A stretch of DNA of 64,000 nucleotides from Thermoanaerobaculia bacterium (GTDB lineage Bacteria; Acidobacteriota; Thermoanaerobaculia; UBA5066), in NCBI GenBank assembly GCA_963816185.1, contig CAWFJJ010000030.1, positions 224,001 through 288,000 of the forward strand, in the 5' to 3' direction. The translations under genes were made by a program, and so were the position numbers. A model generated the notes under the pieces. The model was not told the origin of the DNA. It was given only the letters and a program-made list of their open reading frames with translations, and ran no database searches. Shown in pieces: positions 1-64,000 of this stretch (positions are counted from its first letter, which is position 1; each line of letters starts with the position of its first letter).

Positions 1-2639
1 CGGGCTCACTCTCGCATCTCCCCACGGAGATGGGTCCGGCACCCAAGCCCTTGCCCCCGAGACCTCCGTCGTCCGTCGGCCGCCTCGTCTCCTCGGGCTC
101 CCTCGACCTCGGCGCGTTTCCGCCCGGCGCCATGGTCGGCGAGCGCTACCGCGTCGTAGGCCTTCTCGGGAAGGGCGGCATGGGCGAGGTCTACCGAGCC
201 GACGACCTCAAGCTTGGGCAGGCAGTCGCGCTGAAGTTCCTCCCGAAGGCCGTCTCGGGCGACGAGGCCCTCCTCGCGCGCTTCCACGCCGAGGTGAGGC
301 TCGCGCGGCAGGTCTCGCATCCGAACGTCTGCCGCATCTACGACATCGGTGAGATCGAGGGCCGCCACTTCCTCTCGATGGAGTACGTCGACGGCGAGGA
401 CCTCGCCTCGCTTCTCAAGAGGATCGGTCACCTTCCGGTTGGCAAAGCGATCGACATCGCGCGGCAGCTCTGCGCCGGCCTGCATGCCGCGCACGAGAAG
501 GGCGTCCTCCACCGCGACCTCAAGCCCGCGAACATCATGCTCGACGGGCGTGGCCGCGTGCGCATAACGGACTTCGGCCTCGCCGTTGCGGCAGAGGAAG
601 CCGCGAACGTCGGCGAGGTCTCCGGGACGCCCGCGTACATGGCGCCCGAGCAGCTCCAGGGAAAGCCCGCATCCGTCAGAAGCGATCTTTATGCGCTGGG
701 CCTCGTTCTCTACGAGGTCGCGACCGGGAAGCGCGCCTTCGACGCGCCGACGCTCGCGGAGATGCGGCGAAAGCACGAGCAGGAGACGCCCACCGCACCG
801 TCGAACGTCCTTCCGGGTTTCGACCCGGCCGTCGAGCGCGTGATCCTGCGGTGCCTCGAGAAAGACCCACGCGCGCGGCCCTCGTCGGCTGTCCAGGTCG
901 CGGCCGCCCTCCCGGGCGGCGACCCGCTCGCCGCGGCCCTCGCGGCCGGTGAGACGCCCTCGCCGGAGATGGTGGCGGCCGCGGGTCCCGAAGGCGTGAT
1001 CCCGACCGCGAAGGCCGTGGTGCTTCTCGGCTCGGTCGTCGTTCTCCTCGGCACCGGCATCGCGCTGACGCGCTGGGGCACCACGCTCGGACTCACTCCG
1101 CTCCCCAAGCCGCCCGACGTCCTCGAGGAGCGCGCCCGCGAGGTGGCGCGGCACCTCGGCTGGACGGATCCGCCCGTCGATTCAGCGCGCAGCTTCTATC
1201 GCGATTACGCCTACCTGAGATACCTCGCCCGGACCGGGAAGCCGGGATGGGCGCGCGACCTCGCGGCCGGCTGGTGGAAGCCCGCGTTCTTCGAGTACCG
1301 GCAGAGTCCGCGGCCGCTCATCCCCGCCAATGGCGACGCGATCGTCGAGCCATCGGACCCTCCCTTCGACGTGACCGGGATGGTCACGGTCGATCTCGAT
1401 CCTGAAGGCCGGCTGCGCTCGTTCGCCGCGGTGCCCCCGCAGGGAGTCCTCTCCGCGACGCCCGCCACCGTCTCGCCCGACTGGAACGCGGCTATGGCCG
1501 ACGCCGGCCTCGACGCGAAGGCCTTCGCTCCGGGCGAGCCCGCGTGGTACCCGAAAGTCCCCTTCGACGCCATCGCGGGGTTCTCGGGTCCGATGCCGGG
1601 CGGCGGTCCGACGCTGAGGGTCGTCGCGGCGACCTTCCGCGGGCGCGTCGTTTCGTTCGAGATCGTCGCGCCGTGGAGCGAGCCCTCGCGCGACACACCT
1701 CGGCCCGTGGCGCTTCGCGAGAAGCTCGCGAGCCTCCTGTTCTTCACGACCGTCCTCGCGGTCGCGATCGCCGCCGCGTGGTTCGCCCGGCGCAACGCGA
1801 GGCTCGGTCGCGGCGACCGGCGAGGGGCGGCCCGCATCGCCGGCGCCGTGTTCCTCGCGTGTGTCGCGTCAGCGGTGTTTTCCGTGCATCCGGCCGCGCT
1901 CGGGAACCTGAATCCGCTGGTGCCGCTGGCGCCAATTCTCTTCGTCCCGACGGGTCTCGGCGGGCTCGTCTGGATCCTCTATCTCGGCTTCGAACCTTAC
2001 TTTCGGCGCCGCTATCCAGACCTGCTCGTGTCGTGGACGCGCCTCGTCGGAGCGCGTTTCGGCGATCCGCTCGTGGGACGCGACCTGCTCGGCGGCCTCC
2101 TGCTCGGCTGCGCGTCGTTCCTGGTTCTCGTCGCCATGAAAACGGCGCCGTCATTCTTGGCGTCGGGCGGCGAGACGCCCCTGTATTTCGACGAGTTCTC
2201 GCTCGCCGGAATCCAGGGGGTCGCGGCCTCGCTGGGAGGCCGGCTCGTCGATACGCTCATGCAGACCGTGTACGGACCGGCGATCCTCTTCGTCGGGACG
2301 CTGATCCTGCGTCGGAAGGTCTTCGGGGCCGCTCTCCTCTGGGGCCTCTCGTTCGCGATCGCGGCCGGCCGCGAGAACACCCTCCTCGAGGTTCCGGCCG
2401 CCGCGCTCATCGCCAGCCTGCTCGTCGCCGCCCTCCTGCGGTTCGGTCTCCTGGGCTTCGGCGCGTTCGCACTGACCCGGAACCTGCTCGCGGGCGCGCC
2501 CCTCACGCTCGACTTCTCTCTCTGGTACGCGGGTTACGGGCTCTTCTTCGTGCTGCTCGTTCTCGCCCTCGCCGCGTGGGGCTTCTGGGCCGCGCGCGGC
2601 GGCGGAACCCTGATCCCGGAAACCGCTCTCGACGGCTGA
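1..2639 (+). CDS. Membrane-bound Hanks-type Ser/Thr protein kinase, 5'-partial (copy 1)
   Basis: Kinase motifs GKGGMGEV, VALK, HRDLKPAN, DFG and APE, then an extracytoplasmic loop and multiple TM helices. The frame is open upstream of the ATG at 30 (GSLSHLPTEM matches the paralog), so the gene starts before the window. Confidence 0.92.
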   Translation, partial: GSLSHLPTEMGPAPKPLPPRPPSSVGRLVSSGSLDLGAFPPGAMVGERYRVVGLLGKGGMGEVYRADDLKLGQAVALKFLPKAVSGDEALLARFHAEVRLARQVSHPNVCRIYDIGEIEGRHFLSMEYVDGEDLASLLKRIGHLPVGKAIDIARQLCAGLHAAHEKGVLHRDLKPANIMLDGRGRVRITDFGLAVAAEEAANVGEVSGTPAYMAPEQLQGKPASVRSDLYALGLVLYEVATGKRAFDAPTLAEMRRKHEQETPTAPSNVLPGFDPAVERVILRCLEKDPRARPSSAVQVAAALPGGDPLAAALAAGETPSPEMVAAAGPEGVIPTAKAVVLLGSVVVLLGTGIALTRWGTTLGLTPLPKPPDVLEERAREVARHLGWTDPPVDSARSFYRDYAYLRYLARTGKPGWARDLAAGWWKPAFFEYRQSPRPLIPANGDAIVEPSDPPFDVTGMVTVDLDPEGRLRSFAAVPPQGVLSATPATVSPDWNAAMADAGLDAKAFAPGEPAWYPKVPFDAIAGFSGPMPGGGPTLRVVAATFRGRVVSFEIVAPWSEPSRDTPRPVALREKLASLLFFTTVLAVAIAAAWFARRNARLGRGDRRGAARIAGAVFLACVASAVFSVHPAALGNLNPLVPLAPILFVPTGLGGLVWILYLGFEPYFRRRYPDLLVSWTRLVGARFGDPLVGRDLLGGLLLGCASFLVLVAMKTAPSFLASGGETPLYFDEFSLAGIQGVAASLGGRLVDTLMQTVYGPAILFVGTLILRRKVFGAALLWGLSFAIAAGRENTLLEVPAAALIASLLVAALLRFGLLGFGAFALTRNLLAGAPLTLDFSLWYAGYGLFFVLLVLALAAWGFWAARGGGTLIPETALDG

Positions 2640-2644
2640 CGACG

Positions 2645-3070
2645 TCAGTCCCCCACGTGGATCTTGACGTCGTGCGGCGAAGGATGCCCGTCCGACTTCT
2701 CGAGCAGGTCCTTCAGGCTCATGAGGAACACCGCCCACTTCGTCGAGCAGTGGTGCATGAATTCGACGGGTTTCTTCCAGTCCGCATGCTTGAAGAGTAT
2801 AAAAGTCTGTCCGTCCTTCCAGGAGAGGTCGAACGTCACCCGGGTCCCGACCCACTCCGGGGGGCCGCTCACGCAGCGCCATTTCACGCGTTTCTTCGTG
2901 GCCTCGAGGACCTTCATCTTGCAGAACCCGAAGTCGATCGTCCCGCCTTTCCTTGCGTCTCCCTGGGTCCCGGAGACCCACCATCCCCTGAGGCCTTCGA
3001 TCGTCGCGAGCGTCTTGAAGACGGCCTCGGGCTTCGCATCGACCCCGACTCGGTGAAGAATGTCCGGCAT
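2645..3070 (-). CDS. SRPBCC/AHSA1-like domain protein
   Basis: 141 aa with PEAVFKTLAT..GLRGWW and FKHADW...CSTKW motifs; third gene of the ArsR operon. Confidence 0.85.
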   Translation of the reverse strand: MPDILHRVGVDAKPEAVFKTLATIEGLRGWWVSGTQGDARKGGTIDFGFCKMKVLEATKKRVKWRCVSGPPEWVGTRVTFDLSWKDGQTFILFKHADWKKPVEFMHHCSTKWAVFLMSLKDLLEKSDGHPSPHDVKIHVGD

Positions 3071-3107
3071 GTGCCCTCCTCCTGCTTCGTGAGCCTGTGT
3101 TTCGTAT

Positions 3108-3557
3108 TCAGCGCCCGGCCCAGGTTTTCAGGGGGCGCCCGGTCTCGAGCAGGGATTTCAGGCTGGACAGCACGCGCGGCCAGCCCTGTGTGATCTTCCG
3201 GTGCATGTCCGAACCCGCCTCCAGGTCATCGTGCGTCACGGTCAGGCGCACCATGTCGGACACAGGCTCGATCTCGAACGTCACGCGCGAGCGGCGGTCC
3301 CGGCGCCCGCGGTCCCGCGGCTCACCCCAGGTGATGACCAGCCTTCGCGGCGGTTCCGCTTCGAGCACCTCGCCGAGCAGATCTACCGTGCGTGCCGCGT
3401 CGACACGCCGGTGCTCCCAAGGAGAGCCCGGCTTCCAGTCGGAGACGTTCTCGTGATCCCAGTACTGGCGCGTGAACTCGCCGTCCAAGAGGGCCTTCCA
3501 GACCGTCTCCGGCCGCGAGGCGATATAGGTCACGTAGAGAAACGTCGCCTTACCCAT
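3108..3557 (-). CDS. SRPBCC/AHSA1-like domain protein
   Basis: YVTYIASRPETVWKAL, GEVLEAEPPRRLVITW and GWPRVLSSLKSLLETG are typical AHSA1-like motifs. Confidence 0.88.
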   Translation of the reverse strand: MGKATFLYVTYIASRPETVWKALLDGEFTRQYWDHENVSDWKPGSPWEHRRVDAARTVDLLGEVLEAEPPRRLVITWGEPRDRGRRDRRSRVTFEIEPVSDMVRLTVTHDDLEAGSDMHRKITQGWPRVLSSLKSLLETGRPLKTWAGR

Positions 3558-3891
3558 CGTGCGTCCCTTCGAGGCGCCTCTTCAGGTCGCGTATCGCCTT
3601 GAGGCGCGACCGCTCGAATCGCGCGATCCAGCGGTCGTAGATTTCCTGCAGCGGCACCGGGTTGAGGAAGTGGAGCTTCTCGCGTCCCCGCCGCGTCGTG
3701 GCAACGAGGTTGGCGGCCTCCAGGACGTCCAGGTGCTGAGTGACCGCCTGGCGGCTCATGTCGAGGTGCTCGCAGAGATCGCTCAGCGTCTGACCGTCGT
3801 TCGCGTTCAGGAGGTCGAGCAGCTTCCGACGGCTCCGGTCGGCAAGCGCCTTGAAGACGTGATCCGTGTCGTTCGTCCAGGTTCCCGGCAC
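3550..3891 (-). CDS. ArsR/SmtB-family HTH transcriptional repressor
   Basis: VFKALADRSRRKLL...SRQAVTQHLDVLEAANLV...GREK. The start is moved to GTG 3891 because the ORF-track start at 3912 lies inside the promoter. Confidence 0.9.
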   Translation of the reverse strand: MPGTWTNDTDHVFKALADRSRRKLLDLLNANDGQTLSDLCEHLDMSRQAVTQHLDVLEAANLVATTRRGREKLHFLNPVPLQEIYDRWIARFERSRLKAIRDLKRRLEGTHDG

Positions 3892-3897
3892 GCGCGG

Positions 3898-3927
3898 ATA
3901 ATAGGCAAGCATTTACTTGCATGTCAA
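3898..3927 (-). promoter_or_regulatory. Sigma70 promoter with overlapping ArsR operator
   Basis: Minus strand TTGACA (3927-3922), 18-nt spacer, TATTAT (3903-3898). The spacer holds the inverted repeat GCAAG-N6-CTTGC (3905-3920). Confidence 0.75.
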
Positions 3928-3973
3928 GACGCGTGACGCCCCCCATTGAGATAGCATCTCGACACAGCACACG

Positions 3974-6676
3974 ATGCGATGCCCCCGCTGCGACGCCGAG
4001 TTGCCGGAGTCCGGCCGCTTTTGTCCGGCGTGCGGGCAGCCTGTGTCCGGCTCGCTTTCACGCCTTCCGACCGAGATGGGCTCGGCGCCCAAGCCCGCGC
4101 CGCCGAGGACGCCGTCGTCCGTCGGACGCCTCGTCTCCTCCGGCTCGGTCGATCTCGGCGCGTTTCCGCCCGGCGCGATGCTGGGCGAGCGGTACCGCAT
4201 CGTGGGGCTCCTCGGCAAGGGCGGCATGGGCGAGGTCTATCGCGCGGACGATCTCAAGCTCGGCCAGGCCGTCGCGCTGAAGTTCCTCCCAAAGGCCGTC
4301 TCGACGGACGAGGCGCTCCTCGCGCGCTTCCACGCGGAGGTGCGCCTCGCGCGCCAGGTCTCGCATCCGAACGTCTGCCGCATCTACGACATCGGCGAGG
4401 TCGAGGGCCGCCATTTCCTCTCGATGGAGTACGTGGACGGCGAGGACCTCGCGTCCCTCCTCAAGAGGATCGGCCATCTTCCGGTCGACAAGACGGTCGA
4501 CATCGCGCGCCAGCTCTGCGCGGGCCTTCACGCCGCGCACGAGAAGGGCGTTCTTCATCGCGATCTGAAGCCCGCGAACGTCATGCTCGACGGGCGCGGG
4601 CGCGTGAGGATCACCGACTTCGGCCTCGCCGTCGCGGCCGAGGAGGCCGGGAACGTCGGCGAGGTCTCGGGAACTCCCGCCTATATGGCGCCCGAGCAGC
4701 TCGCGGGAAAACCTGCATCCGTCAGGAGCGATCTCTACGCGCTCGGCCTCGTCCTCTACGAGGTCGCGACGGGCAAGCGCGCGTTCGACGCGCCGACGCT
4801 CGCCGAGATGAAACGCAAGCACGAGCAGGAGACGCCGACGGCACCGTCGAACGTCCTCGCTGGCTTCGATCCCGCCGTCGAGCGCGTGATCCTGCGCTGT
4901 CTCGAGAAGGACCCGCGCGCGCGGCCGTCTTCGGCCGTGCAAGTCGCAGGAGCCTTGCCCGGCGGCGACCCCCTCGCCGCCGCCCTCGCCGCCGGCGAGA
5001 CGCCCTCGCCCGAGATGGTCGCCGCCGCGGGCCACGACCGGGCGATCCCGACGGCGCGGGCCGCCGCGCTCCTCGGCGGCGTCGTCGTCCTCCTCGGTCT
5101 CGGCCTCGTGCTGACGCGCTGGGGCACCGACCTCGGCCTCTCTCCGTTGCCGAAGCCGCCTGACGCGCTCGAGGAGCGCGCGAGAGAGGTGGCGCGGCGC
5201 CTCGGCTGGGAGGACCCCCCGGCCGATTCGGCGCGCGGGTTTGCCCGCGACTATGCGTATCTCAGCCACCTCGCCCGGACCGCGAAGCCGGGATGGGCCA
5301 GCGATCTCGCGGCCGGCTGGTGGAAGCCGGCGGAGTTCGCGTACCGGCAGAGCCCGCGCCCGCTCCTTCCCGCGAATTCCCAGGGCGAGGTGACGCAGTC
5401 CGATCCGCCGCTCGAGGTGACCGGGATGTTCACGGTCGTCCTCGATCCGGAGGGGCGTCTCCGTTCGTTCGTCGCCGTGCCTCCGCAGTCTCTCCTCAAG
5501 GCGCCCACGGCCCCTCCTCCCGACTGGAACGCGCTGCTCTCCGAAGCCGGGCTCGACGCGAAGACTTTCGTCGCGTCCGATCCCGTCTGGCTCCCCCGCG
5601 TCCCGTTCGACTCGATCGCCGGGTTCTCCGGGCCCATGCCTGGAGATACCGGCGTAACGCTGCGGGTCGTCGCGGCAGCTCTCCGCGGCCGGATCGTCTC
5701 CTTCCAGATCGTGGCGCCGTGGAGCGAGCCGGCTCGTGACACCCCTCGGCCCGTCGCGTTTCGGGCACGCCTCGGGCAGGTCGCCTTCTTCGGCGGCGTG
5801 CTGTCCGTCGTCGCCGCGGCCGCCTGGTTCGCGCGGCGCAACGCCCGCCTCGGCCGGGGCGACCGCCGCGGAGCCGCACGCCTCGGAGGCGGCGTCTTCG
5901 TCGTGGCGTTCGCCTACGGAATCCTCGCCCTCCATCCGGCTCTGTTCGGAACCAATCAGTCGCTCGCCACAATCCTCTTCATTCCGGCGGGGCTTGCGGG
6001 AATCGCCTGGACCCTCTACCTGGCCTTCGAGCCTTACTTCCGGCGGCATTACCCGGATCTCCTCGTCTCGTGGTCGCGCCTCCTGGGAGGGCGCTTCGGC
6101 GATCCCCTCGTCGGGCGAGATCTTCTCGGCGGCCTGCTTCTCGGTTGCGCCTCATTCCTCCTCCTCGTCGCCGTGAACGCCGCGCCCGCCTTCGTCGCGT
6201 CAGGGGGTCAGACGCCGGTCTACTTCGACGCGGACACGCTCGGCGGGGTCCGGAGCGTCGTCGCGAACCTCGCGGGCCGCCTCGTCGCCACGCTGATGCA
6301 GACGCTCCTCTCCACGGCGACCCTCTTCGTCGGGACTCTCGTCCTGCGGCGCCGGCCTCTGGCAATCGCCTTCCTGTGGGCGCTCATCTTCGCGTTCAAC
6401 ACGGGACGGGAGAACCCCGTTCTCGAGATCCCGGGCTATGCGATCGCGGCGGCGCTCGTCGTCCTCGCCCTCCTCCGCTTCGGCTTCGTGGGCCTCGGGG
6501 CGCTCTTCGTCGTCCTGAACATGCTCACGAGCGTGCCTCTCACGCTCGACTTCTCGGCCTGGTACGCGGGCTACGGCCTCTTCTTCGTGCTGATCGTTCT
6601 CGCGCTCGCGGCCTGGGGCTTCTGGGCCGCGCGAGGGGGAGGTTCGCTGATCTCGGAGGCCGCCCTCGATGACTGA
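3974..6676 (+). CDS. Membrane-bound Ser/Thr protein kinase with N-terminal zinc ribbon (copy 2)
   Basis: CPRC..CPAC zinc ribbon, a kinase domain nearly identical to copy 1, and a multi-TM C-terminus. Confidence 0.92.
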   Translation: MRCPRCDAELPESGRFCPACGQPVSGSLSRLPTEMGSAPKPAPPRTPSSVGRLVSSGSVDLGAFPPGAMLGERYRIVGLLGKGGMGEVYRADDLKLGQAVALKFLPKAVSTDEALLARFHAEVRLARQVSHPNVCRIYDIGEVEGRHFLSMEYVDGEDLASLLKRIGHLPVDKTVDIARQLCAGLHAAHEKGVLHRDLKPANVMLDGRGRVRITDFGLAVAAEEAGNVGEVSGTPAYMAPEQLAGKPASVRSDLYALGLVLYEVATGKRAFDAPTLAEMKRKHEQETPTAPSNVLAGFDPAVERVILRCLEKDPRARPSSAVQVAGALPGGDPLAAALAAGETPSPEMVAAAGHDRAIPTARAAALLGGVVVLLGLGLVLTRWGTDLGLSPLPKPPDALEERAREVARRLGWEDPPADSARGFARDYAYLSHLARTAKPGWASDLAAGWWKPAEFAYRQSPRPLLPANSQGEVTQSDPPLEVTGMFTVVLDPEGRLRSFVAVPPQSLLKAPTAPPPDWNALLSEAGLDAKTFVASDPVWLPRVPFDSIAGFSGPMPGDTGVTLRVVAAALRGRIVSFQIVAPWSEPARDTPRPVAFRARLGQVAFFGGVLSVVAAAAWFARRNARLGRGDRRGAARLGGGVFVVAFAYGILALHPALFGTNQSLATILFIPAGLAGIAWTLYLAFEPYFRRHYPDLLVSWSRLLGGRFGDPLVGRDLLGGLLLGCASFLLLVAVNAAPAFVASGGQTPVYFDADTLGGVRSVVANLAGRLVATLMQTLLSTATLFVGTLVLRRRPLAIAFLWALIFAFNTGRENPVLEIPGYAIAAALVVLALLRFGFVGLGALFVVLNMLTSVPLTLDFSAWYAGYGLFFVLIVLALAAWGFWAARGGGSLISEAALDD

Positions 6677-7292
6677 TTCGGCAAAGAACTTGCTCCGCAG
6701 ATGGCGGAGGGCTCCGACTGTGAATTTTTCCAGAAAGACTCTTCTTGTGTTCGGCGTTGCGCACGTGCTCTTTGCCGCACGGTCCGCCCAAGCCCAGTTC
6801 TCTCTCGGCGGCCATGCTTCGTACACGAAGGCCACAGGGGCCGACGGCACCTGGGCCGGCGGCGCCCAGCTCAGGCTGCGCTTTCCGGGGCCGCTCGGAC
6901 TCGAAGGTCTCGTCGACTATCGCCGTACGACGTACAGCGCCGGCGGCGAGGACGTCCTCCGCATCGAGCAGTATCCCGTGCAGGCCTCGCTCATGCTCTT
7001 CATCCTGCCTGGCCAGGTCCAGCCTTACGTCCTCGGCGGCGGCGGCTGGTACTACACGAGGTCGACGTTCCTGGGACCGCAGTCGGCGCTCGGCTCCGAC
7101 ACCCAGCACAAGTTCGGCGGGCACGTGGGCGGCGGTGTCGAACTCGGAGCGAGAGCGAAAGTGTCACTTCACGTCGACGTCCGCTACGTTTTCCTGGGCG
7201 TGGACTCCGTCGACGCGATCCGCGACCGGTACCACAACAACCCGAAAGCCGACTTCTGGCACGGCACGGCCGGCCTCAACTTCAAGTTCTAG
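6669..7292 (+). CDS. Small outer-membrane beta-barrel protein (OmpA/OmpW-like)
   Basis: Signal-like segment, amphipathic strands (QPYVLGGGGWY, HVDVRYVF) and C-terminal Phe (GLNFKF). The true start may be the GTG near 6720. Confidence 0.78.
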   Translation: MTDSAKNLLRRWRRAPTVNFSRKTLLVFGVAHVLFAARSAQAQFSLGGHASYTKATGADGTWAGGAQLRLRFPGPLGLEGLVDYRRTTYSAGGEDVLRIEQYPVQASLMLFILPGQVQPYVLGGGGWYYTRSTFLGPQSALGSDTQHKFGGHVGGGVELGARAKVSLHVDVRYVFLGVDSVDAIRDRYHNNPKADFWHGTAGLNFKF

Positions 7293-7752
7293 GAGACTCC
7301 TTTTTCCGTACCCAGAGCCGCTTCGTCACGCGTGCGACGACCTCGGCATCAATCTCCGCGACGATCTCAGTCATGAAGACCGGCTCGACCTTCTCGCCGC
7401 GGTCGGCGGCGGCGCGGATCTCGTCGATCTTCTCCGGCGGGACGTGGAATGTCGCCTTGACCGCGCCGCGGCCCGGCCTCAGGAACTCGATCGTCGCGGC
7501 CTTGTCCCAGACGATGTAGCCCGGGCCGAGGTTCCTCATCACGATGAAGACGAAGTGCGGATCGCACATCGAGTAAAGCGAGCCGCCGAACTGCGTGCCG
7601 AAAAGATTCTTGTTCCACCAGTGGAGGCCCAGGCGCACGACGATCCGGTGCGGGTCGTCCTTCGGGTACGACGCGCGGATTCCCGCGGCGAGGTACGGTG
7701 GGTAGAGACTCACCAGCCTCATCAGGAGGCGCTGGCGGAGCGTCAGCATCAA
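7282..7752 (-). CDS. Hot-dog fold thioesterase-like protein (DUF4442/YiiD-like)
   Basis: YPPYLAAGIR, NKNLFGTQFGGSLYSMCDP and WDKAATIEFLRPG motifs. Confidence 0.8.
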   Translation of the reverse strand: MMLTLRQRLLMRLVSLYPPYLAAGIRASYPKDDPHRIVVRLGLHWWNKNLFGTQFGGSLYSMCDPHFVFIVMRNLGPGYIVWDKAATIEFLRPGRGAVKATFHVPPEKIDEIRAAADRGEKVEPVFMTEIVAEIDAEVVARVTKRLWVRKKESPRT

Positions 7753-9152
7753 TTTGCGACGAGCGCCACGACGCGCAGCGGGCCGCCGGAGCCGCCGCCG
7801 ATCTTCATTGGCAACGCAATGAGCCAGGCGCCCGTCTCTGGTAGCTCGCCGAGGTTCGTGAGGTTCTCGAGTCCCGGCATCCGCGCGGCGGAAACGATGC
7901 GGTGGACCGGAAAGTCTGCCGACGGTCCGTAGTCGATGGAGGCCGTGTCGACACCGATCGCCGCGACTCCGACTTTCACGAGCAGCTCCGCAACTTCCTT
8001 TCCGTACGAGGGAAAGTGGAGGTGCGAAGCATCGTTCGGCGTGTCGTCACCGAAATACCGCTTGCGGTCCGGCCAGCGCACGGACCACCCGGTGCGGAGG
8101 AGGACGATCGAGCCGCGCGGGATTGCGCCGTGCGCCGCCTCCCACTCCTTCACGTCCGCCGCCGTGAGCCGGTAATCTGGGTCTTTCGCCGCCTTTGCCG
8201 TCACGTCGAGAACGACGGCCGGAGCGATCAGCTTCCGGACCGAGACTTTTTCGAGGCTCTCCCCCGTCCCCGAGAAATGCGCCGGCGCGTCGAGATGCGT
8301 CCCTCCGTGCTCGGGCGCGCAAAACGAATTCGACGAATAGAACCAGCTGCCGGGCGTCATTCCTTTCGCGAGCGGCTTCAGCTCGAATCCCGACGGTGAC
8401 GTCGGCCAGTAGAGGGTCCGATCATCGAAGGTGTGCGTGAGGTCGACGACTTTCGCGCGCCTGAGGTTCACCTCTTCCGAGAAGGCGGCTTTCGGCACCG
8501 ACAGCGCCGCGAACGGCACGTCCAGAATCGGATAATCGAGCCAGTCCTTGTAATCGAAATGCCACCACTCGGCTGCATATTCGAAGAATCCCTCTTTCTC
8601 CATGGCCGCAGAGAGAAGAGCGCGGCGCGCGAGAGCGTCCTTCGATCCACCTTCCCACGTGACGTACGAGCGCGCCGACATCTCGTCGTAGGCCCCGCCC
8701 ATGTCGGCCTCTCGGCCTGTCGCGAGGTCGTAGAGAGACAGATCGACGGCGCAGCCCCGGTTATGCCGCGAGCCTTTCTTCGGGTCGGCGACGAAAATCT
8801 TCTTGTCGGCCGGCGTCGCATCCCAGAACGCCTTCGTGACCGACCATGGCCGGTACCCGTCGAACACGACGAGACCGTATCCCTTCTCTTTCAGCGCGCG
8901 GTTGACGCGCACGAGCGCCTCGGCCGCGGGGCGCTGGAGGAACGCGCGCGCCTCGGAGTACACCGGGCGCCCGAGCAGATTGTTTGCGGTGGCGTACCGG
9001 ACGTCGAGCCGAATGGTCGGATCGAGCAGGACAATTTCCACGAGGTCGGGTTCGCGGAACGGGCGGCCTTCCTTCGGGGGCCCCTCCTGCGCGAAGGCGG
9101 ACGCGGCGGCCAGGCCGAGGACGAGACAAAAGGAACGCGGGGATTTCATCAT
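7749..9152 (-). CDS. Secreted fusion: D-Ala-D-Ala dipeptidase (VanX/M15D) plus cyclase/kynurenine formamidase-family metallohydrolase
   Basis: Signal peptide MKSPRSFCLVLGLAAASAFA; VanX zinc motifs SRHNRGCAVD and EWWH; cyclase motif HGGTHLDAPAH; C-terminal PMKIGGGSGGPLR. Confidence 0.85.
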   Translation of the reverse strand: MMKSPRSFCLVLGLAAASAFAQEGPPKEGRPFREPDLVEIVLLDPTIRLDVRYATANNLLGRPVYSEARAFLQRPAAEALVRVNRALKEKGYGLVVFDGYRPWSVTKAFWDATPADKKIFVADPKKGSRHNRGCAVDLSLYDLATGREADMGGAYDEMSARSYVTWEGGSKDALARRALLSAAMEKEGFFEYAAEWWHFDYKDWLDYPILDVPFAALSVPKAAFSEEVNLRRAKVVDLTHTFDDRTLYWPTSPSGFELKPLAKGMTPGSWFYSSNSFCAPEHGGTHLDAPAHFSGTGESLEKVSVRKLIAPAVVLDVTAKAAKDPDYRLTAADVKEWEAAHGAIPRGSIVLLRTGWSVRWPDRKRYFGDDTPNDASHLHFPSYGKEVAELLVKVGVAAIGVDTASIDYGPSADFPVHRIVSAARMPGLENLTNLGELPETGAWLIALPMKIGGGSGGPLRVVALVAN

Positions 9153-9294
9153 CACGCCACCTCTCGGCATCCCTCTCGAGCCGGGAAACACCGCCTGTAG
9201 TTCGACTTTATCTTCGGGCACGATGGCTTTAGACTTGATTCATACAAGAGACTTCATCTTCGACCACATTCACCGAATTCCGAGGACAGGGGAC

Positions 9295-11235
9295 ATGAGA
9301 ATGAAGACGTCGAAAATATTGATCGGCGCGTTGTCGTGTTCGCTGACGACTTTGACGCTGGCCGGAGCAGGTCCGATAGACGGCATTTGGGAGGTTGATC
9401 TCGCTGGCAACACCAACATGATCGCTCTCGTGGAGCGGACGGATGGGCGACTTTTGGGATACACGCCATCTTCCCCGGCCTCCTGGATTGTTGGCGGCCA
9501 GCGCATCGGAAGTTCCGTGACGATCAGCCTCGATGGCCGCGACCCCCTTCATTTTTCCGACCCAGGCACGATTACCGGGATCCGCAGCGGATCGCATATT
9601 ACCGGGACGCTCACCGACAGCACCGGGACGGCGACGGTAACGCTCCACGACGTTCATGCCCCGCGCACCGTCGCGCACTGGCTCATGGGCCCTTCGACCA
9701 ACGGTGACGTTCTCAACCGCGCGATTCGCGTGCAGAACAACGGGGGTCATTTCGTGACCGGGGGTTTCGTCGGCCTGACCGATTGCAGCTTTCTGGCTTG
9801 CAGAGGTCGCATCATGTCGTGGACCGTCGCGGGAACGACCCACGCGATCCTCACCGACTCGAGCGGCGGTTGCCCCTCGACCTCGGCGCTCGCCGGGACC
9901 TGGGATACTGCAACGTTGCTCCTGGACGGGACCTACACGACGACAGCGGGTTGTCTTCCTGCTCCCGTGGGCGGCAATTTCTTCGGCGGCAAGGAAGGGC
10001 TGACGAACACGGGCGATGTCCTGGACGTGCTCGGTCTGCTGCGCGATTTTGCCGACCGCGTTGAAGCCGAGTCGCCTGCGGCGGTGGACGCATTCGCGGC
10101 CACATATCTTCACGATGGCAAGACGAAGGCAGACTGGCAGGCGCAGCTCGCGGCGACATATGCTGCCTATGACGATCTCCGCGTCACGATTGACGCCGTG
10201 CGGCAGATCGTGACGTTCGCCGACGCCGAGGTAAACCCGCAGGCTATCCCCTCGCCTCGTCTCGAGTGGCATCTCCTTGTCACCGGGGTGCCCGCCGGTG
10301 GCGGGCCGACTACGACCGTGCTCGACGTGACGAGCACGTTCGATGGCGAGCAGCAGCTCTACTGGATTGGAAGCGAGGGCGGTCGGATCGTCTTCAAAGG
10401 CAACGGTTACGAGGCGCCATTCTCGATCACGCTGCCGATTCAGGCCGGGGATCCCGCGCGCACCGCATACGGGATTTGGCCGTATGGTGTTCATGGCGGG
10501 GGACATCCCGAAGGTCATTCGGGTTGGGATTTCGAGTATGTTCCCGGAGCAAAGGTGCGCGCGGCCGCAGACGGCCTCGTGAAAGAAATCAAGACAGACA
10601 CGGAGTTCCCCGGTCAGTTTGACGTTCGCATACAACACCGCCCGGGTTACCTGACCGAATACGATACCGTCGGTGAGATCGAAGCGGGCGTCGCCGCCGG
10701 TGTGAGCGTGATCGCCGGCCAGGCGCTTGGCGCTGCGGGCGACGTCGGCCCCTTCAACTCGACGCACTTCGGGGTGGACCGCAACACCGGCAGCGTTTGC
10801 CCGCTGGACTACCTGAATGTTTCCGGTCTCGCCCTGTTCAATGTCGTCTGGCAAACCGCGGCTTACGAGGAAGAGCTGGTCGAGCCGTTCCCGTGCAATC
10901 CGATCGCGGTCACGTTCCCGCTCACGCGGGTGTGGACGAGGATCAGCGGTTCCCTTCCAGCGTTCATTGAGTTTACGCGGCAGGGTACTGCGACCGGCTA
11001 CCGCTATACCCTGCGCACAACTGCGGGAGATCTCCTGCAGAGCGGCGCGATTGTCGAGCTGCGACCGGGCGCGGCGCTCGACTCCGGCACATTCGACCTC
11101 CTGCCTGATGGCGCTTCGACGCCTACACGTTTCGCGCGCTATCAGATCGTCAGCAACGAGATGCAAGTCGCATGGGCCGCGACTCGACCCGGGGATCTCT
11201 CTGGCACTTCCGTCTATTCGACGACTGCGCCCTGA
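9295..11235 (+). CDS. Secreted multidomain protein with C-terminal M23 peptidase-like domain
   Basis: Purine-rich RBS-like region before ATG 9295/9301; signal peptide; HSGWDF..VRAAADGLV..IQH..STHFGV. Codon usage is less GC-biased than the flanking genes. Confidence 0.7.
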   Translation: MRMKTSKILIGALSCSLTTLTLAGAGPIDGIWEVDLAGNTNMIALVERTDGRLLGYTPSSPASWIVGGQRIGSSVTISLDGRDPLHFSDPGTITGIRSGSHITGTLTDSTGTATVTLHDVHAPRTVAHWLMGPSTNGDVLNRAIRVQNNGGHFVTGGFVGLTDCSFLACRGRIMSWTVAGTTHAILTDSSGGCPSTSALAGTWDTATLLLDGTYTTTAGCLPAPVGGNFFGGKEGLTNTGDVLDVLGLLRDFADRVEAESPAAVDAFAATYLHDGKTKADWQAQLAATYAAYDDLRVTIDAVRQIVTFADAEVNPQAIPSPRLEWHLLVTGVPAGGGPTTTVLDVTSTFDGEQQLYWIGSEGGRIVFKGNGYEAPFSITLPIQAGDPARTAYGIWPYGVHGGGHPEGHSGWDFEYVPGAKVRAAADGLVKEIKTDTEFPGQFDVRIQHRPGYLTEYDTVGEIEAGVAAGVSVIAGQALGAAGDVGPFNSTHFGVDRNTGSVCPLDYLNVSGLALFNVVWQTAAYEEELVEPFPCNPIAVTFPLTRVWTRISGSLPAFIEFTRQGTATGYRYTLRTTAGDLLQSGAIVELRPGAALDSGTFDLLPDGASTPTRFARYQIVSNEMQVAWAATRPGDLSGTSVYSTTAP

Positions 11236-11354
11236 GGAAGGTGCGCCTTCAACGTTCGCGAAAAGCGTTTGTGGGCATTGCGGGACTCACGAGCGTAACC
11301 TGCGACCTCGCAAGCTGGACCGGTCGCTCCACATTGACTAGGCTCCCCAGAGCC

Positions 11355-12332
11355 ATGAAGCTCGTCATTCAGATTCCCGCCTGGGACGAGGCGGACCAGA
11401 TCTCAGCCGCCCTCGCGGAGCTGCCCCGCAGCTTGGCGGGCTTCGACGACGTCGAGACGCTCGTCGTGGACGACGGCTCGACCGACGGGACCGCCGAGGT
11501 CGCGCGGCGCGCGGGCGTGGACCACGTCGTGCGGCTGCCCGTTCACCGGGGGCTTGCGTTCGCCTGGCGAGCGGGCCTCGACGCCGCGCTGCGCCTCGGA
11601 GCCGACGTGATCGTCTCGACGGACGCGGACCGCCAGTACGCGGCGGCCGACATCGAGACCCTCGTGGCGCCCCTCCTCAAAGGCGAGGCCGAGATCGTCG
11701 TGGGCGACCGCGGGGTCGCGACGAAGCCGGATTTCTCGCCGGGCAAGCGCCTCACGCAGCGCTTCGGCTCGTGGGTCGTGAGGCGCGCTTCGGGGACCGA
11801 GGTCCCGGACGCGACGTCGGGCTTCCGCGCCCTCACGCGCGAAGCCGCGCTCCGGCTCAACGTCTTCTCGAGGATGACGTACACGCTCGAAACGCTCATC
11901 CAGGCCGGCAACAAGCAAATCGCCGTCGTCTCGGTCCCGGTGCGCACGAATCCGCCCGTGCGGGAATCGCGCCTGATCCAGCGTTCGGCACACTATGTGC
12001 TCGTGCAGGGCGCGAACATCCTGCGCATCACGGCGCTTTACAAGCCGCTGCCAGTCTTCTTCGGATGCGCGTCGCTCCTCGCCGCCGCCGGCCTCGCTCT
12101 CGTCGGGCGCTACGTCTTCCTGGTCGTGACGGACCACAACCCGGCCGGCCACCTGCAGTCGCTGCTCCTCGCGGCCGTGCTCTTCGTCGCGGCCGTCGTC
12201 TGCGTTCTCTCCGGCCTCCTCGCGGACCTCATCTCCATCAACCGGACGCTCCTCGAGGAGCTCGTGCTCGGGAAGCGGCGCCGGGAGACGGGGACGAGGG
12301 AAGAAAAGACTTCTGCTGAAGAACGCCGATGA
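11355..12332 (+). CDS. Glycosyltransferase family 2 (DPM1/GtrB-like, two C-terminal TM helices)
   Basis: IQIPAWDE, VVDDGSTDGT, DAD and DATSGFRA motifs; ATG at 11355. Confidence 0.9.
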   Translation: MKLVIQIPAWDEADQISAALAELPRSLAGFDDVETLVVDDGSTDGTAEVARRAGVDHVVRLPVHRGLAFAWRAGLDAALRLGADVIVSTDADRQYAAADIETLVAPLLKGEAEIVVGDRGVATKPDFSPGKRLTQRFGSWVVRRASGTEVPDATSGFRALTREAALRLNVFSRMTYTLETLIQAGNKQIAVVSVPVRTNPPVRESRLIQRSAHYVLVQGANILRITALYKPLPVFFGCASLLAAAGLALVGRYVFLVVTDHNPAGHLQSLLLAAVLFVAAVVCVLSGLLADLISINRTLLEELVLGKRRRETGTREEKTSAEERR

Positions 12333-12377
12333 ACGGACGTCGCGCGTCGAGAAAGCTCTGGTGCGGAGCTGTTTCGT

Positions 12378-12588
12378 CCGAAGTTTCTTAGAGGGTGAGT
12401 GAACCGATGAGCGCCGCGGAACCGCCGCCACAGGACCCGAACGGCCGGCTCACACAATTCGACTCTCTCGACCATTCGAAGGAATCCCCGGGCGGCGGGC
12501 GCATGCCCGCCGCTGCGCCGGCGCAGCAGGAATCGGACGCGGCTTTCCCGCGCCGTATCCCTCTTACCCTTTCTAAGAAACTCTTCGG
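12378..12588. repeat. MITE-like or palindromic element with imperfect terminal inverted repeats
   Basis: AGTTTCTTAGA (12382-12392) and TCTAAGAAACT (12572-12582) form a perfect 11-bp inverted repeat, extendable by CCGAAG/CTTCGG and GGGT/ACCC. Internal GC hairpins include GCGGCGGGC-GCAT-GCCCGCCGC. Confidence 0.45.
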
Positions 12589-13504
12589 TCTTCTCTTCAC
12601 GGTCGCGCTCCTCGCGCTATTCGTCCTCGCGATCCGTCGCGCTCCGCCGGGAGCCCTCGAGCGTCTCCGGCACGCCCGTCTCGCTCCGCTCCTCGCCGGC
12701 TTCGGGGTGTTCTTCGCCTCTCACGTCCTTCGCGCCGCTCGTCTGAACCGCCTGCTTCCGAAGGACGGGCGGATCCCGGCGGCCCGGGCGTTCGGCCTCT
12801 CCGGCGCCGCGCACTTCTTCGTGCAGGTTCTTCCTTTCCGGGGCGGCGACGTGGCTTCTCTCGCCCTCGTGCACCGGGAGCTCGGCGTCTCATGGCCACG
12901 CTCGGGCGGCGTCTTCATCTTGGTCAAGCTGATCGACACGACCTCCGCTGTGCTCGTGGGCCTCGCGGGGGGAACGGTCGTCCTGCTGAGTCATCGCGTG
13001 GCGGGCGGCCGGTGGGCAGCCGGGCTCTTCTGCGCCCTTCTCGCCGCACTCACGTTTCTCCCGGAAGCGGGGGGGGTCTTTCTCGAGGCGTTTTCGGCGC
13101 GGGCACGACACGGGTCGCGGCTGCGGCGCGTTCTCGATGATCTCGGAGGCGCCCTTGCGGCCGCGCGGCGCGACCGTCTTGCCTACGCGGCGGCTTGCCT
13201 GCTGTCCGTCGGGTTTCTCGCCGCGCACATCGTCGGACTCAAGCTCACGATGACGGGCCTCGGGATCGACGTGGGCTTCGCCGCGCTCGCCTTCGCGACT
13301 CTCGCCGCCATGGTCGCCGCGGCGCTCGTCCCGTCGCCCGCCGGGTCGTTCGGGACGGCCGAGTCCGGCTGGATTGCGGCGCTCGCGCTCGACGGGATCT
13401 CCTTGGGGGCCGGCGCCGTGAGCGGCGTCGCGGTCCACCTCCTCGCGACTCTGGCCGCCGGAGCGGCAGGCCTGTTCGTTCTCTCGCCGCCTGCGAGGCG
13501 TTAG
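12395..13504 (+). CDS. Lysylphosphatidylglycerol synthase TM / flippase-like membrane protein
   Basis: Multi-TM protein with LRAARL, LPFRGGD and PSPAGSFGTAE motifs. The first ~60 aa are low-complexity and the start is uncertain. Confidence 0.78.
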   Translation: MSEPMSAAEPPPQDPNGRLTQFDSLDHSKESPGGGRMPAAAPAQQESDAAFPRRIPLTLSKKLFGLLFTVALLALFVLAIRRAPPGALERLRHARLAPLLAGFGVFFASHVLRAARLNRLLPKDGRIPAARAFGLSGAAHFFVQVLPFRGGDVASLALVHRELGVSWPRSGGVFILVKLIDTTSAVLVGLAGGTVVLLSHRVAGGRWAAGLFCALLAALTFLPEAGGVFLEAFSARARHGSRLRRVLDDLGGALAAARRDRLAYAAACLLSVGFLAAHIVGLKLTMTGLGIDVGFAALAFATLAAMVAAALVPSPAGSFGTAESGWIAALALDGISLGAGAVSGVAVHLLATLAAGAAGLFVLSPPARR

Positions 13505-15294
13505 CCCTTCCAGGGCCCTCCGAGAACATCCGACGCGGGTGCGAGCACGAGCCGGCGCTTGCGGTTGAACTTCCTCCCCGAGTCGACGAAATGCTTCGTC
13601 AGCTCGCGCGTGAAGCTCGCCCGCACTTTTCCGAGAAGCTGGCGGAAGGTATAGCGCATCGGGTAGATGCGCATGCCGAGAACGTAGCCGCGCACGAGGA
13701 AATAGAGGAGGAAGTAAAGGCGCGTCCACGGCCGCTTCACGAGATGCTTCACGGCGAAGTTCCTTAGTCCCGGAAAAACGAGGAGGAATACGCCGAGGAA
13801 CGAGATGTTGAGCTGCTTCATCTTCTCTTCCTCGGTGAAGCAGCGGAACGGCGACTGCGACTGGAATGTCTCGTGGAGCTTTTCGTAGTCCCCGTCGAAC
13901 GCCCCGATCGAGATCGTGTAGTCGGTCAACGGCGTCCCGGGGTACGGGCTGAGCATGACGAACTCGCCGGACGTGACGCGACAGTTGACGTTGATGTCCA
14001 GCGACTCGATGTCGTAGTCGATGGCGTCGTGCCGAAGGCCGAGGGCCTGGAACCGGTCCGTCAGCTCCCGCCGCGCGGGAGGCGCGAGCGTTGAGGCGCC
14101 CGCGAGGGCGCTCTCGAATGCCTCGCGCTTGATCCGCGGGAAATGGGTCGCGAGGTGCGCGACGACGCCCGCCGCTTTCTCCTCGAACCGGGGGTCGTCC
14201 ACCTTCGGGATCACGGGGGCTGGAATCGCGAGAATCGTGTTCGAGAACGTCTTCACGCCCTTCTTGGCGCAGTACTCGAACGCAAACTTGATGTCCTCCT
14301 CGGTCATCGTGCGCTTGAACGTGTGCTGGCGGACGAAGTCGTTCCCGGATTCGATCGACATCGTGATCGAGTGAAGGCCCGCGGCCTTCATCAGGTCGAT
14401 CATCTCCGGGTCCTTGTGGACGAGGTCGCACCTCGTGAGGCAGTGGAACGGCACGCCGATGACCTTCGGGTACTTCTCGGAGAACTCGCGCAGCCAGTCG
14501 TCGGCGTGGAACACGAACATGTCGTCGTAGAACTTGATGAACTGGGTGTCGTAGTTCCGCTTGATGTCGAGCAGCTCCTCGAGGAGCCTGTCGACGCTGT
14601 ACCGGTTGATCGTCTTTCCCTTGCGCTTGTAGAGCTCGTTGAACTTCGCGTTGAAGCAGTACGTGCACGGATACGGACAGCCGCGCTGCGAGATGAACGT
14701 CCGCATTCCGAAGTACTTGAGCTGCGTCTTGTCGTACACGAGGGCGCGATCGTGGAACGGCAGGTCGTCGAGAAAGTTCGCACGATCCCTGAGCGCGATC
14801 GTGCCGTCGGCCCGCCGGTTTCCCTGCGTGACGATGCCCGGCACGTCGTCGGGCTGAGCGCCCGCCGCGAGGCGCGAGAGGAGCTCCGGCCACGCCTCGT
14901 CGGCCTCGCCGACGGCAAGAAAATCCATGTGCGTCTCTTCGACGGGAAGCGCCTGCGCGCCCGGGCGGGGCGGCGGTGCGACCAGGGTTTCCCCGCGGAG
15001 CCGCATGCGCGGATAGTTGAAGGTGGGATGGGGGCCGCCCATGATCGTGAGGACGTCGTCGCCGAACGTGCCCTTGATCTCCCGCGCGACGTCGAACATG
15101 ACGTTGCTCTCGCCCGTCTTCGCGCTGAACGCCACGATGTCGGGGCGGATCGCCCTCAGGTCGCGCTCAAGCTCTCCGTGCTCGAGCACGGACAGGAACG
15201 TCTCGTGCCCCCCCTGTTTCGCGAGCGCCGAGAGAAGCTCGACGTTCAGGGGGTCGATGTTCTCTTCCTTGAGCATCGTGAAGAGGATCTTCAT
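13501..15294 (-). CDS. Cobalamin-binding radical SAM protein (class B methyltransferase-like)
   Basis: B12-binding N-terminus (GGPHPT, GEAD), RGCPYPCTYC, FYDD, IESG and PYPGT. Confidence 0.9.
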   Translation of the reverse strand: MKILFTMLKEENIDPLNVELLSALAKQGGHETFLSVLEHGELERDLRAIRPDIVAFSAKTGESNVMFDVAREIKGTFGDDVLTIMGGPHPTFNYPRMRLRGETLVAPPPRPGAQALPVEETHMDFLAVGEADEAWPELLSRLAAGAQPDDVPGIVTQGNRRADGTIALRDRANFLDDLPFHDRALVYDKTQLKYFGMRTFISQRGCPYPCTYCFNAKFNELYKRKGKTINRYSVDRLLEELLDIKRNYDTQFIKFYDDMFVFHADDWLREFSEKYPKVIGVPFHCLTRCDLVHKDPEMIDLMKAAGLHSITMSIESGNDFVRQHTFKRTMTEEDIKFAFEYCAKKGVKTFSNTILAIPAPVIPKVDDPRFEEKAAGVVAHLATHFPRIKREAFESALAGASTLAPPARRELTDRFQALGLRHDAIDYDIESLDINVNCRVTSGEFVMLSPYPGTPLTDYTISIGAFDGDYEKLHETFQSQSPFRCFTEEEKMKQLNISFLGVFLLVFPGLRNFAVKHLVKRPWTRLYFLLYFLVRGYVLGMRIYPMRYTFRQLLGKVRASFTRELTKHFVDSGRKFNRKRRLVLAPASDVLGGPWKG

Positions 15295-15330
15295 GCCGCC
15301 CTAGGATAGTCTAAAGAGACCGTGTCTCGT

Positions 15331-18294
15331 TCAGGCCTGCGGGGCGCTCTTGCGGTCGAGCGCGCGCCGGACGCTGCGAGCGAGCGTCTCGGGGTTGAAC
15401 GGCTTCTGGATGAAGTCGCTTCCGGGCTCCAGGACGCCGCGCTCGTCGAAATAGCCCGATGCGAAGATGACCTTCATCGACGGGCGCTCGGGCGCGAGCA
15501 GGTCCGCGAGGCGCCGGCCGTTCAGGCCCGGCAGGACGACGTCCGTGAGGAGGAGGTCGATCTGTCCCGTGTATCCCCGAGCCGTGGCGAGCGCCTCCTC
15601 CGCGCTCGACGCGACGAGGATGTGATAGCCGCTCCGCTCGAGAAGGAGGGAGGCGAGGCGGCGAACCGATTCCTCGTCCTCGACGAGCAGGATCGTCTCC
15701 GTACCCCCGCGCGGCAGGGAGCGCGGGCTCACGTTCGAAGGCGAATCCGCGGCACCGTGGACGCGCGTCAGGTAGACGAGGACGCGCGTCCCTTTCCCGG
15801 GCTCGCTCTCGATGTGAATGTAGCCGCCGCTCTGCTTCACGATCCCGTAGACCGTCGAGAGCCCGAGCCCCGTGCCCTTGCCTCTCTCTTTCGTCGTGAA
15901 GAAAGGCTCGAAGGCATGTGAAAGGGTCTCGGCGTCCATCCCGTGTCCGGTGTCCGCGACTTCGAGCAGCACGTAGTCCCCTTCAGCGACCTTCGGAACC
16001 TCCGGGACGTTCGCGGCATGAAGCGACACGTTCCGCGTGGCGATTCTGAGGACTCCGCCTTCGGGCATCGCGTCGCGCGAGTTCACCGCCAGGTTGAGGA
16101 GGACCTGGTGAAGCTGGCCGGGATCCGCCAGAACGCGCCAGAGGTGCGGGTCGCGCTCGGCCTCGTACGTCACGTCCTCGCCAAGCGTGCGCCGCAAGAT
16201 GCCGTCGACCTCGGCGAGCACCTCGTTCAGATCGATGACCTTCGGCTGGAGCACCTGCTTTCGGCTGAAGGCGAGAAGCTGTTTCGTGAGGGCGGCGGCG
16301 CGATCTCCCGCCTTGCGGATCTCGTCCGCGGAGTGTTTCACCTCGGGCGAGGGGTCCGAGTCGAGGAGGAGCTCCGCGTACCCGAGGACCGCCGTCAGGA
16401 GATTGTTGAAGTCGTGGGCGACGCCGCCCGCGAGCCGTCCGACCGCCTCCATCTTCTGGGCCTGCCGGAGCTGCTCTTCCAGCGCGCGCCGGTCGGCGAG
16501 ACTGTGCACGACGTTGAGTACGGTCTGGCGTCCGCCTTCGGCGACGAGGACCGCGTCGACCTCGACGGGGGCTTCCTTGCCGTCCTTCCGCCGGAAAGCC
16601 CGGTTCGTGATCGCCAGCGCTCCCTGGTCGACGAGGCGGTGGATGTTCGCGTCGACGGAGGCGCGATTGTCGGGAGCGAAGTCGTAAAGGGTCATTCCGG
16701 ACAGCTCTTCCGCGGTGTAGCCCAGCATGCGCTGAAACGCCGGGTTCGACTCGAGGACCCGCCGCGTCGCGAGATCGAAGAAGAGAAGGCCGTCCCGCGA
16801 CGACTCGATGACGCCCCGATAGCGCTCGCGCGACAGTCGGAGCGCCTCCTCCGCCTCTTTGCGCTCCGAGATATCCACGATCGTCCCCTCGATGACTTCC
16901 GGGGGCCCCTGCAGAAGCGACGCGTGCTCCAGGCTCCAGAAAAGCGTTCCGTCCTTGCGACGCGACCGCGATTCGTACGCGATGAGAGTGCCCTTCTCTC
17001 TCAGGGCGTCGACGAACCGCCGGCGGGACTCCGGGCTCTCGTAGAGCGCCACCGCGGAACTCTCGAGGAGGTCCTGCCTCGAGTCGTAGCCAAAGAGCCG
17101 GGCGAACGCCTCGTTGCACTCGAGGATCCGGCCTTCGGGCGTCGTCCGGTAGATTCCGGCGAGGCTTTGCTCGAAGAGACGCTCGTACCGCTGCTCGGAG
17201 GCGCGGAGAGAGGCCGTCATGTCCCGGGCGACGGCAAGCGCCTGTTGCCGTGTCGCGGCGAGCGACCAGACGATGCCGAACAGGAGCCCGCTCACGAGCA
17301 GACCGCCTCCGAGGATCGCGACGGGCCGGTCGAGCAGCCGTGATTGGATGCTCTTTCCCCCGTGCCCGGTGAAGCCGGCGCCATCGGAGGCAGCAAACCC
17401 CGGGCCCGGAGTGAAGACGAGCGTGAGGCGATGTCCGCCCAGCAACAGAGGAACCGTCGTGGGCCGGGCCGGGCCCGGGCTGCCGGCGCCGGCCGACGAA
17501 TAAAGAACGGACGCCGCACCGGGTGTCTCGGCGTCGTCGAGCTCCACGACGAGGTTGGGGTCCTCTTCGCGAAGTATGTCCGCCATGAGCGGCCGGACGA
17601 GATACAGGAGAGAGACCCATCCCTTCAACGCGTGCCGCCGCTCGGCGACGGATGCCCGGGGCGCACCCTCCGCATACACGGGGTACTGAAAGACCAGCGC
17701 CGGCCCGAGGGCTGAATCGACCGGAGAGATCGGACCGCCGACGCGCATCAGCCCCAGGTCCCGGGATTCCTCCAGGGCCGCACGGTTGGCGGGCACCGCG
17801 CCCGTGTCGAGGCCAAGGGCCTGGGAACCCGGACGTTGCGGCTCGGCGTATTGAATCAGGAAGAGATCGTCGCGGTCGCCCGACGTGGTCACGTTCTTGA
17901 GCTCGGGCCCTTCGGCCCGGCGGCGCGCGAGGTAATCGGAGAGCTGCTCGCGCCGCACGGGCACGATGAACGCCATCGTGGGCACGCTCGGGTCGCGCCT
18001 CGCGAGGTCGAGCTCCTGGAAAAAAGTCCGGAACCCGGTCTCCGTCACCGACTCGCTTCCGACGAAAAGCCCTGATGCGGCGCGCAGGACGTTCTCGGTG
18101 GCTTCGCTGCGCGCGAGAAGAGCTCTCTGGACCCGCGCGGCCGCGCGCTGGATCCGGGCCTCGACACGCGCGTCCACCCCGCGGAGGCCCTCACGGTACG
18201 AAAGCCCGGTCACCCCGATTCCGAGCGCGAGCACGATCCACGCGACCGCTCCCGGAGCGCGGGATCCGGGCGGGGGCGACGAGTCCGCGGGCAC
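15331..18294 (-). CDS. Hybrid sensor histidine kinase (CHASE, two PAS, HisKA/HATPase, receiver)
   Basis: TM-CHASE-TM, two PAS domains, H-box [11 protein letters not shown] boxes, and a receiver domain (LLVED...LLTDV...KP). Confidence 0.92.
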
Positions 18295-18326
18295 GCGTTC
18301 GAATCATAGCCCGGGATCCCTGCGAC

Positions 18327-21300
18327 TCAGTCTCCCGAGACGACGAGGATCGATCCGGCCGAGAAAGCGTTGAATTCCGGCGCATACATCGATTGCACGG
18401 TCGCGGGCCCCACGCGGAACGTTCCGGCCATGTTCGCGCGCAACCTGTACTTGAACGTGTACTGCCCCACCGGCAGACGCTCGAAGAAGAAGTTCGTGGC
18501 CGAGTCGCGCGTCTCCTCGTACCAGGCGATCCCGAGGTCCCACTTCCAGCGCGAGACCGCGTTCTCCGGCTCGAGGCCGGCCGCGCGCGGATCCCTCAGG
18601 TGAACGTACTCCGCCTCGTGCTTCGTCCCGAGAGAGATCTGCACCTCGATCTCGTCGCCCGGCTTCAGCACCGCGCCCTCCGCGAGCGGCGTCAGGACGA
18701 ACTCGCGTCCGTTCGTCGCGCGTCGGAAGTACGTCCGCGACACGGAGAAGAAGTCGCCGCGGGCCTCGGAGGGGAGCTTCTCCGTGGAGTAGTGCCAAAC
18801 CGCCGAGGCGAACGCGAAGCCTTTGCTCTCCTTCTCGACGACGACGGTCGAGGTCGTCTTCGGATCGATCTTGTCTCCGGGCACGACGACGCGGTTGTTC
18901 TTCCCGGTGTACGTGGCTGGGTCGAACGTGAACGTGACCTTCTGCGTCCCGACCGTGACCGTCGCGTCCTCGGGGATGCCGAGCGCGCCTTCACGCTTCA
19001 GGTAGTGGACGAGGGAGTAGATGACTTCGGCCGTCGCCCGTGTGGACTTCCACTGGTTCAGCTTCTTGTTGAGGAGCAGCCACTGGACGATGCCGTCCGT
19101 CTTCGGGTTCTCACTGTCCAGCTCGAGGAGCGTGCGCAGGGCGAAGGCCTGCGTCTCGATCGTGTCGTTGTACCAGAGCCACGAGCGGTCCTCCGGAGCC
19201 CAGAACGTGCCCTGCTCGTCGTTCGACTTCGCCGAGTCCATGACGGACGCCCACACGAGGCGCGCATCCGACGGACGGCCCATGCGCTTCAACGTCAGGG
19301 CGAGGTACCCCTTCAGATAAGGCGAGTGCCCCTTCCAGTGCTTGAACGAGTAGTCGAGCATCTCCCGGCGCTCGGCCTCGGTGATCGCGCCGTTCGTCCA
19401 GGACGCGTCGGGGTACGCCGAAACGACGTAGTTCAGGAACGTGATGAACTCGTAGCACCCGTTCAGCCCCATGCACCGCTTCCACTCCGACCGGTAGTGC
19501 TCGCCGACGTAGGAGAACGCGCGCTGGACCATGTCCTTCGGCACGTCCACGCCGAACTCGGCGGCCTTCGCGAAGCCGTGGAGGATGTAGAGCGTCATGT
19601 ACGGCGACGGCGGGCCGCCCGGAAACCACGGAAATCCGCCGACGGACGTCTGCGCCTTGCGAAGGCGCGCGAGCGCCGACTCGCGGTTCTCCCGCGCGAC
19701 GCGCGGGTCGAGGACGTCGATCGATTCGAAGTCGGTGCGACCGCCGCGTGCCGGCACGAGCCAGGGCGTTTCTTCGAGCGCCATCTTCCGATTCGGGTCC
19801 AGGGCGTCCCAGCTCTCGAGAGGAGTCGTCCGCTTCGCCATCTCGGCGGCCATCTTCGCGACGGCGGGATAGTCCTTGAAGACGCTCGAGACGATGCCTG
19901 TCGAGACGAAGCGGTTCAGCGTCTGCTCCGTGCACTCGTACGGGTAGTTGACGAGATACGGGAGGGCCTGGAGCACCGTGTAGAAGAGCTGCGCGTCGAC
20001 CGTCACGACCATCTGCTCGTTCACGAGCGTCGGGTCGTCGTTCTTCGCGAGGTCGTCGAAGCGAAGGGTCTTCCTATCCTTGTTCTTGAGAGTGACGAAC
20101 CGCGACTGGACGAGGTGCATCCGGCCGGGCAGAACGGGCACGGGGCGCAGCTCGCCGTCCGACACGTCGCCGGAGGTCGCCGTGACCTTGAACGCGGCGT
20201 TTCTCAGGCCTCGCGGGGCCGTCACGTGGAACGTCAGGTTCGTTCCGCCGCCCGCCTTCACGGTGAACGGCTTGTTAGCAGCGGCGCCGGCGACGCCGAA
20301 CGCCGCGTTCAGGCTCGTGTTCCGGTCGGGATCGAGGATCTCGAGCGCGAGAGTTCCGGAAAGCGGCTTGTCGGACGCGTTGTTCACGACCACCTTGATC
20401 GAAGCCTTGTCGCCCTCGCGCAGGAAGCGCGGCATGTACGGGCGGACCATGAGGTCTTTTACGGTCCGCGTCTCTTCTTCCACAGAGCCGCCACGCAGGT
20501 CTTTCGTGACGGCGTGGACGAAGACGTTCCATGAGGTGACGGAATCGGGGACCGTGAACGAGATGGTGGCCGAGCCGTCGGCGTCCGTCAGCAGTTGCGG
20601 CTGCCAGAAGGCGGTCTCGGAAAAGTTGCTTCGGAGGGCGGCCGGCGGCGCATTGCCTGCGTCGCCGCCACTCATCGTACCGGTGTCTATTTTCTTGGAG
20701 AGAGAATCCCGTTCCCTGTCGCGCATGTCCGACGCGGCATTCGGCTTTCCTTCCGCAACGGCGTTGAGGGACATCTCCTGCCGCGCCGACTTCATGGCCA
20801 TGGGCGCGGAGGCGGGCATCACGCCGCCTCCCAACCCGCCCCGTCTCCCCGGGCCGCCGATGCCGTAGCCTTCGTCGAACTTCAGACGGTCGACCGTGAG
20901 GCCGCCCCACGAAGGCGGGGGCGGAAAGCCGCCGCTCGTCAGCCACAACGGCTGTGCCGCGCCCAGCGTGGCGCGCCAGGTCAGAGGAGTCGCCCGGTTC
21001 GGCAGGAGTTGAAGAGGACTCGGCGGCCGGTGCGGCGCGAAGATGTCGAGGCTCCGGTCGTACATGTACGCGAGGAGCTCGGCCGTCTCGGCGAGCGGGT
21101 GCTCTTTCGTCGCGCCCTTCACGGTGACGCGCCATGTCTCGGTCTGGCCGGGCCGTAAGCGGTCGCGGAACGTCGCGAACGCGACCTTCAGCTCCCGGTC
21201 GTCCCAAGGCACGTAGACGGTCTGCGTCTGCTGGAGGAACTGGTGGTCGCGCACGGCCGTCACCGCGATGCCCAGTCCGCCGCGATCCTCCTCCGTGATC

Positions 21301-24300
21301 GTACGCTCGATCAGGGCCGCGTCCGTGCCGGCGCGCAGAACGCGGCGCTCGATGACCTTGCCGGCGCGGGCGACGTCGAGGTACAGCGTCTGGCCCTTGA
21401 TCCCGGACGCCACGAGAAAACGTGCGACGCCGCCCACCTTCACGGAGGATGACTCGGCGAGGAGGACGAGCGGCAGCGCGGGGACGGCCTTCGAACCTGC
21501 GACGAGGAAATCCTGCGCCATCTCGTACGTCGCTCCGAACTCGTCGACGGTCGAGTAGCGCAGCCGGTAGGCGCCCGCGGCCAGCGCGGGCAGGTCGAGC
21601 TTCGCCTCGCCCTTCGCGTCGTGCGTCACGGCGCCGGACGCCGCCTGAGCACCGTCCTTCCACGCGTGCAGCCACTCGTCGACGGAGTAGTCGGCCGACC
21701 AGCGCGGGCGGAGCAGGTCGCCGGGCGTCTGAAATTCCTTGCTCCTTGCGCTCGTGGCCGCTTCGTTCAGAGCGGCGCGCGGCTCACCCGGCGAGACGCT
21801 GTTTTCGGATTGCTTAGAAGGGAATTCAGCCGGGAGCAACGTCTTCTCTGGCGGGGTGAGCCGCAGCAGACGCCAGGTTCCCTTTCCCGCCTTCGGGTTG
21901 CCGTCGAGATCAGTCCTGACGATCTTGACGTCGCTCTGCGCTCCGCCGCCGCGCGCCAGCGCCGCGTTTCCCCCGGCCCTATTACCTTCTAAGAAATATT
22001 GTCTTTCTCTCTCCACGGTCGCCTTCACGCTCACGAACCCGAGACGAAACGATCTCTCCTGAGAGCGCGTCTCGCCCCCCTCGTCGGTAACGTCCGCCGA
22101 GAGGCGGTAGCGGTACGTCACGTCCTTGCCGGCGCGCTCGTCGGCCTTCGGCGTGAAGGTGACGGCGAAGGTCCCGTCCTGAGCGAGGGAGGTGCGGCCC
22201 GTCGCGACGGTCTCGGCTCCGGTCGGGCGGGAGCCGCCCCACCAGCCCCACCACCACGGGTACTCGGCCTCGCGCGTGACGCGCCAGGCGACGCTCCCGT
22301 TCGTGACGGGCAGGCCGAAGTAGTAACGCGACCCGCCGTGGAACGTCGCGGGCCGGTTGAGGCGCAGCGCGTCTTTCGGGGCATCGAGCGTCGTCTCGAA
22401 CGTCGGCCGCTTGTACTCCTCGACGCGGATGGAGGCGGCCCCCCCGGTCGCGCACCGGACGCTCCAGGCGCCGAGCGCGCGTCCCGCGGGGATCGAGAAC
22501 TCTCCCGCGACCGAACCGTAGGCGTTCGACGAAACGGTCCTCGACTCCACGGCCTGACCGTTCGCGTCGACGAGCGTGAGCGTCACGGGCGTCTGGGGCA
22601 CGACGCGCCACCGCGCGAGATCGCTCCGGCCGCTGAAGACGACCGCCTTCCAGAGCACCTTCTGGAGCGGCCGGTAAATGCTGCGGTCCGTGTAGACGAG
22701 AGCCGAGGACGTCTCCGAGAGCGCCGGCCGGTTCCAGAAGCCGAGAAAAGTCGGATCGAGCGCCACGTCGTCACCGCGCCGCGCGAAGAGAAAATGCGAT
22801 CTTCCGTTTCGGTCGGGGCCCGGCGCGAACGCCACGAGGCCGTCCGCCGAGGTCCGCGCCGTTGCCGCGCGCGCGTGCCCCGCCTGCCAGTCGTACCTCC
22901 AGAGCGCGACGCTCACGCCCGCCGCGGGCTGACCCGTCGTCCCGGAGACGGCACGCGCCTCGAAGCCGCCCTCGTTCGTCTGGCGGATGTTGAGGACGAG
23001 GTCCGTGATGAGAAGGCCGGCCGCGCGCAGCGGGTTCTGACCGGTCGAGAAATCGGACCGCGGCGACGCCACGATCACGTAGAACCCGCGTGCGAGCGCC
23101 GGCGGAGTCACGAACGTCCGGTGCAGCTTGAAGTCGGGAGTGGCGGGCAGGTCGACGCGGAAGGTGGCTGCGGGCGTCGCACTCGCCACGAGGGCGTCCA
23201 GCTCCTTGCCCTGGGGCAGGAGGTTGTAATCCCTCGCGCGAGAGAGGCGCTCCTCGAGGTCCACGGAATACGCACGGAAATGGAGCGCGGCGAGATTGCG
23301 GTGAGTCACTTCGATCGAGCGCCGTCCCGGGCCGTCCGCCGCCATCGCCGCGAGCCTGTAGTCGGGCTGCTCGATCTCCCCCACGATCGCCCGGCAGCGT
23401 TCGCCTCCGGTCGAACGGGGATACGCCTTGTCTCCTTCGAGGGCGAGAGAGCGCGCCTTCACGAGGCTGCCCGGCCGGTCGTCGGCCTTCACGAGCTCCG
23501 CGAGCTCGGCCTTCCCCATCGCCCACCAGGGGACGTCCGCGAGGGCAACGAGGCGCTTGGCGAGATCGCGCCGGATGAGCGAGCGGTCGGACGCGTCCGT
23601 CAACGCGGCGTGAAGGCGCCGCGCGCGCTCGAGCCGCACCTCGAGGGCGGCTTCGCGCTCGCCGCGGCCCGCGTGCCAGGCCTCGAGATCGTCGAGGACG
23701 GCGCCCAGCTTGACGAGCGGATGGACGGAAGCGTCCTCGAGCGCCACGAGCCGTGAAGCGGCCGGATCGCCTGCGACGAGCAGTTCGCGATCGAGCTCGA
23801 AAACGCCGTTCGATTGCTCGGGCCGCCAGAAAGTCGAGTCGGCGAGGACCTCGACGAATAGATAGGCCGTGGCGTCCCGCAGCGTGTCGCGAATCCCCTT
23901 CGGATAGCTGTTCGGCACGAGGTACTCGTCGAACACCGCGACCTTAGCGTTTCCGAGCGCCTCGCGATCGCGAAAAACCTCGGCGTACGTGCGGACGGCC
24001 TCGCCCGCGATCTGCTCGCGCGTCCACGCCTTGAGGTCGACGGCTCCCGTCGACGCCACCTTCTCGCGCTGCCCGATCTCCCACGCGTACGCGCGGGCAT
24101 AGGTCACGAGCGACTGCGCGTAGAAGAGCCGCAGGGCCGTTCGGGGCAGCAGAGTCTTCGGCCACGGCTGGTCCTTGAGAAAGCGGACCGACGTCTCGTA
24201 CCCGTGGAGCGCGGTCCGGAGCTGGACCTCGCGGACGAGGGCCTTCGCCTCGTCCGCTTCGTCGCCCGCGGCCCGCGCCGCCTCGCGAATCTTCGCGACG

Positions 24301-24482
24301 CGCTGCGAGGCTTCCTCGAGCTTCTGTTCCGAGACGAGACGCTCGACCTCCTTCCACGTGGCGGCGCCGCCCGTCGCGCGGGCCTCGTCGGAGAAAGGTC
24401 GGGCGAGGGCGATCGCGCCGGCGGCCGCGAGGGCCACGGCGCCGAGGCCGAGCAGGGAGAGACGGCGAGGGGCGAGTCGCAT
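18327..24482 (-). CDS. Bacterial alpha-2-macroglobulin
   Basis: 2051 aa; YTDRSIYRP, EEYKRP, LRSNFSETAFW, PRFLREGD, thioester motif YPYECTEQ and C-terminal SMYAPEF. Confidence 0.93.
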   Translation of the reverse strand: MRLAPRRLSLLGLGAVALAAAGAIALARPFSDEARATGGAATWKEVERLVSEQKLEEASQRVAKIREAARAAGDEADEAKALVREVQLRTALHGYETSVRFLKDQPWPKTLLPRTALRLFYAQSLVTYARAYAWEIGQREKVASTGAVDLKAWTREQIAGEAVRTYAEVFRDREALGNAKVAVFDEYLVPNSYPKGIRDTLRDATAYLFVEVLADSTFWRPEQSNGVFELDRELLVAGDPAASRLVALEDASVHPLVKLGAVLDDLEAWHAGRGEREAALEVRLERARRLHAALTDASDRSLIRRDLAKRLVALADVPWWAMGKAELAELVKADDRPGSLVKARSLALEGDKAYPRSTGGERCRAIVGEIEQPDYRLAAMAADGPGRRSIEVTHRNLAALHFRAYSVDLEERLSRARDYNLLPQGKELDALVASATPAATFRVDLPATPDFKLHRTFVTPPALARGFYVIVASPRSDFSTGQNPLRAAGLLITDLVLNIRQTNEGGFEARAVSGTTGQPAAGVSVALWRYDWQAGHARAATARTSADGLVAFAPGPDRNGRSHFLFARRGDDVALDPTFLGFWNRPALSETSSALVYTDRSIYRPLQKVLWKAVVFSGRSDLARWRVVPQTPVTLTLVDANGQAVESRTVSSNAYGSVAGEFSIPAGRALGAWSVRCATGGAASIRVEEYKRPTFETTLDAPKDALRLNRPATFHGGSRYYFGLPVTNGSVAWRVTREAEYPWWWGWWGGSRPTGAETVATGRTSLAQDGTFAVTFTPKADERAGKDVTYRYRLSADVTDEGGETRSQERSFRLGFVSVKATVERERQYFLEGNRAGGNAALARGGGAQSDVKIVRTDLDGNPKAGKGTWRLLRLTPPEKTLLPAEFPSKQSENSVSPGEPRAALNEAATSARSKEFQTPGDLLRPRWSADYSVDEWLHAWKDGAQAASGAVTHDAKGEAKLDLPALAAGAYRLRYSTVDEFGATYEMAQDFLVAGSKAVPALPLVLLAESSSVKVGGVARFLVASGIKGQTLYLDVARAGKVIERRVLRAGTDAALIERTITEEDRGGLGIAVTAVRDHQFLQQTQTVYVPWDDRELKVAFATFRDRLRPGQTETWRVTVKGATKEHPLAETAELLAYMYDRSLDIFAPHRPPSPLQLLPNRATPLTWRATLGAAQPLWLTSGGFPPPPSWGGLTVDRLKFDEGYGIGGPGRRGGLGGGVMPASAPMAMKSARQEMSLNAVAEGKPNAASDMRDRERDSLSKKIDTGTMSGGDAGNAPPAALRSNFSETAFWQPQLLTDADGSATISFTVPDSVTSWNVFVHAVTKDLRGGSVEEETRTVKDLMVRPYMPRFLREGDKASIKVVVNNASDKPLSGTLALEILDPDRNTSLNAAFGVAGAAANKPFTVKAGGGTNLTFHVTAPRGLRNAAFKVTATSGDVSDGELRPVPVLPGRMHLVQSRFVTLKNKDRKTLRFDDLAKNDDPTLVNEQMVVTVDAQLFYTVLQALPYLVNYPYECTEQTLNRFVSTGIVSSVFKDYPAVAKMAAEMAKRTTPLESWDALDPNRKMALEETPWLVPARGGRTDFESIDVLDPRVARENRESALARLRKAQTSVGGFPWFPGGPPSPYMTLYILHGFAKAAEFGVDVPKDMVQRAFSYVGEHYRSEWKRCMGLNGCYEFITFLNYVVSAYPDASWTNGAITEAERREMLDYSFKHWKGHSPYLKGYLALTLKRMGRPSDARLVWASVMDSAKSNDEQGTFWAPEDRSWLWYNDTIETQAFALRTLLELDSENPKTDGIVQWLLLNKKLNQWKSTRATAEVIYSLVHYLKREGALGIPEDATVTVGTQKVTFTFDPATYTGKNNRVVVPGDKIDPKTTSTVVVEKESKGFAFASAVWHYSTEKLPSEARGDFFSVSRTYFRRATNGREFVLTPLAEGAVLKPGDEIEVQISLGTKHEAEYVHLRDPRAAGLEPENAVSRWKWDLGIAWYEETRDSATNFFFERLPVGQYTFKYRLRANMAGTFRVGPATVQSMYAPEFNAFSAGSILVVSGD

Positions 24483-24531
24483 GAATCCTCCGCGAGTCTA
24501 TGACCCCGGGCGCGCAGGAAGGTTCCCCGGG

Positions 24532-26967
24532 TCAGCGCATGAGGCGGAACGCGGCGACGGCCTCGAGGCGGAGACCAGGGAGCGACGCGAACGACTTCTT
24601 CGAGAGACGGCGGACGAGCGAGGCCCAGTCGGGGATGCGGCCGCCCGCGGCCTTCTTGAGCATGCTCAGCCAGTCTTCCGGACGGAGACCGCGCGCGTCG
24701 GCGCGCCTCCGGAGGATCAGCTCGGCCCAGTCGGCACGCGGCGTGCCGTCGAAGGCGACCGCCGCCGCCTCGACGCCCGCGCCCCGCCGGAAGACGAAGA
24801 GCAACCCCGCTCCCGAGGTGCGCGCCTTCTCGAGCAGGAGGAGGCCCACCCGGCCGCGCACCCCGTCCTGAAGCTCCTGAAAGATCCCCTCCACGAGTGC
24901 GTGACCCGAGGCGAAAAAATCGAGGTCTTCCTTCAGCACGGCCTCTCCGCGGTCGAACGTGCCGAGCCAGCGCGCGCCTCCGGGCACGCCGGGCAGGTGC
25001 TCGACGAGGGCGTCCGCGCCGAACTCCACGTACCACGTGCGCTTCCCCGCGCGCTCCTGCGTCTCGAAACCGTGGAGGTCCACGGCGTCGATGACGAACC
25101 GCTCCATGCGTGCGTCGAGGTCGAAAGGAACGCGCGCGAGAATGTTCCGCGCTTTCTCCGCCGTATAGCCGTCGTGGTGAAGATGATGGTAGACGGCCCG
25201 CTGCCGCGCGTCGGCCGCGCTCCGGACCTCGGCCGCCAATGCTTCGATGGGAAGAGCCCGTCCGACGCTCGCGAACCGCTCGGCTCTCCGGATCGCGGCT
25301 TCGACGTCGGCGAGCGAACGTTCGAGGCCGCCGAGCGGCGACGAGAAGAGGCCGATGCGCTCGTAGAGGTCCACGACCTCGCGCTCGAACCCGCGGGGCG
25401 GACGAAAGTAGACGATCTCGACAGGCGTCGTCCGGTTGATGCGGTCGAGGCGGCCGATGCGCTGCTCCACCGCGGCCGGATCGCGCGGCAGGTCGAAGAG
25501 GACGAGCCGGCGGCAGAACTCGAAGTTGCGGCCCTCGCCGCCGGCTTCGGTCGAGATCAAAAGAGACGGACCGTCGGGCCGCCGGAACTCCGCCACCTCG
25601 ACGTCTCCGCGCTCCGGGGTGAGCTCCTCGTGAAAGATCGCGACGCGTTTGCGAGTCGCGGACTCCAGCCTCCTCTTGAGGGCCGAAAGCGTCTCGCGCT
25701 CGTGAACGAAGACGAGCGTCTTAGCGGTCCCGGCCGCGCGCCATTCCTCGTCCCGCCTCGCGAGCCACTCGACGCGCGGGTCGGCCTCGTCCTTCACGTC
25801 GCCGGTCAGGCCGGCGGAGGGCACGCTCCCGAGGTCGACGGGCACAGCCACCCGGGGCGGGAACCCGCCGATGTCCACGCGCCGAGTCGCGCTCGTGCAC
25901 GGCGGCAGCGGCTCGCCGCGCTCGAGAGCCGCGAGGAACGCCTCCTCGGATCTGTAGGCGTCGGGCCGAAGGAGCTCGAGCAGGCGGAAGAAGCCGTGCG
26001 GGTCCGCCTCGAGCGGCGCCGCGGAGAGCAGCAGCACGTGGCGCGCGACGCGGGTGAGCGGCGCGACGGCGCGATAAGCGTCGCTTCCGGCGTCGCCCCT
26101 CGCGCGCTCGAGGCGGTGCGCTTCGTCCACGACGAGAAGATCGAACCCCGCCCCCTCGGCCTGCGCGGAGAGCCGGGGATCTCCGATGAAGTCCTCGAGC
26201 GCGATGATCGCGTGCCGGTGTGCCTCGAAGGGGTTGAAGCCTTCGCCGTGCTCCTTGACGACGTCCTCGCGCCTCTTGCGGTCCAGGAGGACGAATGTCT
26301 GGTGGAACTTGCGGTAGAGCTCGCCGAGCCACTGGACCGTCAGCATCGCGGGCGCGACGACGAGCGCGCGATCGGCCCGGTCCGTGCGCAGGAGGCGCGA
26401 GAGGATGAGGCAGGCCTCGATCGTCTTGCCGAGACCCACCTCGTCGGCGAGCAGCCAGCGGACGGGATCGGACGCCGTGGCGCGCTCGGCGACGTCGAGC
26501 TGGTGCGGATAAAGCGCGATGCGACCGCCGAGGAAGGAGCCCAGTCCGGCCGCCTGGCGGATCTCGGCGAGCAGGAGGCCGTCGAGCCGGTTCCGGAGCG
26601 CGGCCGCACGGTCCGTCTGGAGCACGGCGAGGCGCTCGACAGGGTCGTCCGGCGGCGCGAGGGGCCAGAGGAGCACCGGGTCCACGGTTCGCCCGTCGGT
26701 CAGAAGCGCGCCGGACGCCCCGACCGCGGCCACGAGGACCTCTCCCTCCTCGCCCTCGAGCCGTGCCTTCTGACCGGCGCCGAGCGACAACGGGCGCAGC
26801 GCCTTGTCGTCGGCCGCGAGCGTCAGGCGCGTCTCGGTAGCCGGGAAGAAGACGACGATGCGCCGCCCGTCCACCTTCTCGACGCGCCCCGGTCCGAGGT
26901 CGGGGTTGAACTTGTGGAACAGCTTGTCGTTTTCGCGGAAGGCGGGCACGAGAACGCGATCGTGCAC
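24532..26967 (-). CDS. RapA/HepA-like SNF2-family helicase/ATPase
   Basis: LLADEVGLGKT, DEAH, STEAGGEGRN and EQRIGRLDRI; N-terminal Tudor-like DLGPGRV segment. Confidence 0.87.
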   Translation of the reverse strand: MHDRVLVPAFRENDKLFHKFNPDLGPGRVEKVDGRRIVVFFPATETRLTLAADDKALRPLSLGAGQKARLEGEEGEVLVAAVGASGALLTDGRTVDPVLLWPLAPPDDPVERLAVLQTDRAAALRNRLDGLLLAEIRQAAGLGSFLGGRIALYPHQLDVAERATASDPVRWLLADEVGLGKTIEACLILSRLLRTDRADRALVVAPAMLTVQWLGELYRKFHQTFVLLDRKRREDVVKEHGEGFNPFEAHRHAIIALEDFIGDPRLSAQAEGAGFDLLVVDEAHRLERARGDAGSDAYRAVAPLTRVARHVLLLSAAPLEADPHGFFRLLELLRPDAYRSEEAFLAALERGEPLPPCTSATRRVDIGGFPPRVAVPVDLGSVPSAGLTGDVKDEADPRVEWLARRDEEWRAAGTAKTLVFVHERETLSALKRRLESATRKRVAIFHEELTPERGDVEVAEFRRPDGPSLLISTEAGGEGRNFEFCRRLVLFDLPRDPAAVEQRIGRLDRINRTTPVEIVYFRPPRGFEREVVDLYERIGLFSSPLGGLERSLADVEAAIRRAERFASVGRALPIEALAAEVRSAADARQRAVYHHLHHDGYTAEKARNILARVPFDLDARMERFVIDAVDLHGFETQERAGKRTWYVEFGADALVEHLPGVPGGARWLGTFDRGEAVLKEDLDFFASGHALVEGIFQELQDGVRGRVGLLLLEKARTSGAGLLFVFRRGAGVEAAAVAFDGTPRADWAELILRRRADARGLRPEDWLSMLKKAAGGRIPDWASLVRRLSKKSFASLPGLRLEAVAAFRLMR

Positions 26968-27013
26968 GGGGATGTGCGATCCGGCAAGCGGACGCGCGAG
27001 AGGGCAGCGGCGC

Positions 27014-28132
27014 TCAGCGCAGCGCCTGATCCAGGTCCGCGATCAGGTCGTCCGGGTGCTCGAGGCCGATCGAGAGCCGGATGAGATCCTGAGGCGTGGT
27101 CGAGCCCGCGCCTTCGCTCGTCGCCCGGTGCTCGATCAGGCTCTCGACCGCTCCGAGCGACGTCGCGCGCACGAAGAGCTTTGCCCGTCCCACCGCCGCG
27201 ATCGCGGCGTCGCGGCCCGCCTTCACGTGGAAGGACAGCATCCCGCCGAAGCCCGACATCTGCCGCGCGGCGATGGCATGGCCGTGGTGTGACGGCAGGC
27301 CCGGATAGTTCACGCGCGACACCGCCGAGTGCTCCTCGAGCGCGCGCGCGACCGCGAGCGCATTCGCGCTGTGCCTCGCCACGCGCACCGCGAGCGATCG
27401 CAGCCCGCGCAGGACGAGCCACGCGTTGAACGGCGCGAGGACGGCCCCGAGAATGTGGCGGACGTGCATCGCCTTTTCGAACGTCTCGTCCCGGCGCTTG
27501 AACACGAGCACCCCGCCCTGCACGTCGCTGTGGCCGCCGAAGTACTTCGTCACGGAATGAAGCGCCACGTCGGCTCCGAGGTCGAGGGGCCGCTGCAGGG
27601 CGGGAGTCGCGAACGTGTTGTCGACGACGGTGCGCGCCCCGGAAGCCCGAGCGGCCTCCGCGATCGCCGCGATGTCCGAGACCCTCAGGAGCGGATTCGA
27701 CGGCGACTCCAGGAAGACGAGGCGCGTGGCAGGCTTCAGCGCCCGCCTCACGGCGTCGAGGTCGTCCATCGGACAGAAGCTCGCCGTGAGGCCCCACTGC
27801 GGGAGAAACTCCTGCGCCACGACCCGCCAGCCGTAGTACGCGTCGTCCGGCATGAGAACGTGCGCGCCCGCCGGCAGTGTCTGCAGGAGCGCGACGCCCG
27901 CCGCCATCCCCGAGGCGAACGCGAGCGCGCCCGCTCCGCCCTCGAGAGGCGCGAGGGCGTCTTCGAGAAGCGCCTGCATGGGATTCGACTCGCGGATGTA
28001 CGTGTGCGCGCCGAGAGGAGCCAGGTCCGCGTCGCGCTCGAATGTCGTGGACAGGTACAAGGGGGGTGCGACCGAGCCCGTGGCGGGCTCGGGACGGCGT
28101 CCCGCGTGTACCGCGAGCGTTTCGAACTTCAT
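27014..28132 (-). CDS. Cys/Met metabolism PLP enzyme (cystathionine gamma-synthase/lyase family)
   Basis: FASGMAA, ESPSNP, DNTFATP, HSVTKYFGGHSD and RLSIGLE; start MKFETLAVHAG at 28132. Confidence 0.9.
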   Translation of the reverse strand: MKFETLAVHAGRRPEPATGSVAPPLYLSTTFERDADLAPLGAHTYIRESNPMQALLEDALAPLEGGAGALAFASGMAAGVALLQTLPAGAHVLMPDDAYYGWRVVAQEFLPQWGLTASFCPMDDLDAVRRALKPATRLVFLESPSNPLLRVSDIAAIAEAARASGARTVVDNTFATPALQRPLDLGADVALHSVTKYFGGHSDVQGGVLVFKRRDETFEKAMHVRHILGAVLAPFNAWLVLRGLRSLAVRVARHSANALAVARALEEHSAVSRVNYPGLPSHHGHAIAARQMSGFGGMLSFHVKAGRDAAIAAVGRAKLFVRATSLGAVESLIEHRATSEGAGSTTPQDLIRLSIGLEHPDDLIADLDQALR

Positions 28133-28172
28133 CGCATCGTGCGGGGCGTCGGTGTGTGGCACGATTCCCTCC

Positions 28173-28898
28173 GTGAAACTTCCGATTCTTCTCGGGCTGG
28201 CCGCCACTCTGACTGCTTTCCCGCTCGGGGCGCAAGCCCCCACGCCGTCCAAGCCGGACGTCGCCGAGGGCCTCAAACGCGAGCGCGAGCGCCTCGCGAA
28301 CTACCAGTGGCGGCTCAAGACCGAGATGAAGATCGACGGCGTCCTGCGCGTCTCGCGAATCGAGAACGTTCACCTGGGTCCCAGCGGCGAGCTCGCCAAG
28401 AAGATCGTCAGGTTCGACAAGGCGCCGGCTCCGACTCCGTTTCCGGAGCGCGACCCGCGCGCACGATTCGCCGTCCCGCCGACGAACACCGAGGAAGACA
28501 CCCTTTTCGATCAGGCGCAGTCGCTCATGCAGTTCTACGCGCGCCTCTCCCCGGAGCGCGTCCAGGCGTGGGCCGAAAAGGCCGAGCTCATGCCGCCGGA
28601 CCCCGACCGCGCGGGGAAGGTCCGGCTGCACGGCCGCGGCCTCGGACGGCCGCAGGACGACGCCATCCTCTACCTCGACCCGCTGACGAAAGTCGCGAGC
28701 GAGATCGAGGTCAAGACCACGGTCGATCCACGCATCGTCGACATCGCGTTCCTGAGGGCCACGTTCGAGCAGGTCCCGCAGGTGAGGCCCGACGTGCCGG
28801 CCGTCTGGGTGCCGAAGAAGATTTTCCTCAACATGAACCGCGGCAAGCGCGCGGTCACGCTCGAGATGGAGACGAGCGACTGGCGGGCGTGGCCGTAA
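28173..28898 (+). CDS. Hypothetical exported protein
   Basis: GTG start, signal peptide (KLPILLGLAATLTAFPLGA-Q) and GC3-biased codons. Confidence 0.7.
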   Translation: MKLPILLGLAATLTAFPLGAQAPTPSKPDVAEGLKRERERLANYQWRLKTEMKIDGVLRVSRIENVHLGPSGELAKKIVRFDKAPAPTPFPERDPRARFAVPPTNTEEDTLFDQAQSLMQFYARLSPERVQAWAEKAELMPPDPDRAGKVRLHGRGLGRPQDDAILYLDPLTKVASEIEVKTTVDPRIVDIAFLRATFEQVPQVRPDVPAVWVPKKIFLNMNRGKRAVTLEMETSDWRAWP

Positions 28899-28909
28899 GG
28901 AAGGGGGCC

Positions 28910-28940
28910 AGGGGGGAACCGTCAGGGACGGTTCCCCCCT
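28910..28940. terminator. Perfect hairpin between convergent genes (bidirectional terminator or REP-like)
   Basis: AGGGGGGAACCGTC-AGG-GACGGTTCCCCCCT, a 14-bp stem without a U-tract. Confidence 0.6.
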
Positions 28941-28941
28941 G

Positions 28942-30162
28942 CTAGAGCTTCGGAACTCCTTCCGGATGATTCCTGAGGAATACCGTGGTCCCGATCAGGA
29001 GCAGCAGCATCCCGTTGCCGACGAGGACCCACGGGACGGGCACGAGCGCCACGAGCAAGCCCGCGACGACGCTGCCGAGCGGCATCGCGCCCCGGAACGC
29101 CAGCGAGTAGACGCTCACGACGCGGCCGCGCATGGCGTCGTCCACGTTCGTCTGGACGAGCGTCATGAACATCGCGAACACGATCATGAGGGCGGCGCCC
29201 GCGATGAAGAGGAGCGCGAACGACACCCACTTCACGCGCGAGAGCGCAAATCCGATCATGAGCGCGCCGAACGTCATCTGCATCGCGACCGCGAGGGCGC
29301 CGCGGCGCTTGACGTGGCCGAAGCCAGCGGCCCCGAGAGCTCCGACGACGGCCCCGAGGCCGAAGACCGCGAGGAACGTCGCGAGGACCTTCACGTCCCC
29401 CTTGAACACGTTCTTCGCGAAGACGGGGAGGAACGTCAGGAGCGGGAACGCGCAGAGGCTCCCGACGAACGACAGCCCGATGAGCCCGCGCAGCGCGCGG
29501 TCGCCGTGCGCGGCCTTCAGGCCGGCCTTCAAGTTCTCGAGGACGCTCCCGCTCGCGATGCCAGTCGGAGCGCCGCGCCGGAGGAAGAGGAGCGCGACGA
29601 TGACCGCGAAGAACGAGAGGCCGTTGAGGCCGAAGCATGCGGCGGCTCCGAGCGTGGCGAACGAGGCGCCTGCGAGGACGGGCCCGATGACGCGGGCCAG
29701 GTTGAACTGGATCGAGTTCAGGGCGACCGCGTTCGGGACGTCCTCCCTGTCGACGAGCGTCGGGACGAGAGCCTGGTACGCCGGCCCTCCGAACGATTGC
29801 GCGAGGCCGACGACGAGCGATAGGGCGAGGATGATCCAGACCTCGACACGGTTCGTGTAGGCGAGTCCCGCGAGGAGAAACGCCGACGAAAGCTGGACGA
29901 CCTGCGACAGGAGGAGAATCCGCCGCCGGTCCATCCGGTCGGCGAGGACTCCCCCGACGAGCGAGAAGGCGAGGAACGGCGCCTGCTGGAGCGCGTCGGC
30001 CCACGCGAGGTACTGCGGTTTCCCCGAGATCGTGAGGAGGAGCCAGGCCTGGGCGACCGTCTGCATCCACGTCCCGCAGCTTGACGTGAACGCGCCCGCC
30101 CACAGGAGGCTGAAGTCCCGGTACGTGAACGCCTTGAAAACGCGAGTGAGCCGCTCACGCAC
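28942..30162 (-). CDS. MFS transporter (MFS_3/EntS-like)
   Basis: About 12 TM helices; GGVLADRMDRRR, NLARVIGP and RGRVVS. Confidence 0.9.
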   Translation of the reverse strand: MRERLTRVFKAFTYRDFSLLWAGAFTSSCGTWMQTVAQAWLLLTISGKPQYLAWADALQQAPFLAFSLVGGVLADRMDRRRILLLSQVVQLSSAFLLAGLAYTNRVEVWIILALSLVVGLAQSFGGPAYQALVPTLVDREDVPNAVALNSIQFNLARVIGPVLAGASFATLGAAACFGLNGLSFFAVIVALLFLRRGAPTGIASGSVLENLKAGLKAAHGDRALRGLIGLSFVGSLCAFPLLTFLPVFAKNVFKGDVKVLATFLAVFGLGAVVGALGAAGFGHVKRRGALAVAMQMTFGALMIGFALSRVKWVSFALLFIAGAALMIVFAMFMTLVQTNVDDAMRGRVVSVYSLAFRGAMPLGSVVAGLLVALVPVPWVLVGNGMLLLLIGTTVFLRNHPEGVPKL

Positions 30163-30189
30163 GATGCGGGAGGATAACCTCGAAGCTGC

Positions 30190-31128
30190 TCAGCGGGGCC
30201 GGCCGACGGCTGTGAAAAGCATGAGCGCGTATCGGGCCACTCGGTCCTCGAAAAGGCTGCGCGCGGCGAACCCGGCGGCCTCCACGCTCTCGCGCAAGTC
30301 CGCAGCCACGTACTTGTACGAGGCCTCCGTGAAGATCGACTCACCCTTCCGGAAGGGCACGGCGAGGCGCGCCCTCGGGATGCGCACCGTCTGCGCGCGC
30401 CGGCTCACGAGATTCATCTCCATGCGTCCTTCTCCCGCGTTCCAGACGGCCCGATGCGCGAAGGACTCGAGGTCGACGTCCGCCCCCAGCTCGCGGTTCA
30501 TGCGCGCGAGGACGTTGAGGTTGAACGCGGCCGTCACGCCGAGTGGGTCGTCGTAGGCGAGGAGGAGATCCACTTCCGGCTTCACGAGATCGGCTCCCAG
30601 GAGGAGACCATCGCCCGGCTCGAGTGCGGATCTCACGTCCCTCAAGAAGCGCGCGGCCCTCGGCGGCTCGAAATTCCCGACGTTGGACCCGAGGAAAAGC
30701 ACGAGGGCGCGCCCGCGCTTCGGGCGCTCGCGTTCGATCTCGGCGAGCCCCGCTTCGTAAGTGCCGCGGACCGTGGTGACGCGGCGGAACCCCGCCTTCG
30801 CGAGACGGGCCGTCGAGGCGACGAGGGCTTCCGGCGAGATGTCGACGAGCATGACGCGCGGGGCGCCCCCGAGGTCCTCGAGGAACAGGGTCAGCTTCTC
30901 GCCGTTGCCGGGTCCCAGCTCCGCGACGAAGGTGGGCTGTGGGGCGCGGCGCGCGACCGCGCGCGCGGCGCGGCGGAGAAGGCGCCGCTCGGAGCGCGTG
31001 ATGCGGTACCAGGGGAGCAGGCAGATGGCGTCGAAGAGGCGAGAGCCCAGCTCGTCGTAGAACCAGTGCGGCGGCAGCCGGTACGGCCTCGTGCCGAGCC
31101 CCCGGCGCACGTCGGACGCGAAGCTCAC
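30190..31128 (-). CDS. egtD: L-histidine N-alpha-methyltransferase
   Basis: LPPHWFYDELGSRLFDAIC, ELGPG, FLGSNVGN and AYDDPLGVTAAFNLN. The GTG at 31128 overlaps the upstream stop (GTGA). Confidence 0.92.
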   Translation of the reverse strand: MSFASDVRRGLGTRPYRLPPHWFYDELGSRLFDAICLLPWYRITRSERRLLRRAARAVARRAPQPTFVAELGPGNGEKLTLFLEDLGGAPRVMLVDISPEALVASTARLAKAGFRRVTTVRGTYEAGLAEIERERPKRGRALVLFLGSNVGNFEPPRAARFLRDVRSALEPGDGLLLGADLVKPEVDLLLAYDDPLGVTAAFNLNVLARMNRELGADVDLESFAHRAVWNAGEGRMEMNLVSRRAQTVRIPRARLAVPFRKGESIFTEASYKYVAADLRESVEAAGFAARSLFEDRVARYALMLFTAVGRPR

Positions 31129-32474
31129 GCGCCGGCCGTTCGGAACTTCGCGAAGACGAACGGATACTGCGTCCGGAACCAGTTGCGGAAGCTGCGCCTC
31201 ACGAGGGGCGCGGCCGTCACGGGAGACGCCCCCTTCAGGACGGCGTGGTCGCCGTCGAAGAAGTCCACCGAGTACCGCGGATACGACACCATGGGACGGA
31301 AGCCCGGGAAAGGCTGGAATGGCGACGCCGTCCACTCCCATCCGTTCCCGACGAGGTCCTGCACGCCGAACGCGCTCGCACCCGACGGGAAGGAATCCAC
31401 GGGAACCGGGTCGAAGCGAACCACGCCGAAGTTCCCGCGCCGAACGTCCGCGCTTCCCTCACCCCACGGCAGCGCGTTCTCGCCGCCGTCGGACCGCCCG
31501 AAAGCGGCGCGATGCCACTCGGCTTCCGTCGGAAGCCGGCGGCCGCGAAAGCGTGCGTACGCGTCGGCCTCCGCCCGCGAGACCCACACCGGCCAGGCCG
31601 GAGGCAGCGGCACATCCTCGAACAGCGCGCGACACCACCAGCCGCCCGCGCGCTTCAACCACGCGTGGGGATGCGTGATGCCCTCGTGCTGGATCCAGGC
31701 GAAGTCGCTTTCGACCCAGAAGGACGGCTCGCGATACCCGCCCGCCTCCACGAACTTCAGAAAGTCCGCGTTCGTGACGGGAAAGACGTCGATCTCGAAG
31801 CCGGGGACTTCGCTCACGATCCGCGGAAATTCGTTGTCCCACGCGAACGCTGACGATTCGCGGTCCAGGCCGAGCGTCGCGCGGCCCGCGGGGATCGCGA
31901 CGCTTCGCCGTGCCGGCGGCTTTCCCCCGACCCGGAGCGGCTCGAGATCCGCGGGGCGGCGCTTCGCGGCGGTGGGCAGCTCGCGCAGCATGTAAAGGAG
32001 AGTCTCCTGATGCATGAGCTCGTGCTCGACGATCGCGTGAAGGGCCTCGTTCCGCTCGGCCTGCGGGTCGTGCGCGGCATCGCGCACGACCGTCGTGATC
32101 GCGTCCTCGATCGCCGCCTCCGCGCGACTGACGTAGTCGGAAACGCGCGCCCGAGTGGGCCAGGCGAACGTCGCTCCCTCGCCCTCGTCCTTCGGATCGA
32201 TCCCACGCTCGAAGAGGCGCTCGAGCATCGGGTCCACGCCGGGCCGGCCGAGCGCGCCCTTGACGAGCGTGTTCACGACGAATGCGGCGAGATGGCCTTC
32301 GTAGAAGACGAACGGGTGCCGGACCGGAATCGGGTTGTCGAACCAGGCGTCTTCCGGAAGGAGCTGATCGAAGAGAACGCGCGTGAAGGCGCGCCCGGCG
32401 CGCCAACGCTGGAGCATGTCGTCCCGATCCACGCGAGGAGCGGGCGACGCGGACTTCGACATTGGATTCTTCAT
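31125..32474 (-). CDS. egtB: Ergothioneine sulfoxide synthase (DinB-like plus FGE-sulfatase domains)
   Basis: RHPFVFYEGH and EHELMHQET iron ligands, RLPTEAEW and GNGWEW; translationally coupled to egtD. Confidence 0.85.
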   Translation of the reverse strand: MKNPMSKSASPAPRVDRDDMLQRWRAGRAFTRVLFDQLLPEDAWFDNPIPVRHPFVFYEGHLAAFVVNTLVKGALGRPGVDPMLERLFERGIDPKDEGEGATFAWPTRARVSDYVSRAEAAIEDAITTVVRDAAHDPQAERNEALHAIVEHELMHQETLLYMLRELPTAAKRRPADLEPLRVGGKPPARRSVAIPAGRATLGLDRESSAFAWDNEFPRIVSEVPGFEIDVFPVTNADFLKFVEAGGYREPSFWVESDFAWIQHEGITHPHAWLKRAGGWWCRALFEDVPLPPAWPVWVSRAEADAYARFRGRRLPTEAEWHRAAFGRSDGGENALPWGEGSADVRRGNFGVVRFDPVPVDSFPSGASAFGVQDLVGNGWEWTASPFQPFPGFRPMVSYPRYSVDFFDGDHAVLKGASPVTAAPLVRRSFRNWFRTQYPFVFAKFRTAGA

Positions 32475-32566
32475 GCGGATCTCCGTGCAACGCCGATACC
32501 CGGCAAACGTTTCAACGGTGGCCTTCCTCTGCTACATTCTCTCCCGTCCCGCGCCGGGAGGCCCGA

Positions 32567-32857
32567 ATGAACGACGACCGCCCGAAGCCCCCCACGACGA
32601 GCGAATCCGACGACCAGCACCAGGAGCGCGTGCACGAGGCCTTCGACGACCTCGGCGCGAAGCTGGGAGACCGGGTCTCCCCCGACGCGCGCGCCACCGT
32701 CGAGCGCGTCCGCGAGGCCGCCCTCGAGAAAGACGCCGTGAAGCTCCGCGGGCACCTCGAAGACTTGAAGGAGAGGCACGGCTGGCTGTGGGAAGAGCTG
32801 ACCGCGCATCCCCGCGTCGCCGCAGTCGTCAACGAGCTCGCGCTGATGGGCCTCTGA
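32567..32857 (+). CDS. Small hypothetical helical protein
   Basis: GGAGG RBS before ATG 32567; 96 aa. Confidence 0.65.
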   Translation: MNDDRPKPPTTSESDDQHQERVHEAFDDLGAKLGDRVSPDARATVERVREAALEKDAVKLRGHLEDLKERHGWLWEELTAHPRVAAVVNELALMGL

Positions 32858-33777
32858 AGACGCCGCGGTCCTTCCCGATCTTCCTGCACGGGGAGCGCTT
32901 CAGCTACCAGAGGGCGGGACGCGGCCCCCTCGTCGTGCTGCTCCATGGGATCGCGGGCACCTCGTCCACGTGGGACGCGGTCATCCCGCGCCTCGCCGAG
33001 CACTACGACGTCCTCGCCCCGGATCTCCTGGGACACGGCGAATCCGCGAAACCGCACGGGGACTATTCGCTCGGAGCGTACGCGAACGTCGTACGCGATC
33101 TGCTCGAAGTGCTCGGAATGGGGCCGGCGACGATCGTCGGGCATTCGCTCGGCGGCGGAATCGCGATGCAGTTCGCATATCAGTTCATCGAGCGCTGCGA
33201 GCGCCTCGTTCTCGTCGACAGCGGGGGCCTCGGCCGCGAGGTACACCCGCTGCTCCGGGCCGCGACGCTTCCGGGGGCCGAGCTCGTGCTCCCCTGGCTC
33301 AGCAAGACGACCAGTCGCGGCGTGGACGCCCTCATCCGGGGCATGAGTCGCCTGGGCATCCGGGCGGGACCCGACCTCGACGAGACGTGGCGCAGCTTCG
33401 TTTCGCTCGAAGAGCCCGCGGCCCGGCGCGCGTTCATCCAGACGGTTCGGGGTGTGATGGATTACGGCGGGCAGCGCGTGAGCGCGAACGAACGCCTGTA
33501 CCTCGCCGAAGGACTGCCGACTTTGATCGTCTGGGGCGAGAAGGACCCGCTCATTCCCGTGCGGCATGCGCGCGAAGCGCACGAGCGGATGGCGGGGAGC
33601 CGACTGGAGATCTTCCCCGACGCCGGCCACTTCCCGTACCGCGACGACCCGGAGCGGTTCGTCTCCGTTCTCATCGACTTCATCGGGACGACGAGGCCTT
33701 TGCGTGCGGACACGAAGCGCCTGCGCGAGCGGCTGCGGGCCGGGCCGGTCACGCCTTCTTCGGCTCCCTCTTCTTGA
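32854..33777 (+). CDS. Alpha/beta hydrolase
   Basis: LLHGIAG, DLLGHG, GHSLGG, WGEKD and GHFP. No ATG/GTG lies near the N-terminus, so a CTG start overlapping the upstream TGA is likely. Confidence 0.88.
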   Translation: MKTPRSFPIFLHGERFSYQRAGRGPLVVLLHGIAGTSSTWDAVIPRLAEHYDVLAPDLLGHGESAKPHGDYSLGAYANVVRDLLEVLGMGPATIVGHSLGGGIAMQFAYQFIERCERLVLVDSGGLGREVHPLLRAATLPGAELVLPWLSKTTSRGVDALIRGMSRLGIRAGPDLDETWRSFVSLEEPAARRAFIQTVRGVMDYGGQRVSANERLYLAEGLPTLIVWGEKDPLIPVRHAREAHERMAGSRLEIFPDAGHFPYRDDPERFVSVLIDFIGTTRPLRADTKRLRERLRAGPVTPSSAPSS

Positions 33778-34516
33778 ACACCCACGCCATCAGCACCCCC
33801 AGCAAATAGAGCGCGCACATCGGCAGGGCGAAGGCGCACTGCGTGGGGATGTCGGGCGTGGGCGTGATGAGCGCGGCGACGATGAAGATGATGAGGACGG
33901 CGTAGCGGAACTTCGAGAGCAGCCACTTCTCGGTCACGACACCCATGCGCGCGAGGAAGAAGATGAGGATCGGCGTCTCGAAGACGAGCCCCATGCCGAG
34001 GAGCAGCTTCGACGTGATGTCGAGGTAGTCCTCGATCTTGAGGACCGGCATGAAGTCCTCGCCCGTCGCCACGAGGAACTTCGCCACCATCGGGAAGCCC
34101 ACGGCGTAGCCGAAGTACCCGCCGCCCACGAAGAAGACGACGGACATGATCACGAACGGCCACACCCACTTCCGCTCGTGGCGGTAGAGCCCCGGCGCGA
34201 TGAAGAGCCAGACCTGGTAGAGGATCACCGGGCTCGCCACGAAAACGCCCGCGAGGAGGGCGATGTTGATGTAGAGCATGAAGGGCTCGGTGAGCTGCGT
34301 GTACGCGAGCTTCGTCCCGGGCGGCAGGGCCGAGAGAACGGGCTTCTCGAGCCACTGGAAGATCTCCTTCGACCTCCACCAGCACAGGAGGAAGCCGACC
34401 GCGATCGCGAGGGCCGAGACGAAGAGCCGTTTGCGGAGATCCTCGAGATGCTCGAGGAACGACATCCGCGGGAGCTCTTCTTCCCCGTCTTCCTTTCTCG
34501 GAGAGTCGTCCGTCAC
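33749..34516 (-). CDS. tatC: Twin-arginine translocase subunit C
   Basis: MSFLEHLEDLRKRL, YQVWLFIAPGLYRHE, FETP and AALITPTPD. Confidence 0.95.
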   Translation of the reverse strand: MTDDSPRKEDGEEELPRMSFLEHLEDLRKRLFVSALAIAVGFLLCWWRSKEIFQWLEKPVLSALPPGTKLAYTQLTEPFMLYINIALLAGVFVASPVILYQVWLFIAPGLYRHERKWVWPFVIMSVVFFVGGGYFGYAVGFPMVAKFLVATGEDFMPVLKIEDYLDITSKLLLGMGLVFETPILIFFLARMGVVTEKWLLSKFRYAVLIIFIVAALITPTPDIPTQCAFALPMCALYLLGVLMAWVFKKREPKKA

Positions 34517-34851
34517 GACGGCGTCTGCGGCGTCGTGGCGGGCGCGGGCTCGGCGGCTTTCTGCTGGGCCACGGCGCCTTCGGCGGGCGCGAGGGCGGGC
34601 GCTTCAGGCTTCGGCTCCGGCTTCGGCTCGAGCTTCAGGTCGGGCTTCAGATCGCTCGAGATCGAGTCGAGGCCGGCCTGCGCCTTATCCATCTCGTCCT
34701 GGATCGAGCGCTTGAGGTCGTTCGAGGCGCGCTTGAACTCTCCGAGCGCCTTTCCGACCTGCTTCCCGATCTCGGGCAGCTTCTTCGGGCCGAAAAGAAG
34801 CAGCGCCAGAAGCATGATCATCATGAGCTCCGGCATGCCGAGATTGCCCAT
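34513..34851 (-). CDS. tatA: Twin-arginine translocase subunit TatA/TatB
   Basis: LGMPEL...LLFGPKKLPEIGKQVGKALGEFK; adjacent to tatC. It could be TatB-type. Confidence 0.85.
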   Translation of the reverse strand: MGNLGMPELMMIMLLALLLFGPKKLPEIGKQVGKALGEFKRASNDLKRSIQDEMDKAQAGLDSISSDLKPDLKLEPKPEPKPEAPALAPAEGAVAQQKAAEPAPATTPQTPS

Positions 34852-34956
34852 CGAGGCGCCTCCTGCGCGTCCGCGATGCTCCGACGGCGCCCCGGCGAAG
34901 TCAAGAAGCCCTTCCCACGCGTGCTACGCTTCCTGCGGCCTGGGAGGGCTTCCACC

Positions 34957-36612
34957 GTGACCGATCCGACCCGCCGTTCCGCTCGCCGCCTGCTCGCCGC
35001 CGCCGCCTTTCTCCTCACGGTCACCGTGGCCGGCGGAATCGCGGGCGGACGCCTCGGGGCCGCCTCCGACGCGTCGAATCCGGGATTCAAGGAATATTCC
35101 GACATCCTCGCGACGGCGCGGGCCTGGTACGCCGACGACGTTCCGGCGAACAAGCTCGTCTACGCGTCGATACACGGGATGCTCGGCACGCTCGACCCGC
35201 ACACGAACTTCCTCGAGCCCGAGGAGTACTCCTCGATGGTCGAGAAGCAGCGCGGCTCGTTCTACGGGCTCGGCATCATCATCAGCAAGCGCAACGGCAA
35301 GGTCACGGTCATCACGCCCGTCGAGGGCTCGCCCGCCGAGCGCCTCGGCATCCGCGCGGGCGACGTCATCGACCGCGTCGAGGGGCAGAGCATCGACGAC
35401 CTCCCGGTCGACGCCGTCGTCAAGAAGCTCAAGGGCCCGAAGGGCACGAAGGTGAACATCACGATCCTGAGGCCGGGGCTCGAAGAGCCTCTCCAGATGA
35501 CGGTCACGCGCGCGGAGATCCCCACGAACTCCGTCTCGTACGCCTTCATGGTCGAGCCGGGCGTCGGGTACATCCGCCTGAAGGACTTCACGCACACGTC
35601 CGCGCCCGAGCTCCAGGAGACCTGGGAGAAGCTCGCGAAGCTGGGCATGAAGAAGCTCGTTTTCGACCTGCGCGGAAACCCCGGCGGGCTCCTCGACCAG
35701 GCCATCGCCGTGTCGGACTTCTTCCTCACGAAGAACGAGAAAGTCGTCGTGACGCGCGGCCGGAACGGCGCCCAGGAGCAGAGCTTCACGGCTCCCGGCA
35801 AGAACACCCACTCGCGCATCCCCGTCGTCGTCCTCGTCAACAAAGGCTCCGCGTCGGCGTCCGAGATCGTGGCCGGCGCGCTCCAGGACCATGATCGCGC
35901 CGTCATCGCGGGCCAGACGAGCTGGGGAAAGGGCCTCGTGCAGTCCGTCTACAACCTCTCGGACGGCGCCGGCCTCGCACTCACGTCGGCGAAGTACTAC
36001 ACGCCCTCCGGCCGCTGCATCCAGCGCGACTACAAGGACGTTCTCGAGTACCTCTCCCCCGAGGACGAGGACAGCGAGGGCGAGGAGACCGGACCCGCGC
36101 GCGAGGCACCCTCCACCCAGAGGAAGGAATCCTTCCGGACGGAGTCCGGAAGAATCGTCTACGGCGGCGGCGGCATCACGCCCGACGTCTTCGTGAAGGC
36201 GCCCACGCTCTCGCACTTCGCGGCCATGCTCTATGCGCGCGGCCTCTTCTTCGAGTTCGCGGTGGACTATCGTGCGAAGCACCCCGACATCCCGCGCGAT
36301 TTCCAGGTGACGCCCGCCATTCGCGAGGAGTTCTACAAGTTCGTCGACGCCAAGCCCGGCCTGCCGTTCGAGGGCAAGACGAAGACGTCGTACGAGGCCG
36401 AACCCGACCCCTCGATGCTCGACCGCGCCATCCAAGAGGAGCTGCTCACGGCGGCGTACGGGCGGGAAGCCGGCTATCGGGTGCAGATGGAAGGCGACGT
36501 CCAGCTCAAGAAGGCCCTCACGCTTTTCCCCGAGGCCGAGAAGCTCGCGATGGCCCACCAGCAGATGCAGCTCGCGAAGAACTCCGACCTGAAGGGGCCG
36601 GTGAAGCCGTAG
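34957..36612 (+). CDS. ctpA: S41A carboxy-terminal processing protease (PDZ)
   Basis: LDPHT, DLRGNPGG, SASASEI, WGKG, TPSGRCIQ and GITPD. Confidence 0.92.
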   Translation: MTDPTRRSARRLLAAAAFLLTVTVAGGIAGGRLGAASDASNPGFKEYSDILATARAWYADDVPANKLVYASIHGMLGTLDPHTNFLEPEEYSSMVEKQRGSFYGLGIIISKRNGKVTVITPVEGSPAERLGIRAGDVIDRVEGQSIDDLPVDAVVKKLKGPKGTKVNITILRPGLEEPLQMTVTRAEIPTNSVSYAFMVEPGVGYIRLKDFTHTSAPELQETWEKLAKLGMKKLVFDLRGNPGGLLDQAIAVSDFFLTKNEKVVVTRGRNGAQEQSFTAPGKNTHSRIPVVVLVNKGSASASEIVAGALQDHDRAVIAGQTSWGKGLVQSVYNLSDGAGLALTSAKYYTPSGRCIQRDYKDVLEYLSPEDEDSEGEETGPAREAPSTQRKESFRTESGRIVYGGGGITPDVFVKAPTLSHFAAMLYARGLFFEFAVDYRAKHPDIPRDFQVTPAIREEFYKFVDAKPGLPFEGKTKTSYEAEPDPSMLDRAIQEELLTAAYGREAGYRVQMEGDVQLKKALTLFPEAEKLAMAHQQMQLAKNSDLKGPVKP

Positions 36613-37132
36613 AAGAGCTGGGCCTCACCAGGAACCACCACAACAGGAACGCCGCCGCGTAGCACCCCACGAACCGCCAGAAGTGCGTGGCGGTGGCCCA
36701 GACGTTCCGCGCGAAGGCGCCGTAGTACGCCGCGCTCCACGCTCCGAGGCGCGTCGCGTAGAAGCTCTCCACGGCGGCGACGAGCGCGAGAACGTGCAGC
36801 GCGAAGAGGACCGCGAGGCTCACGACGGCCCCGCGGACCGCGCGGTCGCGGAACAGGCCCCGCGTCGTGGCCGCGAGCGTCAGGAAGAGGATGACGTCGA
36901 ACGTCAGATCGTCGGCCGGCAGCGACGGCCGGTCGGACGTGGACGGGAAGTCGGCCCGATCGATCACGATGCGCCTTTCCTCGGCGTAGAGCCGCGTTGC
37001 GCGCGGCCGCTCGACGGCGCGGATCAGGCTCTCGGCAAACCCCGCGAGTAGGCGGTTGTAGGCCGGCGTCGCCGCCCACCAGAGCGCGAGACCGACCGCG
37101 AAGCCGGCGAGGGCTCTAGCCGCGAGCTTCAG
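36518..37132 (-). CDS. Exosortase H-associated membrane protein
   Basis: The frame is open from CTG 37132 (GGAGG upstream) and gives LKLAARALAGFAVGLALWWAATPAYNRLL...; about 4 TM helices; directly downstream of the exosortase. Confidence 0.65.
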   Translation of the reverse strand: MKLAARALAGFAVGLALWWAATPAYNRLLAGFAESLIRAVERPRATRLYAEERRIVIDRADFPSTSDRPSLPADDLTFDVILFLTLAATTRGLFRDRAVRGAVVSLAVLFALHVLALVAAVESFYATRLGAWSAAYYGAFARNVWATATHFWRFVGCYAAAFLLWWFLVRPSSSTASPAPSGRSSSRAASAGGPSRASRPRGKA

Positions 37133-37622
37133 CTCGGCCTCCGCCTCCCGCGCGCCGGCTCCAGGCGAGGAAGATCCCGACGGCGAGCAGGATCAGGGCC
37201 GTCTGCCAGATCGCCGCGTGAAACAGCTCGAAGACGTCGCGATGATGAACGCCGAGCCAGAACAGCGAGACGATGCGGAACAGATTCACGCCCTGGATCA
37301 ACGCGAGCCCCGCGGCGATTCCCAGCGCGCGCTGCTTCGCCGATGCGGGAAAAGCGAGCATCGCGGCCACGAGGAGGAGCGCCGCCTCGATCCCGTTGCA
37401 CCCGTTCTTGACGTCCACCGCGAACGCGGGGGACTGGATGACCGTGCCGAAGGACTGCGCCCTCTCGCCGAGCGCGGCGAGGAGCGCCGTCGAGACGCGC
37501 ACGAGGAGCTCCGTGAACGGCACGACGACGCGGTCGTTCACCGGCTGGATCGCGACAAGGAGATAGAACGCACCGAGGGCGACGACGAACCGGATCAGGA
37601 ACTTCTTCTGCGCGGGCTGCAT
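37116..37622 (-). CDS. xrtH: Exosortase H-type membrane transpeptidase
   Basis: Short single-domain exosortase with the Cys-Arg-His triad in KNGCNGIEA, NLFRIVSLF and FHAAIWQ. Confidence 0.82.
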   Translation of the reverse strand: MQPAQKKFLIRFVVALGAFYLLVAIQPVNDRVVVPFTELLVRVSTALLAALGERAQSFGTVIQSPAFAVDVKNGCNGIEAALLLVAAMLAFPASAKQRALGIAAGLALIQGVNLFRIVSLFWLGVHHRDVFELFHAAIWQTALILLAVGIFLAWSRRAGGGGRAEARG

Positions 37623-37658
37623 CGAAACGGGATGAGGATAAGGGTTTTTTGCTTCGGA

Positions 37659-37675
37659 GCGCGCCTTCGGCGCGC
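37659..37675. repeat. REP-like GC hairpin at the edge of the Rhs island
   Basis: GCGCGCC-TTC-GGCGCGC. Confidence 0.4.
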
Positions 37676-37738
37676 CGGAGGAGCGAGGGGTTCTCTATTC
37701 GGCGCCCCCGGCGGCTGCCCGGTACGCGTCCTCGGGCT

Positions 37739-38140
37739 TCAGCGCATGGCTGAGAAGTAGAGAAACGCCACGTACGCCAGCCCCGCTAGCACGGCGCCGA
37801 TGATGACCCGCTTCATCCAGAGTTCGATGCGATCAAGTACCCTGCCGCCCTGCCACCATCGTATCGGCGGCTCATCTTCCCGCAGTTCCTCGATATCACA
37901 GGTGTGGCCGCTGGCAGCGGCCGAGACTTCGCCGCAGACAGGGCACTTTTCGTATTCACAATCCGGTACATGGAACTGGCCCCGTTCAACGCCGCAGCCA
38001 TTGCAGGGCGCATCCCCCCACCCCGCGCCTTCATCACCATACTTGATCCGGGGAACTTGCTTTCCATTTACGGTGTAATGGGTAAGCGCCTGTGCGTTGG
38101 CGATCCGCTTCTTCCAGGCCTCGCTCGTCTGCCTTCTCAT
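37739..38140 (-). CDS. Candidate immunity protein: Cys-rich Zn-binding domain plus C-terminal TM
   Basis: ATGA overlap with the toxin stop codon; CNGC..H..C....CPVC..C; low GC like the toxin tip. Confidence 0.65.
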   Translation of the reverse strand: MRRQTSEAWKKRIANAQALTHYTVNGKQVPRIKYGDEGAGWGDAPCNGCGVERGQFHVPDCEYEKCPVCGEVSAAASGHTCDIEELREDEPPIRWWQGGRVLDRIELWMKRVIIGAVLAGLAYVAFLYFSAMR

Positions 38141-39345
38141 TTCTGTGGTCCGTCACAGCAGAGCTCGTTCAGGTATCCGATCACACCGCCGGAGACACCT
38201 CCAGCGACCGGTGCCCCAAAGATCAGACGTCTAATGAAGGCCTCGGCCCAGAGAGTGCCGGGCTTTCCATTCATGTAGCTGTTGAGCGCCTTTGGGATTG
38301 CTATTAGTCTCCAGGCTTCGTTGCTTCCCCCAAACCTCTGGGCAGTAAGCCAGTGGTGAAGATCCCACTTGATGCCGAGGTGTTCGGCGCCCCCCAGCGT
38401 CTTCCAGAAGCGGGCACTAACGGTGGAGAATTTGCGGGTCTCATTCAAGAGCCTCGGGCCTGCCAATGCATTACCAGCTCCACGCAACGGAAGGGGCGCA
38501 GCGATGCTCAGCCCCTTGAGTAGAGAGAGCGCTCCTTTAACAACGCCACACAAAGTGTCCCCACTACCAAAGTGCTCACCTGACTGTTGGGCTTCAGCCA
38601 TTCCGGCGGTTCTGAGCAACGCGGCGGCTATTGACGCACCTGCTGCGGCGAGCGGGTCAGTCGACGTTTTGGCAACGTCGTCGTAGAAGGCTAGTGTGGC
38701 GCGTATATCCCAATAGTCGCCAAACTCCGCTCCTAATGGGTCTACCCAGTGAGAAGGCGCACGTCCAGCATAGGAGTAGAAACTACTGTCAACTGCGGGG
38801 CCGAATGGATCCTCCGCAGTGAATCTCCCGGCTCCCGCCTGGTAATACCTAGCCCTGTAGAACCACAGTCCCGCTTCAGCGAACTCGCGTCCCGTGTATC
38901 CGAACGCACTGAAGCGCGTGCCGGTCTCGGTCCGTGTCACGCCCCAGACGTCAAAGATCGAGTGGTGAGTGAGGGTGCCGGCTGGACTGTTTTCGCCTAC
39001 GTCCGTTCCGAGTCCATCGACGTCGATATACGAAAGCGTTCCTGCGCGGTAGAGCGCGAGCGGCTCGTCGATTGAGGGCCCGAAGGCGTAGTCGGTGTTT
39101 GTGCCTGACGTTGTTTCTCTGATGAGATTTAGGCCGTCGTAGAGATAGGTAGTCGTGACCCCGCCAACAGTCTTCGAGATACGTCTCCCCTGGTAGTCGT
39201 AGGTGTAGGCGGCGCCTGTCGCACCCGTGATCGATCGCAGGCGATTATCGAAGTCGGACGAGAACACGTAGTTCCCACTCGGCCCGCTGCGTGCGGTCTG
39301 GTTTCCGTTCAGGTCGAACGCGTAGGCGTTCGCGCCATCGTTCTG
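38137..39345 (-). CDS. Rhs core C-terminus plus HNH-like toxin tip (segment of giant gene)
   Basis: GYTGREF..GLWFYRARYY..GRF..EDP..YSYA..PSHWVDPLG cleavage motif; the tip contains WDLHHW...GGSNE..RL......N. Confidence 0.85.
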   Translation of the reverse strand, partial: QNDGANAYAFDLNGNQTARSGPSGNYVFSSDFDNRLRSITGATGAAYTYDYQGRRISKTVGGVTTTYLYDGLNLIRETTSGTNTDYAFGPSIDEPLALYRAGTLSYIDVDGLGTDVGENSPAGTLTHHSIFDVWGVTRTETGTRFSAFGYTGREFAEAGLWFYRARYYQAGAGRFTAEDPFGPAVDSSFYSYAGRAPSHWVDPLGAEFGDYWDIRATLAFYDDVAKTSTDPLAAAGASIAAALLRTAGMAEAQQSGEHFGSGDTLCGVVKGALSLLKGLSIAAPLPLRGAGNALAGPRLLNETRKFSTVSARFWKTLGGAEHLGIKWDLHHWLTAQRFGGSNEAWRLIAIPKALNSYMNGKPGTLWAEAFIRRLIFGAPVAGGVSGGVIGYLNELCCDGPQK

Positions 39346-41900
39346 AGAGCTCTTGCCCGTCGAGCGGGTTCGCCCCGTTCTTGAAGTACGTATAGCTCTG
39401 GATGGCGGCGTTCACTTGGTTCGTCAGCCTATTCCCGATGGCGTCGTAGGTCCACTGATCTACCTCGCCGTTGAAGGGCGGCGCGGCCGGATACTGAGCC
39501 TTCACGAGCTGGTAGAGCGGATCATACGAGTACTTCGTCTGTGCGTTCGTGAAGCCCTGGTTCGGGACGTTGGCGGTCATCGAGACCCTCTGCCCGAGCA
39601 TAGTGTTCAGCCCCGTCACCCAGTCGACATCGTAGCCGTAGGCGTACGTGGCGAGGTTCTTGGCGCCGAGGGCGTTCGCGATCTGGGTGAGCCGCCCCTG
39701 GTCGTCGTAGACGTACGTCCGCGTCTGCCCGTTCGGGAACGTCACCGTCTGGTACTGCCCCCGCGGGGTGTAAGCGTACTTGAAGAGCCCCGCCTGCGGG
39801 CTCCAGGAGATCGTGTTGAGCGAGCCGTCGGAATAATAGGTGTGCGCCGTCGTGACGTTGGGGGTGCCGGCGATAGTCATCGTGTCAACCCGGTCGTCGG
39901 GGGTGTACGTATAGCTCAGCGTTCCGCGCGGACCTTGGACGTTCTGGGCGACGCGGTAGCTCGTGTCGTACCCGAACGTGTGGGTCTCGCTCGGGGTGAG
40001 GGTGGTGTCGACGACCTGCGTCAGCTTCTGGCCCTGATACGTGTACGTGATGGTCCCGTTGGAGCCGTAGTCCTTCTTCTTGAGGCGCTTGAAGCCGTCG
40101 TACGTGTACGCGATCGTCTGCCCCCTGCGGTCAGTCTTCGACGCCAGGAGGCCGCCTCCCCCGTAGGCATAGCTCTCGATCGAGCCATCGGGGAACGTCG
40201 TCTTATCGAGCCGCTTGAGCGGATCGTAGTGGTAGCTCGTGACGTTGCCGTTGGCGTCGGTGATGGAGGTTAGGACGTCGTTCATGTAGGCGTAGGTCGT
40301 GACGTTGTTCAGGGCGTCGATCGACTTCAGGAGCCGCCCGTGCTGGTCATAGCCGAGTTTCGTGAGTCTTCCGTTGGGATCCGTGATGTTCGTGAAGACG
40401 AGGCCCGAAGCGCTGTCGTAATTGTCGTAGGTGTAAGTGGTCGTGAAGCTGCCCGGGAAGCTCGGCGTGGGTTTCGGCAGGGTGACTGTGAGCACGCGGC
40501 CGAGGGCGTCGTAAGTGTATGTCGTGTCCTTGGCCGCGGGATCCGTGATCGTCCGCGAACGCCCGACGCCGTCGTAGTTCGAGTACTGCGTGATGGGGCG
40601 GATGCCGGAGTCGGCGTTCGTAGGTTGGGTCACAGTGGTGAGGTTCGCACCCGTATAGGCGTAGTTCGTCACCGCGCCTGTCGATGAAGTTTGCTGCGTG
40701 ACACGGCCCTGCGCGTCGTATTGGAACGTGGAAATGGTACTCGTCGTCGCGCCGTCGCTCTGGAGGCGCTTAACGTGGTTCAGGGTGCCCGACGCGAGGT
40801 AGTCGTAGCGCCAGCCTTGCCAGTTAGGTTCGAAGACCCCGGAGACAGGATTCTTCGGCGTGACCGAGGTGACCTTGTCGGGGAAGGCAGGGTCGTACGT
40901 GTAGTCGAAGCGCACGGGGGACCCGAGCACGTCGCGCGTCACGCTCGTGACGCGGCCGGCCGGGTCGTACGTGAAGTCGGTCCTCACGCCAACCTCGTCG
41001 ATGATCCTCGTGACGTTTCCGTCGCTGTCGTAGTCCTTGTGGGTCGTCCCCGAGCCGCCTGTCGCAGGGGGGGTGCTGTCTACAAGCAGGCCGGCGCCGC
41101 GAAAGCCACGGTCGTACTGTTGCCCAGAGAATCGGTCTTTCTCGTATGGGTCGTGTCGATGTAGGTATAGGAATAGGTCTCGAAGTTCTCGGTATAGGTC
41201 TTTGCCCTGTCGGCCACGTCGTAGGTCATAACTGTCAGCACGCGGTTCCAGTGGTCGGCGATCTGAGTCAGGAGCGGCCCGAAGCTGCCTTGCGCGTAGC
41301 CGTAGCGCGTTGCCAAGCCGGCGGGGTTGGTGACGGACGTCAGAGTCCCGTCGGCGGCGTAGGCGTACTGGACGCTTCTGCCGGCCGAGTCCTGGAGGCG
41401 ATCGATCTTGCCGTCGCCGCGGTAAGACACGGTGATGAAGCGGCCGGACCCCGAGGCATCGGCGACCTGAGTCGGCCTCCCGCTTGCGTCGTAGCCGATC
41501 GTGACCGTGTTGCCGTACTCGTCCCTCATGGAAACGAGGCGGCCCTTGTCGTCGAAGTGGTAGACGATTCGGCTCCTCTCGAGAGTCAGGTCGAAAGTCT
41601 TGTCCACGTTCCTGACGAGCGTGTCCTTTCGGCCCTGAGGCGGCGTGAACGGCCCGCTCGCATTGCCGAACGTGAAGCGGAAAACGACGCCGGTGGGCAT
41701 CTGAATGTCGAGCGCCTGGCCCGCCGAGGTGGCGACATACGCGAGATGCGCTTGAAGGCTCGAGCTCCAGCCGATCCCGTTGAGGTCGCTCTGGCGCTTG
41801 GAGCTGAAGTACTTGCGCGAGACCTGAAGGGGCAGGCCGGCTGTCGGAAGAACGAGATCGGTCGCCTCGCTTTGATAGGTGCCTGTGGCCGCGAAGACCG
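39345..41900 (-). CDS. Rhs/YD-repeat cage with DUF6531-like start (segment of giant gene)
   Basis: SPVFAATGTY...DL.LP..GLPL..SRKY.S...G.GW, followed by many YxYDxxGR repeats; frameshift near 41095. Confidence 0.85.
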
Positions 41901-44414
41901 GTGAAGCCGTGCACGGACTCTCGATCGTCTCCCCATCCTGGCACGTACAGCACATGGCATTCGGATCTATCTTGTTCTCGACGACGAAGAAGGCCTCACC
42001 CCCCCAGTACTCGGCCTCGGGTTGATCCCCCTGTTTGTTCACGAGGCGAATGCGGTATCGCGGCGTATCTCCCGAAGATGGGTCCACTTGGAGGAAGTAA
42101 TAACCAAGCCTGGCCGGAGCCTTCAGCAGCTCGATGCCGAGATAGCCGCGGTTGTTCGAGCCCCCGGATGCATTCAGGGTGACCGGGTCGATGACTCCAT
42201 CGAGGCTGTCGAGCGGCGGAACCGCAAGCGTGTCGCACGGTCGGCCGGCCTGGCCGCTCGGTCCGGACTGCTGGGGAGGCCCTTCGTGATCGAAGCGCGG
42301 GCAGCGGTGGACGCGGAAGGCGCCCTCCGTGACGACTTGCCTTCCTCGTCGCGAAGACTCAGCCGGAATCTCGGCGCATCGCTCGTCTCCAGGCGCGGGT
42401 CCTGTGGATTCTTGAGCCTGTCGACGACGCATCGCGGCGCGCTGGGATTCTGTTTCCAGATCGTGTGCGGGTCCTCGAACGCTTCCACCTGAAGGGGCCA
42501 GCTTCCGATGACTGACTCCCCGTCATTCGGAGGAGAACAGGCGTTGGACGTCGCCGGCGGAAGTCTTGGGCATCGCAGATGTGGTGGCGCCGGGAGCCAC
42601 GCTGAACGGCGTGCCACGTCATCGACTCGGAGGCGCGCCTCGTAGCTCGCGAACGGCACGAGCGCGTGATAGGTCTCGCGATAGAATTGGAGGTACAGGT
42701 TCTTGGTGACGGTTCCTCCTGCCCAATCGGGGTCGTTCGGATAGTTCACGCTCAGAGTCGTCGTGTAGCGGCTCGCCGGCATAGAGGGGTCATCGTTCTA
42801 ATGGACGCATGTGGAATAGCCGGCGAAGTCGGTGGTGTCAGAGCTCTCGCCGAATATCGACAGCGTCTGGTCCTTGAATTCCACGAAGATGTTCGGTTGC
42901 GGTTGTGACGCCGAGGTGGACGTATAGCCATAAGTCACGTTGTCGTACCGGTCGTTGAGGAAGTAGGAGTTGAAGAGCTGAGTCCAGAGGCTCTCGAACG
43001 GAGGATTGCCGTTCAGCTTCGTGCCGCTCCGGAACTTCAGGAAATCGGACCAGTACGCCAGGAGGTTCGGGCAGGGAGAGCGCGACGCGTCGACGCAGGA
43101 GAAGTAGTCGGGCTTGCCAGTTCGACGCGGACGGGATAGAGGTACTCGTTCTGCAGGGAAAGTCCGGACGCGTCGAGGGTGTTGATTGCTAGATCGAGTA
43201 TCTCGCTCATTCCCCAGACGGGCTTGTAGGGAGGAGTCGTGACTTCGACGCCGAGGAAGTGAGAGTAGGTTCCGAGATTGAAGCCGATCTCCTCGTCGGC
43301 GCCGGGAGTTTCGTGCCAGAAGAGGGAAGCCGATTCGCATTCGATGCGGGCGCCTGCCGGGTCGAGAATGATCGTTCCGGGGGCGGCGCCTCCGGGAGCC
43401 AGACTGACGAGGACCGGATAATTGGGCGTCTGTCCGTAGGCGTCCTTGATGGCGATCCTGAGATGGATCTCCTTCCCCGTCCTGTGCCCGTGAATGCCGT
43501 CGATCTCGTCGACCACGCCGTTGGCCGTGCTTTGCCCGGTGGAGGGAGTCTCGTCGGTCAGGACGACCGTGAAGGGGGGATTGACCTGTAGTGCGCTGAC
43601 CGCGGCTTCGTCGAAGACCGTGGGGAAGCACCCGGTAATGACCTGGGTATGGATCGTAAGCGGCCGAGCGGGCGATCGAGCAGCATGGGGCGCGGAGCCT
43701 GCCGCACGTTCGAAGTCGAGGCCGACGAGCTTTGGTGCGCAGAGTCGCGCGCCGCGGGGATTTCAGCTCCTCCCCGGCGATCGACTTCCTCTCTGCCAGC
43801 TCGGGCGCTGGGAACCTCTCGAGGCGGCCGCCCGAGAGGGAAAGGTCGTGGCCTGAAATGCCGACGATGCTGATCGGGAGGCGGCCCGCGGGCCGATACC
43901 GCTGCACGGCCACCTTTGGCGACTCCTCGTCCTGGCGGGATGTGACGGCCGCAGCAGTCTCCTCTTGAAGGACGACACCCTGAGCGAGTGTCGAATCGAC
44001 GAGCACCGGCGAGAATCCGACCTTGCCGGGCGAAGTGAGCTTGGCGTAGACGAACGCGTAGCCGTCGACGCTCGTCGTCGTGGTGCTGCCGCCGACGAAC
44101 TGGACAGTACCGAGGTTGTCGGGGGACGAAATGACGGTATGGTTGACATCGGCTCCCGAAAGCGGCCAGCCACGCGGGTCCAGCATCAGCGCATTGGTCG
44201 ACAGTGTGGTGTTGACCGTGAGGGTGTTGTGGTTCCCGCTAAAGGGGACGGCACGCGAAGTCTGCGGGACAGGCGCCATGAAGGCGACGTTGAAGGTCAG
44301 CCGGTAATCGCCGCTTCCTCTGATCGTTTCGACGGCGATGAAGTAGACGCCGGTATGGGGCAGCACCGCATTCGTGATGGAGGCGTTGTAGTCGACGCTC
44401 GGGACGTCATCGAA

Positions 44415-47400
44415 GCCTGGAGGTTCTCGTAGATGAAATGGTCCGGGGAGACGATCTCGACCTGAGGATCGAGGGAAGCCGGATTCCCGAATGGGATCGA
44501 CGTGTCGACACGCTGCATCGCGACCGACACCCGGGAGCCGGCCGTCGCGACGAAGAAATAGTAGTTGTAATCGGCGAGATCGTTCAGCGGGACGTCGCCG
44601 GTGAGGGTGCCGGTGACCGTCTGGCCCGGCCAGATGCGCTTAGCCCAGTTGTGCTGATCGCGCGCGACAGGCGGGTACGTCTTCTGAGCATTGTCGACCC
44701 CGACCCACAGGTTGTTGGTCGATTCTAAGCCGGCCGCGCTTCGCACCGTGAGGTGGTAGATACCCGGTGAGGCGCCCGCGGGAATTGCGAACGCAGCGTA
44801 CTTGCCGCCGACGTCCACCGTGGCCGCGAGGTTTGAGGAGGGGCAGGTCCCACCGACGGTACAAAGTGGGTTCTGGAAGTTCGTGAGCGAGTAGACGGGC
44901 CCCGTGAACGTAACGGTGCTGCCCGCCTCAATGCTAGAACCGTAAATGACCGGACTCGTATCTCCTGCGAGAACCCAGCCGGGTGCCACACCACTCAACG
45001 TCTTGGAAACGACATTGAGCGTGGCGGAGGCCGTGAACTCCAGGAACGTAGCCGAGATCGTTGTCGCTCCGGTGCCCGAGGTGGGCGCGACGCCGATAAG
45101 GAATGTCCAAGCGGTGCCAACGGTAATGAACCCGGACTTGCCACAAGGGAAGATGACGCAGGCCCACGATGTGGTTTCCGTCAGGGCGATTCCGGGGTTG
45201 CTGGACGAAAGGGCCACCGGGAACGGCTCGTCATAGCGGGGTGAATAGCCGTCAAATCGGATGTAGCCGGAGGCGCTTCCTCCGGGTAAAACGGTTGAGG
45301 GATCGATCGAAAACGTCACTGTGCCCGGGGTGACGGTAATCGTCGCGCTCTTCGTGACGCCATTGAGGCTGGCCGACACGGTGCCGGTCCCTCCCCCTGA
45401 GCTCCACGGCGCGACCATTTCGAAAAACCCATCTGTCTGGCCGGCCTGGATCGAAACTGTCCGCGAGCTCCCGTACCAGCTATATCCAGTCGGGATGAAG
45501 AAATCCACGGCACCGGAAGATGTTACTTGGACGTTGACGCCGCCGGCGGGCGCGGGTCCATTCAATACGACGTGGCCCCCGAAGGAGTTCCCGGCTTTCA
45601 ACGTCTGGGGAATCGAGACGCTCGTCGGGCCGAACGGGTCGACGGCGAGGGTCGCCGTGACGCTCGCGGCTGCATATGTTGTCGTGATGACGACCGGAGT
45701 CGAGACGGAAACTGGAGTCGTTGCGACGCTGAAGGTCGCGCCCTGCGCGCGCGCAGGTATGGTCACGCTCGCAGGCACGGCGGCCGTTCCGGGCAACGAG
45801 GACGACAGCGCGACGACCGCTCCGGCTGGCGGTGCATAACCGTTCAGACCCACGGTCGCACTCCCGTTTACGCCTCCTCCGACAGAGGTTGGCGTTAGGA
45901 CGAGCGAGGCCAGCGCCGCAGGATTGACCGTCAGCAAGGCCGTCTTCGTCACGCCGTTGTAGTCGGCGGAGATCGTCACGGTCACAGTGGATGCGACGCC
46001 CCACGTCGAGATCGTGAAGGTCCCTGAAGTTGAGCCGGCTGGGATGTTCACGGCCACTTGCTGGTACGCGCTGGTCGTGTCGGAGCTCGAAAGTCGAACC
46101 GAGGCTCCGCCAGCGGGCGCCAGAGCATTGAGCGTGACCGTACCCACGGCCAACGGGTGGGCTCCGCCCACTATATTTGCCACGCTCAGCGAGAACGACG
46201 CGAGAACGACCGGCGCGGGCGTGACCGTCAGGACGGCTGACCGCGTCTCGTTGCGGTAGCCGCCTGTCGCGGAGATCGTTGCGCTGCCGGTCGTCAATGA
46301 GGCGTTGGTGTTGACCGGGAAAATGGCGCTGCTTGCGCCGGCCGGGACCGTCATGCCCGGCGGGACCGTGGCGACGTTCGTGTCGGAAGACGCTAGTGTG
46401 AGGATGAGGCCTGCCGGCGGCGCGCTTCCGATCAGCGAGACGGTTCCCTTGGACGGCGTGCCGCCTAAGAGACTGAACGGACTCAGCGTGACGGACTGGA
46501 GAATGGCCGGGTCCACAGTGAAAGAGGCGGTTTGCGTGACACCGGCATATGTGGCCGAGATCGTGACGCCTACGGACGATGCCACGCCAGTGGTCGTGAC
46601 GGTGAAGTCGACGTACGTGGTACCCGCCGGGACCGTGACATTCGGCGGCGTCGTCGCAACGGGCGCGTTGGAGCTGGAAAGCGAGACGACGATCCCGCCT
46701 GCGGGCGCGGTCGTCGTGAGCGCGACACGGCCCGTCGCCGGCAGGCCGCCGTTGATGACCGCCGGGGACACGGTTGCCCAAGTTAAGGTGGGTGCCAGGG
46801 CCGTAACCGTGAAGACGCCGTATTGCGAGAAACCGGCAAAGTATGCCGTGATGTGAAGGTTCGTCGTCCCGACCACGGGATATGTCGTAACGGGGAAGGT
46901 GGCGCTCAGGGCACCTGCCGGGATGGTCATGTTCGCTGGCACCGTGGCCGCGGGCGTGTTTCCGCTCGAAAGCGTTACCAGCGCTCCGCCGGCGGGCGCG
47001 ACGCCGCTAAGTGTGACCGTGCCGGTGGACGGTGTTCCCCCCTGGACGGAGGTCGGGTTGAGCGTTACGGACGCGATCAAAGCCCCGGAGACGGTGAGAT
47101 TCGCGGACGCCGACCTCGTTCCGTCTGATGCCGTTACGGTGACGGTCGTGTTACTCGCCGTGCCCGCTGTCGCAATCGGGAAACTCACGGAACTTGCCCC
47201 GCCCGGGACGGTCGCGGTCGCCGGCGGGATGACAAGCACGGGATTGGAGGAGCTGAGAGACAACAGATGCCCAGCCGTCGGCGCCGGCCCGTTGAGCGTT
47301 ACAGTGCCAGTGGAGATGCTGCCGCCCTGCACGTTGGTTGGCGACAGGGCGAGGGTCCAGACTATTGGAGCCTGGACGGTCAGAGACCCCGCTACCGTCA

Positions 47401-49260
47401 CGCCGGCAGACGTCGCGGTGACACTTGCGAACGTGGCGCTTGCTACCGGGGACGTCGAGAAGGTGAAGGAAGCTGAGTTCGTTCCCGCGGGCACGAGAAC
47501 GCTCGCCGGAATCGAGAGCACGGACGGCGCGCTCGTACCCAGAAGAACCGTCGCACCACCCATCGGAGCCACGGCGTTGAGGTACACCGTCCCGGTTCCG
47601 CTACCCATATGGGCGCTCACGGAGAGGCTGATTGGAGCCGCCGAAGGGGTCACGTCGACGAGGGGCGTCATCACTTCGCGGCCGAAGCTACCGCTCAGGA
47701 CGACCGATGCGGTGGAGGGGCCGCGCGTGACCGTGGCGTTGACGCTCGTAGAAGTATTGCCAGCTGGAATTATGGTGCTCACGGGAAGGCTGACGACCGA
47801 TGGGTTCGAGCTGTAGAGGTACACGTAGGCGTAGATCGGCTGCGGGTCAGTGATGCCAAAGGAGAGAGTACCGCCGTCAAACGAAGCCCCTACGGCTGTG
47901 CTGGTACTCGAGACCGTGATCGTCGTCGACCGCGATATACCTGCAAGACTCGCCGTGATGACAACGGGCGAGGCCGAGGCCGCTCCCAGCGTCACCGACG
48001 TGACGGCCTGGAGGGGGGGATATCCAGTGGGCTCCACCGTGGCCGGGACTGGTACCGCGGTCGGATTCGAGCTGGTGAGGTTGACGACGTACGTTCCGTT
48101 AGCGTTCTCCACGTTCAGGACAACTTGAATCTGGATAGACTTGCCCGTGCGTCCATACGGGGGGACGCTGATCGAGCTCAGCCCTACGGCCGAGGTATCC
48201 GTCAGGAGGGCCGACGCGCTTCCGCTTGGAAGCGATGCCGTGATCGTCGATATCGTCGTCGTTGCCACCGCGGCCGCATGAACCGGGAACGTAACAAGGA
48301 GAGCGCCAGCCGGGACGAGAATCGTCGCGGGCACGCTAATCATTGGTGTGTTGGAGCTCGTGAGGGAAACCTGAAGGCCGCCCCCGGGGGCCGGTTCGCT
48401 GAGAGCGACCGTGCTTTCGAGGTCGGCAGGCCCGAAAATGCTGTCCACCCGTCCGACATAGGGCCACTTAGCGGGCTGCGATATCGATACGACGGTTGGA
48501 CCGGGCGTGAGCATGACGTGCGCCTGGTTCGTGATACCGGCGTTAGTCGCCGAGATCGTCACCCACGTAGACGAAGCCACACGGGCGTACGTGACCGGAA
48601 ACGTCAGGACGCGCGTACGGCCCGGCACCGTCACCGACGCCGGAACCACGACACTCGATCTGTCGCTCGTAATGGTTACGACCGCGCCGCCGGCCGGAGC
48701 GACTGCGACGAGAGAAACCATAGCCGTCGCCGTCTCGCTTCCGGATGCAATCGCAGGGCGGACTTCGAAGGAGAAGCCCTGGACTGCACCAAGCGAGATG
48801 ATGCCGGCGTCGGTCGTCTGGCCAGTCATCACGGGCAGTGAAGCCGTCGCCACGGGCTGGAAATTCTGTGCCGTGATGGTCAGTGTGCGATTCCCGGGAA
48901 CGACAGGAAGGGAGAACGAGCCCGAGCTGTCCGTCGTGGCGGTCGTGGCAGAACCCGTGACAGTAACGACCGCGCGCGGAACAGCGACCCCGGTGGAAGC
49001 ATCCCGAACAGTGCCGACCACGGCACCGGGCGGCGGATTGATCGTGAGCGTCGCAGCCTTCGTGACGGCCGAGGCGGTCGCCGTGACGGTCGCGGTCGTC
49101 ACGGTTCCGATGGCGCCCGTCGCGACCGTGAACGTTGCCGTCGTCGTCCCGCCTGGCACCGTGACGCTAGCCGGCACCGTCGCGGCGGCGTTGTCGGAGG
49201 AGAGATTCACCACGAACCCGCCCGACTGTGCTGGAGCGGTGAGTGTAACCGCGCCGTGGA
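44415..49260 (-). CDS. Second Ig-like repeat block with carboxypeptidase-regulatory-like and PPC-like domains (segment)
   Basis: GTVRDASTG..V...TTDSSGSF, about 13 further repeats, then DYNYYFFVATAGSRV..LDP. Only the part of ORF 44297-51166 below ~49260 is real. Confidence 0.82.
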
Positions 49261-52200
49261 CGAGGCGCCTCCCGTGAGGGAGGCTGGATTCAACACCAGG
49301 GAGGCCGGAGCGAGGGGCACCGGGTTGATGGTGAGCGCAGCCGTCTTCGTGGCCCCGGCGGCTGAGGCTGTTATTTGAGCGGTCGTGGTCCCTCCCACAA
49401 AGCTGGTCGAGACAATGAATGTCGCGCTCGAAGCGCCACCGACCACCATCACGCTCGTGGCGACGGTCGCTGCCGCATTGTCGCTCGTCAGACTTACCGC
49501 GAAACCGCTCGTCATTGCGATGCCCGCGAGTGCCACCGTCCCGATCAGGGATGTCCCGCCGCCCACGGTCGCCGGGCTCACGGAGACACTCGCGAGGGCC
49601 GGCGGATTGACCGTAAGCGGCGCCGTTTGCGCCACCCCGAAATAGGTCGCTCTGATCGTCGCCGTGTGCGCGGTGGCGACCGCCGTTGTCGAGACGCTGA
49701 ACGTCGCCGACGTCGTGTTTGCGGCAACCGTGACCGTCGCTGGAACGACAGCCGCCACATCGGTGCTCGACAGGAGCACCACGACCCCACCGGCAGCAGC
49801 CGGGCCCGTCAGACCGACGGTCCCGGTCGAACCCGAGCCGCACGTGACGGCAGTCGGGCTCAGCGACAAACTCGAGATGGCAGGGGGATTGACCGTGAGA
49901 GCTGCCGTCTTCGTGACAGTTCCGGCCGTCGCCGTGATCGTCGCGGTTATCGAGGTCCCGACCGGTGCGGTCGTGACCGTGAAGGTCGCCGTCCTGGCGC
50001 TTTGGGCCACGGTCACACTCGCGGGGACGGTTGCTGCAACGTTGTTGCTCGTCAGGTTGACGGTGAAGCCGCCGGCGAGCGCAATGCTGGAGATCGTCAC
50101 GGTAGCGGTCGTCGACGTTCCGCCGCCCACGGCATTCGGGCTCAGGGAAATGCTCGAAAGGGCCGGCGGATTGATCGTGAGGTTCGCCGTCTTGGTGACG
50201 GTCCCGGCGGTCGCCGTGATCGTTGCGACCGTAACCGTCGGAACAGGAACGGTCGTGACCGCGAACGTCGCCGTCGTGGCGCCCTGAGCCACGGTGACGC
50301 TCGCGGGCACCGCCGCAGCGATGTTGTTGCTCGTCAGGTTGACCGTGAAGCCACTGGCCAGCGGGATACTCGAGATCGTCACCGTTCCGGTCGCCGGCGA
50401 CCCGCCGCCCAGCGCCGTCGGGCTCAGGAAGACGACCGAGAGGGCCGGCGGGTTGATCGTCAAGTTCGCCGTCTTCGTGACGGTCTCGGCGGTCGCCGTG
50501 ATCGTTGCGACCGTAACCGTCGGAACAGGAACGGTCGTGACCGCGAACGTCGCCGTCGTGGCGCCCTGCGCCACGGTCACGCTCGCGGGCACCGTCGCCG
50601 CGACGTTGTTGCTCGTCAGGTTGACAGCGAAACCACCGGCCAGCGCGATGCTCGAGATCGTCACGGTTCCGGTCGCCATCACTCCGCCACCCACGGTCGT
50701 CGGGCTCAAGGAGACGTTCGAGAGGACCGGCGGATTGATCGTGAGGATCGCCGTCTTTGTTGATCCGGAATACGTTCCCGAGATCGTCGCCGTGTGCGCG
50801 GTTGCGACCGCCGTCGTCGTGACGGTGAATGTCTTCGTCTTCGTGTTCGCGGCGATCGTCACGGTCGCCGGGACGGTCGCCGCCCCATCGGAGATGGTCG
50901 TCGACACGACCGCGCCCGCCGGAGGTGCGTTGCCGTTGAGCGTGAGCGTCCCCGTCGAGGAGGCTCCACCGCCGACAGCCGTGGGGCTTAACGTCAGTGA
51001 CGTGAGCGCGGCTGGCATCGTCGAGATCACGGCAGTTTTGGACACGCCTGCAAGAGTCGCCGTGATGGTCGATGACGCGTTCGCAGCCACACCGAGCGTC
51101 GTGACCGTGAACGTGGCGGCCGTCGCGTTCGTCGTGACCGTCACCGTCGCGGGGGCCGTCGCGCAAGTCGTGACCGAGCTGGACAGCGAAACCGCGAATC
51201 CGGTTGAGGCGGCCTTGCCATTCAGGGTGATGGTGCCCGTCACGTTGTTGCCGCCGACGACCGGACTCGCGCTGAGAGTCACGTTCGAGAGAGTTGAAGG
51301 TTGGACGGTGAGCGTGGCGCTCTTCGTCGTGCCGTTGTAGGTGCCCGAGATCGTGGAGGAAGCCGTCGCGACGACGCCCAGCGTCGTGACGGTGAACGTC
51401 GCAGACACAGCCCCCGCCGCAACCACAACGGACGCCGGGACTGTCGCCTTCGTCGTGTCCGAGCTCGTGAGCGCGACGCTGATGCCGCCAGTTTTCGCTT
51501 TTCCGTTCAGCGTGACGGTGCCCGTCGAGGGCGCGCCGGCGACCAGGGTGGTCGGACTCAAGACGACGGACGCGAGGCTAGCGGGGTTGACCGTCAAGGA
51601 CGCCGTGACGGCGGTCTGCTGCTTCACCGCCGAGATCGTCACGGGGGCGGCCGCCGCAACACCGAGGGTGGTCACGGTGAACGTGGCGGACGTGGCCCCG
51701 GCCGGTACCGTCACCGAGGTCGGCCCCGTCGCCACCGCAACGTTCGAGCTCAAGAGGAAGACCGGGACGCCGCCGGCTGGAGCGGCAACCGAGATCGTGA
51801 CTGTACCCGTCACGTTGTTACCCCCGACGACGGTCGCCGGCGCCAGCGTGAGAACCGTGGGAAGGGGGCCGGTCACCGTGAGGGGCGCGCTCGTGGAGGA
51901 GGCTCCGAGCGCCGCCGAGATGGCGGTCGCAACGTTATTCCCAACGAGCGCCGTCGCGGCAGCGAACGTAGCGGTCGATGCTCCCTCCGGCACCGTGACG
52001 GACGCCGGCAAGCTCACGACCGAGGAGTTCGAGGACGACAGTGCGACGACGGCACCGCCCGTGGGCGCCGGGCCGCTGACGGTTACCGTCCCCGTGGACG
52101 GTTGCCCTCCTGCGACCACGGAAGGGCTGAAGGCGACCGAGAGAACGATCGGGGTGGCCGTGAGAGTGAGCACGGCGCTCTTCGTCACTCCGCCATAGAG

Positions 52201-53358
52201 AGCCGATACCGTCACGGAGGAGAGGGTCCCGGTCGTAAGTGTCGTCACGGGGAAGGTCGCCGACGTGACTCCAGCCGCGACGACGACACTCGCCGGAACG
52301 GTCGCATTCGGTGTACTCGAGCTCGTGAGCGTGACGGTGGCACCGCCGGAGGGCGCGGGTCCGTTCAACGTTACGGTCGCCGTCGGGACCTGACCCCGTG
52401 GCACACTCGGTCTATCCAGCGCCGCCGAAAACGCCTGAATCGAAGGCGCGACGGTCAGCGTCGCCGTCTTCGACGTTCCGCCGGACGCGGCCGTGATCGT
52501 CACGTTCTTGTTCGTCGTGACGGTCAATGTCGTCACCGTGAATGTCGTCGCGGCGGCGCCCGCCGGAACCGTGACGTTCGCCGGAACCGTCGCGGCAGCC
52601 GTGTTCGAGCTCGTCAGCGTGACGACCGTCCCTCCGATCGCGGCGCCGCCGTTCAACGCGATGGACGCCGTCGACGTGGAGGATCCAAAGGCGGTAGACG
52701 GTGCGAGAGCCACGGAATCGGGAATCGGGACCGCCGAGGTCGTGAGGACGGCCGTCCGGCTGAAGCCAGCGTTCGTCGCGGTGATCGTTGTCGTGCCGGT
52801 GGTTGTCGTGGGCAGAGTCGGGATCGCGAACGTGTAGAGCGTTGCGCCTGCCGGAATCGTGATGCTTGCGGGCACCGTGGCACGGGCGGGCACGGAGCTC
52901 GCAAGAGTCACGACGGCGCCGCCGACGGGAGCGGGGGCGTTGAGCGCGAGGGTCCCGGTCGCGGACATGCTGCCGACGACGCTGCTCTGAACCAACACGA
53001 GTGCCGACAGGAGGGGCGTGACGGTCAGGGTCGCCGTCTTGTTCACGGCGTTGAATGTGGCCGTAAGGGTCGGCGTGACGTTTGCCGCGACGGTCGTCGT
53101 CGTGACCGTGAACGTGGCCGTCGCCGCCCCCTGGGCGACTGTGACGTTCGCGGGAACAGAGGCCGCAGCGTTGTTACTGGAGAGGTTGACCACCACGCCC
53201 CCGGAGGGAGCGGCGACGTCGAGCGTCACGGCCCCCGTCGCACCGCTCACTCCACCGACGACACTGGTGGGGCTCACGGAGAGGGCGATCAGGTTCGCAC
53301 CGAGCGCCGCAGGCGATGCGAGCAGGAGCGAGCCCAGGACCCACGCGTTAAGACGCAT
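49260..53358 (-). CDS. Signal peptide plus first block of ~15 Ig-like repeats (segment)
   Basis: [28 protein letters not shown], then ~94-aa units (S.SLSP..V.GG...TGTVTL...AP.GG..V.LSS....[19 protein letters not shown]). Confidence 0.88.
49880..50760. repeat. Recent intragenic tandem duplication, 282-bp period
   Basis: Near-identical DNA starting at 50221 and 50503 (offset 282 bp = 94 codons); covers repeats 10-12. Confidence 0.85.
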
Positions 53359-53909
53359 TTCGAACCTCCCGAACTTCTTCGCCCGCGGCCGCGCGGCCAC
53401 CTTCAGCGCACGTACTGATCCTTCATTCCATGGAGTGGCTTCTTCGGGTCCTCTTTGACCCTACGGACGCTGTGGAATGTCCAGCGAAAAGAAACTCCAC
53501 CGGTCATCGAGGTCGTGCAGTTGTCGCGAGGTTTGGCGGAATTGGCCACGGAAAGCTCACGCCGGTCCAGATGACCAAGACCATGACCAGACCTCTTGCT
53601 CAGGGCAATTACTCCTCGAGACTCGAGTTCTTGGCGAAAAGCGACGGTTTGCAGCAACAACCTGATATTTCCGACGACGCCAATTCAATGATTCATCTGC
53701 ATAAGAGGCCGGAGGGCGAAAAGACCCCTCAAGACCGTCTCCAAAAGGGGGTGTCTGCGCTTGGAAGCCCGCCGCGAGACTCTGAAACCGCCAGAGTCTT
53801 ACGCCCTTTGCGATCAACCTAGAGGCGCGCCGCCTTCAACGAACCGTCCGGAACTACGGGACGCCGGCGGCCTGACGCTCCAGAAAGCTCGGCAAGCGGT
53901 TTGAGCGCC

Positions 53910-53942
53910 AAGAAACACAACGGCCCGGCTGGTGCCGGGCCG
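53910..53942 (-). terminator. Intrinsic terminator
   Basis: Minus strand CGGCCCGGC-ACCA-GCCGGGCCG followed by TTGTGTTTCTT, downstream of the gene ending at 53995. Confidence 0.7.
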
Positions 53943-53994
53943 CCGCTCTCTATTCTTCTAAGAAAATCTTCTCTTCGTCTTCCTCTTCGAGCCT

Positions 53995-55683
53995 TCAGCG
54001 CACGAGCGTGTTGTTGTCCACGATGAAGCGCCGCGTGCCCGCCGACCGCACGTTGCCGCGCGCATCCGTGACCTCGATGAGGAGGTCGTGCTCGCTGTTC
54101 GAAATCTGGGTCGTGTCGAGGTAGAAGCGGAAACGTGCGGCGTTCCGCTGCGCGAAGGCCGGATATTGCTGCGCGACATCGGGGCTCGGGAGGCCGTACT
54201 GGGCGTGGTCCAGGCCCGTCACGGCATCGATCTGCGCCACGCCGTCGATCAGGATGCGCACTTTCACCACGACGTCGAGGTCGAGCGCCCAGCCGATGAC
54301 GGGGAACACGCCCGAGATGAACTTGTAGTTCGTGGGGTCGTCGACGAAGCCGATGGGCGGCGGGTCGAGATTGCCCGTCGCGCACTCCATCGTGATCGGA
54401 ATTTCCTTCAGGAGCGTGGACGTGTCCTCCTTGTCGATCGCCTTGACCTGGAGAATGTGCGCGCCTTCCTTGAAACCCGCCTGCGTCAGGAGGAAGCCCG
54501 CGTCCACGTCGAACTGGAATCCCACGTTCGGCGCCTGCTGGAAGCCGGGGTACAGGACCTCGATGTCGGGCCGGTAGTAGCCGTAGCAGTCGATGAGAGC
54601 GTTGAAGAGCAGGAACTCGCGATGGCAGCTCACGCGCGTGTCCTTGATGACGACGCCGTCCATCTCGAGAACGACGTGCGAGACGCCGCCGCGCTCCTGC
54701 GCGACCGACGTGTCCATCGCCCAGCCGTTGACGAACATCAGGAACCGCGGGTCGACGATGGGGCCGATGCCGGACGGACAGCACGGAGGAGGGATCTCGA
54801 CGCAGTTGCCGAACCACGTGGAGTTCAGGAGCGGGAACTCCACGTCGCCGAACGGCGCGAGATTCGGGGCGTCGTTGAAGATCTGGACGCGGCGCGTGCC
54901 GAGCAGGCCCTGCTGGCCCTGGTCGTCCACGGCTTTCACGGTGACTTCGTGGACGCCGTTCGCATAGCGCGTCGAGTCGACGTTCAGGATGAATCCCGCG
55001 ACGATCGCCTGCGGGTTGTCGGGATAATCCGCGGCGACGTCCGCGCGGTAGATGCCCGTCACGGCCTGCCGCTCGATGAGGCCGTCCACGAAGACGTCCA
55101 CGTGATCGACTTTGCGGTCGTCGAGCGCCCAGCCCGCGACCTCCAGAACGCCGTTCGCGCTCACGCCGCTGTCGGGCTGCGGAAAGTCCACGCTGCCGAA
55201 CGGCGGCTGGTTGCGCGTGTTGTCGATCGTCACGGCGCGCGGCGTCAGGAAGAACTGGCAGCCGTTCACGTCCGTGATGCCCACGTAGATCGTGTGCGAG
55301 CCGTTCGAAAACAGGGACGCCTTGAAGGACGCCTCGTAGCCGGGATGCTGGCCGGCCGTCCCGGCGTACTGCGGAAAGAACTGCAGCACGTCCGGGCGCG
55401 GCAGGTTGATGTTCGCGCCGCCGGCCGCCGAGACGCGGTTCGATTCGTCGGTGCCGTCCACGAAGACATCGACGTTGGACACCAGGTTGCCGTCCAGCGC
55501 GAAGCCGATCACCTGCACGTAGCCCGAAACGGTGTCCCCGTCGACCGGAACATCAATGGATCCGATCATTTGCACCGGACAGGCGAGAGCCTGCCGCTCC
55601 ATGCTCCTCGCCTGGGCGGACGGCGCCGCGAGCAGTACCGCGCCTGCGAAAATCACCGGGAGGATGAGGGCCTTCCGCTTCAT
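53995..55683 (-). CDS. Secreted protein with four Ig-like 'GWALD/RPDV' repeats
   Basis: Signal peptide MKRKALILP...AQA; four units of P.G.VD.P...V.GWALD...V.V.VDG...RPDV...GF...NG.H. Confidence 0.82.
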   Translation of the reverse strand: MKRKALILPVIFAGAVLLAAPSAQARSMERQALACPVQMIGSIDVPVDGDTVSGYVQVIGFALDGNLVSNVDVFVDGTDESNRVSAAGGANINLPRPDVLQFFPQYAGTAGQHPGYEASFKASLFSNGSHTIYVGITDVNGCQFFLTPRAVTIDNTRNQPPFGSVDFPQPDSGVSANGVLEVAGWALDDRKVDHVDVFVDGLIERQAVTGIYRADVAADYPDNPQAIVAGFILNVDSTRYANGVHEVTVKAVDDQGQQGLLGTRRVQIFNDAPNLAPFGDVEFPLLNSTWFGNCVEIPPPCCPSGIGPIVDPRFLMFVNGWAMDTSVAQERGGVSHVVLEMDGVVIKDTRVSCHREFLLFNALIDCYGYYRPDIEVLYPGFQQAPNVGFQFDVDAGFLLTQAGFKEGAHILQVKAIDKEDTSTLLKEIPITMECATGNLDPPPIGFVDDPTNYKFISGVFPVIGWALDLDVVVKVRILIDGVAQIDAVTGLDHAQYGLPSPDVAQQYPAFAQRNAARFRFYLDTTQISNSEHDLLIEVTDARGNVRSAGTRRFIVDNNTLVR

Positions 55684-55759
55684 CACGAGCCTCCGTGCAT
55701 CGAGAATTCCGGGGATACGCTCGGCCGGGACCGACAAATAGAGAGATTAAGGCAAATGA

Positions 55760-55788
55760 AGTTTATCCCCCGCGAAAGACCTTGTCAA
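55760..55788 (-). promoter_or_regulatory. Sigma70 promoter
   Basis: TTGACA (55788-55783), 17-nt spacer, TAAACT (55765-55760). Confidence 0.6.
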
Positions 55789-55814
55789 ACAGGAGGTTAC
55801 GGCCGGAGTTCGCG

Positions 55815-56786
55815 TCAGCTCATCTCGTCGGCGCGCGCGAGAACGCGCACGTGCTCGACGGCCGCCGCCGCGGTCGCCTCGGGGTCGTAGCCGCCCTCCA
55901 ACAGCGACACGATGCGCCCCCCCGCGAACGCGTCCGCCACGTCCCCGAGGGCGCGCGACATCCACGAGAAACCCTCCGTCGAGACGCACATGCCGCCGAC
56001 CGGATCGGCTTCGTGGGCGTCGAAGCCCGCGCTCACGAGGACGAACTCGGGCCGGAAGCGCTCGGCCAGCCTCTCGAGCGCCGCGGAAAACCCGCCCGCA
56101 TACGCCGCGTCGCCTGCCTTGGCGGGCTGCGGCACGTTCACGGTCGTCCCACGCCCGCGGCCCGCGCCCTCCTCGTCCGCCGCGCCCGTGCCCGGGTAGA
56201 AGGGATACCGGTGCACGGAGAGGTACGCGACGCGGCCGTCGTCCCAGAAAAGGTCCTGGACGCCGTTGCCGTGATGCACGTCGAAGTCGGCCACGAGGAC
56301 GCGCGCGACGCCGTGATGCTCGATCAGATCCTTCGCGGCAATCGCGATCGAATTCAGGAAGCAGAAGCCCATCGCGCGCGACGGGAGGGCATGGTGCCCC
56401 GGCGGACGCGCCGCCACGAACACGGATGCCGCGCGCCCGGCGACGACCGCATCCGTCGCGGCGAGCGTGAGCGACGCGGCGCGCAGCGACGCCTCGAACG
56501 TGCCGGCCGAGAGCACGTTGTCGGGGCAGTCGAAGAGCGCGAAAGGTCCCCCGTAGTCGGCCGGCGCTTGCTTGCAGAGCTCCGAGAGGCGATGCACGTA
56601 TTCCGGGTCGTGCACCCGCTCGACGGCCTTCAGCGTGCGTTCGGGGGCGGGCGGCGCTTCGATGCGCCGTCCGTCCTGCCGGAGCGCGTCGACGGCGACC
56701 TCCAGCCGATTCGCGTTGTCCGGGTGATAAAGGCCGGTGTCGTGCTCGAGGACCGCGGGATCGAAGTAGACGGGCACGGTACGCAC
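55815..56786 (-). CDS. Histone deacetylase-family (Zn-dependent) amidohydrolase
   Basis: RPPGHHA, GFC, DFDVHHGNG, YPGTG, SAGFD and LEGGY. Confidence 0.93.
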   Translation of the reverse strand: MRTVPVYFDPAVLEHDTGLYHPDNANRLEVAVDALRQDGRRIEAPPAPERTLKAVERVHDPEYVHRLSELCKQAPADYGGPFALFDCPDNVLSAGTFEASLRAASLTLAATDAVVAGRAASVFVAARPPGHHALPSRAMGFCFLNSIAIAAKDLIEHHGVARVLVADFDVHHGNGVQDLFWDDGRVAYLSVHRYPFYPGTGAADEEGAGRGRGTTVNVPQPAKAGDAAYAGGFSAALERLAERFRPEFVLVSAGFDAHEADPVGGMCVSTEGFSWMSRALGDVADAFAGGRIVSLLEGGYDPEATAAAAVEHVRVLARADEMS

Positions 56787-56824
56787 CTTCCGAGCCTACT
56801 CCAACCGTGGGCTACCATCGACGC

Positions 56825-57916
56825 GTGACAGCATCGAAAAAGGGAGTCCGCGTCGCGATCTCGCTCGGCCTCGCGGTCGTCCTCCTCGCGCTGTTCTTGA
56901 GGACGCTGGACTTCGCGGCCGTGGGCCGCGCCATCGCCTCGGCGCACGTCGGCTGGCTCGCCGTCGCGACCGCGGCCGGCCTCCTCGGGACGCCGCTCTT
57001 TCGCTCGTGGCGCTGGGCTCTGCTCCTGAAGAAGGCCGGACACCCATCCTTCCTCGCCCTCAACTCGGCGACGGCGATCGGTTTCGCCGCCTCGACATTG
57101 CTCCCGGCGCGCGCCGGCGAGATCGTGCGCCCGGTCGCCCTCGCGAAAGACGCCGGCCTTCCCGTCGCGCCCTGCCTCGCGTCGATCGCGCTCGAGCGCC
57201 TCATCGACCTCGTCACCGTCATCGTCCTCTTCGTCGTCTACGCGGTGGGATGGGCGCCGCTCGCGATGAGCGGCGACGAGGCCGGGCGCTTCGCGCTGCT
57301 GCGCCGCTCGGCCCTCCTGCTCGGAAGCGGCACGCTCCTCGGCCTCGCCTTCCTCGGCTTCCTCGCGGCGAAGCCCGAGCGCGCCGACCGCCTCGTGAAG
57401 CCGCTCCTCAGGCCGTTGCCCCCGAAGGTCGGCGCGAAGCTGGAGTCGATCCTCCTGTCGTTTCTCGACGGCCTCGGCACGCTCGGGTCGGTCCGCGAGG
57501 TTCTCGTCGTGGCGGCCGCCTCGCTCTTCCTGTGGACGCTCATCGCCTTTCAGGTCTGGTCGACGCTGCGCGCCTTCGACCTCGTGTTTCCCTTCCCCGT
57601 CTCCTTCTTCGTCGTCACGTGGGCCGTCCTCGGCCTCGCCATTCCCACGCCGGGCGGCGTGGGCGGCTATCACACGGCCATCGCGTATTCGCTGACGGGG
57701 TTCTACGGCGTGGCGAAGAACACGGCGGCGGCGTTCGCGCTCGTCTCGCACGCGCTGTCGTTCGTCCCGATCACGCTCCTCGGGCTCGGATTCCTGGTCG
57801 CGGGCGGATTCAGCCTGCGGAGCCTCGCGGCGACGCCTGTGCCTGCGCCAGAGCCATCGTGTAGTCCGAGCCCCACACCGCCGGATTCGACTCCAGCATC
57901 TCGACCCCCAGCTTGA
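56825..57916 (+). CDS. Lysylphosphatidylglycerol synthase TM / flippase-like membrane protein
   Basis: RSWRW, LPARAGE, LERLID and PTPGGVGGYH; multi-TM. Confidence 0.85.
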   Translation: MTASKKGVRVAISLGLAVVLLALFLRTLDFAAVGRAIASAHVGWLAVATAAGLLGTPLFRSWRWALLLKKAGHPSFLALNSATAIGFAASTLLPARAGEIVRPVALAKDAGLPVAPCLASIALERLIDLVTVIVLFVVYAVGWAPLAMSGDEAGRFALLRRSALLLGSGTLLGLAFLGFLAAKPERADRLVKPLLRPLPPKVGAKLESILLSFLDGLGTLGSVREVLVVAAASLFLWTLIAFQVWSTLRAFDLVFPFPVSFFVVTWAVLGLAIPTPGGVGGYHTAIAYSLTGFYGVAKNTAAAFALVSHALSFVPITLLGLGFLVAGGFSLRSLAATPVPAPEPSCSPSPTPPDSTPASRPPA

Positions 57917-58166
57917 AAAAGCCCGTCTGATCGAGCCCGGCCTGCCACACCACCCGGCAGTGGCACATCACGCGCGTCCGCACGTTCTCCAGCTCGAAAA
58001 TGTCGCCGGCCGTCACGTTCGTCTGCGCGTACACGAGCGCTCCGTGGCTGTTCACGATGAGTGTCGATCCGCTGAACCTCTGCCCCTCCCAGCGCATCGA
58101 AATCGGAATCCTCAGCGCAACGCGCGGACTCCGGCGCAGCTCGTGAAACGCATCGGGCTCGAGCAA
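57810..58166 (-). CDS. PilZ-domain protein
   Basis: RRSPR (RxxxR) and NSHG ((D/N)xSxxG-like), CRVVW and LGVEM; GGAGG before the TTG start. Confidence 0.7.
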   Translation of the reverse strand: MLEPDAFHELRRSPRVALRIPISMRWEGQRFSGSTLIVNSHGALVYAQTNVTAGDIFELENVRTRVMCHCRVVWQAGLDQTGFFKLGVEMLESNPAVWGSDYTMALAQAQASPRGSAG

Positions 58167-58204
58167 GGAGCGACCTCCGAAGGGGAGATTATCCGATAAA
58201 GGGG

Positions 58205-58390
58205 TCAGCCCGTCTTCTTCTCGTCGGAGGGCTTCTTATCCATCCATTCCTGGCAGGCCTTGCAGATGAAGGCGTTCAGCCGGGGGACGAATCTCCATTC
58301 GTCGGACTTGTCCGCCTCGCAGAAGAAACACCGGCGCCGCTGGCGCGGCGCGACGGTCTCATCGAAGGGTTCGCGATCCTCCGGGGGCAT
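58205..58390 (-). CDS. Small C4 zinc-finger protein (ClpX-ZnF-like spacing)
   Basis: CFFC...ICKAC; about 61 aa from ATG 58390. Confidence 0.55.
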   Translation of the reverse strand: MPPEDREPFDETVAPRQRRRCFFCEADKSDEWRFVPRLNAFICKACQEWMDKKPSDEKKTG

Positions 58391-58461
58391 CGTCGTTGCG
58401 GCTAGTTTGAGCCAACTCCTCGCGCGGCTCAAGTCGACCCCTCCGTGGATCCTCGCGGAGC

Positions 58462-58884
58462 TCAGCGCGAATGCCCCGCCCTGTACCGATCAAGCCTTCG
58501 CCTGTCGATCTCGGACGCGATTCCACGCGTGACGAGGTCATCCAGGATTGCGGCAGCAGCCGGGATGTCGCCCGAGAAGGCGAGGTCACGCGAGTGCGTG
58601 CTTCGAGCCTTGCGATAGAGCTCCATCGGTGCGGGGGGAACGGAGAGACCGTGCTGCACCGTGTCGGGGTCGTGAAGCGCCTTCTCGTGGAGGACGAGGG
58701 CGGTCTCCGCGGCTTCCTCGAGTCGACGAACGTCGTAGAGCGCGGCGACGTAGAAACAGAAGACGGGGTAGTAGCGGTCCGCGTTCGCGAAGAGGGGTCC
58801 GAGCGCCTGAATGATTCGCTCGGAATCGGAGGGATGACACTCCGCGTACCTGGCATTCAGCTCTTCTTCGAACGCGTTCGTCAT
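58462..58884 (-). CDS. Hypothetical helical (TPR-like) protein directly downstream of the retron RT
   Basis: 140 aa; starts 8 nt after the RT stop with an AGGA RBS. Confidence 0.7.
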   Translation of the reverse strand: MTNAFEEELNARYAECHPSDSERIIQALGPLFANADRYYPVFCFYVAALYDVRRLEEAAETALVLHEKALHDPDTVQHGLSVPPAPMELYRKARSTHSRDLAFSGDIPAAAAILDDLVTRGIASEIDRRRLDRYRAGHSR

Positions 58885-58892
58885 GGTTGGTC

Positions 58893-60563
58893 CTAGACTC
58901 CACCGCCACCGAGAAAAGCTTTGAGCGACGAGATTGGAATGGCGCAGTGGTCCTCGGTGTCTCGGGACGTGGCATCCGAATCCGCACCGGTGACGGCGAT
59001 GCCCACCACCTCGCCACCCGCATTCAATACCGCCCCCCCGCTCCCTCCGCGCACGACGGCTGCGTCGAGCCAGAGTCGACGTCTCGGCGATGACCGAAAC
59101 CCGGAGACACGGCCGCTGGTCACGCGAATCGGATCCCTCGGCCTGTGGTTTGGAAACCCAGCGACGAAGATTGCATCGTGGAACGTTGGCTCGACGTCGC
59201 TGACGGCTAGGGCCTGATCATCTGAAAGCACACAGCCCGCGACCTCGATCAGCGCCAGATCAAGCACTGGGTCGCGGCGCAAGATAGTGACCCGGTATGT
59301 CACCTCTGGCTGCTCCGGGCGATAGGCAATCGATTTAGCTCCGACGACATGGTCGCAGGTTACGATTCCAACTCCGCGAAGCGCGACAGCCGTACCTTGT
59401 CGAATGTCATCCCCGTCATCCTGCTCAAGCACCCACATCGCGGGGCCGAGCATGCGAGGAAGTTCTGTAGGAACGAATGGCTCGAGCGGAGCGGGTTCTG
59501 CCGGAAATGGGTACTTAAAAGATGGGACCAGGTCTGAGTATTGTGCAAGGAGACGACGGAAGCACCGGTTTTCCGCCCCGCGGACCATGCGGAGGTAATC
59601 CAGCTTCCCCTTCACGACGCGTTGATAAGACGGGCCCGACCGCTCTGGCGCACGGTGTCCTCGCGCATAGCGAGCGCGGTATTCCGACTCTGCGAGCTCA
59701 AGGCCGAAACGCCGCCACGCGTGCAACATCGCTCGGATCTGACGCACGAGGCGCCGATCGACATTGGGGAACTCGTTGACGGTGAGCCCTGTAACGCGTT
59801 GCCTCTCAGCGGCCCCCGAAAGCCGCACCTTGCCGGGGTTCACAAAGAAACCATTCGACGTAATCACGGCCTGTAAATCGGGCCCGATAGCGACACTAGC
59901 GTCTTCTTGCTTGCGGCATAGTCGGCCCGGGAACCTCGAGGCCGTGGTAGAGAATGTGATGTCGTCGGCGTAGCGGGTGTAGGTCGAGTGGCAGGACCGG
60001 GCGAGTCGCTGGAGCTGGCCGTCTAGACGAGCGCAGACCATGTTTGCCACGACCGGCGACGACGGTGCGCCCTGGGGCAGCTGATTTCCGTGACAGCAGA
60101 TCTGGGCCAATACGGTCGCAACCTCGGCGTTTCGCTCGTAAGGCTTTGCGCGGAACACGCCGCGAACCCTGCCGAAGTTGATGGTCGGGAAGAAGTCCTG
60201 AAGATCAACGTTAAGGACCTGGCACCGACCGACATGCGATGACGCATTCGTTACGATTCCCCGTCCTCGGACGAAACCGTGCACCGACGGCTTCAATTCC
60301 AAGACCGCTTGGAGCACCTGGTTAAGCTTTCGCTGTATCAACTTTAGAGCTGTTATTGGGGAACTGATAACCCTCTCGCCTCCCCGCCTCTTCGGGACGG
60401 AGTACGTCGTGTACCGCGCGTCCTCCGGTATCCGGTGGAGGTGATAGGTGAGAGCGCTGTAGGAAACGTCGAGGAGTGCAGCAACTTCCCGCGGCGTCGT
60501 AAGCGAGAAGAACGCCACGCGCAACTCTTCAGGGCTGCCCGAGAGATCACGTGAGCCGCGCAT
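58893..60563 (-). CDS. Retron-type reverse transcriptase fused to a C-terminal trypsin-like serine protease
   Basis: PKRRGGER.I..P, region X NASSH, DLQDFFP, LPQGAPSSP, YTRYADD and region Y VTGLTVN. Protease triad TCDH / DLAL / GGSGG. The start is set at ATG 60563, just after the ncRNA arm. Confidence 0.93.
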   Translation of the reverse strand: MRGSRDLSGSPEELRVAFFSLTTPREVAALLDVSYSALTYHLHRIPEDARYTTYSVPKRRGGERVISSPITALKLIQRKLNQVLQAVLELKPSVHGFVRGRGIVTNASSHVGRCQVLNVDLQDFFPTINFGRVRGVFRAKPYERNAEVATVLAQICCHGNQLPQGAPSSPVVANMVCARLDGQLQRLARSCHSTYTRYADDITFSTTASRFPGRLCRKQEDASVAIGPDLQAVITSNGFFVNPGKVRLSGAAERQRVTGLTVNEFPNVDRRLVRQIRAMLHAWRRFGLELAESEYRARYARGHRAPERSGPSYQRVVKGKLDYLRMVRGAENRCFRRLLAQYSDLVPSFKYPFPAEPAPLEPFVPTELPRMLGPAMWVLEQDDGDDIRQGTAVALRGVGIVTCDHVVGAKSIAYRPEQPEVTYRVTILRRDPVLDLALIEVAGCVLSDDQALAVSDVEPTFHDAIFVAGFPNHRPRDPIRVTSGRVSGFRSSPRRRLWLDAAVVRGGSGGAVLNAGGEVVGIAVTGADSDATSRDTEDHCAIPISSLKAFLGGGGV

Positions 60564-60567
60564 GGAT

Positions 60568-60710
60568 GAGGCGCCCGAAGCCAAGACTCTGCTTTCCGAT
60601 GCGCGCAAGCGCGCGATGCAACCGCAAACGCAGCAATGTTCCCGTATCCAGGGACCTTAGATAAACCGTCGCGGATCAACGACGAAAATCAATCGAGCTT
60701 CGGGCGCCTC
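60568..60710 (-). ncRNA. Retron msr-msd non-coding RNA
   Basis: Perfect 14-bp terminal inverted repeat GAGGCGCCCGAAGC (60568-60581) / GCTTCGGGCGCCTC (60697-60710). It encloses two short msr-like hairpins (60667-60684, ~60640-60654) and a long msd-like hairpin centred on GCGCGC-AA-GCGCGC (60601-60614). Confidence 0.82.
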
Positions 60711-60721
60711 CGTCGTGCCGG

Positions 60722-60750
60722 ATCGTAGTCGGCTGGATTTGATTTCGCAA
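60722..60750 (-). promoter_or_regulatory. Sigma70 promoter of the retron
   Basis: TTGCGA (60750-60745), 17-nt spacer, TACGAT (60727-60722). The predicted TSS near 60715 is about 5 nt before the ncRNA 5' arm. Confidence 0.7.
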
Positions 60751-60831
60751 ATAACGGCCCGCTCGAACCAGTGCGCCTCTTGCCGCCGGTCGACGTTCCT
60801 GAACGCGATTCAGGAGCTGTAGCGAGGCGCC

Positions 60832-61130
60832 TCAGTTCTCCTTGCCATGTTCCTTCTCCTTCTCCTTGGCCGGCGGGTTCGCCTTTGCAGCCGGCGGAGG
60901 GCCCTGCGGCTTGGGCTGCACGTGCTGCACGCGCTGCACGTTGGGCTGTCTCTCCACGTGGGCGGGAGGAGGTTGATGGGCGGAATTGAGTTGTGCCTGA
61001 GCGACGGGCTTTCTCGTGTCGCTCGTTCGACGGCGGAGGCGGCGGCTGATGAACGGTCGCCTTCTCGCGTTTCTCGTGCGAGCTTTTCGGGGGCGGCGAA
61101 TGGACCTCCCGCTGCGCCTGAAGCTGAAAC
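60832..61130 (-). pseudogene. Displaced, diverged copy of the 3' end of the 62362-63579 gene
   Basis: Encodes ...PVAQAQLNSAHQPPPAHVERQPNVQRVQ...KEKEKEHGKEN* like the intact gene; +1 frameshift near 61010; no start codon. Confidence 0.85.
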
Positions 61131-61148
61131 CACTTTTCCCGGGCCGGG

Positions 61149-61946
61149 TCAGAGCGGCAGAATGGCTTTCCACCGAATGCCGCCGAAGCGCCACGGGCGA
61201 ACACGGAGGCTCGTGCCGTCATTGTACAGGAGCAGCGCAACGAGGTGCTCCGTCACGATATTCAAGTTTCCATCGACCGGAGCCCCCCACTTCATTTCCG
61301 GCAGTGGCGGAGCGTCATCCCCATCCATTCGGAGAGCTAGACCATCTCCACGACCAAAGATGTTTTTTATTGTACCGGTGAAAGTCGGGAACAGAATCGC
61401 CGTCTTCGACGTGATATGGGCCCTCCCGAATAATTCCACCTCCCACGGGAGCTTGACGAGCCCCCGGTCCTTCAGGCGATCGATATGACTGACGGCCATC
61501 TTGATCAGCGGCGCGAATAGTATTCCGTCCGGGACGTATGTTGGGGGGTCGACAGGATTGAACTTCGCCGGCCTTTCGTCGAGCAAATTGCGGCGCAGGA
61601 TATCGAGAGGGGTTTCGGCGTGGAGCGGGGTCGAGTCGGTCGCTGGCACACTTGCCGTGCGCCCGGCCAGTTCTTCCATGCGCCTCAGCATCGGCCCGCC
61701 GGGATCGACGAACCCGCTTCGCTGCCCGGGGAAGTGCTTGTCCTCGAAATGCGAGATGGCGCGATAGAGGGCATCGCTCGACAGGCCCGAAACGATGGGG
61801 CCGGTGAGGCTTCCCCCCGAGCCGCCCTCACTGGGGGGAATGCGGTTGAGCAGCGCGATCACCGCCTGCTGGTCTTCTGACCAGTTTTGGCACTGGCGCG
61901 CTCCGGCCCGGGTGTGTCGGCCAACACGTCCTCTAAGTGACATCAT
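61149..61946 (-). CDS. Hypothetical protein with N-terminal peptidoglycan-binding-like domain
   Basis: GGAGG RBS; VG...N..EDQQAV..LLN...AISHFE...GFVDPGG.ML resembles PG_binding_1-like modules; lower GC. Confidence 0.65.
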   Translation of the reverse strand: MMSLRGRVGRHTRAGARQCQNWSEDQQAVIALLNRIPPSEGGSGGSLTGPIVSGLSSDALYRAISHFEDKHFPGQRSGFVDPGGPMLRRMEELAGRTASVPATDSTPLHAETPLDILRRNLLDERPAKFNPVDPPTYVPDGILFAPLIKMAVSHIDRLKDRGLVKLPWEVELFGRAHITSKTAILFPTFTGTIKNIFGRGDGLALRMDGDDAPPLPEMKWGAPVDGNLNIVTEHLVALLLYNDGTSLRVRPWRFGGIRWKAILPL

Positions 61947-61974
61947 GTCCTCCCTTCGGCCCTCTATTCACATT

Positions 61975-62235
61975 ATTAGCCAGGAATTCGCGTTGAGCGG
62001 ACGACACGAATTCGAGGCGGTAAGCTACGCCGTTACATACCGCCACGCTTACGAACCTCGGCCCAGGATCCTCTTGGGGTTGGCGAGCCGGGAGACGGAC
62101 ACGCTCACGTCGTAGCGATCCTCCAGCTCCTCAAGGAGCTTCAGGTCCGCGATCGAGACGACCGCGGCGACGGGCTTCTTCCCCCGGCGCGTGATCACGC
62201 GCTCGCCGTGGCGCGTGCCATCGAGAACGGGATTC
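61975..62235 (-). pseudogene. Decayed Phd/YefM antitoxin plus truncated RelE/ParE toxin
   Basis: GERVITRRGKKPVAAVVSIADLKLLEELEDRYD, then after a frameshift WAEVRKRGGM*, followed by AYRLEFVSSAQREFLA, which breaks off. Confidence 0.7.
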
Positions 62236-62361
62236 GCTCACCGAGGCACGCGCTCTGGGGGCCACGGCGCGGCTCATGACAACTCGCATTCTACGGCCCT
62301 TTCACCGTTCAGTCGGCCGCTTGCCCCTGCCAGAACCGCGCGTCGTGCGCCGGCCAATCCT

Positions 62362-63579
62362 TCAGTTCTCCTTGCCGTGCTCCTTCTCTTTCTCCTTGCC
62401 CGGCGGATTCCCCTTGGCAGCGGGCGGAGGACCCTGCGGCTTGGGCTGCACGCGCTGCACGTTGGGCTGTCTCTCCACGTGGGCGGGAGGGGGTTGGTGG
62501 ACGGAGTTGAGCTGTGCCTGAGCGACGGGCTTCTCGTGTCGCTCGTGCGACGGCGGAGGCGGTGGTTGATGGGCCGTTGCCGCCTGCTCGTGCTTGACGT
62601 TCTTCTCATGAGAAGGCTGGGATGGTGGTTGATGGACCGTGGCCGCCCGCTCGTGCTTGATGTTCTTCTCATTCGAAGGCGGAGGCGGCTGCTGATGGAC
62701 CGTCGCCTTCTCGTGCCGCTCGTGCGAAACCGGGGGCGGCTGGAACGCCCGCTCGGACTTGGAGGGCATCGTGCGCGAAGCCTGCGACGGAGCGCGCTTC
62801 TCGTGCTCCGAGATCAGTTTCGCCCGCTCGCCTGCGGGGACGACGACCGAGGCTCGTTTCCCCTGTAGGGACGTGCGGATCGGGACCGCCTGCGTTTTCG
62901 CGTGGGCGAGGCTCACGCGCTGAATCCGCTTCCCGGCGACGCGTTCGACCTGCGAGATCGGCGGGCCGCCGGCGGACAGGGCGCCGCCCTGGACCGCGAA
63001 CCGCGTGACGGGTCGCGAGCGCGCGATGAACGTCGCGTTCTGGGTGACCGGAACGCGCACCGAGCTCACGTTGACGCCCGCGAACTGCCGGGCCGGCACG
63101 AATACATACGCGCTGCGCGACACGGTCACCGCCGGGCCGACGTAACCCGAGATCCCGACGGCGAAGCTCGGCGGGACGGGCGCCCATCCGAAAGCGTCGT
63201 CCGTGATGTACCACGTCACCCAGGCGGGGGCCCAGACGGTCCCTGGAATCCAGATCCATCCGTCGTCGGCGGTGTCGACCCACGTTCCGTAGTGATACGG
63301 GTCGCCGCCCCACGGGTCGAACGAGACCCAGGTCCAGCCGTCCTCCGTGTAGACCCACTCACCGTCGAGATAAGGCTGCCAGCCCACGGCGACGTGCCGG
63401 GGGTGCCAGCAGCGGCCGTAGCTTCCGACCGTGACCCAGTCGCCGTAAGGCGCGAGCGAGTCGTAGAAGAACCCGACGCTGACGGAAACGGACGCGCGCG
63501 CGGGCTGCGCCGGCACGGCGACGCCGACGGCGACAGCCAGAGCGAGTACGAGGAAAACGACGCGATTTTTCAATCGCAT
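62362..63579 (-). CDS. Secreted DUF6600-like protein with Pro/His/Gln-rich repetitive tail
   Basis: AAGGAGG RBS, signal peptide, FYDSLAPYGDW..WQPY..G.W..GWTW..YHYG.W..WAPAWV.W..GWAP, and HQPPPPPS.E repeats. Confidence 0.85.
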   Translation of the reverse strand: MRLKNRVVFLVLALAVAVGVAVPAQPARASVSVSVGFFYDSLAPYGDWVTVGSYGRCWHPRHVAVGWQPYLDGEWVYTEDGWTWVSFDPWGGDPYHYGTWVDTADDGWIWIPGTVWAPAWVTWYITDDAFGWAPVPPSFAVGISGYVGPAVTVSRSAYVFVPARQFAGVNVSSVRVPVTQNATFIARSRPVTRFAVQGGALSAGGPPISQVERVAGKRIQRVSLAHAKTQAVPIRTSLQGKRASVVVPAGERAKLISEHEKRAPSQASRTMPSKSERAFQPPPVSHERHEKATVHQQPPPPSNEKNIKHERAATVHQPPSQPSHEKNVKHEQAATAHQPPPPPSHERHEKPVAQAQLNSVHQPPPAHVERQPNVQRVQPKPQGPPPAAKGNPPGKEKEKEHGKEN

Positions 63580-63608
63580 GTTCTTCACCTCCTTCGGGCT
63601 CTTTTGTT

Positions 63609-63623
63609 ACAAGTCGCGTGCCA
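63609..63623 (-). promoter_or_regulatory. Possible sigma54 promoter
   Basis: TGGCACG-CGAC-TTGT versus consensus TGGCACG-N4-TTGC, one mismatch at -12. Confidence 0.4.
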
Positions 63624-63628
63624 GAAAC

Positions 63629-64000
63629 CTAGAAACCCTGGGAAGCCGAGAAAGAAACCAGGAGGCCCCGGCGACCGAACGGGTCGCGATCCAGGGCGTA
63701 CGCGAAGTCGATCCGGTAGACGTTGCTCGTGGGCGCGCGGCTGATCGACATCCTGAGGCCCACCCCCGCGTCCGTCTTGAAACTCGAAGGGCGAAGAGGC
63801 GTGCCCGGAGGAGCCGCCACGCCGGTATCGACGAAGAACGCCACTCCCGGCGAGAAGAGATGGAGCATCTCCTTGCCGAGGAAGACACGCTGTTCGAGGT
63901 TCACGATCATCCGTTTGTCGCCCGCGAACGAAAAGAGGCGGTAGCCGCGCAGGCCCACGAGCCCGTCCGCGATGAACTGGACGTCCCGGTCGAGGTTCCA
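63629..64000 (-). CDS. Omp85 (BamA/TamA-family) outer-membrane protein, C-terminal part
   Basis: GLRGY, FFVDTG, DAGVGLR, RIDFAY and terminal SQGF; the frame runs off the window end. Confidence 0.8.
   Translation of the reverse strand, partial: WNLDRDVQFIADGLVGLRGYRLFSFAGDKRMIVNLEQRVFLGKEMLHLFSPGVAFFVDTGVAAPPGTPLRPSSFKTDAGVGLRMSISRAPTSNVYRIDFAYALDRDPFGRRGLLVSFSASQGF

What the first reader, a model, noticed from the sequence alone, without database searches (positions are those of the whole stretch)
58462..60750. Complete retron with RT-protease fusion and an extra, tightly linked unknown gene: candidate anti-phage system variant
Seen: promoter, then a structured 143-nt RNA closed by a 14-bp inverted repeat, then an RT with the retron-specific NAxxH and VTG motifs and YADD, fused to a trypsin-like domain with intact His/Asp/Ser, then a 140-aa ORF 8 nt downstream. 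Known: retrons are tripartite abortive-infection systems, and RT-protease fusions were, as I recall, predicted as type XI with little mechanistic work. Inference: msDNA holds the protease inactive until a phage perturbs it, and the active protease then cleaves a host target or the downstream protein. That would be an msDNA-gated proteolytic switch in a poorly studied lineage.
Basis: partly seen in the sequence, partly recalled or inferred. Interest (0 to 1): 0.85.

Follow-up and report, generated by a model that had tools for sequence, protein, structure and literature searches.

The report
Ordinary type XI retron with neighbour gene
This is a complete retron of the known "type XI" kind (a reverse transcriptase fused to a protease, preceded by its small structured RNA) sitting in a horizontally acquired island, and the small gene just behind it is real but does not travel with other retrons of this type.

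Summary
The features are real but lie on the minus strand. They are a 143-nt RNA closed by a perfect 14-bp inverted repeat (60710..60568), a 556-aa RT-protease (60563..58893), and a 140-aa ORF 8 nt downstream (58884..58462).

**Retron identity.** The fusion protein matches PADLOC RT-Protease_XI end to end (E 3.6e-162). NAxxH, YADD, VTG and the His405/Asp435/Ser508 triad are intact. An inverted repeat in the same place occurs in 22 of 26 type XI loci (perfect, at least 8 nt). It is followed by a covarying hairpin that loci typed I-C and XII also carry. The closest solved relative is retron Ec67/Eco2.

**Island.** The retron sits in a low-GC island, and the retron was not found in the 3 same-genus genomes searched.

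**The extra gene.** It encodes a confidently folded TPR-like protein. It is not found beside any of 25 other type XI loci. Its only visible homologues elsewhere are N-terminal fragments that are not next to a retron. Whether it belongs to the system is open (about 1 in 4).

**Not supported.** The "promoter" is a sub-threshold match. The msDNA-gated protease switch is inference by analogy with Eco2.

**Verdict.** A new member of a known kind; modest interest.

The parts
60722..60750 (-). Weak sigma-70-like promoter candidate (TTGCGA, 17 nt, TACGAT). It would start transcription about 6 nt before a1.
   Evidence: Read. It has 8 of 12 matches, below the threshold of the scan, which found 0 sites. 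Not more than chance; inference only.
60568..60710 (-). Retron ncRNA (msr-msd), 143 nt, delimited by the a1/a2 repeat.
   Evidence: inverted repeat. (z = -4.60). A same-place inverted repeat occurs in other type XI loci.
60697..60710 (-). a1 arm (5' arm of the closing stem).
   Evidence: 14 nt, 100% complementary to 60568-60581.
60568..60581 (-). a2 arm (3' arm). It ends 5 nt before the RT start codon.
60645..60698 (-). Conserved 5' (msr) module shared by clade-8 retrons: a GATTGA-like motif, hairpin 1 and an AAGGT-like motif.
   Evidence: Only hit of models R1 (39.7 bits, E 2e-8) and R2 (42.2 bits, E 1.9e-8) in the 64-kb window.
60666..60685 (-). Hairpin 1 of the msr: 6-7 bp stem and 6-8 nt loop. 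The simple scan also picked it up as 'terminator-like'.
   Evidence: Covariation.
60586..60633 (-). Probable msd stem-loop region, the template for msDNA. Boundaries are not determinable from sequence.
   Evidence: MFE structure. Inference from retron anatomy.
58893..60563 (-). RT-protease fusion gene, 556 aa (P0001).
59514..60512 (-). Retron RT domain (about residues 18-350). NASSH at 60234-60248, YADD at 59961-59972, VTG at 59787-59795.
   Evidence: PDB best match is Retron Ec67 protein, E 1.6e-58.
58998..59396 (-). Trypsin-like serine protease domain (about residues 390-522). His405 at 59349-59351, Asp435 at 59259-59261, Ser508 at 59040-59042.
   Evidence: Weak DegP/HtrA/MarP matches.
58462..58884 (-). 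140-aa ORF (P0002): a small all-helical TPR-like protein. Membership of the retron system is unproven.
58205..58432 (-). 75-aa ORF with a CxxC...CxxC zinc ribbon. It is the last gene of the variable island and probably not part of the retron.
   Evidence: Pfam GATA and zf-C4_ClpX matches are below their cutoffs. Paralogous DNA occurs elsewhere in a same-genus genome.
58203..58204 (.). Left edge of the variable island. Synteny with three same-genus genomes ends here.
60832..61081 (-). Duplicated copy (about 90% identical) of the 3' end of the DUF6600 gene (62362-62600), directly upstream of the retron.
   Evidence: families D1-D4.

Best explanation
Window 58893-60710 (minus strand) is a canonical type XI (clade 8) retron. 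It consists of one transcript-proximal ncRNA (msr-msd, 143 nt, closed by a 14-bp a1/a2 stem that ends 5 nt before the start codon) and one gene. [quoted passage not shown]

The retron lies in a horizontally acquired, lower-GC island. The retron was not found in the 3 close relatives searched for it.

Shown: the anatomy, the family assignment and the conservation of the ncRNA architecture.

Inferred, by analogy with retron Eco2 (the closest solved relative, where msDNA cages the fused nuclease until a phage nuclease degrades it):
- The RT copies the msd into msDNA.
- The msDNA-RNA-protein complex keeps the fused protease shut.
- Phage interference with the msDNA frees the protease.
- The protease then cleaves cellular proteins and aborts the infection.

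The 140-aa gene 8 nt downstream is a genuine gene for a small TPR-like protein, probably co-transcribed. It is not a conserved part of type XI retrons. Most likely it is a passenger or a recent lineage-specific addition. My odds: type XI retron 0.93; msDNA-restrained protease mechanism about 0.5; ORF not needed for retron function about 0.7.
For: Family:
- PADLOC RT-Protease_XI E 3.6e-162 and 6.6e-160, full length, ahead of RT-TIR_XII (1.8e-124) and RT-Toprim_I-C (1.3e-113).
- All 120 listed of 3452 homologues (E<=1e-10) carry PF00078 and PF13365.
- Invariant N106, H110, Y198, D200, D201, V257, T258, G259, H405 and S508, and near-invariant D435, in 31 sequences.
- PDB best hit is Retron Ec67 protein, E 1.6e-58.

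ncRNA:
- Perfect 14-bp inverted repeat; z = -4.60.
- A perfect inverted repeat of at least 8 nt, spanning 100-170 nt and ending -50..+30 from the RT start, occurs in 19 of 23 type XI loci against 12.9% of 967 control anchors. At 12 nt or more it is 5 of 23 against 0.1%.
- It also occurs in 3 of 3 further plasmid loci.
- With G-U pairs and one mismatch allowed, the best repeat scored 8.5-20 in all 22 loci searched, but for 4 (L025, L039, L042, L060) it was not the arm pair beside the hairpin, so I kept their perfect repeats (9, 6, 8, 10 nt). L051 is 5'-truncated.
- Model R1, built from 13 type XI sequences, hit 34 places at E<=1, all on the RT strand. 33 lie upstream of the RT, and 21 hits lie in 19 loci outside the training set. 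These include loci typed RT-Toprim_I-C (L043, L031, L023, L024) and RT-TIR_XII (L049, L038).
- Hairpin pairs are 99.4% paired with 31 double changes, against 10.2 +/- 3.9 in shuffles (this alignment is fitted to the model).
- Khan et al. state that validated ncRNAs include clade 8, type XI (passage of PMC10849725).

Island:
- Synteny with G095, G246 and G154 stops at 58203.
- GC is 0.61-0.64 for the RT, P0002 and orf265, against 0.70-0.72 for the flanking host genes.
- The RT-protease was found in 0 of 3 same-genus genomes in the phylum sample.

ORF is real:
- GC1/2/3 is 0.68/0.46/0.77.
- Homologues at 71-78% identity exist.
- AlphaFold2 gives pLDDT 94.9 and pTM 0.88.

ORF is not a core part:
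- The A7 profile found it only in the window's own locus and in three fragment loci, among all ORFs of the 107 loci then held (L001-L107).
- 0 of 3 annotated plasmid type XI loci list such a gene.
- There is no similarity among 20 downstream ORFs of the type XI loci.
- G458 has a fragment of the gene but no RT-protease.
Against: - No msDNA, transcript or defence data exist for this locus. No RNA run was listed.
- No promoter passed the scan.
- I found no paper showing that any type XI retron defends against phage or what its protease cuts, so the mechanism rests on analogy with a nuclease-fused relative.
- Models R1 and R2 missed 11 of 12 type XI loci outside the training set (L019, L020, L033, L035, L039, L042, L045, L048, L058, L108, L110; only L109 was hit, E 0.064). 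In those loci the hairpin was seen by eye only.
- The 13 training sequences were picked because they were in register, so one search is biased.
- In a quick, unfinished tree of 82 RT domains the protease-fused RTs are not one clade. The tree needs 10 changes, and well-supported branches force at least 2. The window's RT sits, with weak support, among RTs with other C-terminal parts.
- In favour of the ORF being part of the system: an 8-nt gap with its own Shine-Dalgarno sequence, the same strand, the same GC as the RT, and the same island. The contigs of its four near-full-length homologues were never seen.
Confidence: 0.8

Rival explanations
1. Four-part variant. The TPR-like protein is a working accessory of this retron lineage. 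It could be the protease's latent substrate or pro-effector, released or activated by cleavage. Or it could be a TPR adaptor that holds the protease or recognises a phage protein.
For: - 8-nt gap, own Shine-Dalgarno sequence, same strand.
- Same GC as the RT and inside the same island.
- Confident fold. TPR domains are protein-binding modules (established knowledge).
- Trypsin-like proteases in other defence systems activate effectors encoded next to them (abstracts of PMC12799240 and 10.1101/2025.11.14.688446; passages).
- Type XI-like lineages with separate accessory genes exist (abstract and passages of PMC13712802).
- One other type XI locus (L018) has an alpha/beta-hydrolase 21 nt downstream (Abhydrolase_3, E 1.4e-50). 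That is a class named among protease-activated effectors in the abstract of the preprint.
Against: - 0 of 25 other type XI loci carry a relative.
- Homologue fragments in two independent loci (L012/L107, L013) have no protease gene upstream. DNA similarity starts at the ORF's own start codon.
- G458 has the fragment and no RT-protease.
- No PADLOC, Pfam, NCBIfam or PHROGs match.
- No fused longer forms were found (weak evidence).
Confidence: 0.25
2. The retron is an inactive relic. The RNA and gene look intact but no longer make msDNA or defend.
For: No promoter passed the scan. There are no expression data. The island shows rearrangement nearby, a duplicated 3' end of the DUF6600 gene.
Against: The ORF is uninterrupted. 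All invariant catalytic and family residues are kept. The a1/a2 stem is perfect over 14 bp. GC3 is coding-like.
Confidence: 0.05
3. The RT is not a retron RT but belongs to another class (group II intron, DRT/UG, Abi) that happens to be fused to a protease.
For: Weak partial matches to group II intron RT/maturase (E 1.2e-13), Drt2 and Drt3a.
Against: - Those matches score 21-51 bits against cutoffs of 200-390.
- The retron profiles score 414-539 bits.
- The retron-specific NAxxH and VTG motifs are present.
- The best solved relatives are all retron RTs.
- An a1/a2-flanked ncRNA lies upstream.
Confidence: 0.01

Closest known systems
Type XI retrons (Mestre et al. 2020, PMC7736814; PADLOC RT-Protease_XI)
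   Same: [quoted passage not shown] Full-length profile match, E 3.6e-162.
   Different: Mestre 2020 and Toro 2026 (passages) describe type XI as a single gene 'lacking recognizable ncRNA modules'. Here, and in 22 of 26 loci, an a1/a2-flanked RNA lies directly upstream. This locus also has a tightly spaced extra ORF that the other loci lack.
Retron-Eco2 / Ec67 (type I-C; PDB 9lm3, 9i2f; PMC12916289)
   Same: Closest solved relative (E 1.6e-58 over residues 20-287). A single-protein retron with the effector fused to the RT C terminus. Loci typed I-C share the 5' ncRNA module.
   Different: The effector is a TOPRIM nuclease that cuts tRNA, not a protease. Its trigger (the phage nuclease DenB) and trimeric msDNA cage are shown only for Eco2 (abstract). 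I did not test the Ec67 locus itself with the RNA model.
Type XII retrons (RT-TIR)
   Same: Second-best profile match (E 1.8e-124 over the RT part). NCBIfam Retron_TIR_antiphage E 2.1e-105, below its cutoff. Loci L049 and L038 share the ncRNA module.
   Different: The C-terminal domain is TIR, not a protease.
[quoted passage not shown]
   Same: Type XI-related RTs with separately encoded accessory proteins and candidate a1/a2 ncRNAs (abstract and passages).
   Different: Those lineages lack the protease and carry WYL or DnaB_C proteins. This locus keeps the protease and its neighbour is TPR-like.
Protease-effector modules of other defence systems (PMC12799240; 10.1101/2025.11.14.688446)
   Same: A trypsin-like protease attached to a sensor, with a small gene next to it (abstracts; passages).
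   Different: [quoted passage not shown] P0002 matches none of the libraries searched and does not co-occur with the protease elsewhere.

Membership tests
Type XI retron | Retron-type RT: region X NAxxH, region Y VTG and catalytic YADD. | tested here: met
   NASSH at 106-110, YADD at 198-201, VTG at 257-259. These are invariant in a 31-sequence alignment.
Type XI retron | Best and full-length match to the type XI RT-protease profile rather than other retron types. | tested here: met
   PDLC02960 scores 538.9 bits over profile positions 3-503 of 506. Next are RT-TIR_XII at 414 bits and RT-Toprim_I-C at 379 bits, on the RT part only.
Type XI retron | [quoted passage not shown] | tested here: met
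   Trypsin_2 E 1.2e-17. His405 and Ser508 are invariant and Asp435 is conserved in at least 90%.
Type XI retron | RT falls in one clade with other protease-fused RTs. | tested here: inconclusive
   Quick, unfinished tree of 82 RT domains. The XI label needs 10 changes (shuffles average 20.4; 0 of 500 as low), and well-supported branches force at least 2. The window's RT is placed with weak support among non-XI RTs.
Retron (any type) | Adjacent ncRNA closed by a1/a2 inverted repeats, with msr hairpins. | tested here: met
   14-bp perfect inverted repeat. z = -4.60. Same architecture in 22 of 26 type XI loci at 8 nt or more, perfect. A covarying hairpin is shared with I-C and XII loci.
Retron (any type) | Production of msDNA primed from a branching G. 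| not testable with these tools
   The priming G cannot be assigned from sequence. The conserved G of the GATTGA-like motif just 3' of a1 (60694) is only a candidate.
Retron (any type) | Anti-phage or abortive-infection phenotype dependent on the effector. | not testable with these tools
   No experiment was possible. The four searches found no published test for type XI.
   The profile of the ORF's family found nothing in the other 22 type XI loci from genomes. Three plasmid loci list none. The contigs of P0003-P0006 were not available.
TPR repeat proteins (for the 140-aa ORF) | Match to a TPR sequence profile. | tested here: not met
   P0002 has 0 Pfam families at E<=0.01. Of 10 remote relatives scanned, 8 show TPR-type or related helical-repeat hits, and only 2 (P0139, P0140) have a hit above its Pfam cutoff.
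TPR repeat proteins (for the 140-aa ORF) | TPR-like helical-repeat fold. | tested here: inconclusive
   The AlphaFold2 model has 8 helices and pLDDT 94.9. Foldseek against PDB found only TPR/PPR chains, but with best E 0.058 and TM <= 0.52 normalised to the query. The nearest Atlas clusters are named TPR, score 0.95.

The most novel reading that the evidence does not exclude
Type XI retrons are msDNA-gated proteases that act on swappable, neighbour-encoded latent proteins. In this lineage the cargo is a small TPR-like protein of an undescribed family. In L018 it is an alpha/beta-hydrolase 21 nt downstream. In others the target is cellular. Cleavage or release of the TPR-like protein by the freed protease would be the killing or signalling step. 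This would link retrons to the protease-activated effector modules recently found in Avs, Hachiman and CBASS-type systems.
Probability: 0.2. Interest if true: 0.65.

Novelty: new member of a known kind. Interest (0 to 1): 0.3.

Why it matters
Type XI retrons are abundant. One search returned 3452 RT-protease proteins at E<=1e-10. Yet I found no paper showing what their protease cuts or whether they defend.

This locus adds nothing categorically new, but the comparison made for it gives two usable results.

- **ncRNA.** Canonical type XI loci do carry an a1/a2-flanked ncRNA directly upstream. Its first hairpin is shared with loci typed I-C and XII. Two surveys (2020, 2026) list type XI as lacking a recognisable ncRNA, although an experimental census reports validated examples. 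This gives a simple rule for annotating and cloning such retrons.
- **Architecture.** No downstream gene recurred beside the RT-protease in the 26 loci examined. The tightly linked TPR-like gene here is therefore either a passenger or a rare lineage-specific addition. If it were the protease's substrate, this small system would be a convenient handle on the unknown type XI mechanism.

Tried and rejected
- **Rfam.** Nothing at E<=1 on 57500-62000.
- **Loose RNA cut.** A 201-nt cut was no more stable than shuffles, so I used the exact a1-a2 span instead.
- **Promoter scan.** No site.
- **MAFFT of whole ncRNAs.** A3 aligned only the first hairpin. A4 misaligned 4 of 22 sequences. I therefore built R1 from 13 hand-picked in-register rows (A5), a biased subset.
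- **Weak P0002 hits.** P0002 in 401 genomes of the phylum gave only weak hits (E 1.9e-4 to 9e-3) in 6 genomes. The family profile found nothing in 5 of them, so I dropped them as chance. The sixth, G024, is flagged unpublished and I did not search it further.
- **P0002 in libraries.** PADLOC, Pfam, NCBIfam and PHROGs gave nothing.
- **Fused forms.** The search for longer fused forms of the family found none (weak evidence by the tool's own note).
- **Viral contigs.** The scan with A7 could not be run because no stretch was conserved enough.
- **Complex prediction.** RT-protease with P0002 returned 'no answer', score 0.00. This is not evidence either way.
- **Sequencing runs.** No RNA holder was listed. 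Four DNA runs of one study hold 151-368-nt pieces identical to parts of the RT and the ORF. No piece bridges the RT-ORF junction, and these may be the source samples. This is no evidence on expression, habitat or linkage.
- **Cluster look-up.** It gave no accessions or context for P0003-P0006 and P0009.
- **Zinc-ribbon paralogue.** The context in L106 was uninformative.
- **Phage collection.** Only partial RT matches.
- **RT tree.** The careful search did not finish in 288 s, so only the quick tree is reported.
Full report
**What is there.** All features lie on the minus strand.
- The ORF list gives a 571-aa frame, 60608..58893, and a 140-aa frame, 58884..58462.
- A perfect 14-nt inverted repeat has arms at 60697-60710 and 60568-60581. 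The second arm lies inside the TTG-started extension of the long frame.
- Homologues align from the Met at 60563. The gene is therefore 60563..58893, 556 aa (P0001), and the a2 arm ends 5 nt before its ATG.
- The RNA delimited by the arms is 143 nt. It folds at -68.1 kcal/mol, z = -4.60, with 0 of 200 shuffles as stable. A looser 201-nt cut was not better than shuffles (z = +1.44).
- Rfam has no match.
- The sigma-70 scan found no promoter.

**The protein.**
- Pfam finds RVT_1 and Trypsin_2.
- PADLOC's RT-Protease_XI profiles match end to end (E 3.6e-162 and 6.6e-160). RT-TIR_XII and RT-Toprim_I-C match the RT part only.
- NCBIfam gives below-cutoff matches to the TIR and Ec67 retron fusions, and weak DegP/HtrA/MarP matches for the protease part.
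- In an alignment of 31 RT-proteases (42-84% identical to the query) the retron marks are invariant: NAxxH (N106, H110), YADD (198-201), VTG (257-259), and the protease His405 and Ser508. Asp435 is nearly so.
- The closest solved structure is the Retron Ec67 (Eco2) protein, E 1.6e-58.
- The family is large. 3452 proteins scored E<=1e-10 among 8000 scored candidates, and all 120 listed carry both Pfam domains. The nearest is 85% identical and the next 51%.
- A quick, unfinished tree of 82 clade-8 RT domains does not make the protease-fused RTs one clade. It places this RT, weakly, among RTs with other C-terminal parts. That agrees with the modular exchange described by Mestre et al. (passages).

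**Is the RNA a retron ncRNA?**
- I collected 23 type XI loci: this one, L095, and 21 of the 80 loci from genome contigs whose ORF covers the protease part of the profile.
- A perfect inverted repeat of at least 8 nt, spanning 100-170 nt and ending within -50..+30 of the RT start, is present in 19 of 23. The rate is 12.9% at 967 control anchors in the same loci. At 12 nt or more it is 5 of 23 against 0.1%.
- Allowing G-U pairs and one mismatch lengthened the arms in several loci (for example L017, L032, L044, L047), but in four (L025, L039, L042, L060) the relaxed search picked a different pair, and I kept their perfect repeats of 9, 6, 8 and 10 nt. L051 was left out: it has a 5'-truncated RT.
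- Three further type XI loci on plasmids have repeats of 8, 9 and 13 nt in the same place. At the 8-nt perfect criterion the total is 22 of 26.
- Directly after a1 every locus I inspected shows a 5-7-bp hairpin with a loop near TTGTTACCTG, and many compensatory stem changes.
- A covariance model from 13 hand-picked, in-register type XI sequences (A5, R1) found 34 places at E<=1 in 610 kb. All are on the RT strand and 33 lie just upstream of the RT.
- 21 of these hits, in 19 loci, lie outside the training set. PADLOC types some of those RTs as RT-Toprim_I-C (L043, L031, L023, L024) or RT-TIR_XII (L049, L038). The Nostoc RT-only loci L014-L016 are also hit.
- On that model-fitted alignment 99.4% of cells pair, with 31 double changes against 10.2 +/- 3.9 in shuffles.
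- Against this, R1 and the iterated R2 missed 11 of 12 type XI loci outside the training set.
- In the window the only hit is 60645-60698 (E about 2e-8).
- Conclusion: the RNA is a clade-8-type msr-msd.

**Literature on the type XI ncRNA.**
- Mestre 2020 and Toro 2026 say type XI has no recognisable or validated ncRNA (passages).
- Khan et al. 2024 state that their validated ncRNAs include clade 8, type XI (passage).
- The point is therefore partly known. I could not see the supplements.

**The island.**
- Three same-genus genomes match window 53995-58203 at 75-90% identity and then diverge.
- GC falls from 0.70-0.72 in the host genes to 0.61-0.64 in the zinc-ribbon ORF, P0002, the RT-protease and orf265.
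- In the phylum sample a full-length RT-protease was found in only 1 of 400 other genomes (G162) and in 0 of 3 same-genus genomes.
- Upstream of the retron lies a 250-nt copy, about 90% identical, of the 3' end of the DUF6600 gene.

**The extra ORF.**
- It looks coding: GC1/2/3 is 0.68/0.46/0.77.
- It has six relatives at 71-78% local identity, two of them N-terminal fragments.
- It matches more distantly the C-terminal 115 residues of a family of 206-265-aa proteins (19 of the 22 hits at E<=0.001). That family has conserved Y38, P40, C43, P86, G105, A110 and D127.
- AlphaFold2 gives an eight-helix model with pLDDT 94.9.
- Foldseek returns only TPR/PPR chains, weakly, and the Atlas neighbours are named TPR.
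- It is not a recurrent retron partner. The family profile hit only this locus and three fragment loci among all ORFs of the 107 loci then held (L001-L107). The downstream ORFs of the other type XI loci share no similarity. The three annotated plasmid loci have a recombinase, a GNAT protein or nothing behind the RT.
- The fragments (L012 and L107 are the same locus in two assemblies; L013 is separate) carry only residues 1-50 or 1-69. They have other genes upstream, and their DNA similarity begins at the ORF's own start. G458, which holds one of them, has no RT-protease.
- The contigs of the four longer homologues (P0003, P0004, P0005 full-length; P0006 lacks the N-terminus) could not be fetched, so co-occurrence there is unknown.

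**Mechanism.**
- Shown: the parts list above.
- Inferred from Eco2, where a branched msDNA scaffold cages the fused TOPRIM domains until the phage nuclease DenB degrades it (abstract): msDNA made from 60633-60586 or thereabouts restrains the fused protease, and phage interference releases it.
- What it cuts is unknown. Recent work on protease-effector pairs (abstracts; passages) keeps open that a neighbour-encoded protein is the target. L018's alpha/beta-hydrolase 21 nt downstream is a lead in that direction.

**Verdict.** This is a canonical type XI retron, a new member of a known kind. The extra gene is real but its link to the retron is unsupported. Interest is modest.

Noticed in passing
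window 37622-53994: A 16.4-kb stretch is absent from three same-genus genomes, where 37621 abuts 53995. It holds very long ORFs, one of them with RHS repeats (39245..41953, PF05593 E 4e-42). It looks like a second variable island, possibly a polymorphic-toxin-type locus.
   Followed up: partly
window 60832-61081 and 62362-62600: The 3' end of the DUF6600 gene is duplicated (about 90% identity). The two copies flank a 1.28-kb segment that holds orf265 (61149..61946). orf265 has no family match, and its only Atlas lead is a weak one to peptidoglycan-binding domains, score 0.89.
   Followed up: partly
L018:4587-5510: A Bacillota type XI retron has an alpha/beta-hydrolase gene (Abhydrolase_3, E 1.4e-50) 21 nt after the RT-protease stop. 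L045 has a PemK/MazF-like gene 323 nt downstream, and L109 has a GNAT gene 64 nt downstream. These are variable neighbours that might be protease cargo or chance.
   Followed up: partly
L014, L015, L016 (Nostoc) and plasmid hits H10, H12: The RT domains most similar to this one in isolate genomes (51-55% identity) belong to cyanobacterial RTs of about 365 aa without any fused C-terminal domain. They still carry the same upstream ncRNA module, with the best R2 scores.
   Followed up: partly
L051:2550-2850: Upstream of the 5'-truncated type XI RT of Paracoccus sp. MKU1 the sequence looks, by eye, like a glycine riboswitch. This was not tested with Rfam.
   Followed up: no
window 40333-40405; L012:1014-1086; L107:934-1006: A 73-nt stretch (85% identical) is shared between the first island of the window and the loci that hold the P0002-like fragment, about 500 nt from that fragment. 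It is not a tRNA, since ARAGORN found none in the window. It may be a repeat or the end of a mobile element.
   Followed up: no
L037:6222-6274: A second hit of the ncRNA model lies 1.6 kb downstream of the RT match in a Parcubacteria contig. It may mark a second retron.
   Followed up: no
window 58205-58432: A 75-aa ORF has a CxxC...CxxC zinc ribbon, with weak matches to the ClpX zinc finger and GATA models that fall below their cutoffs. It closes the island, and related DNA (74-76% identity) occurs at two other places in a same-genus genome.
   Followed up: partly
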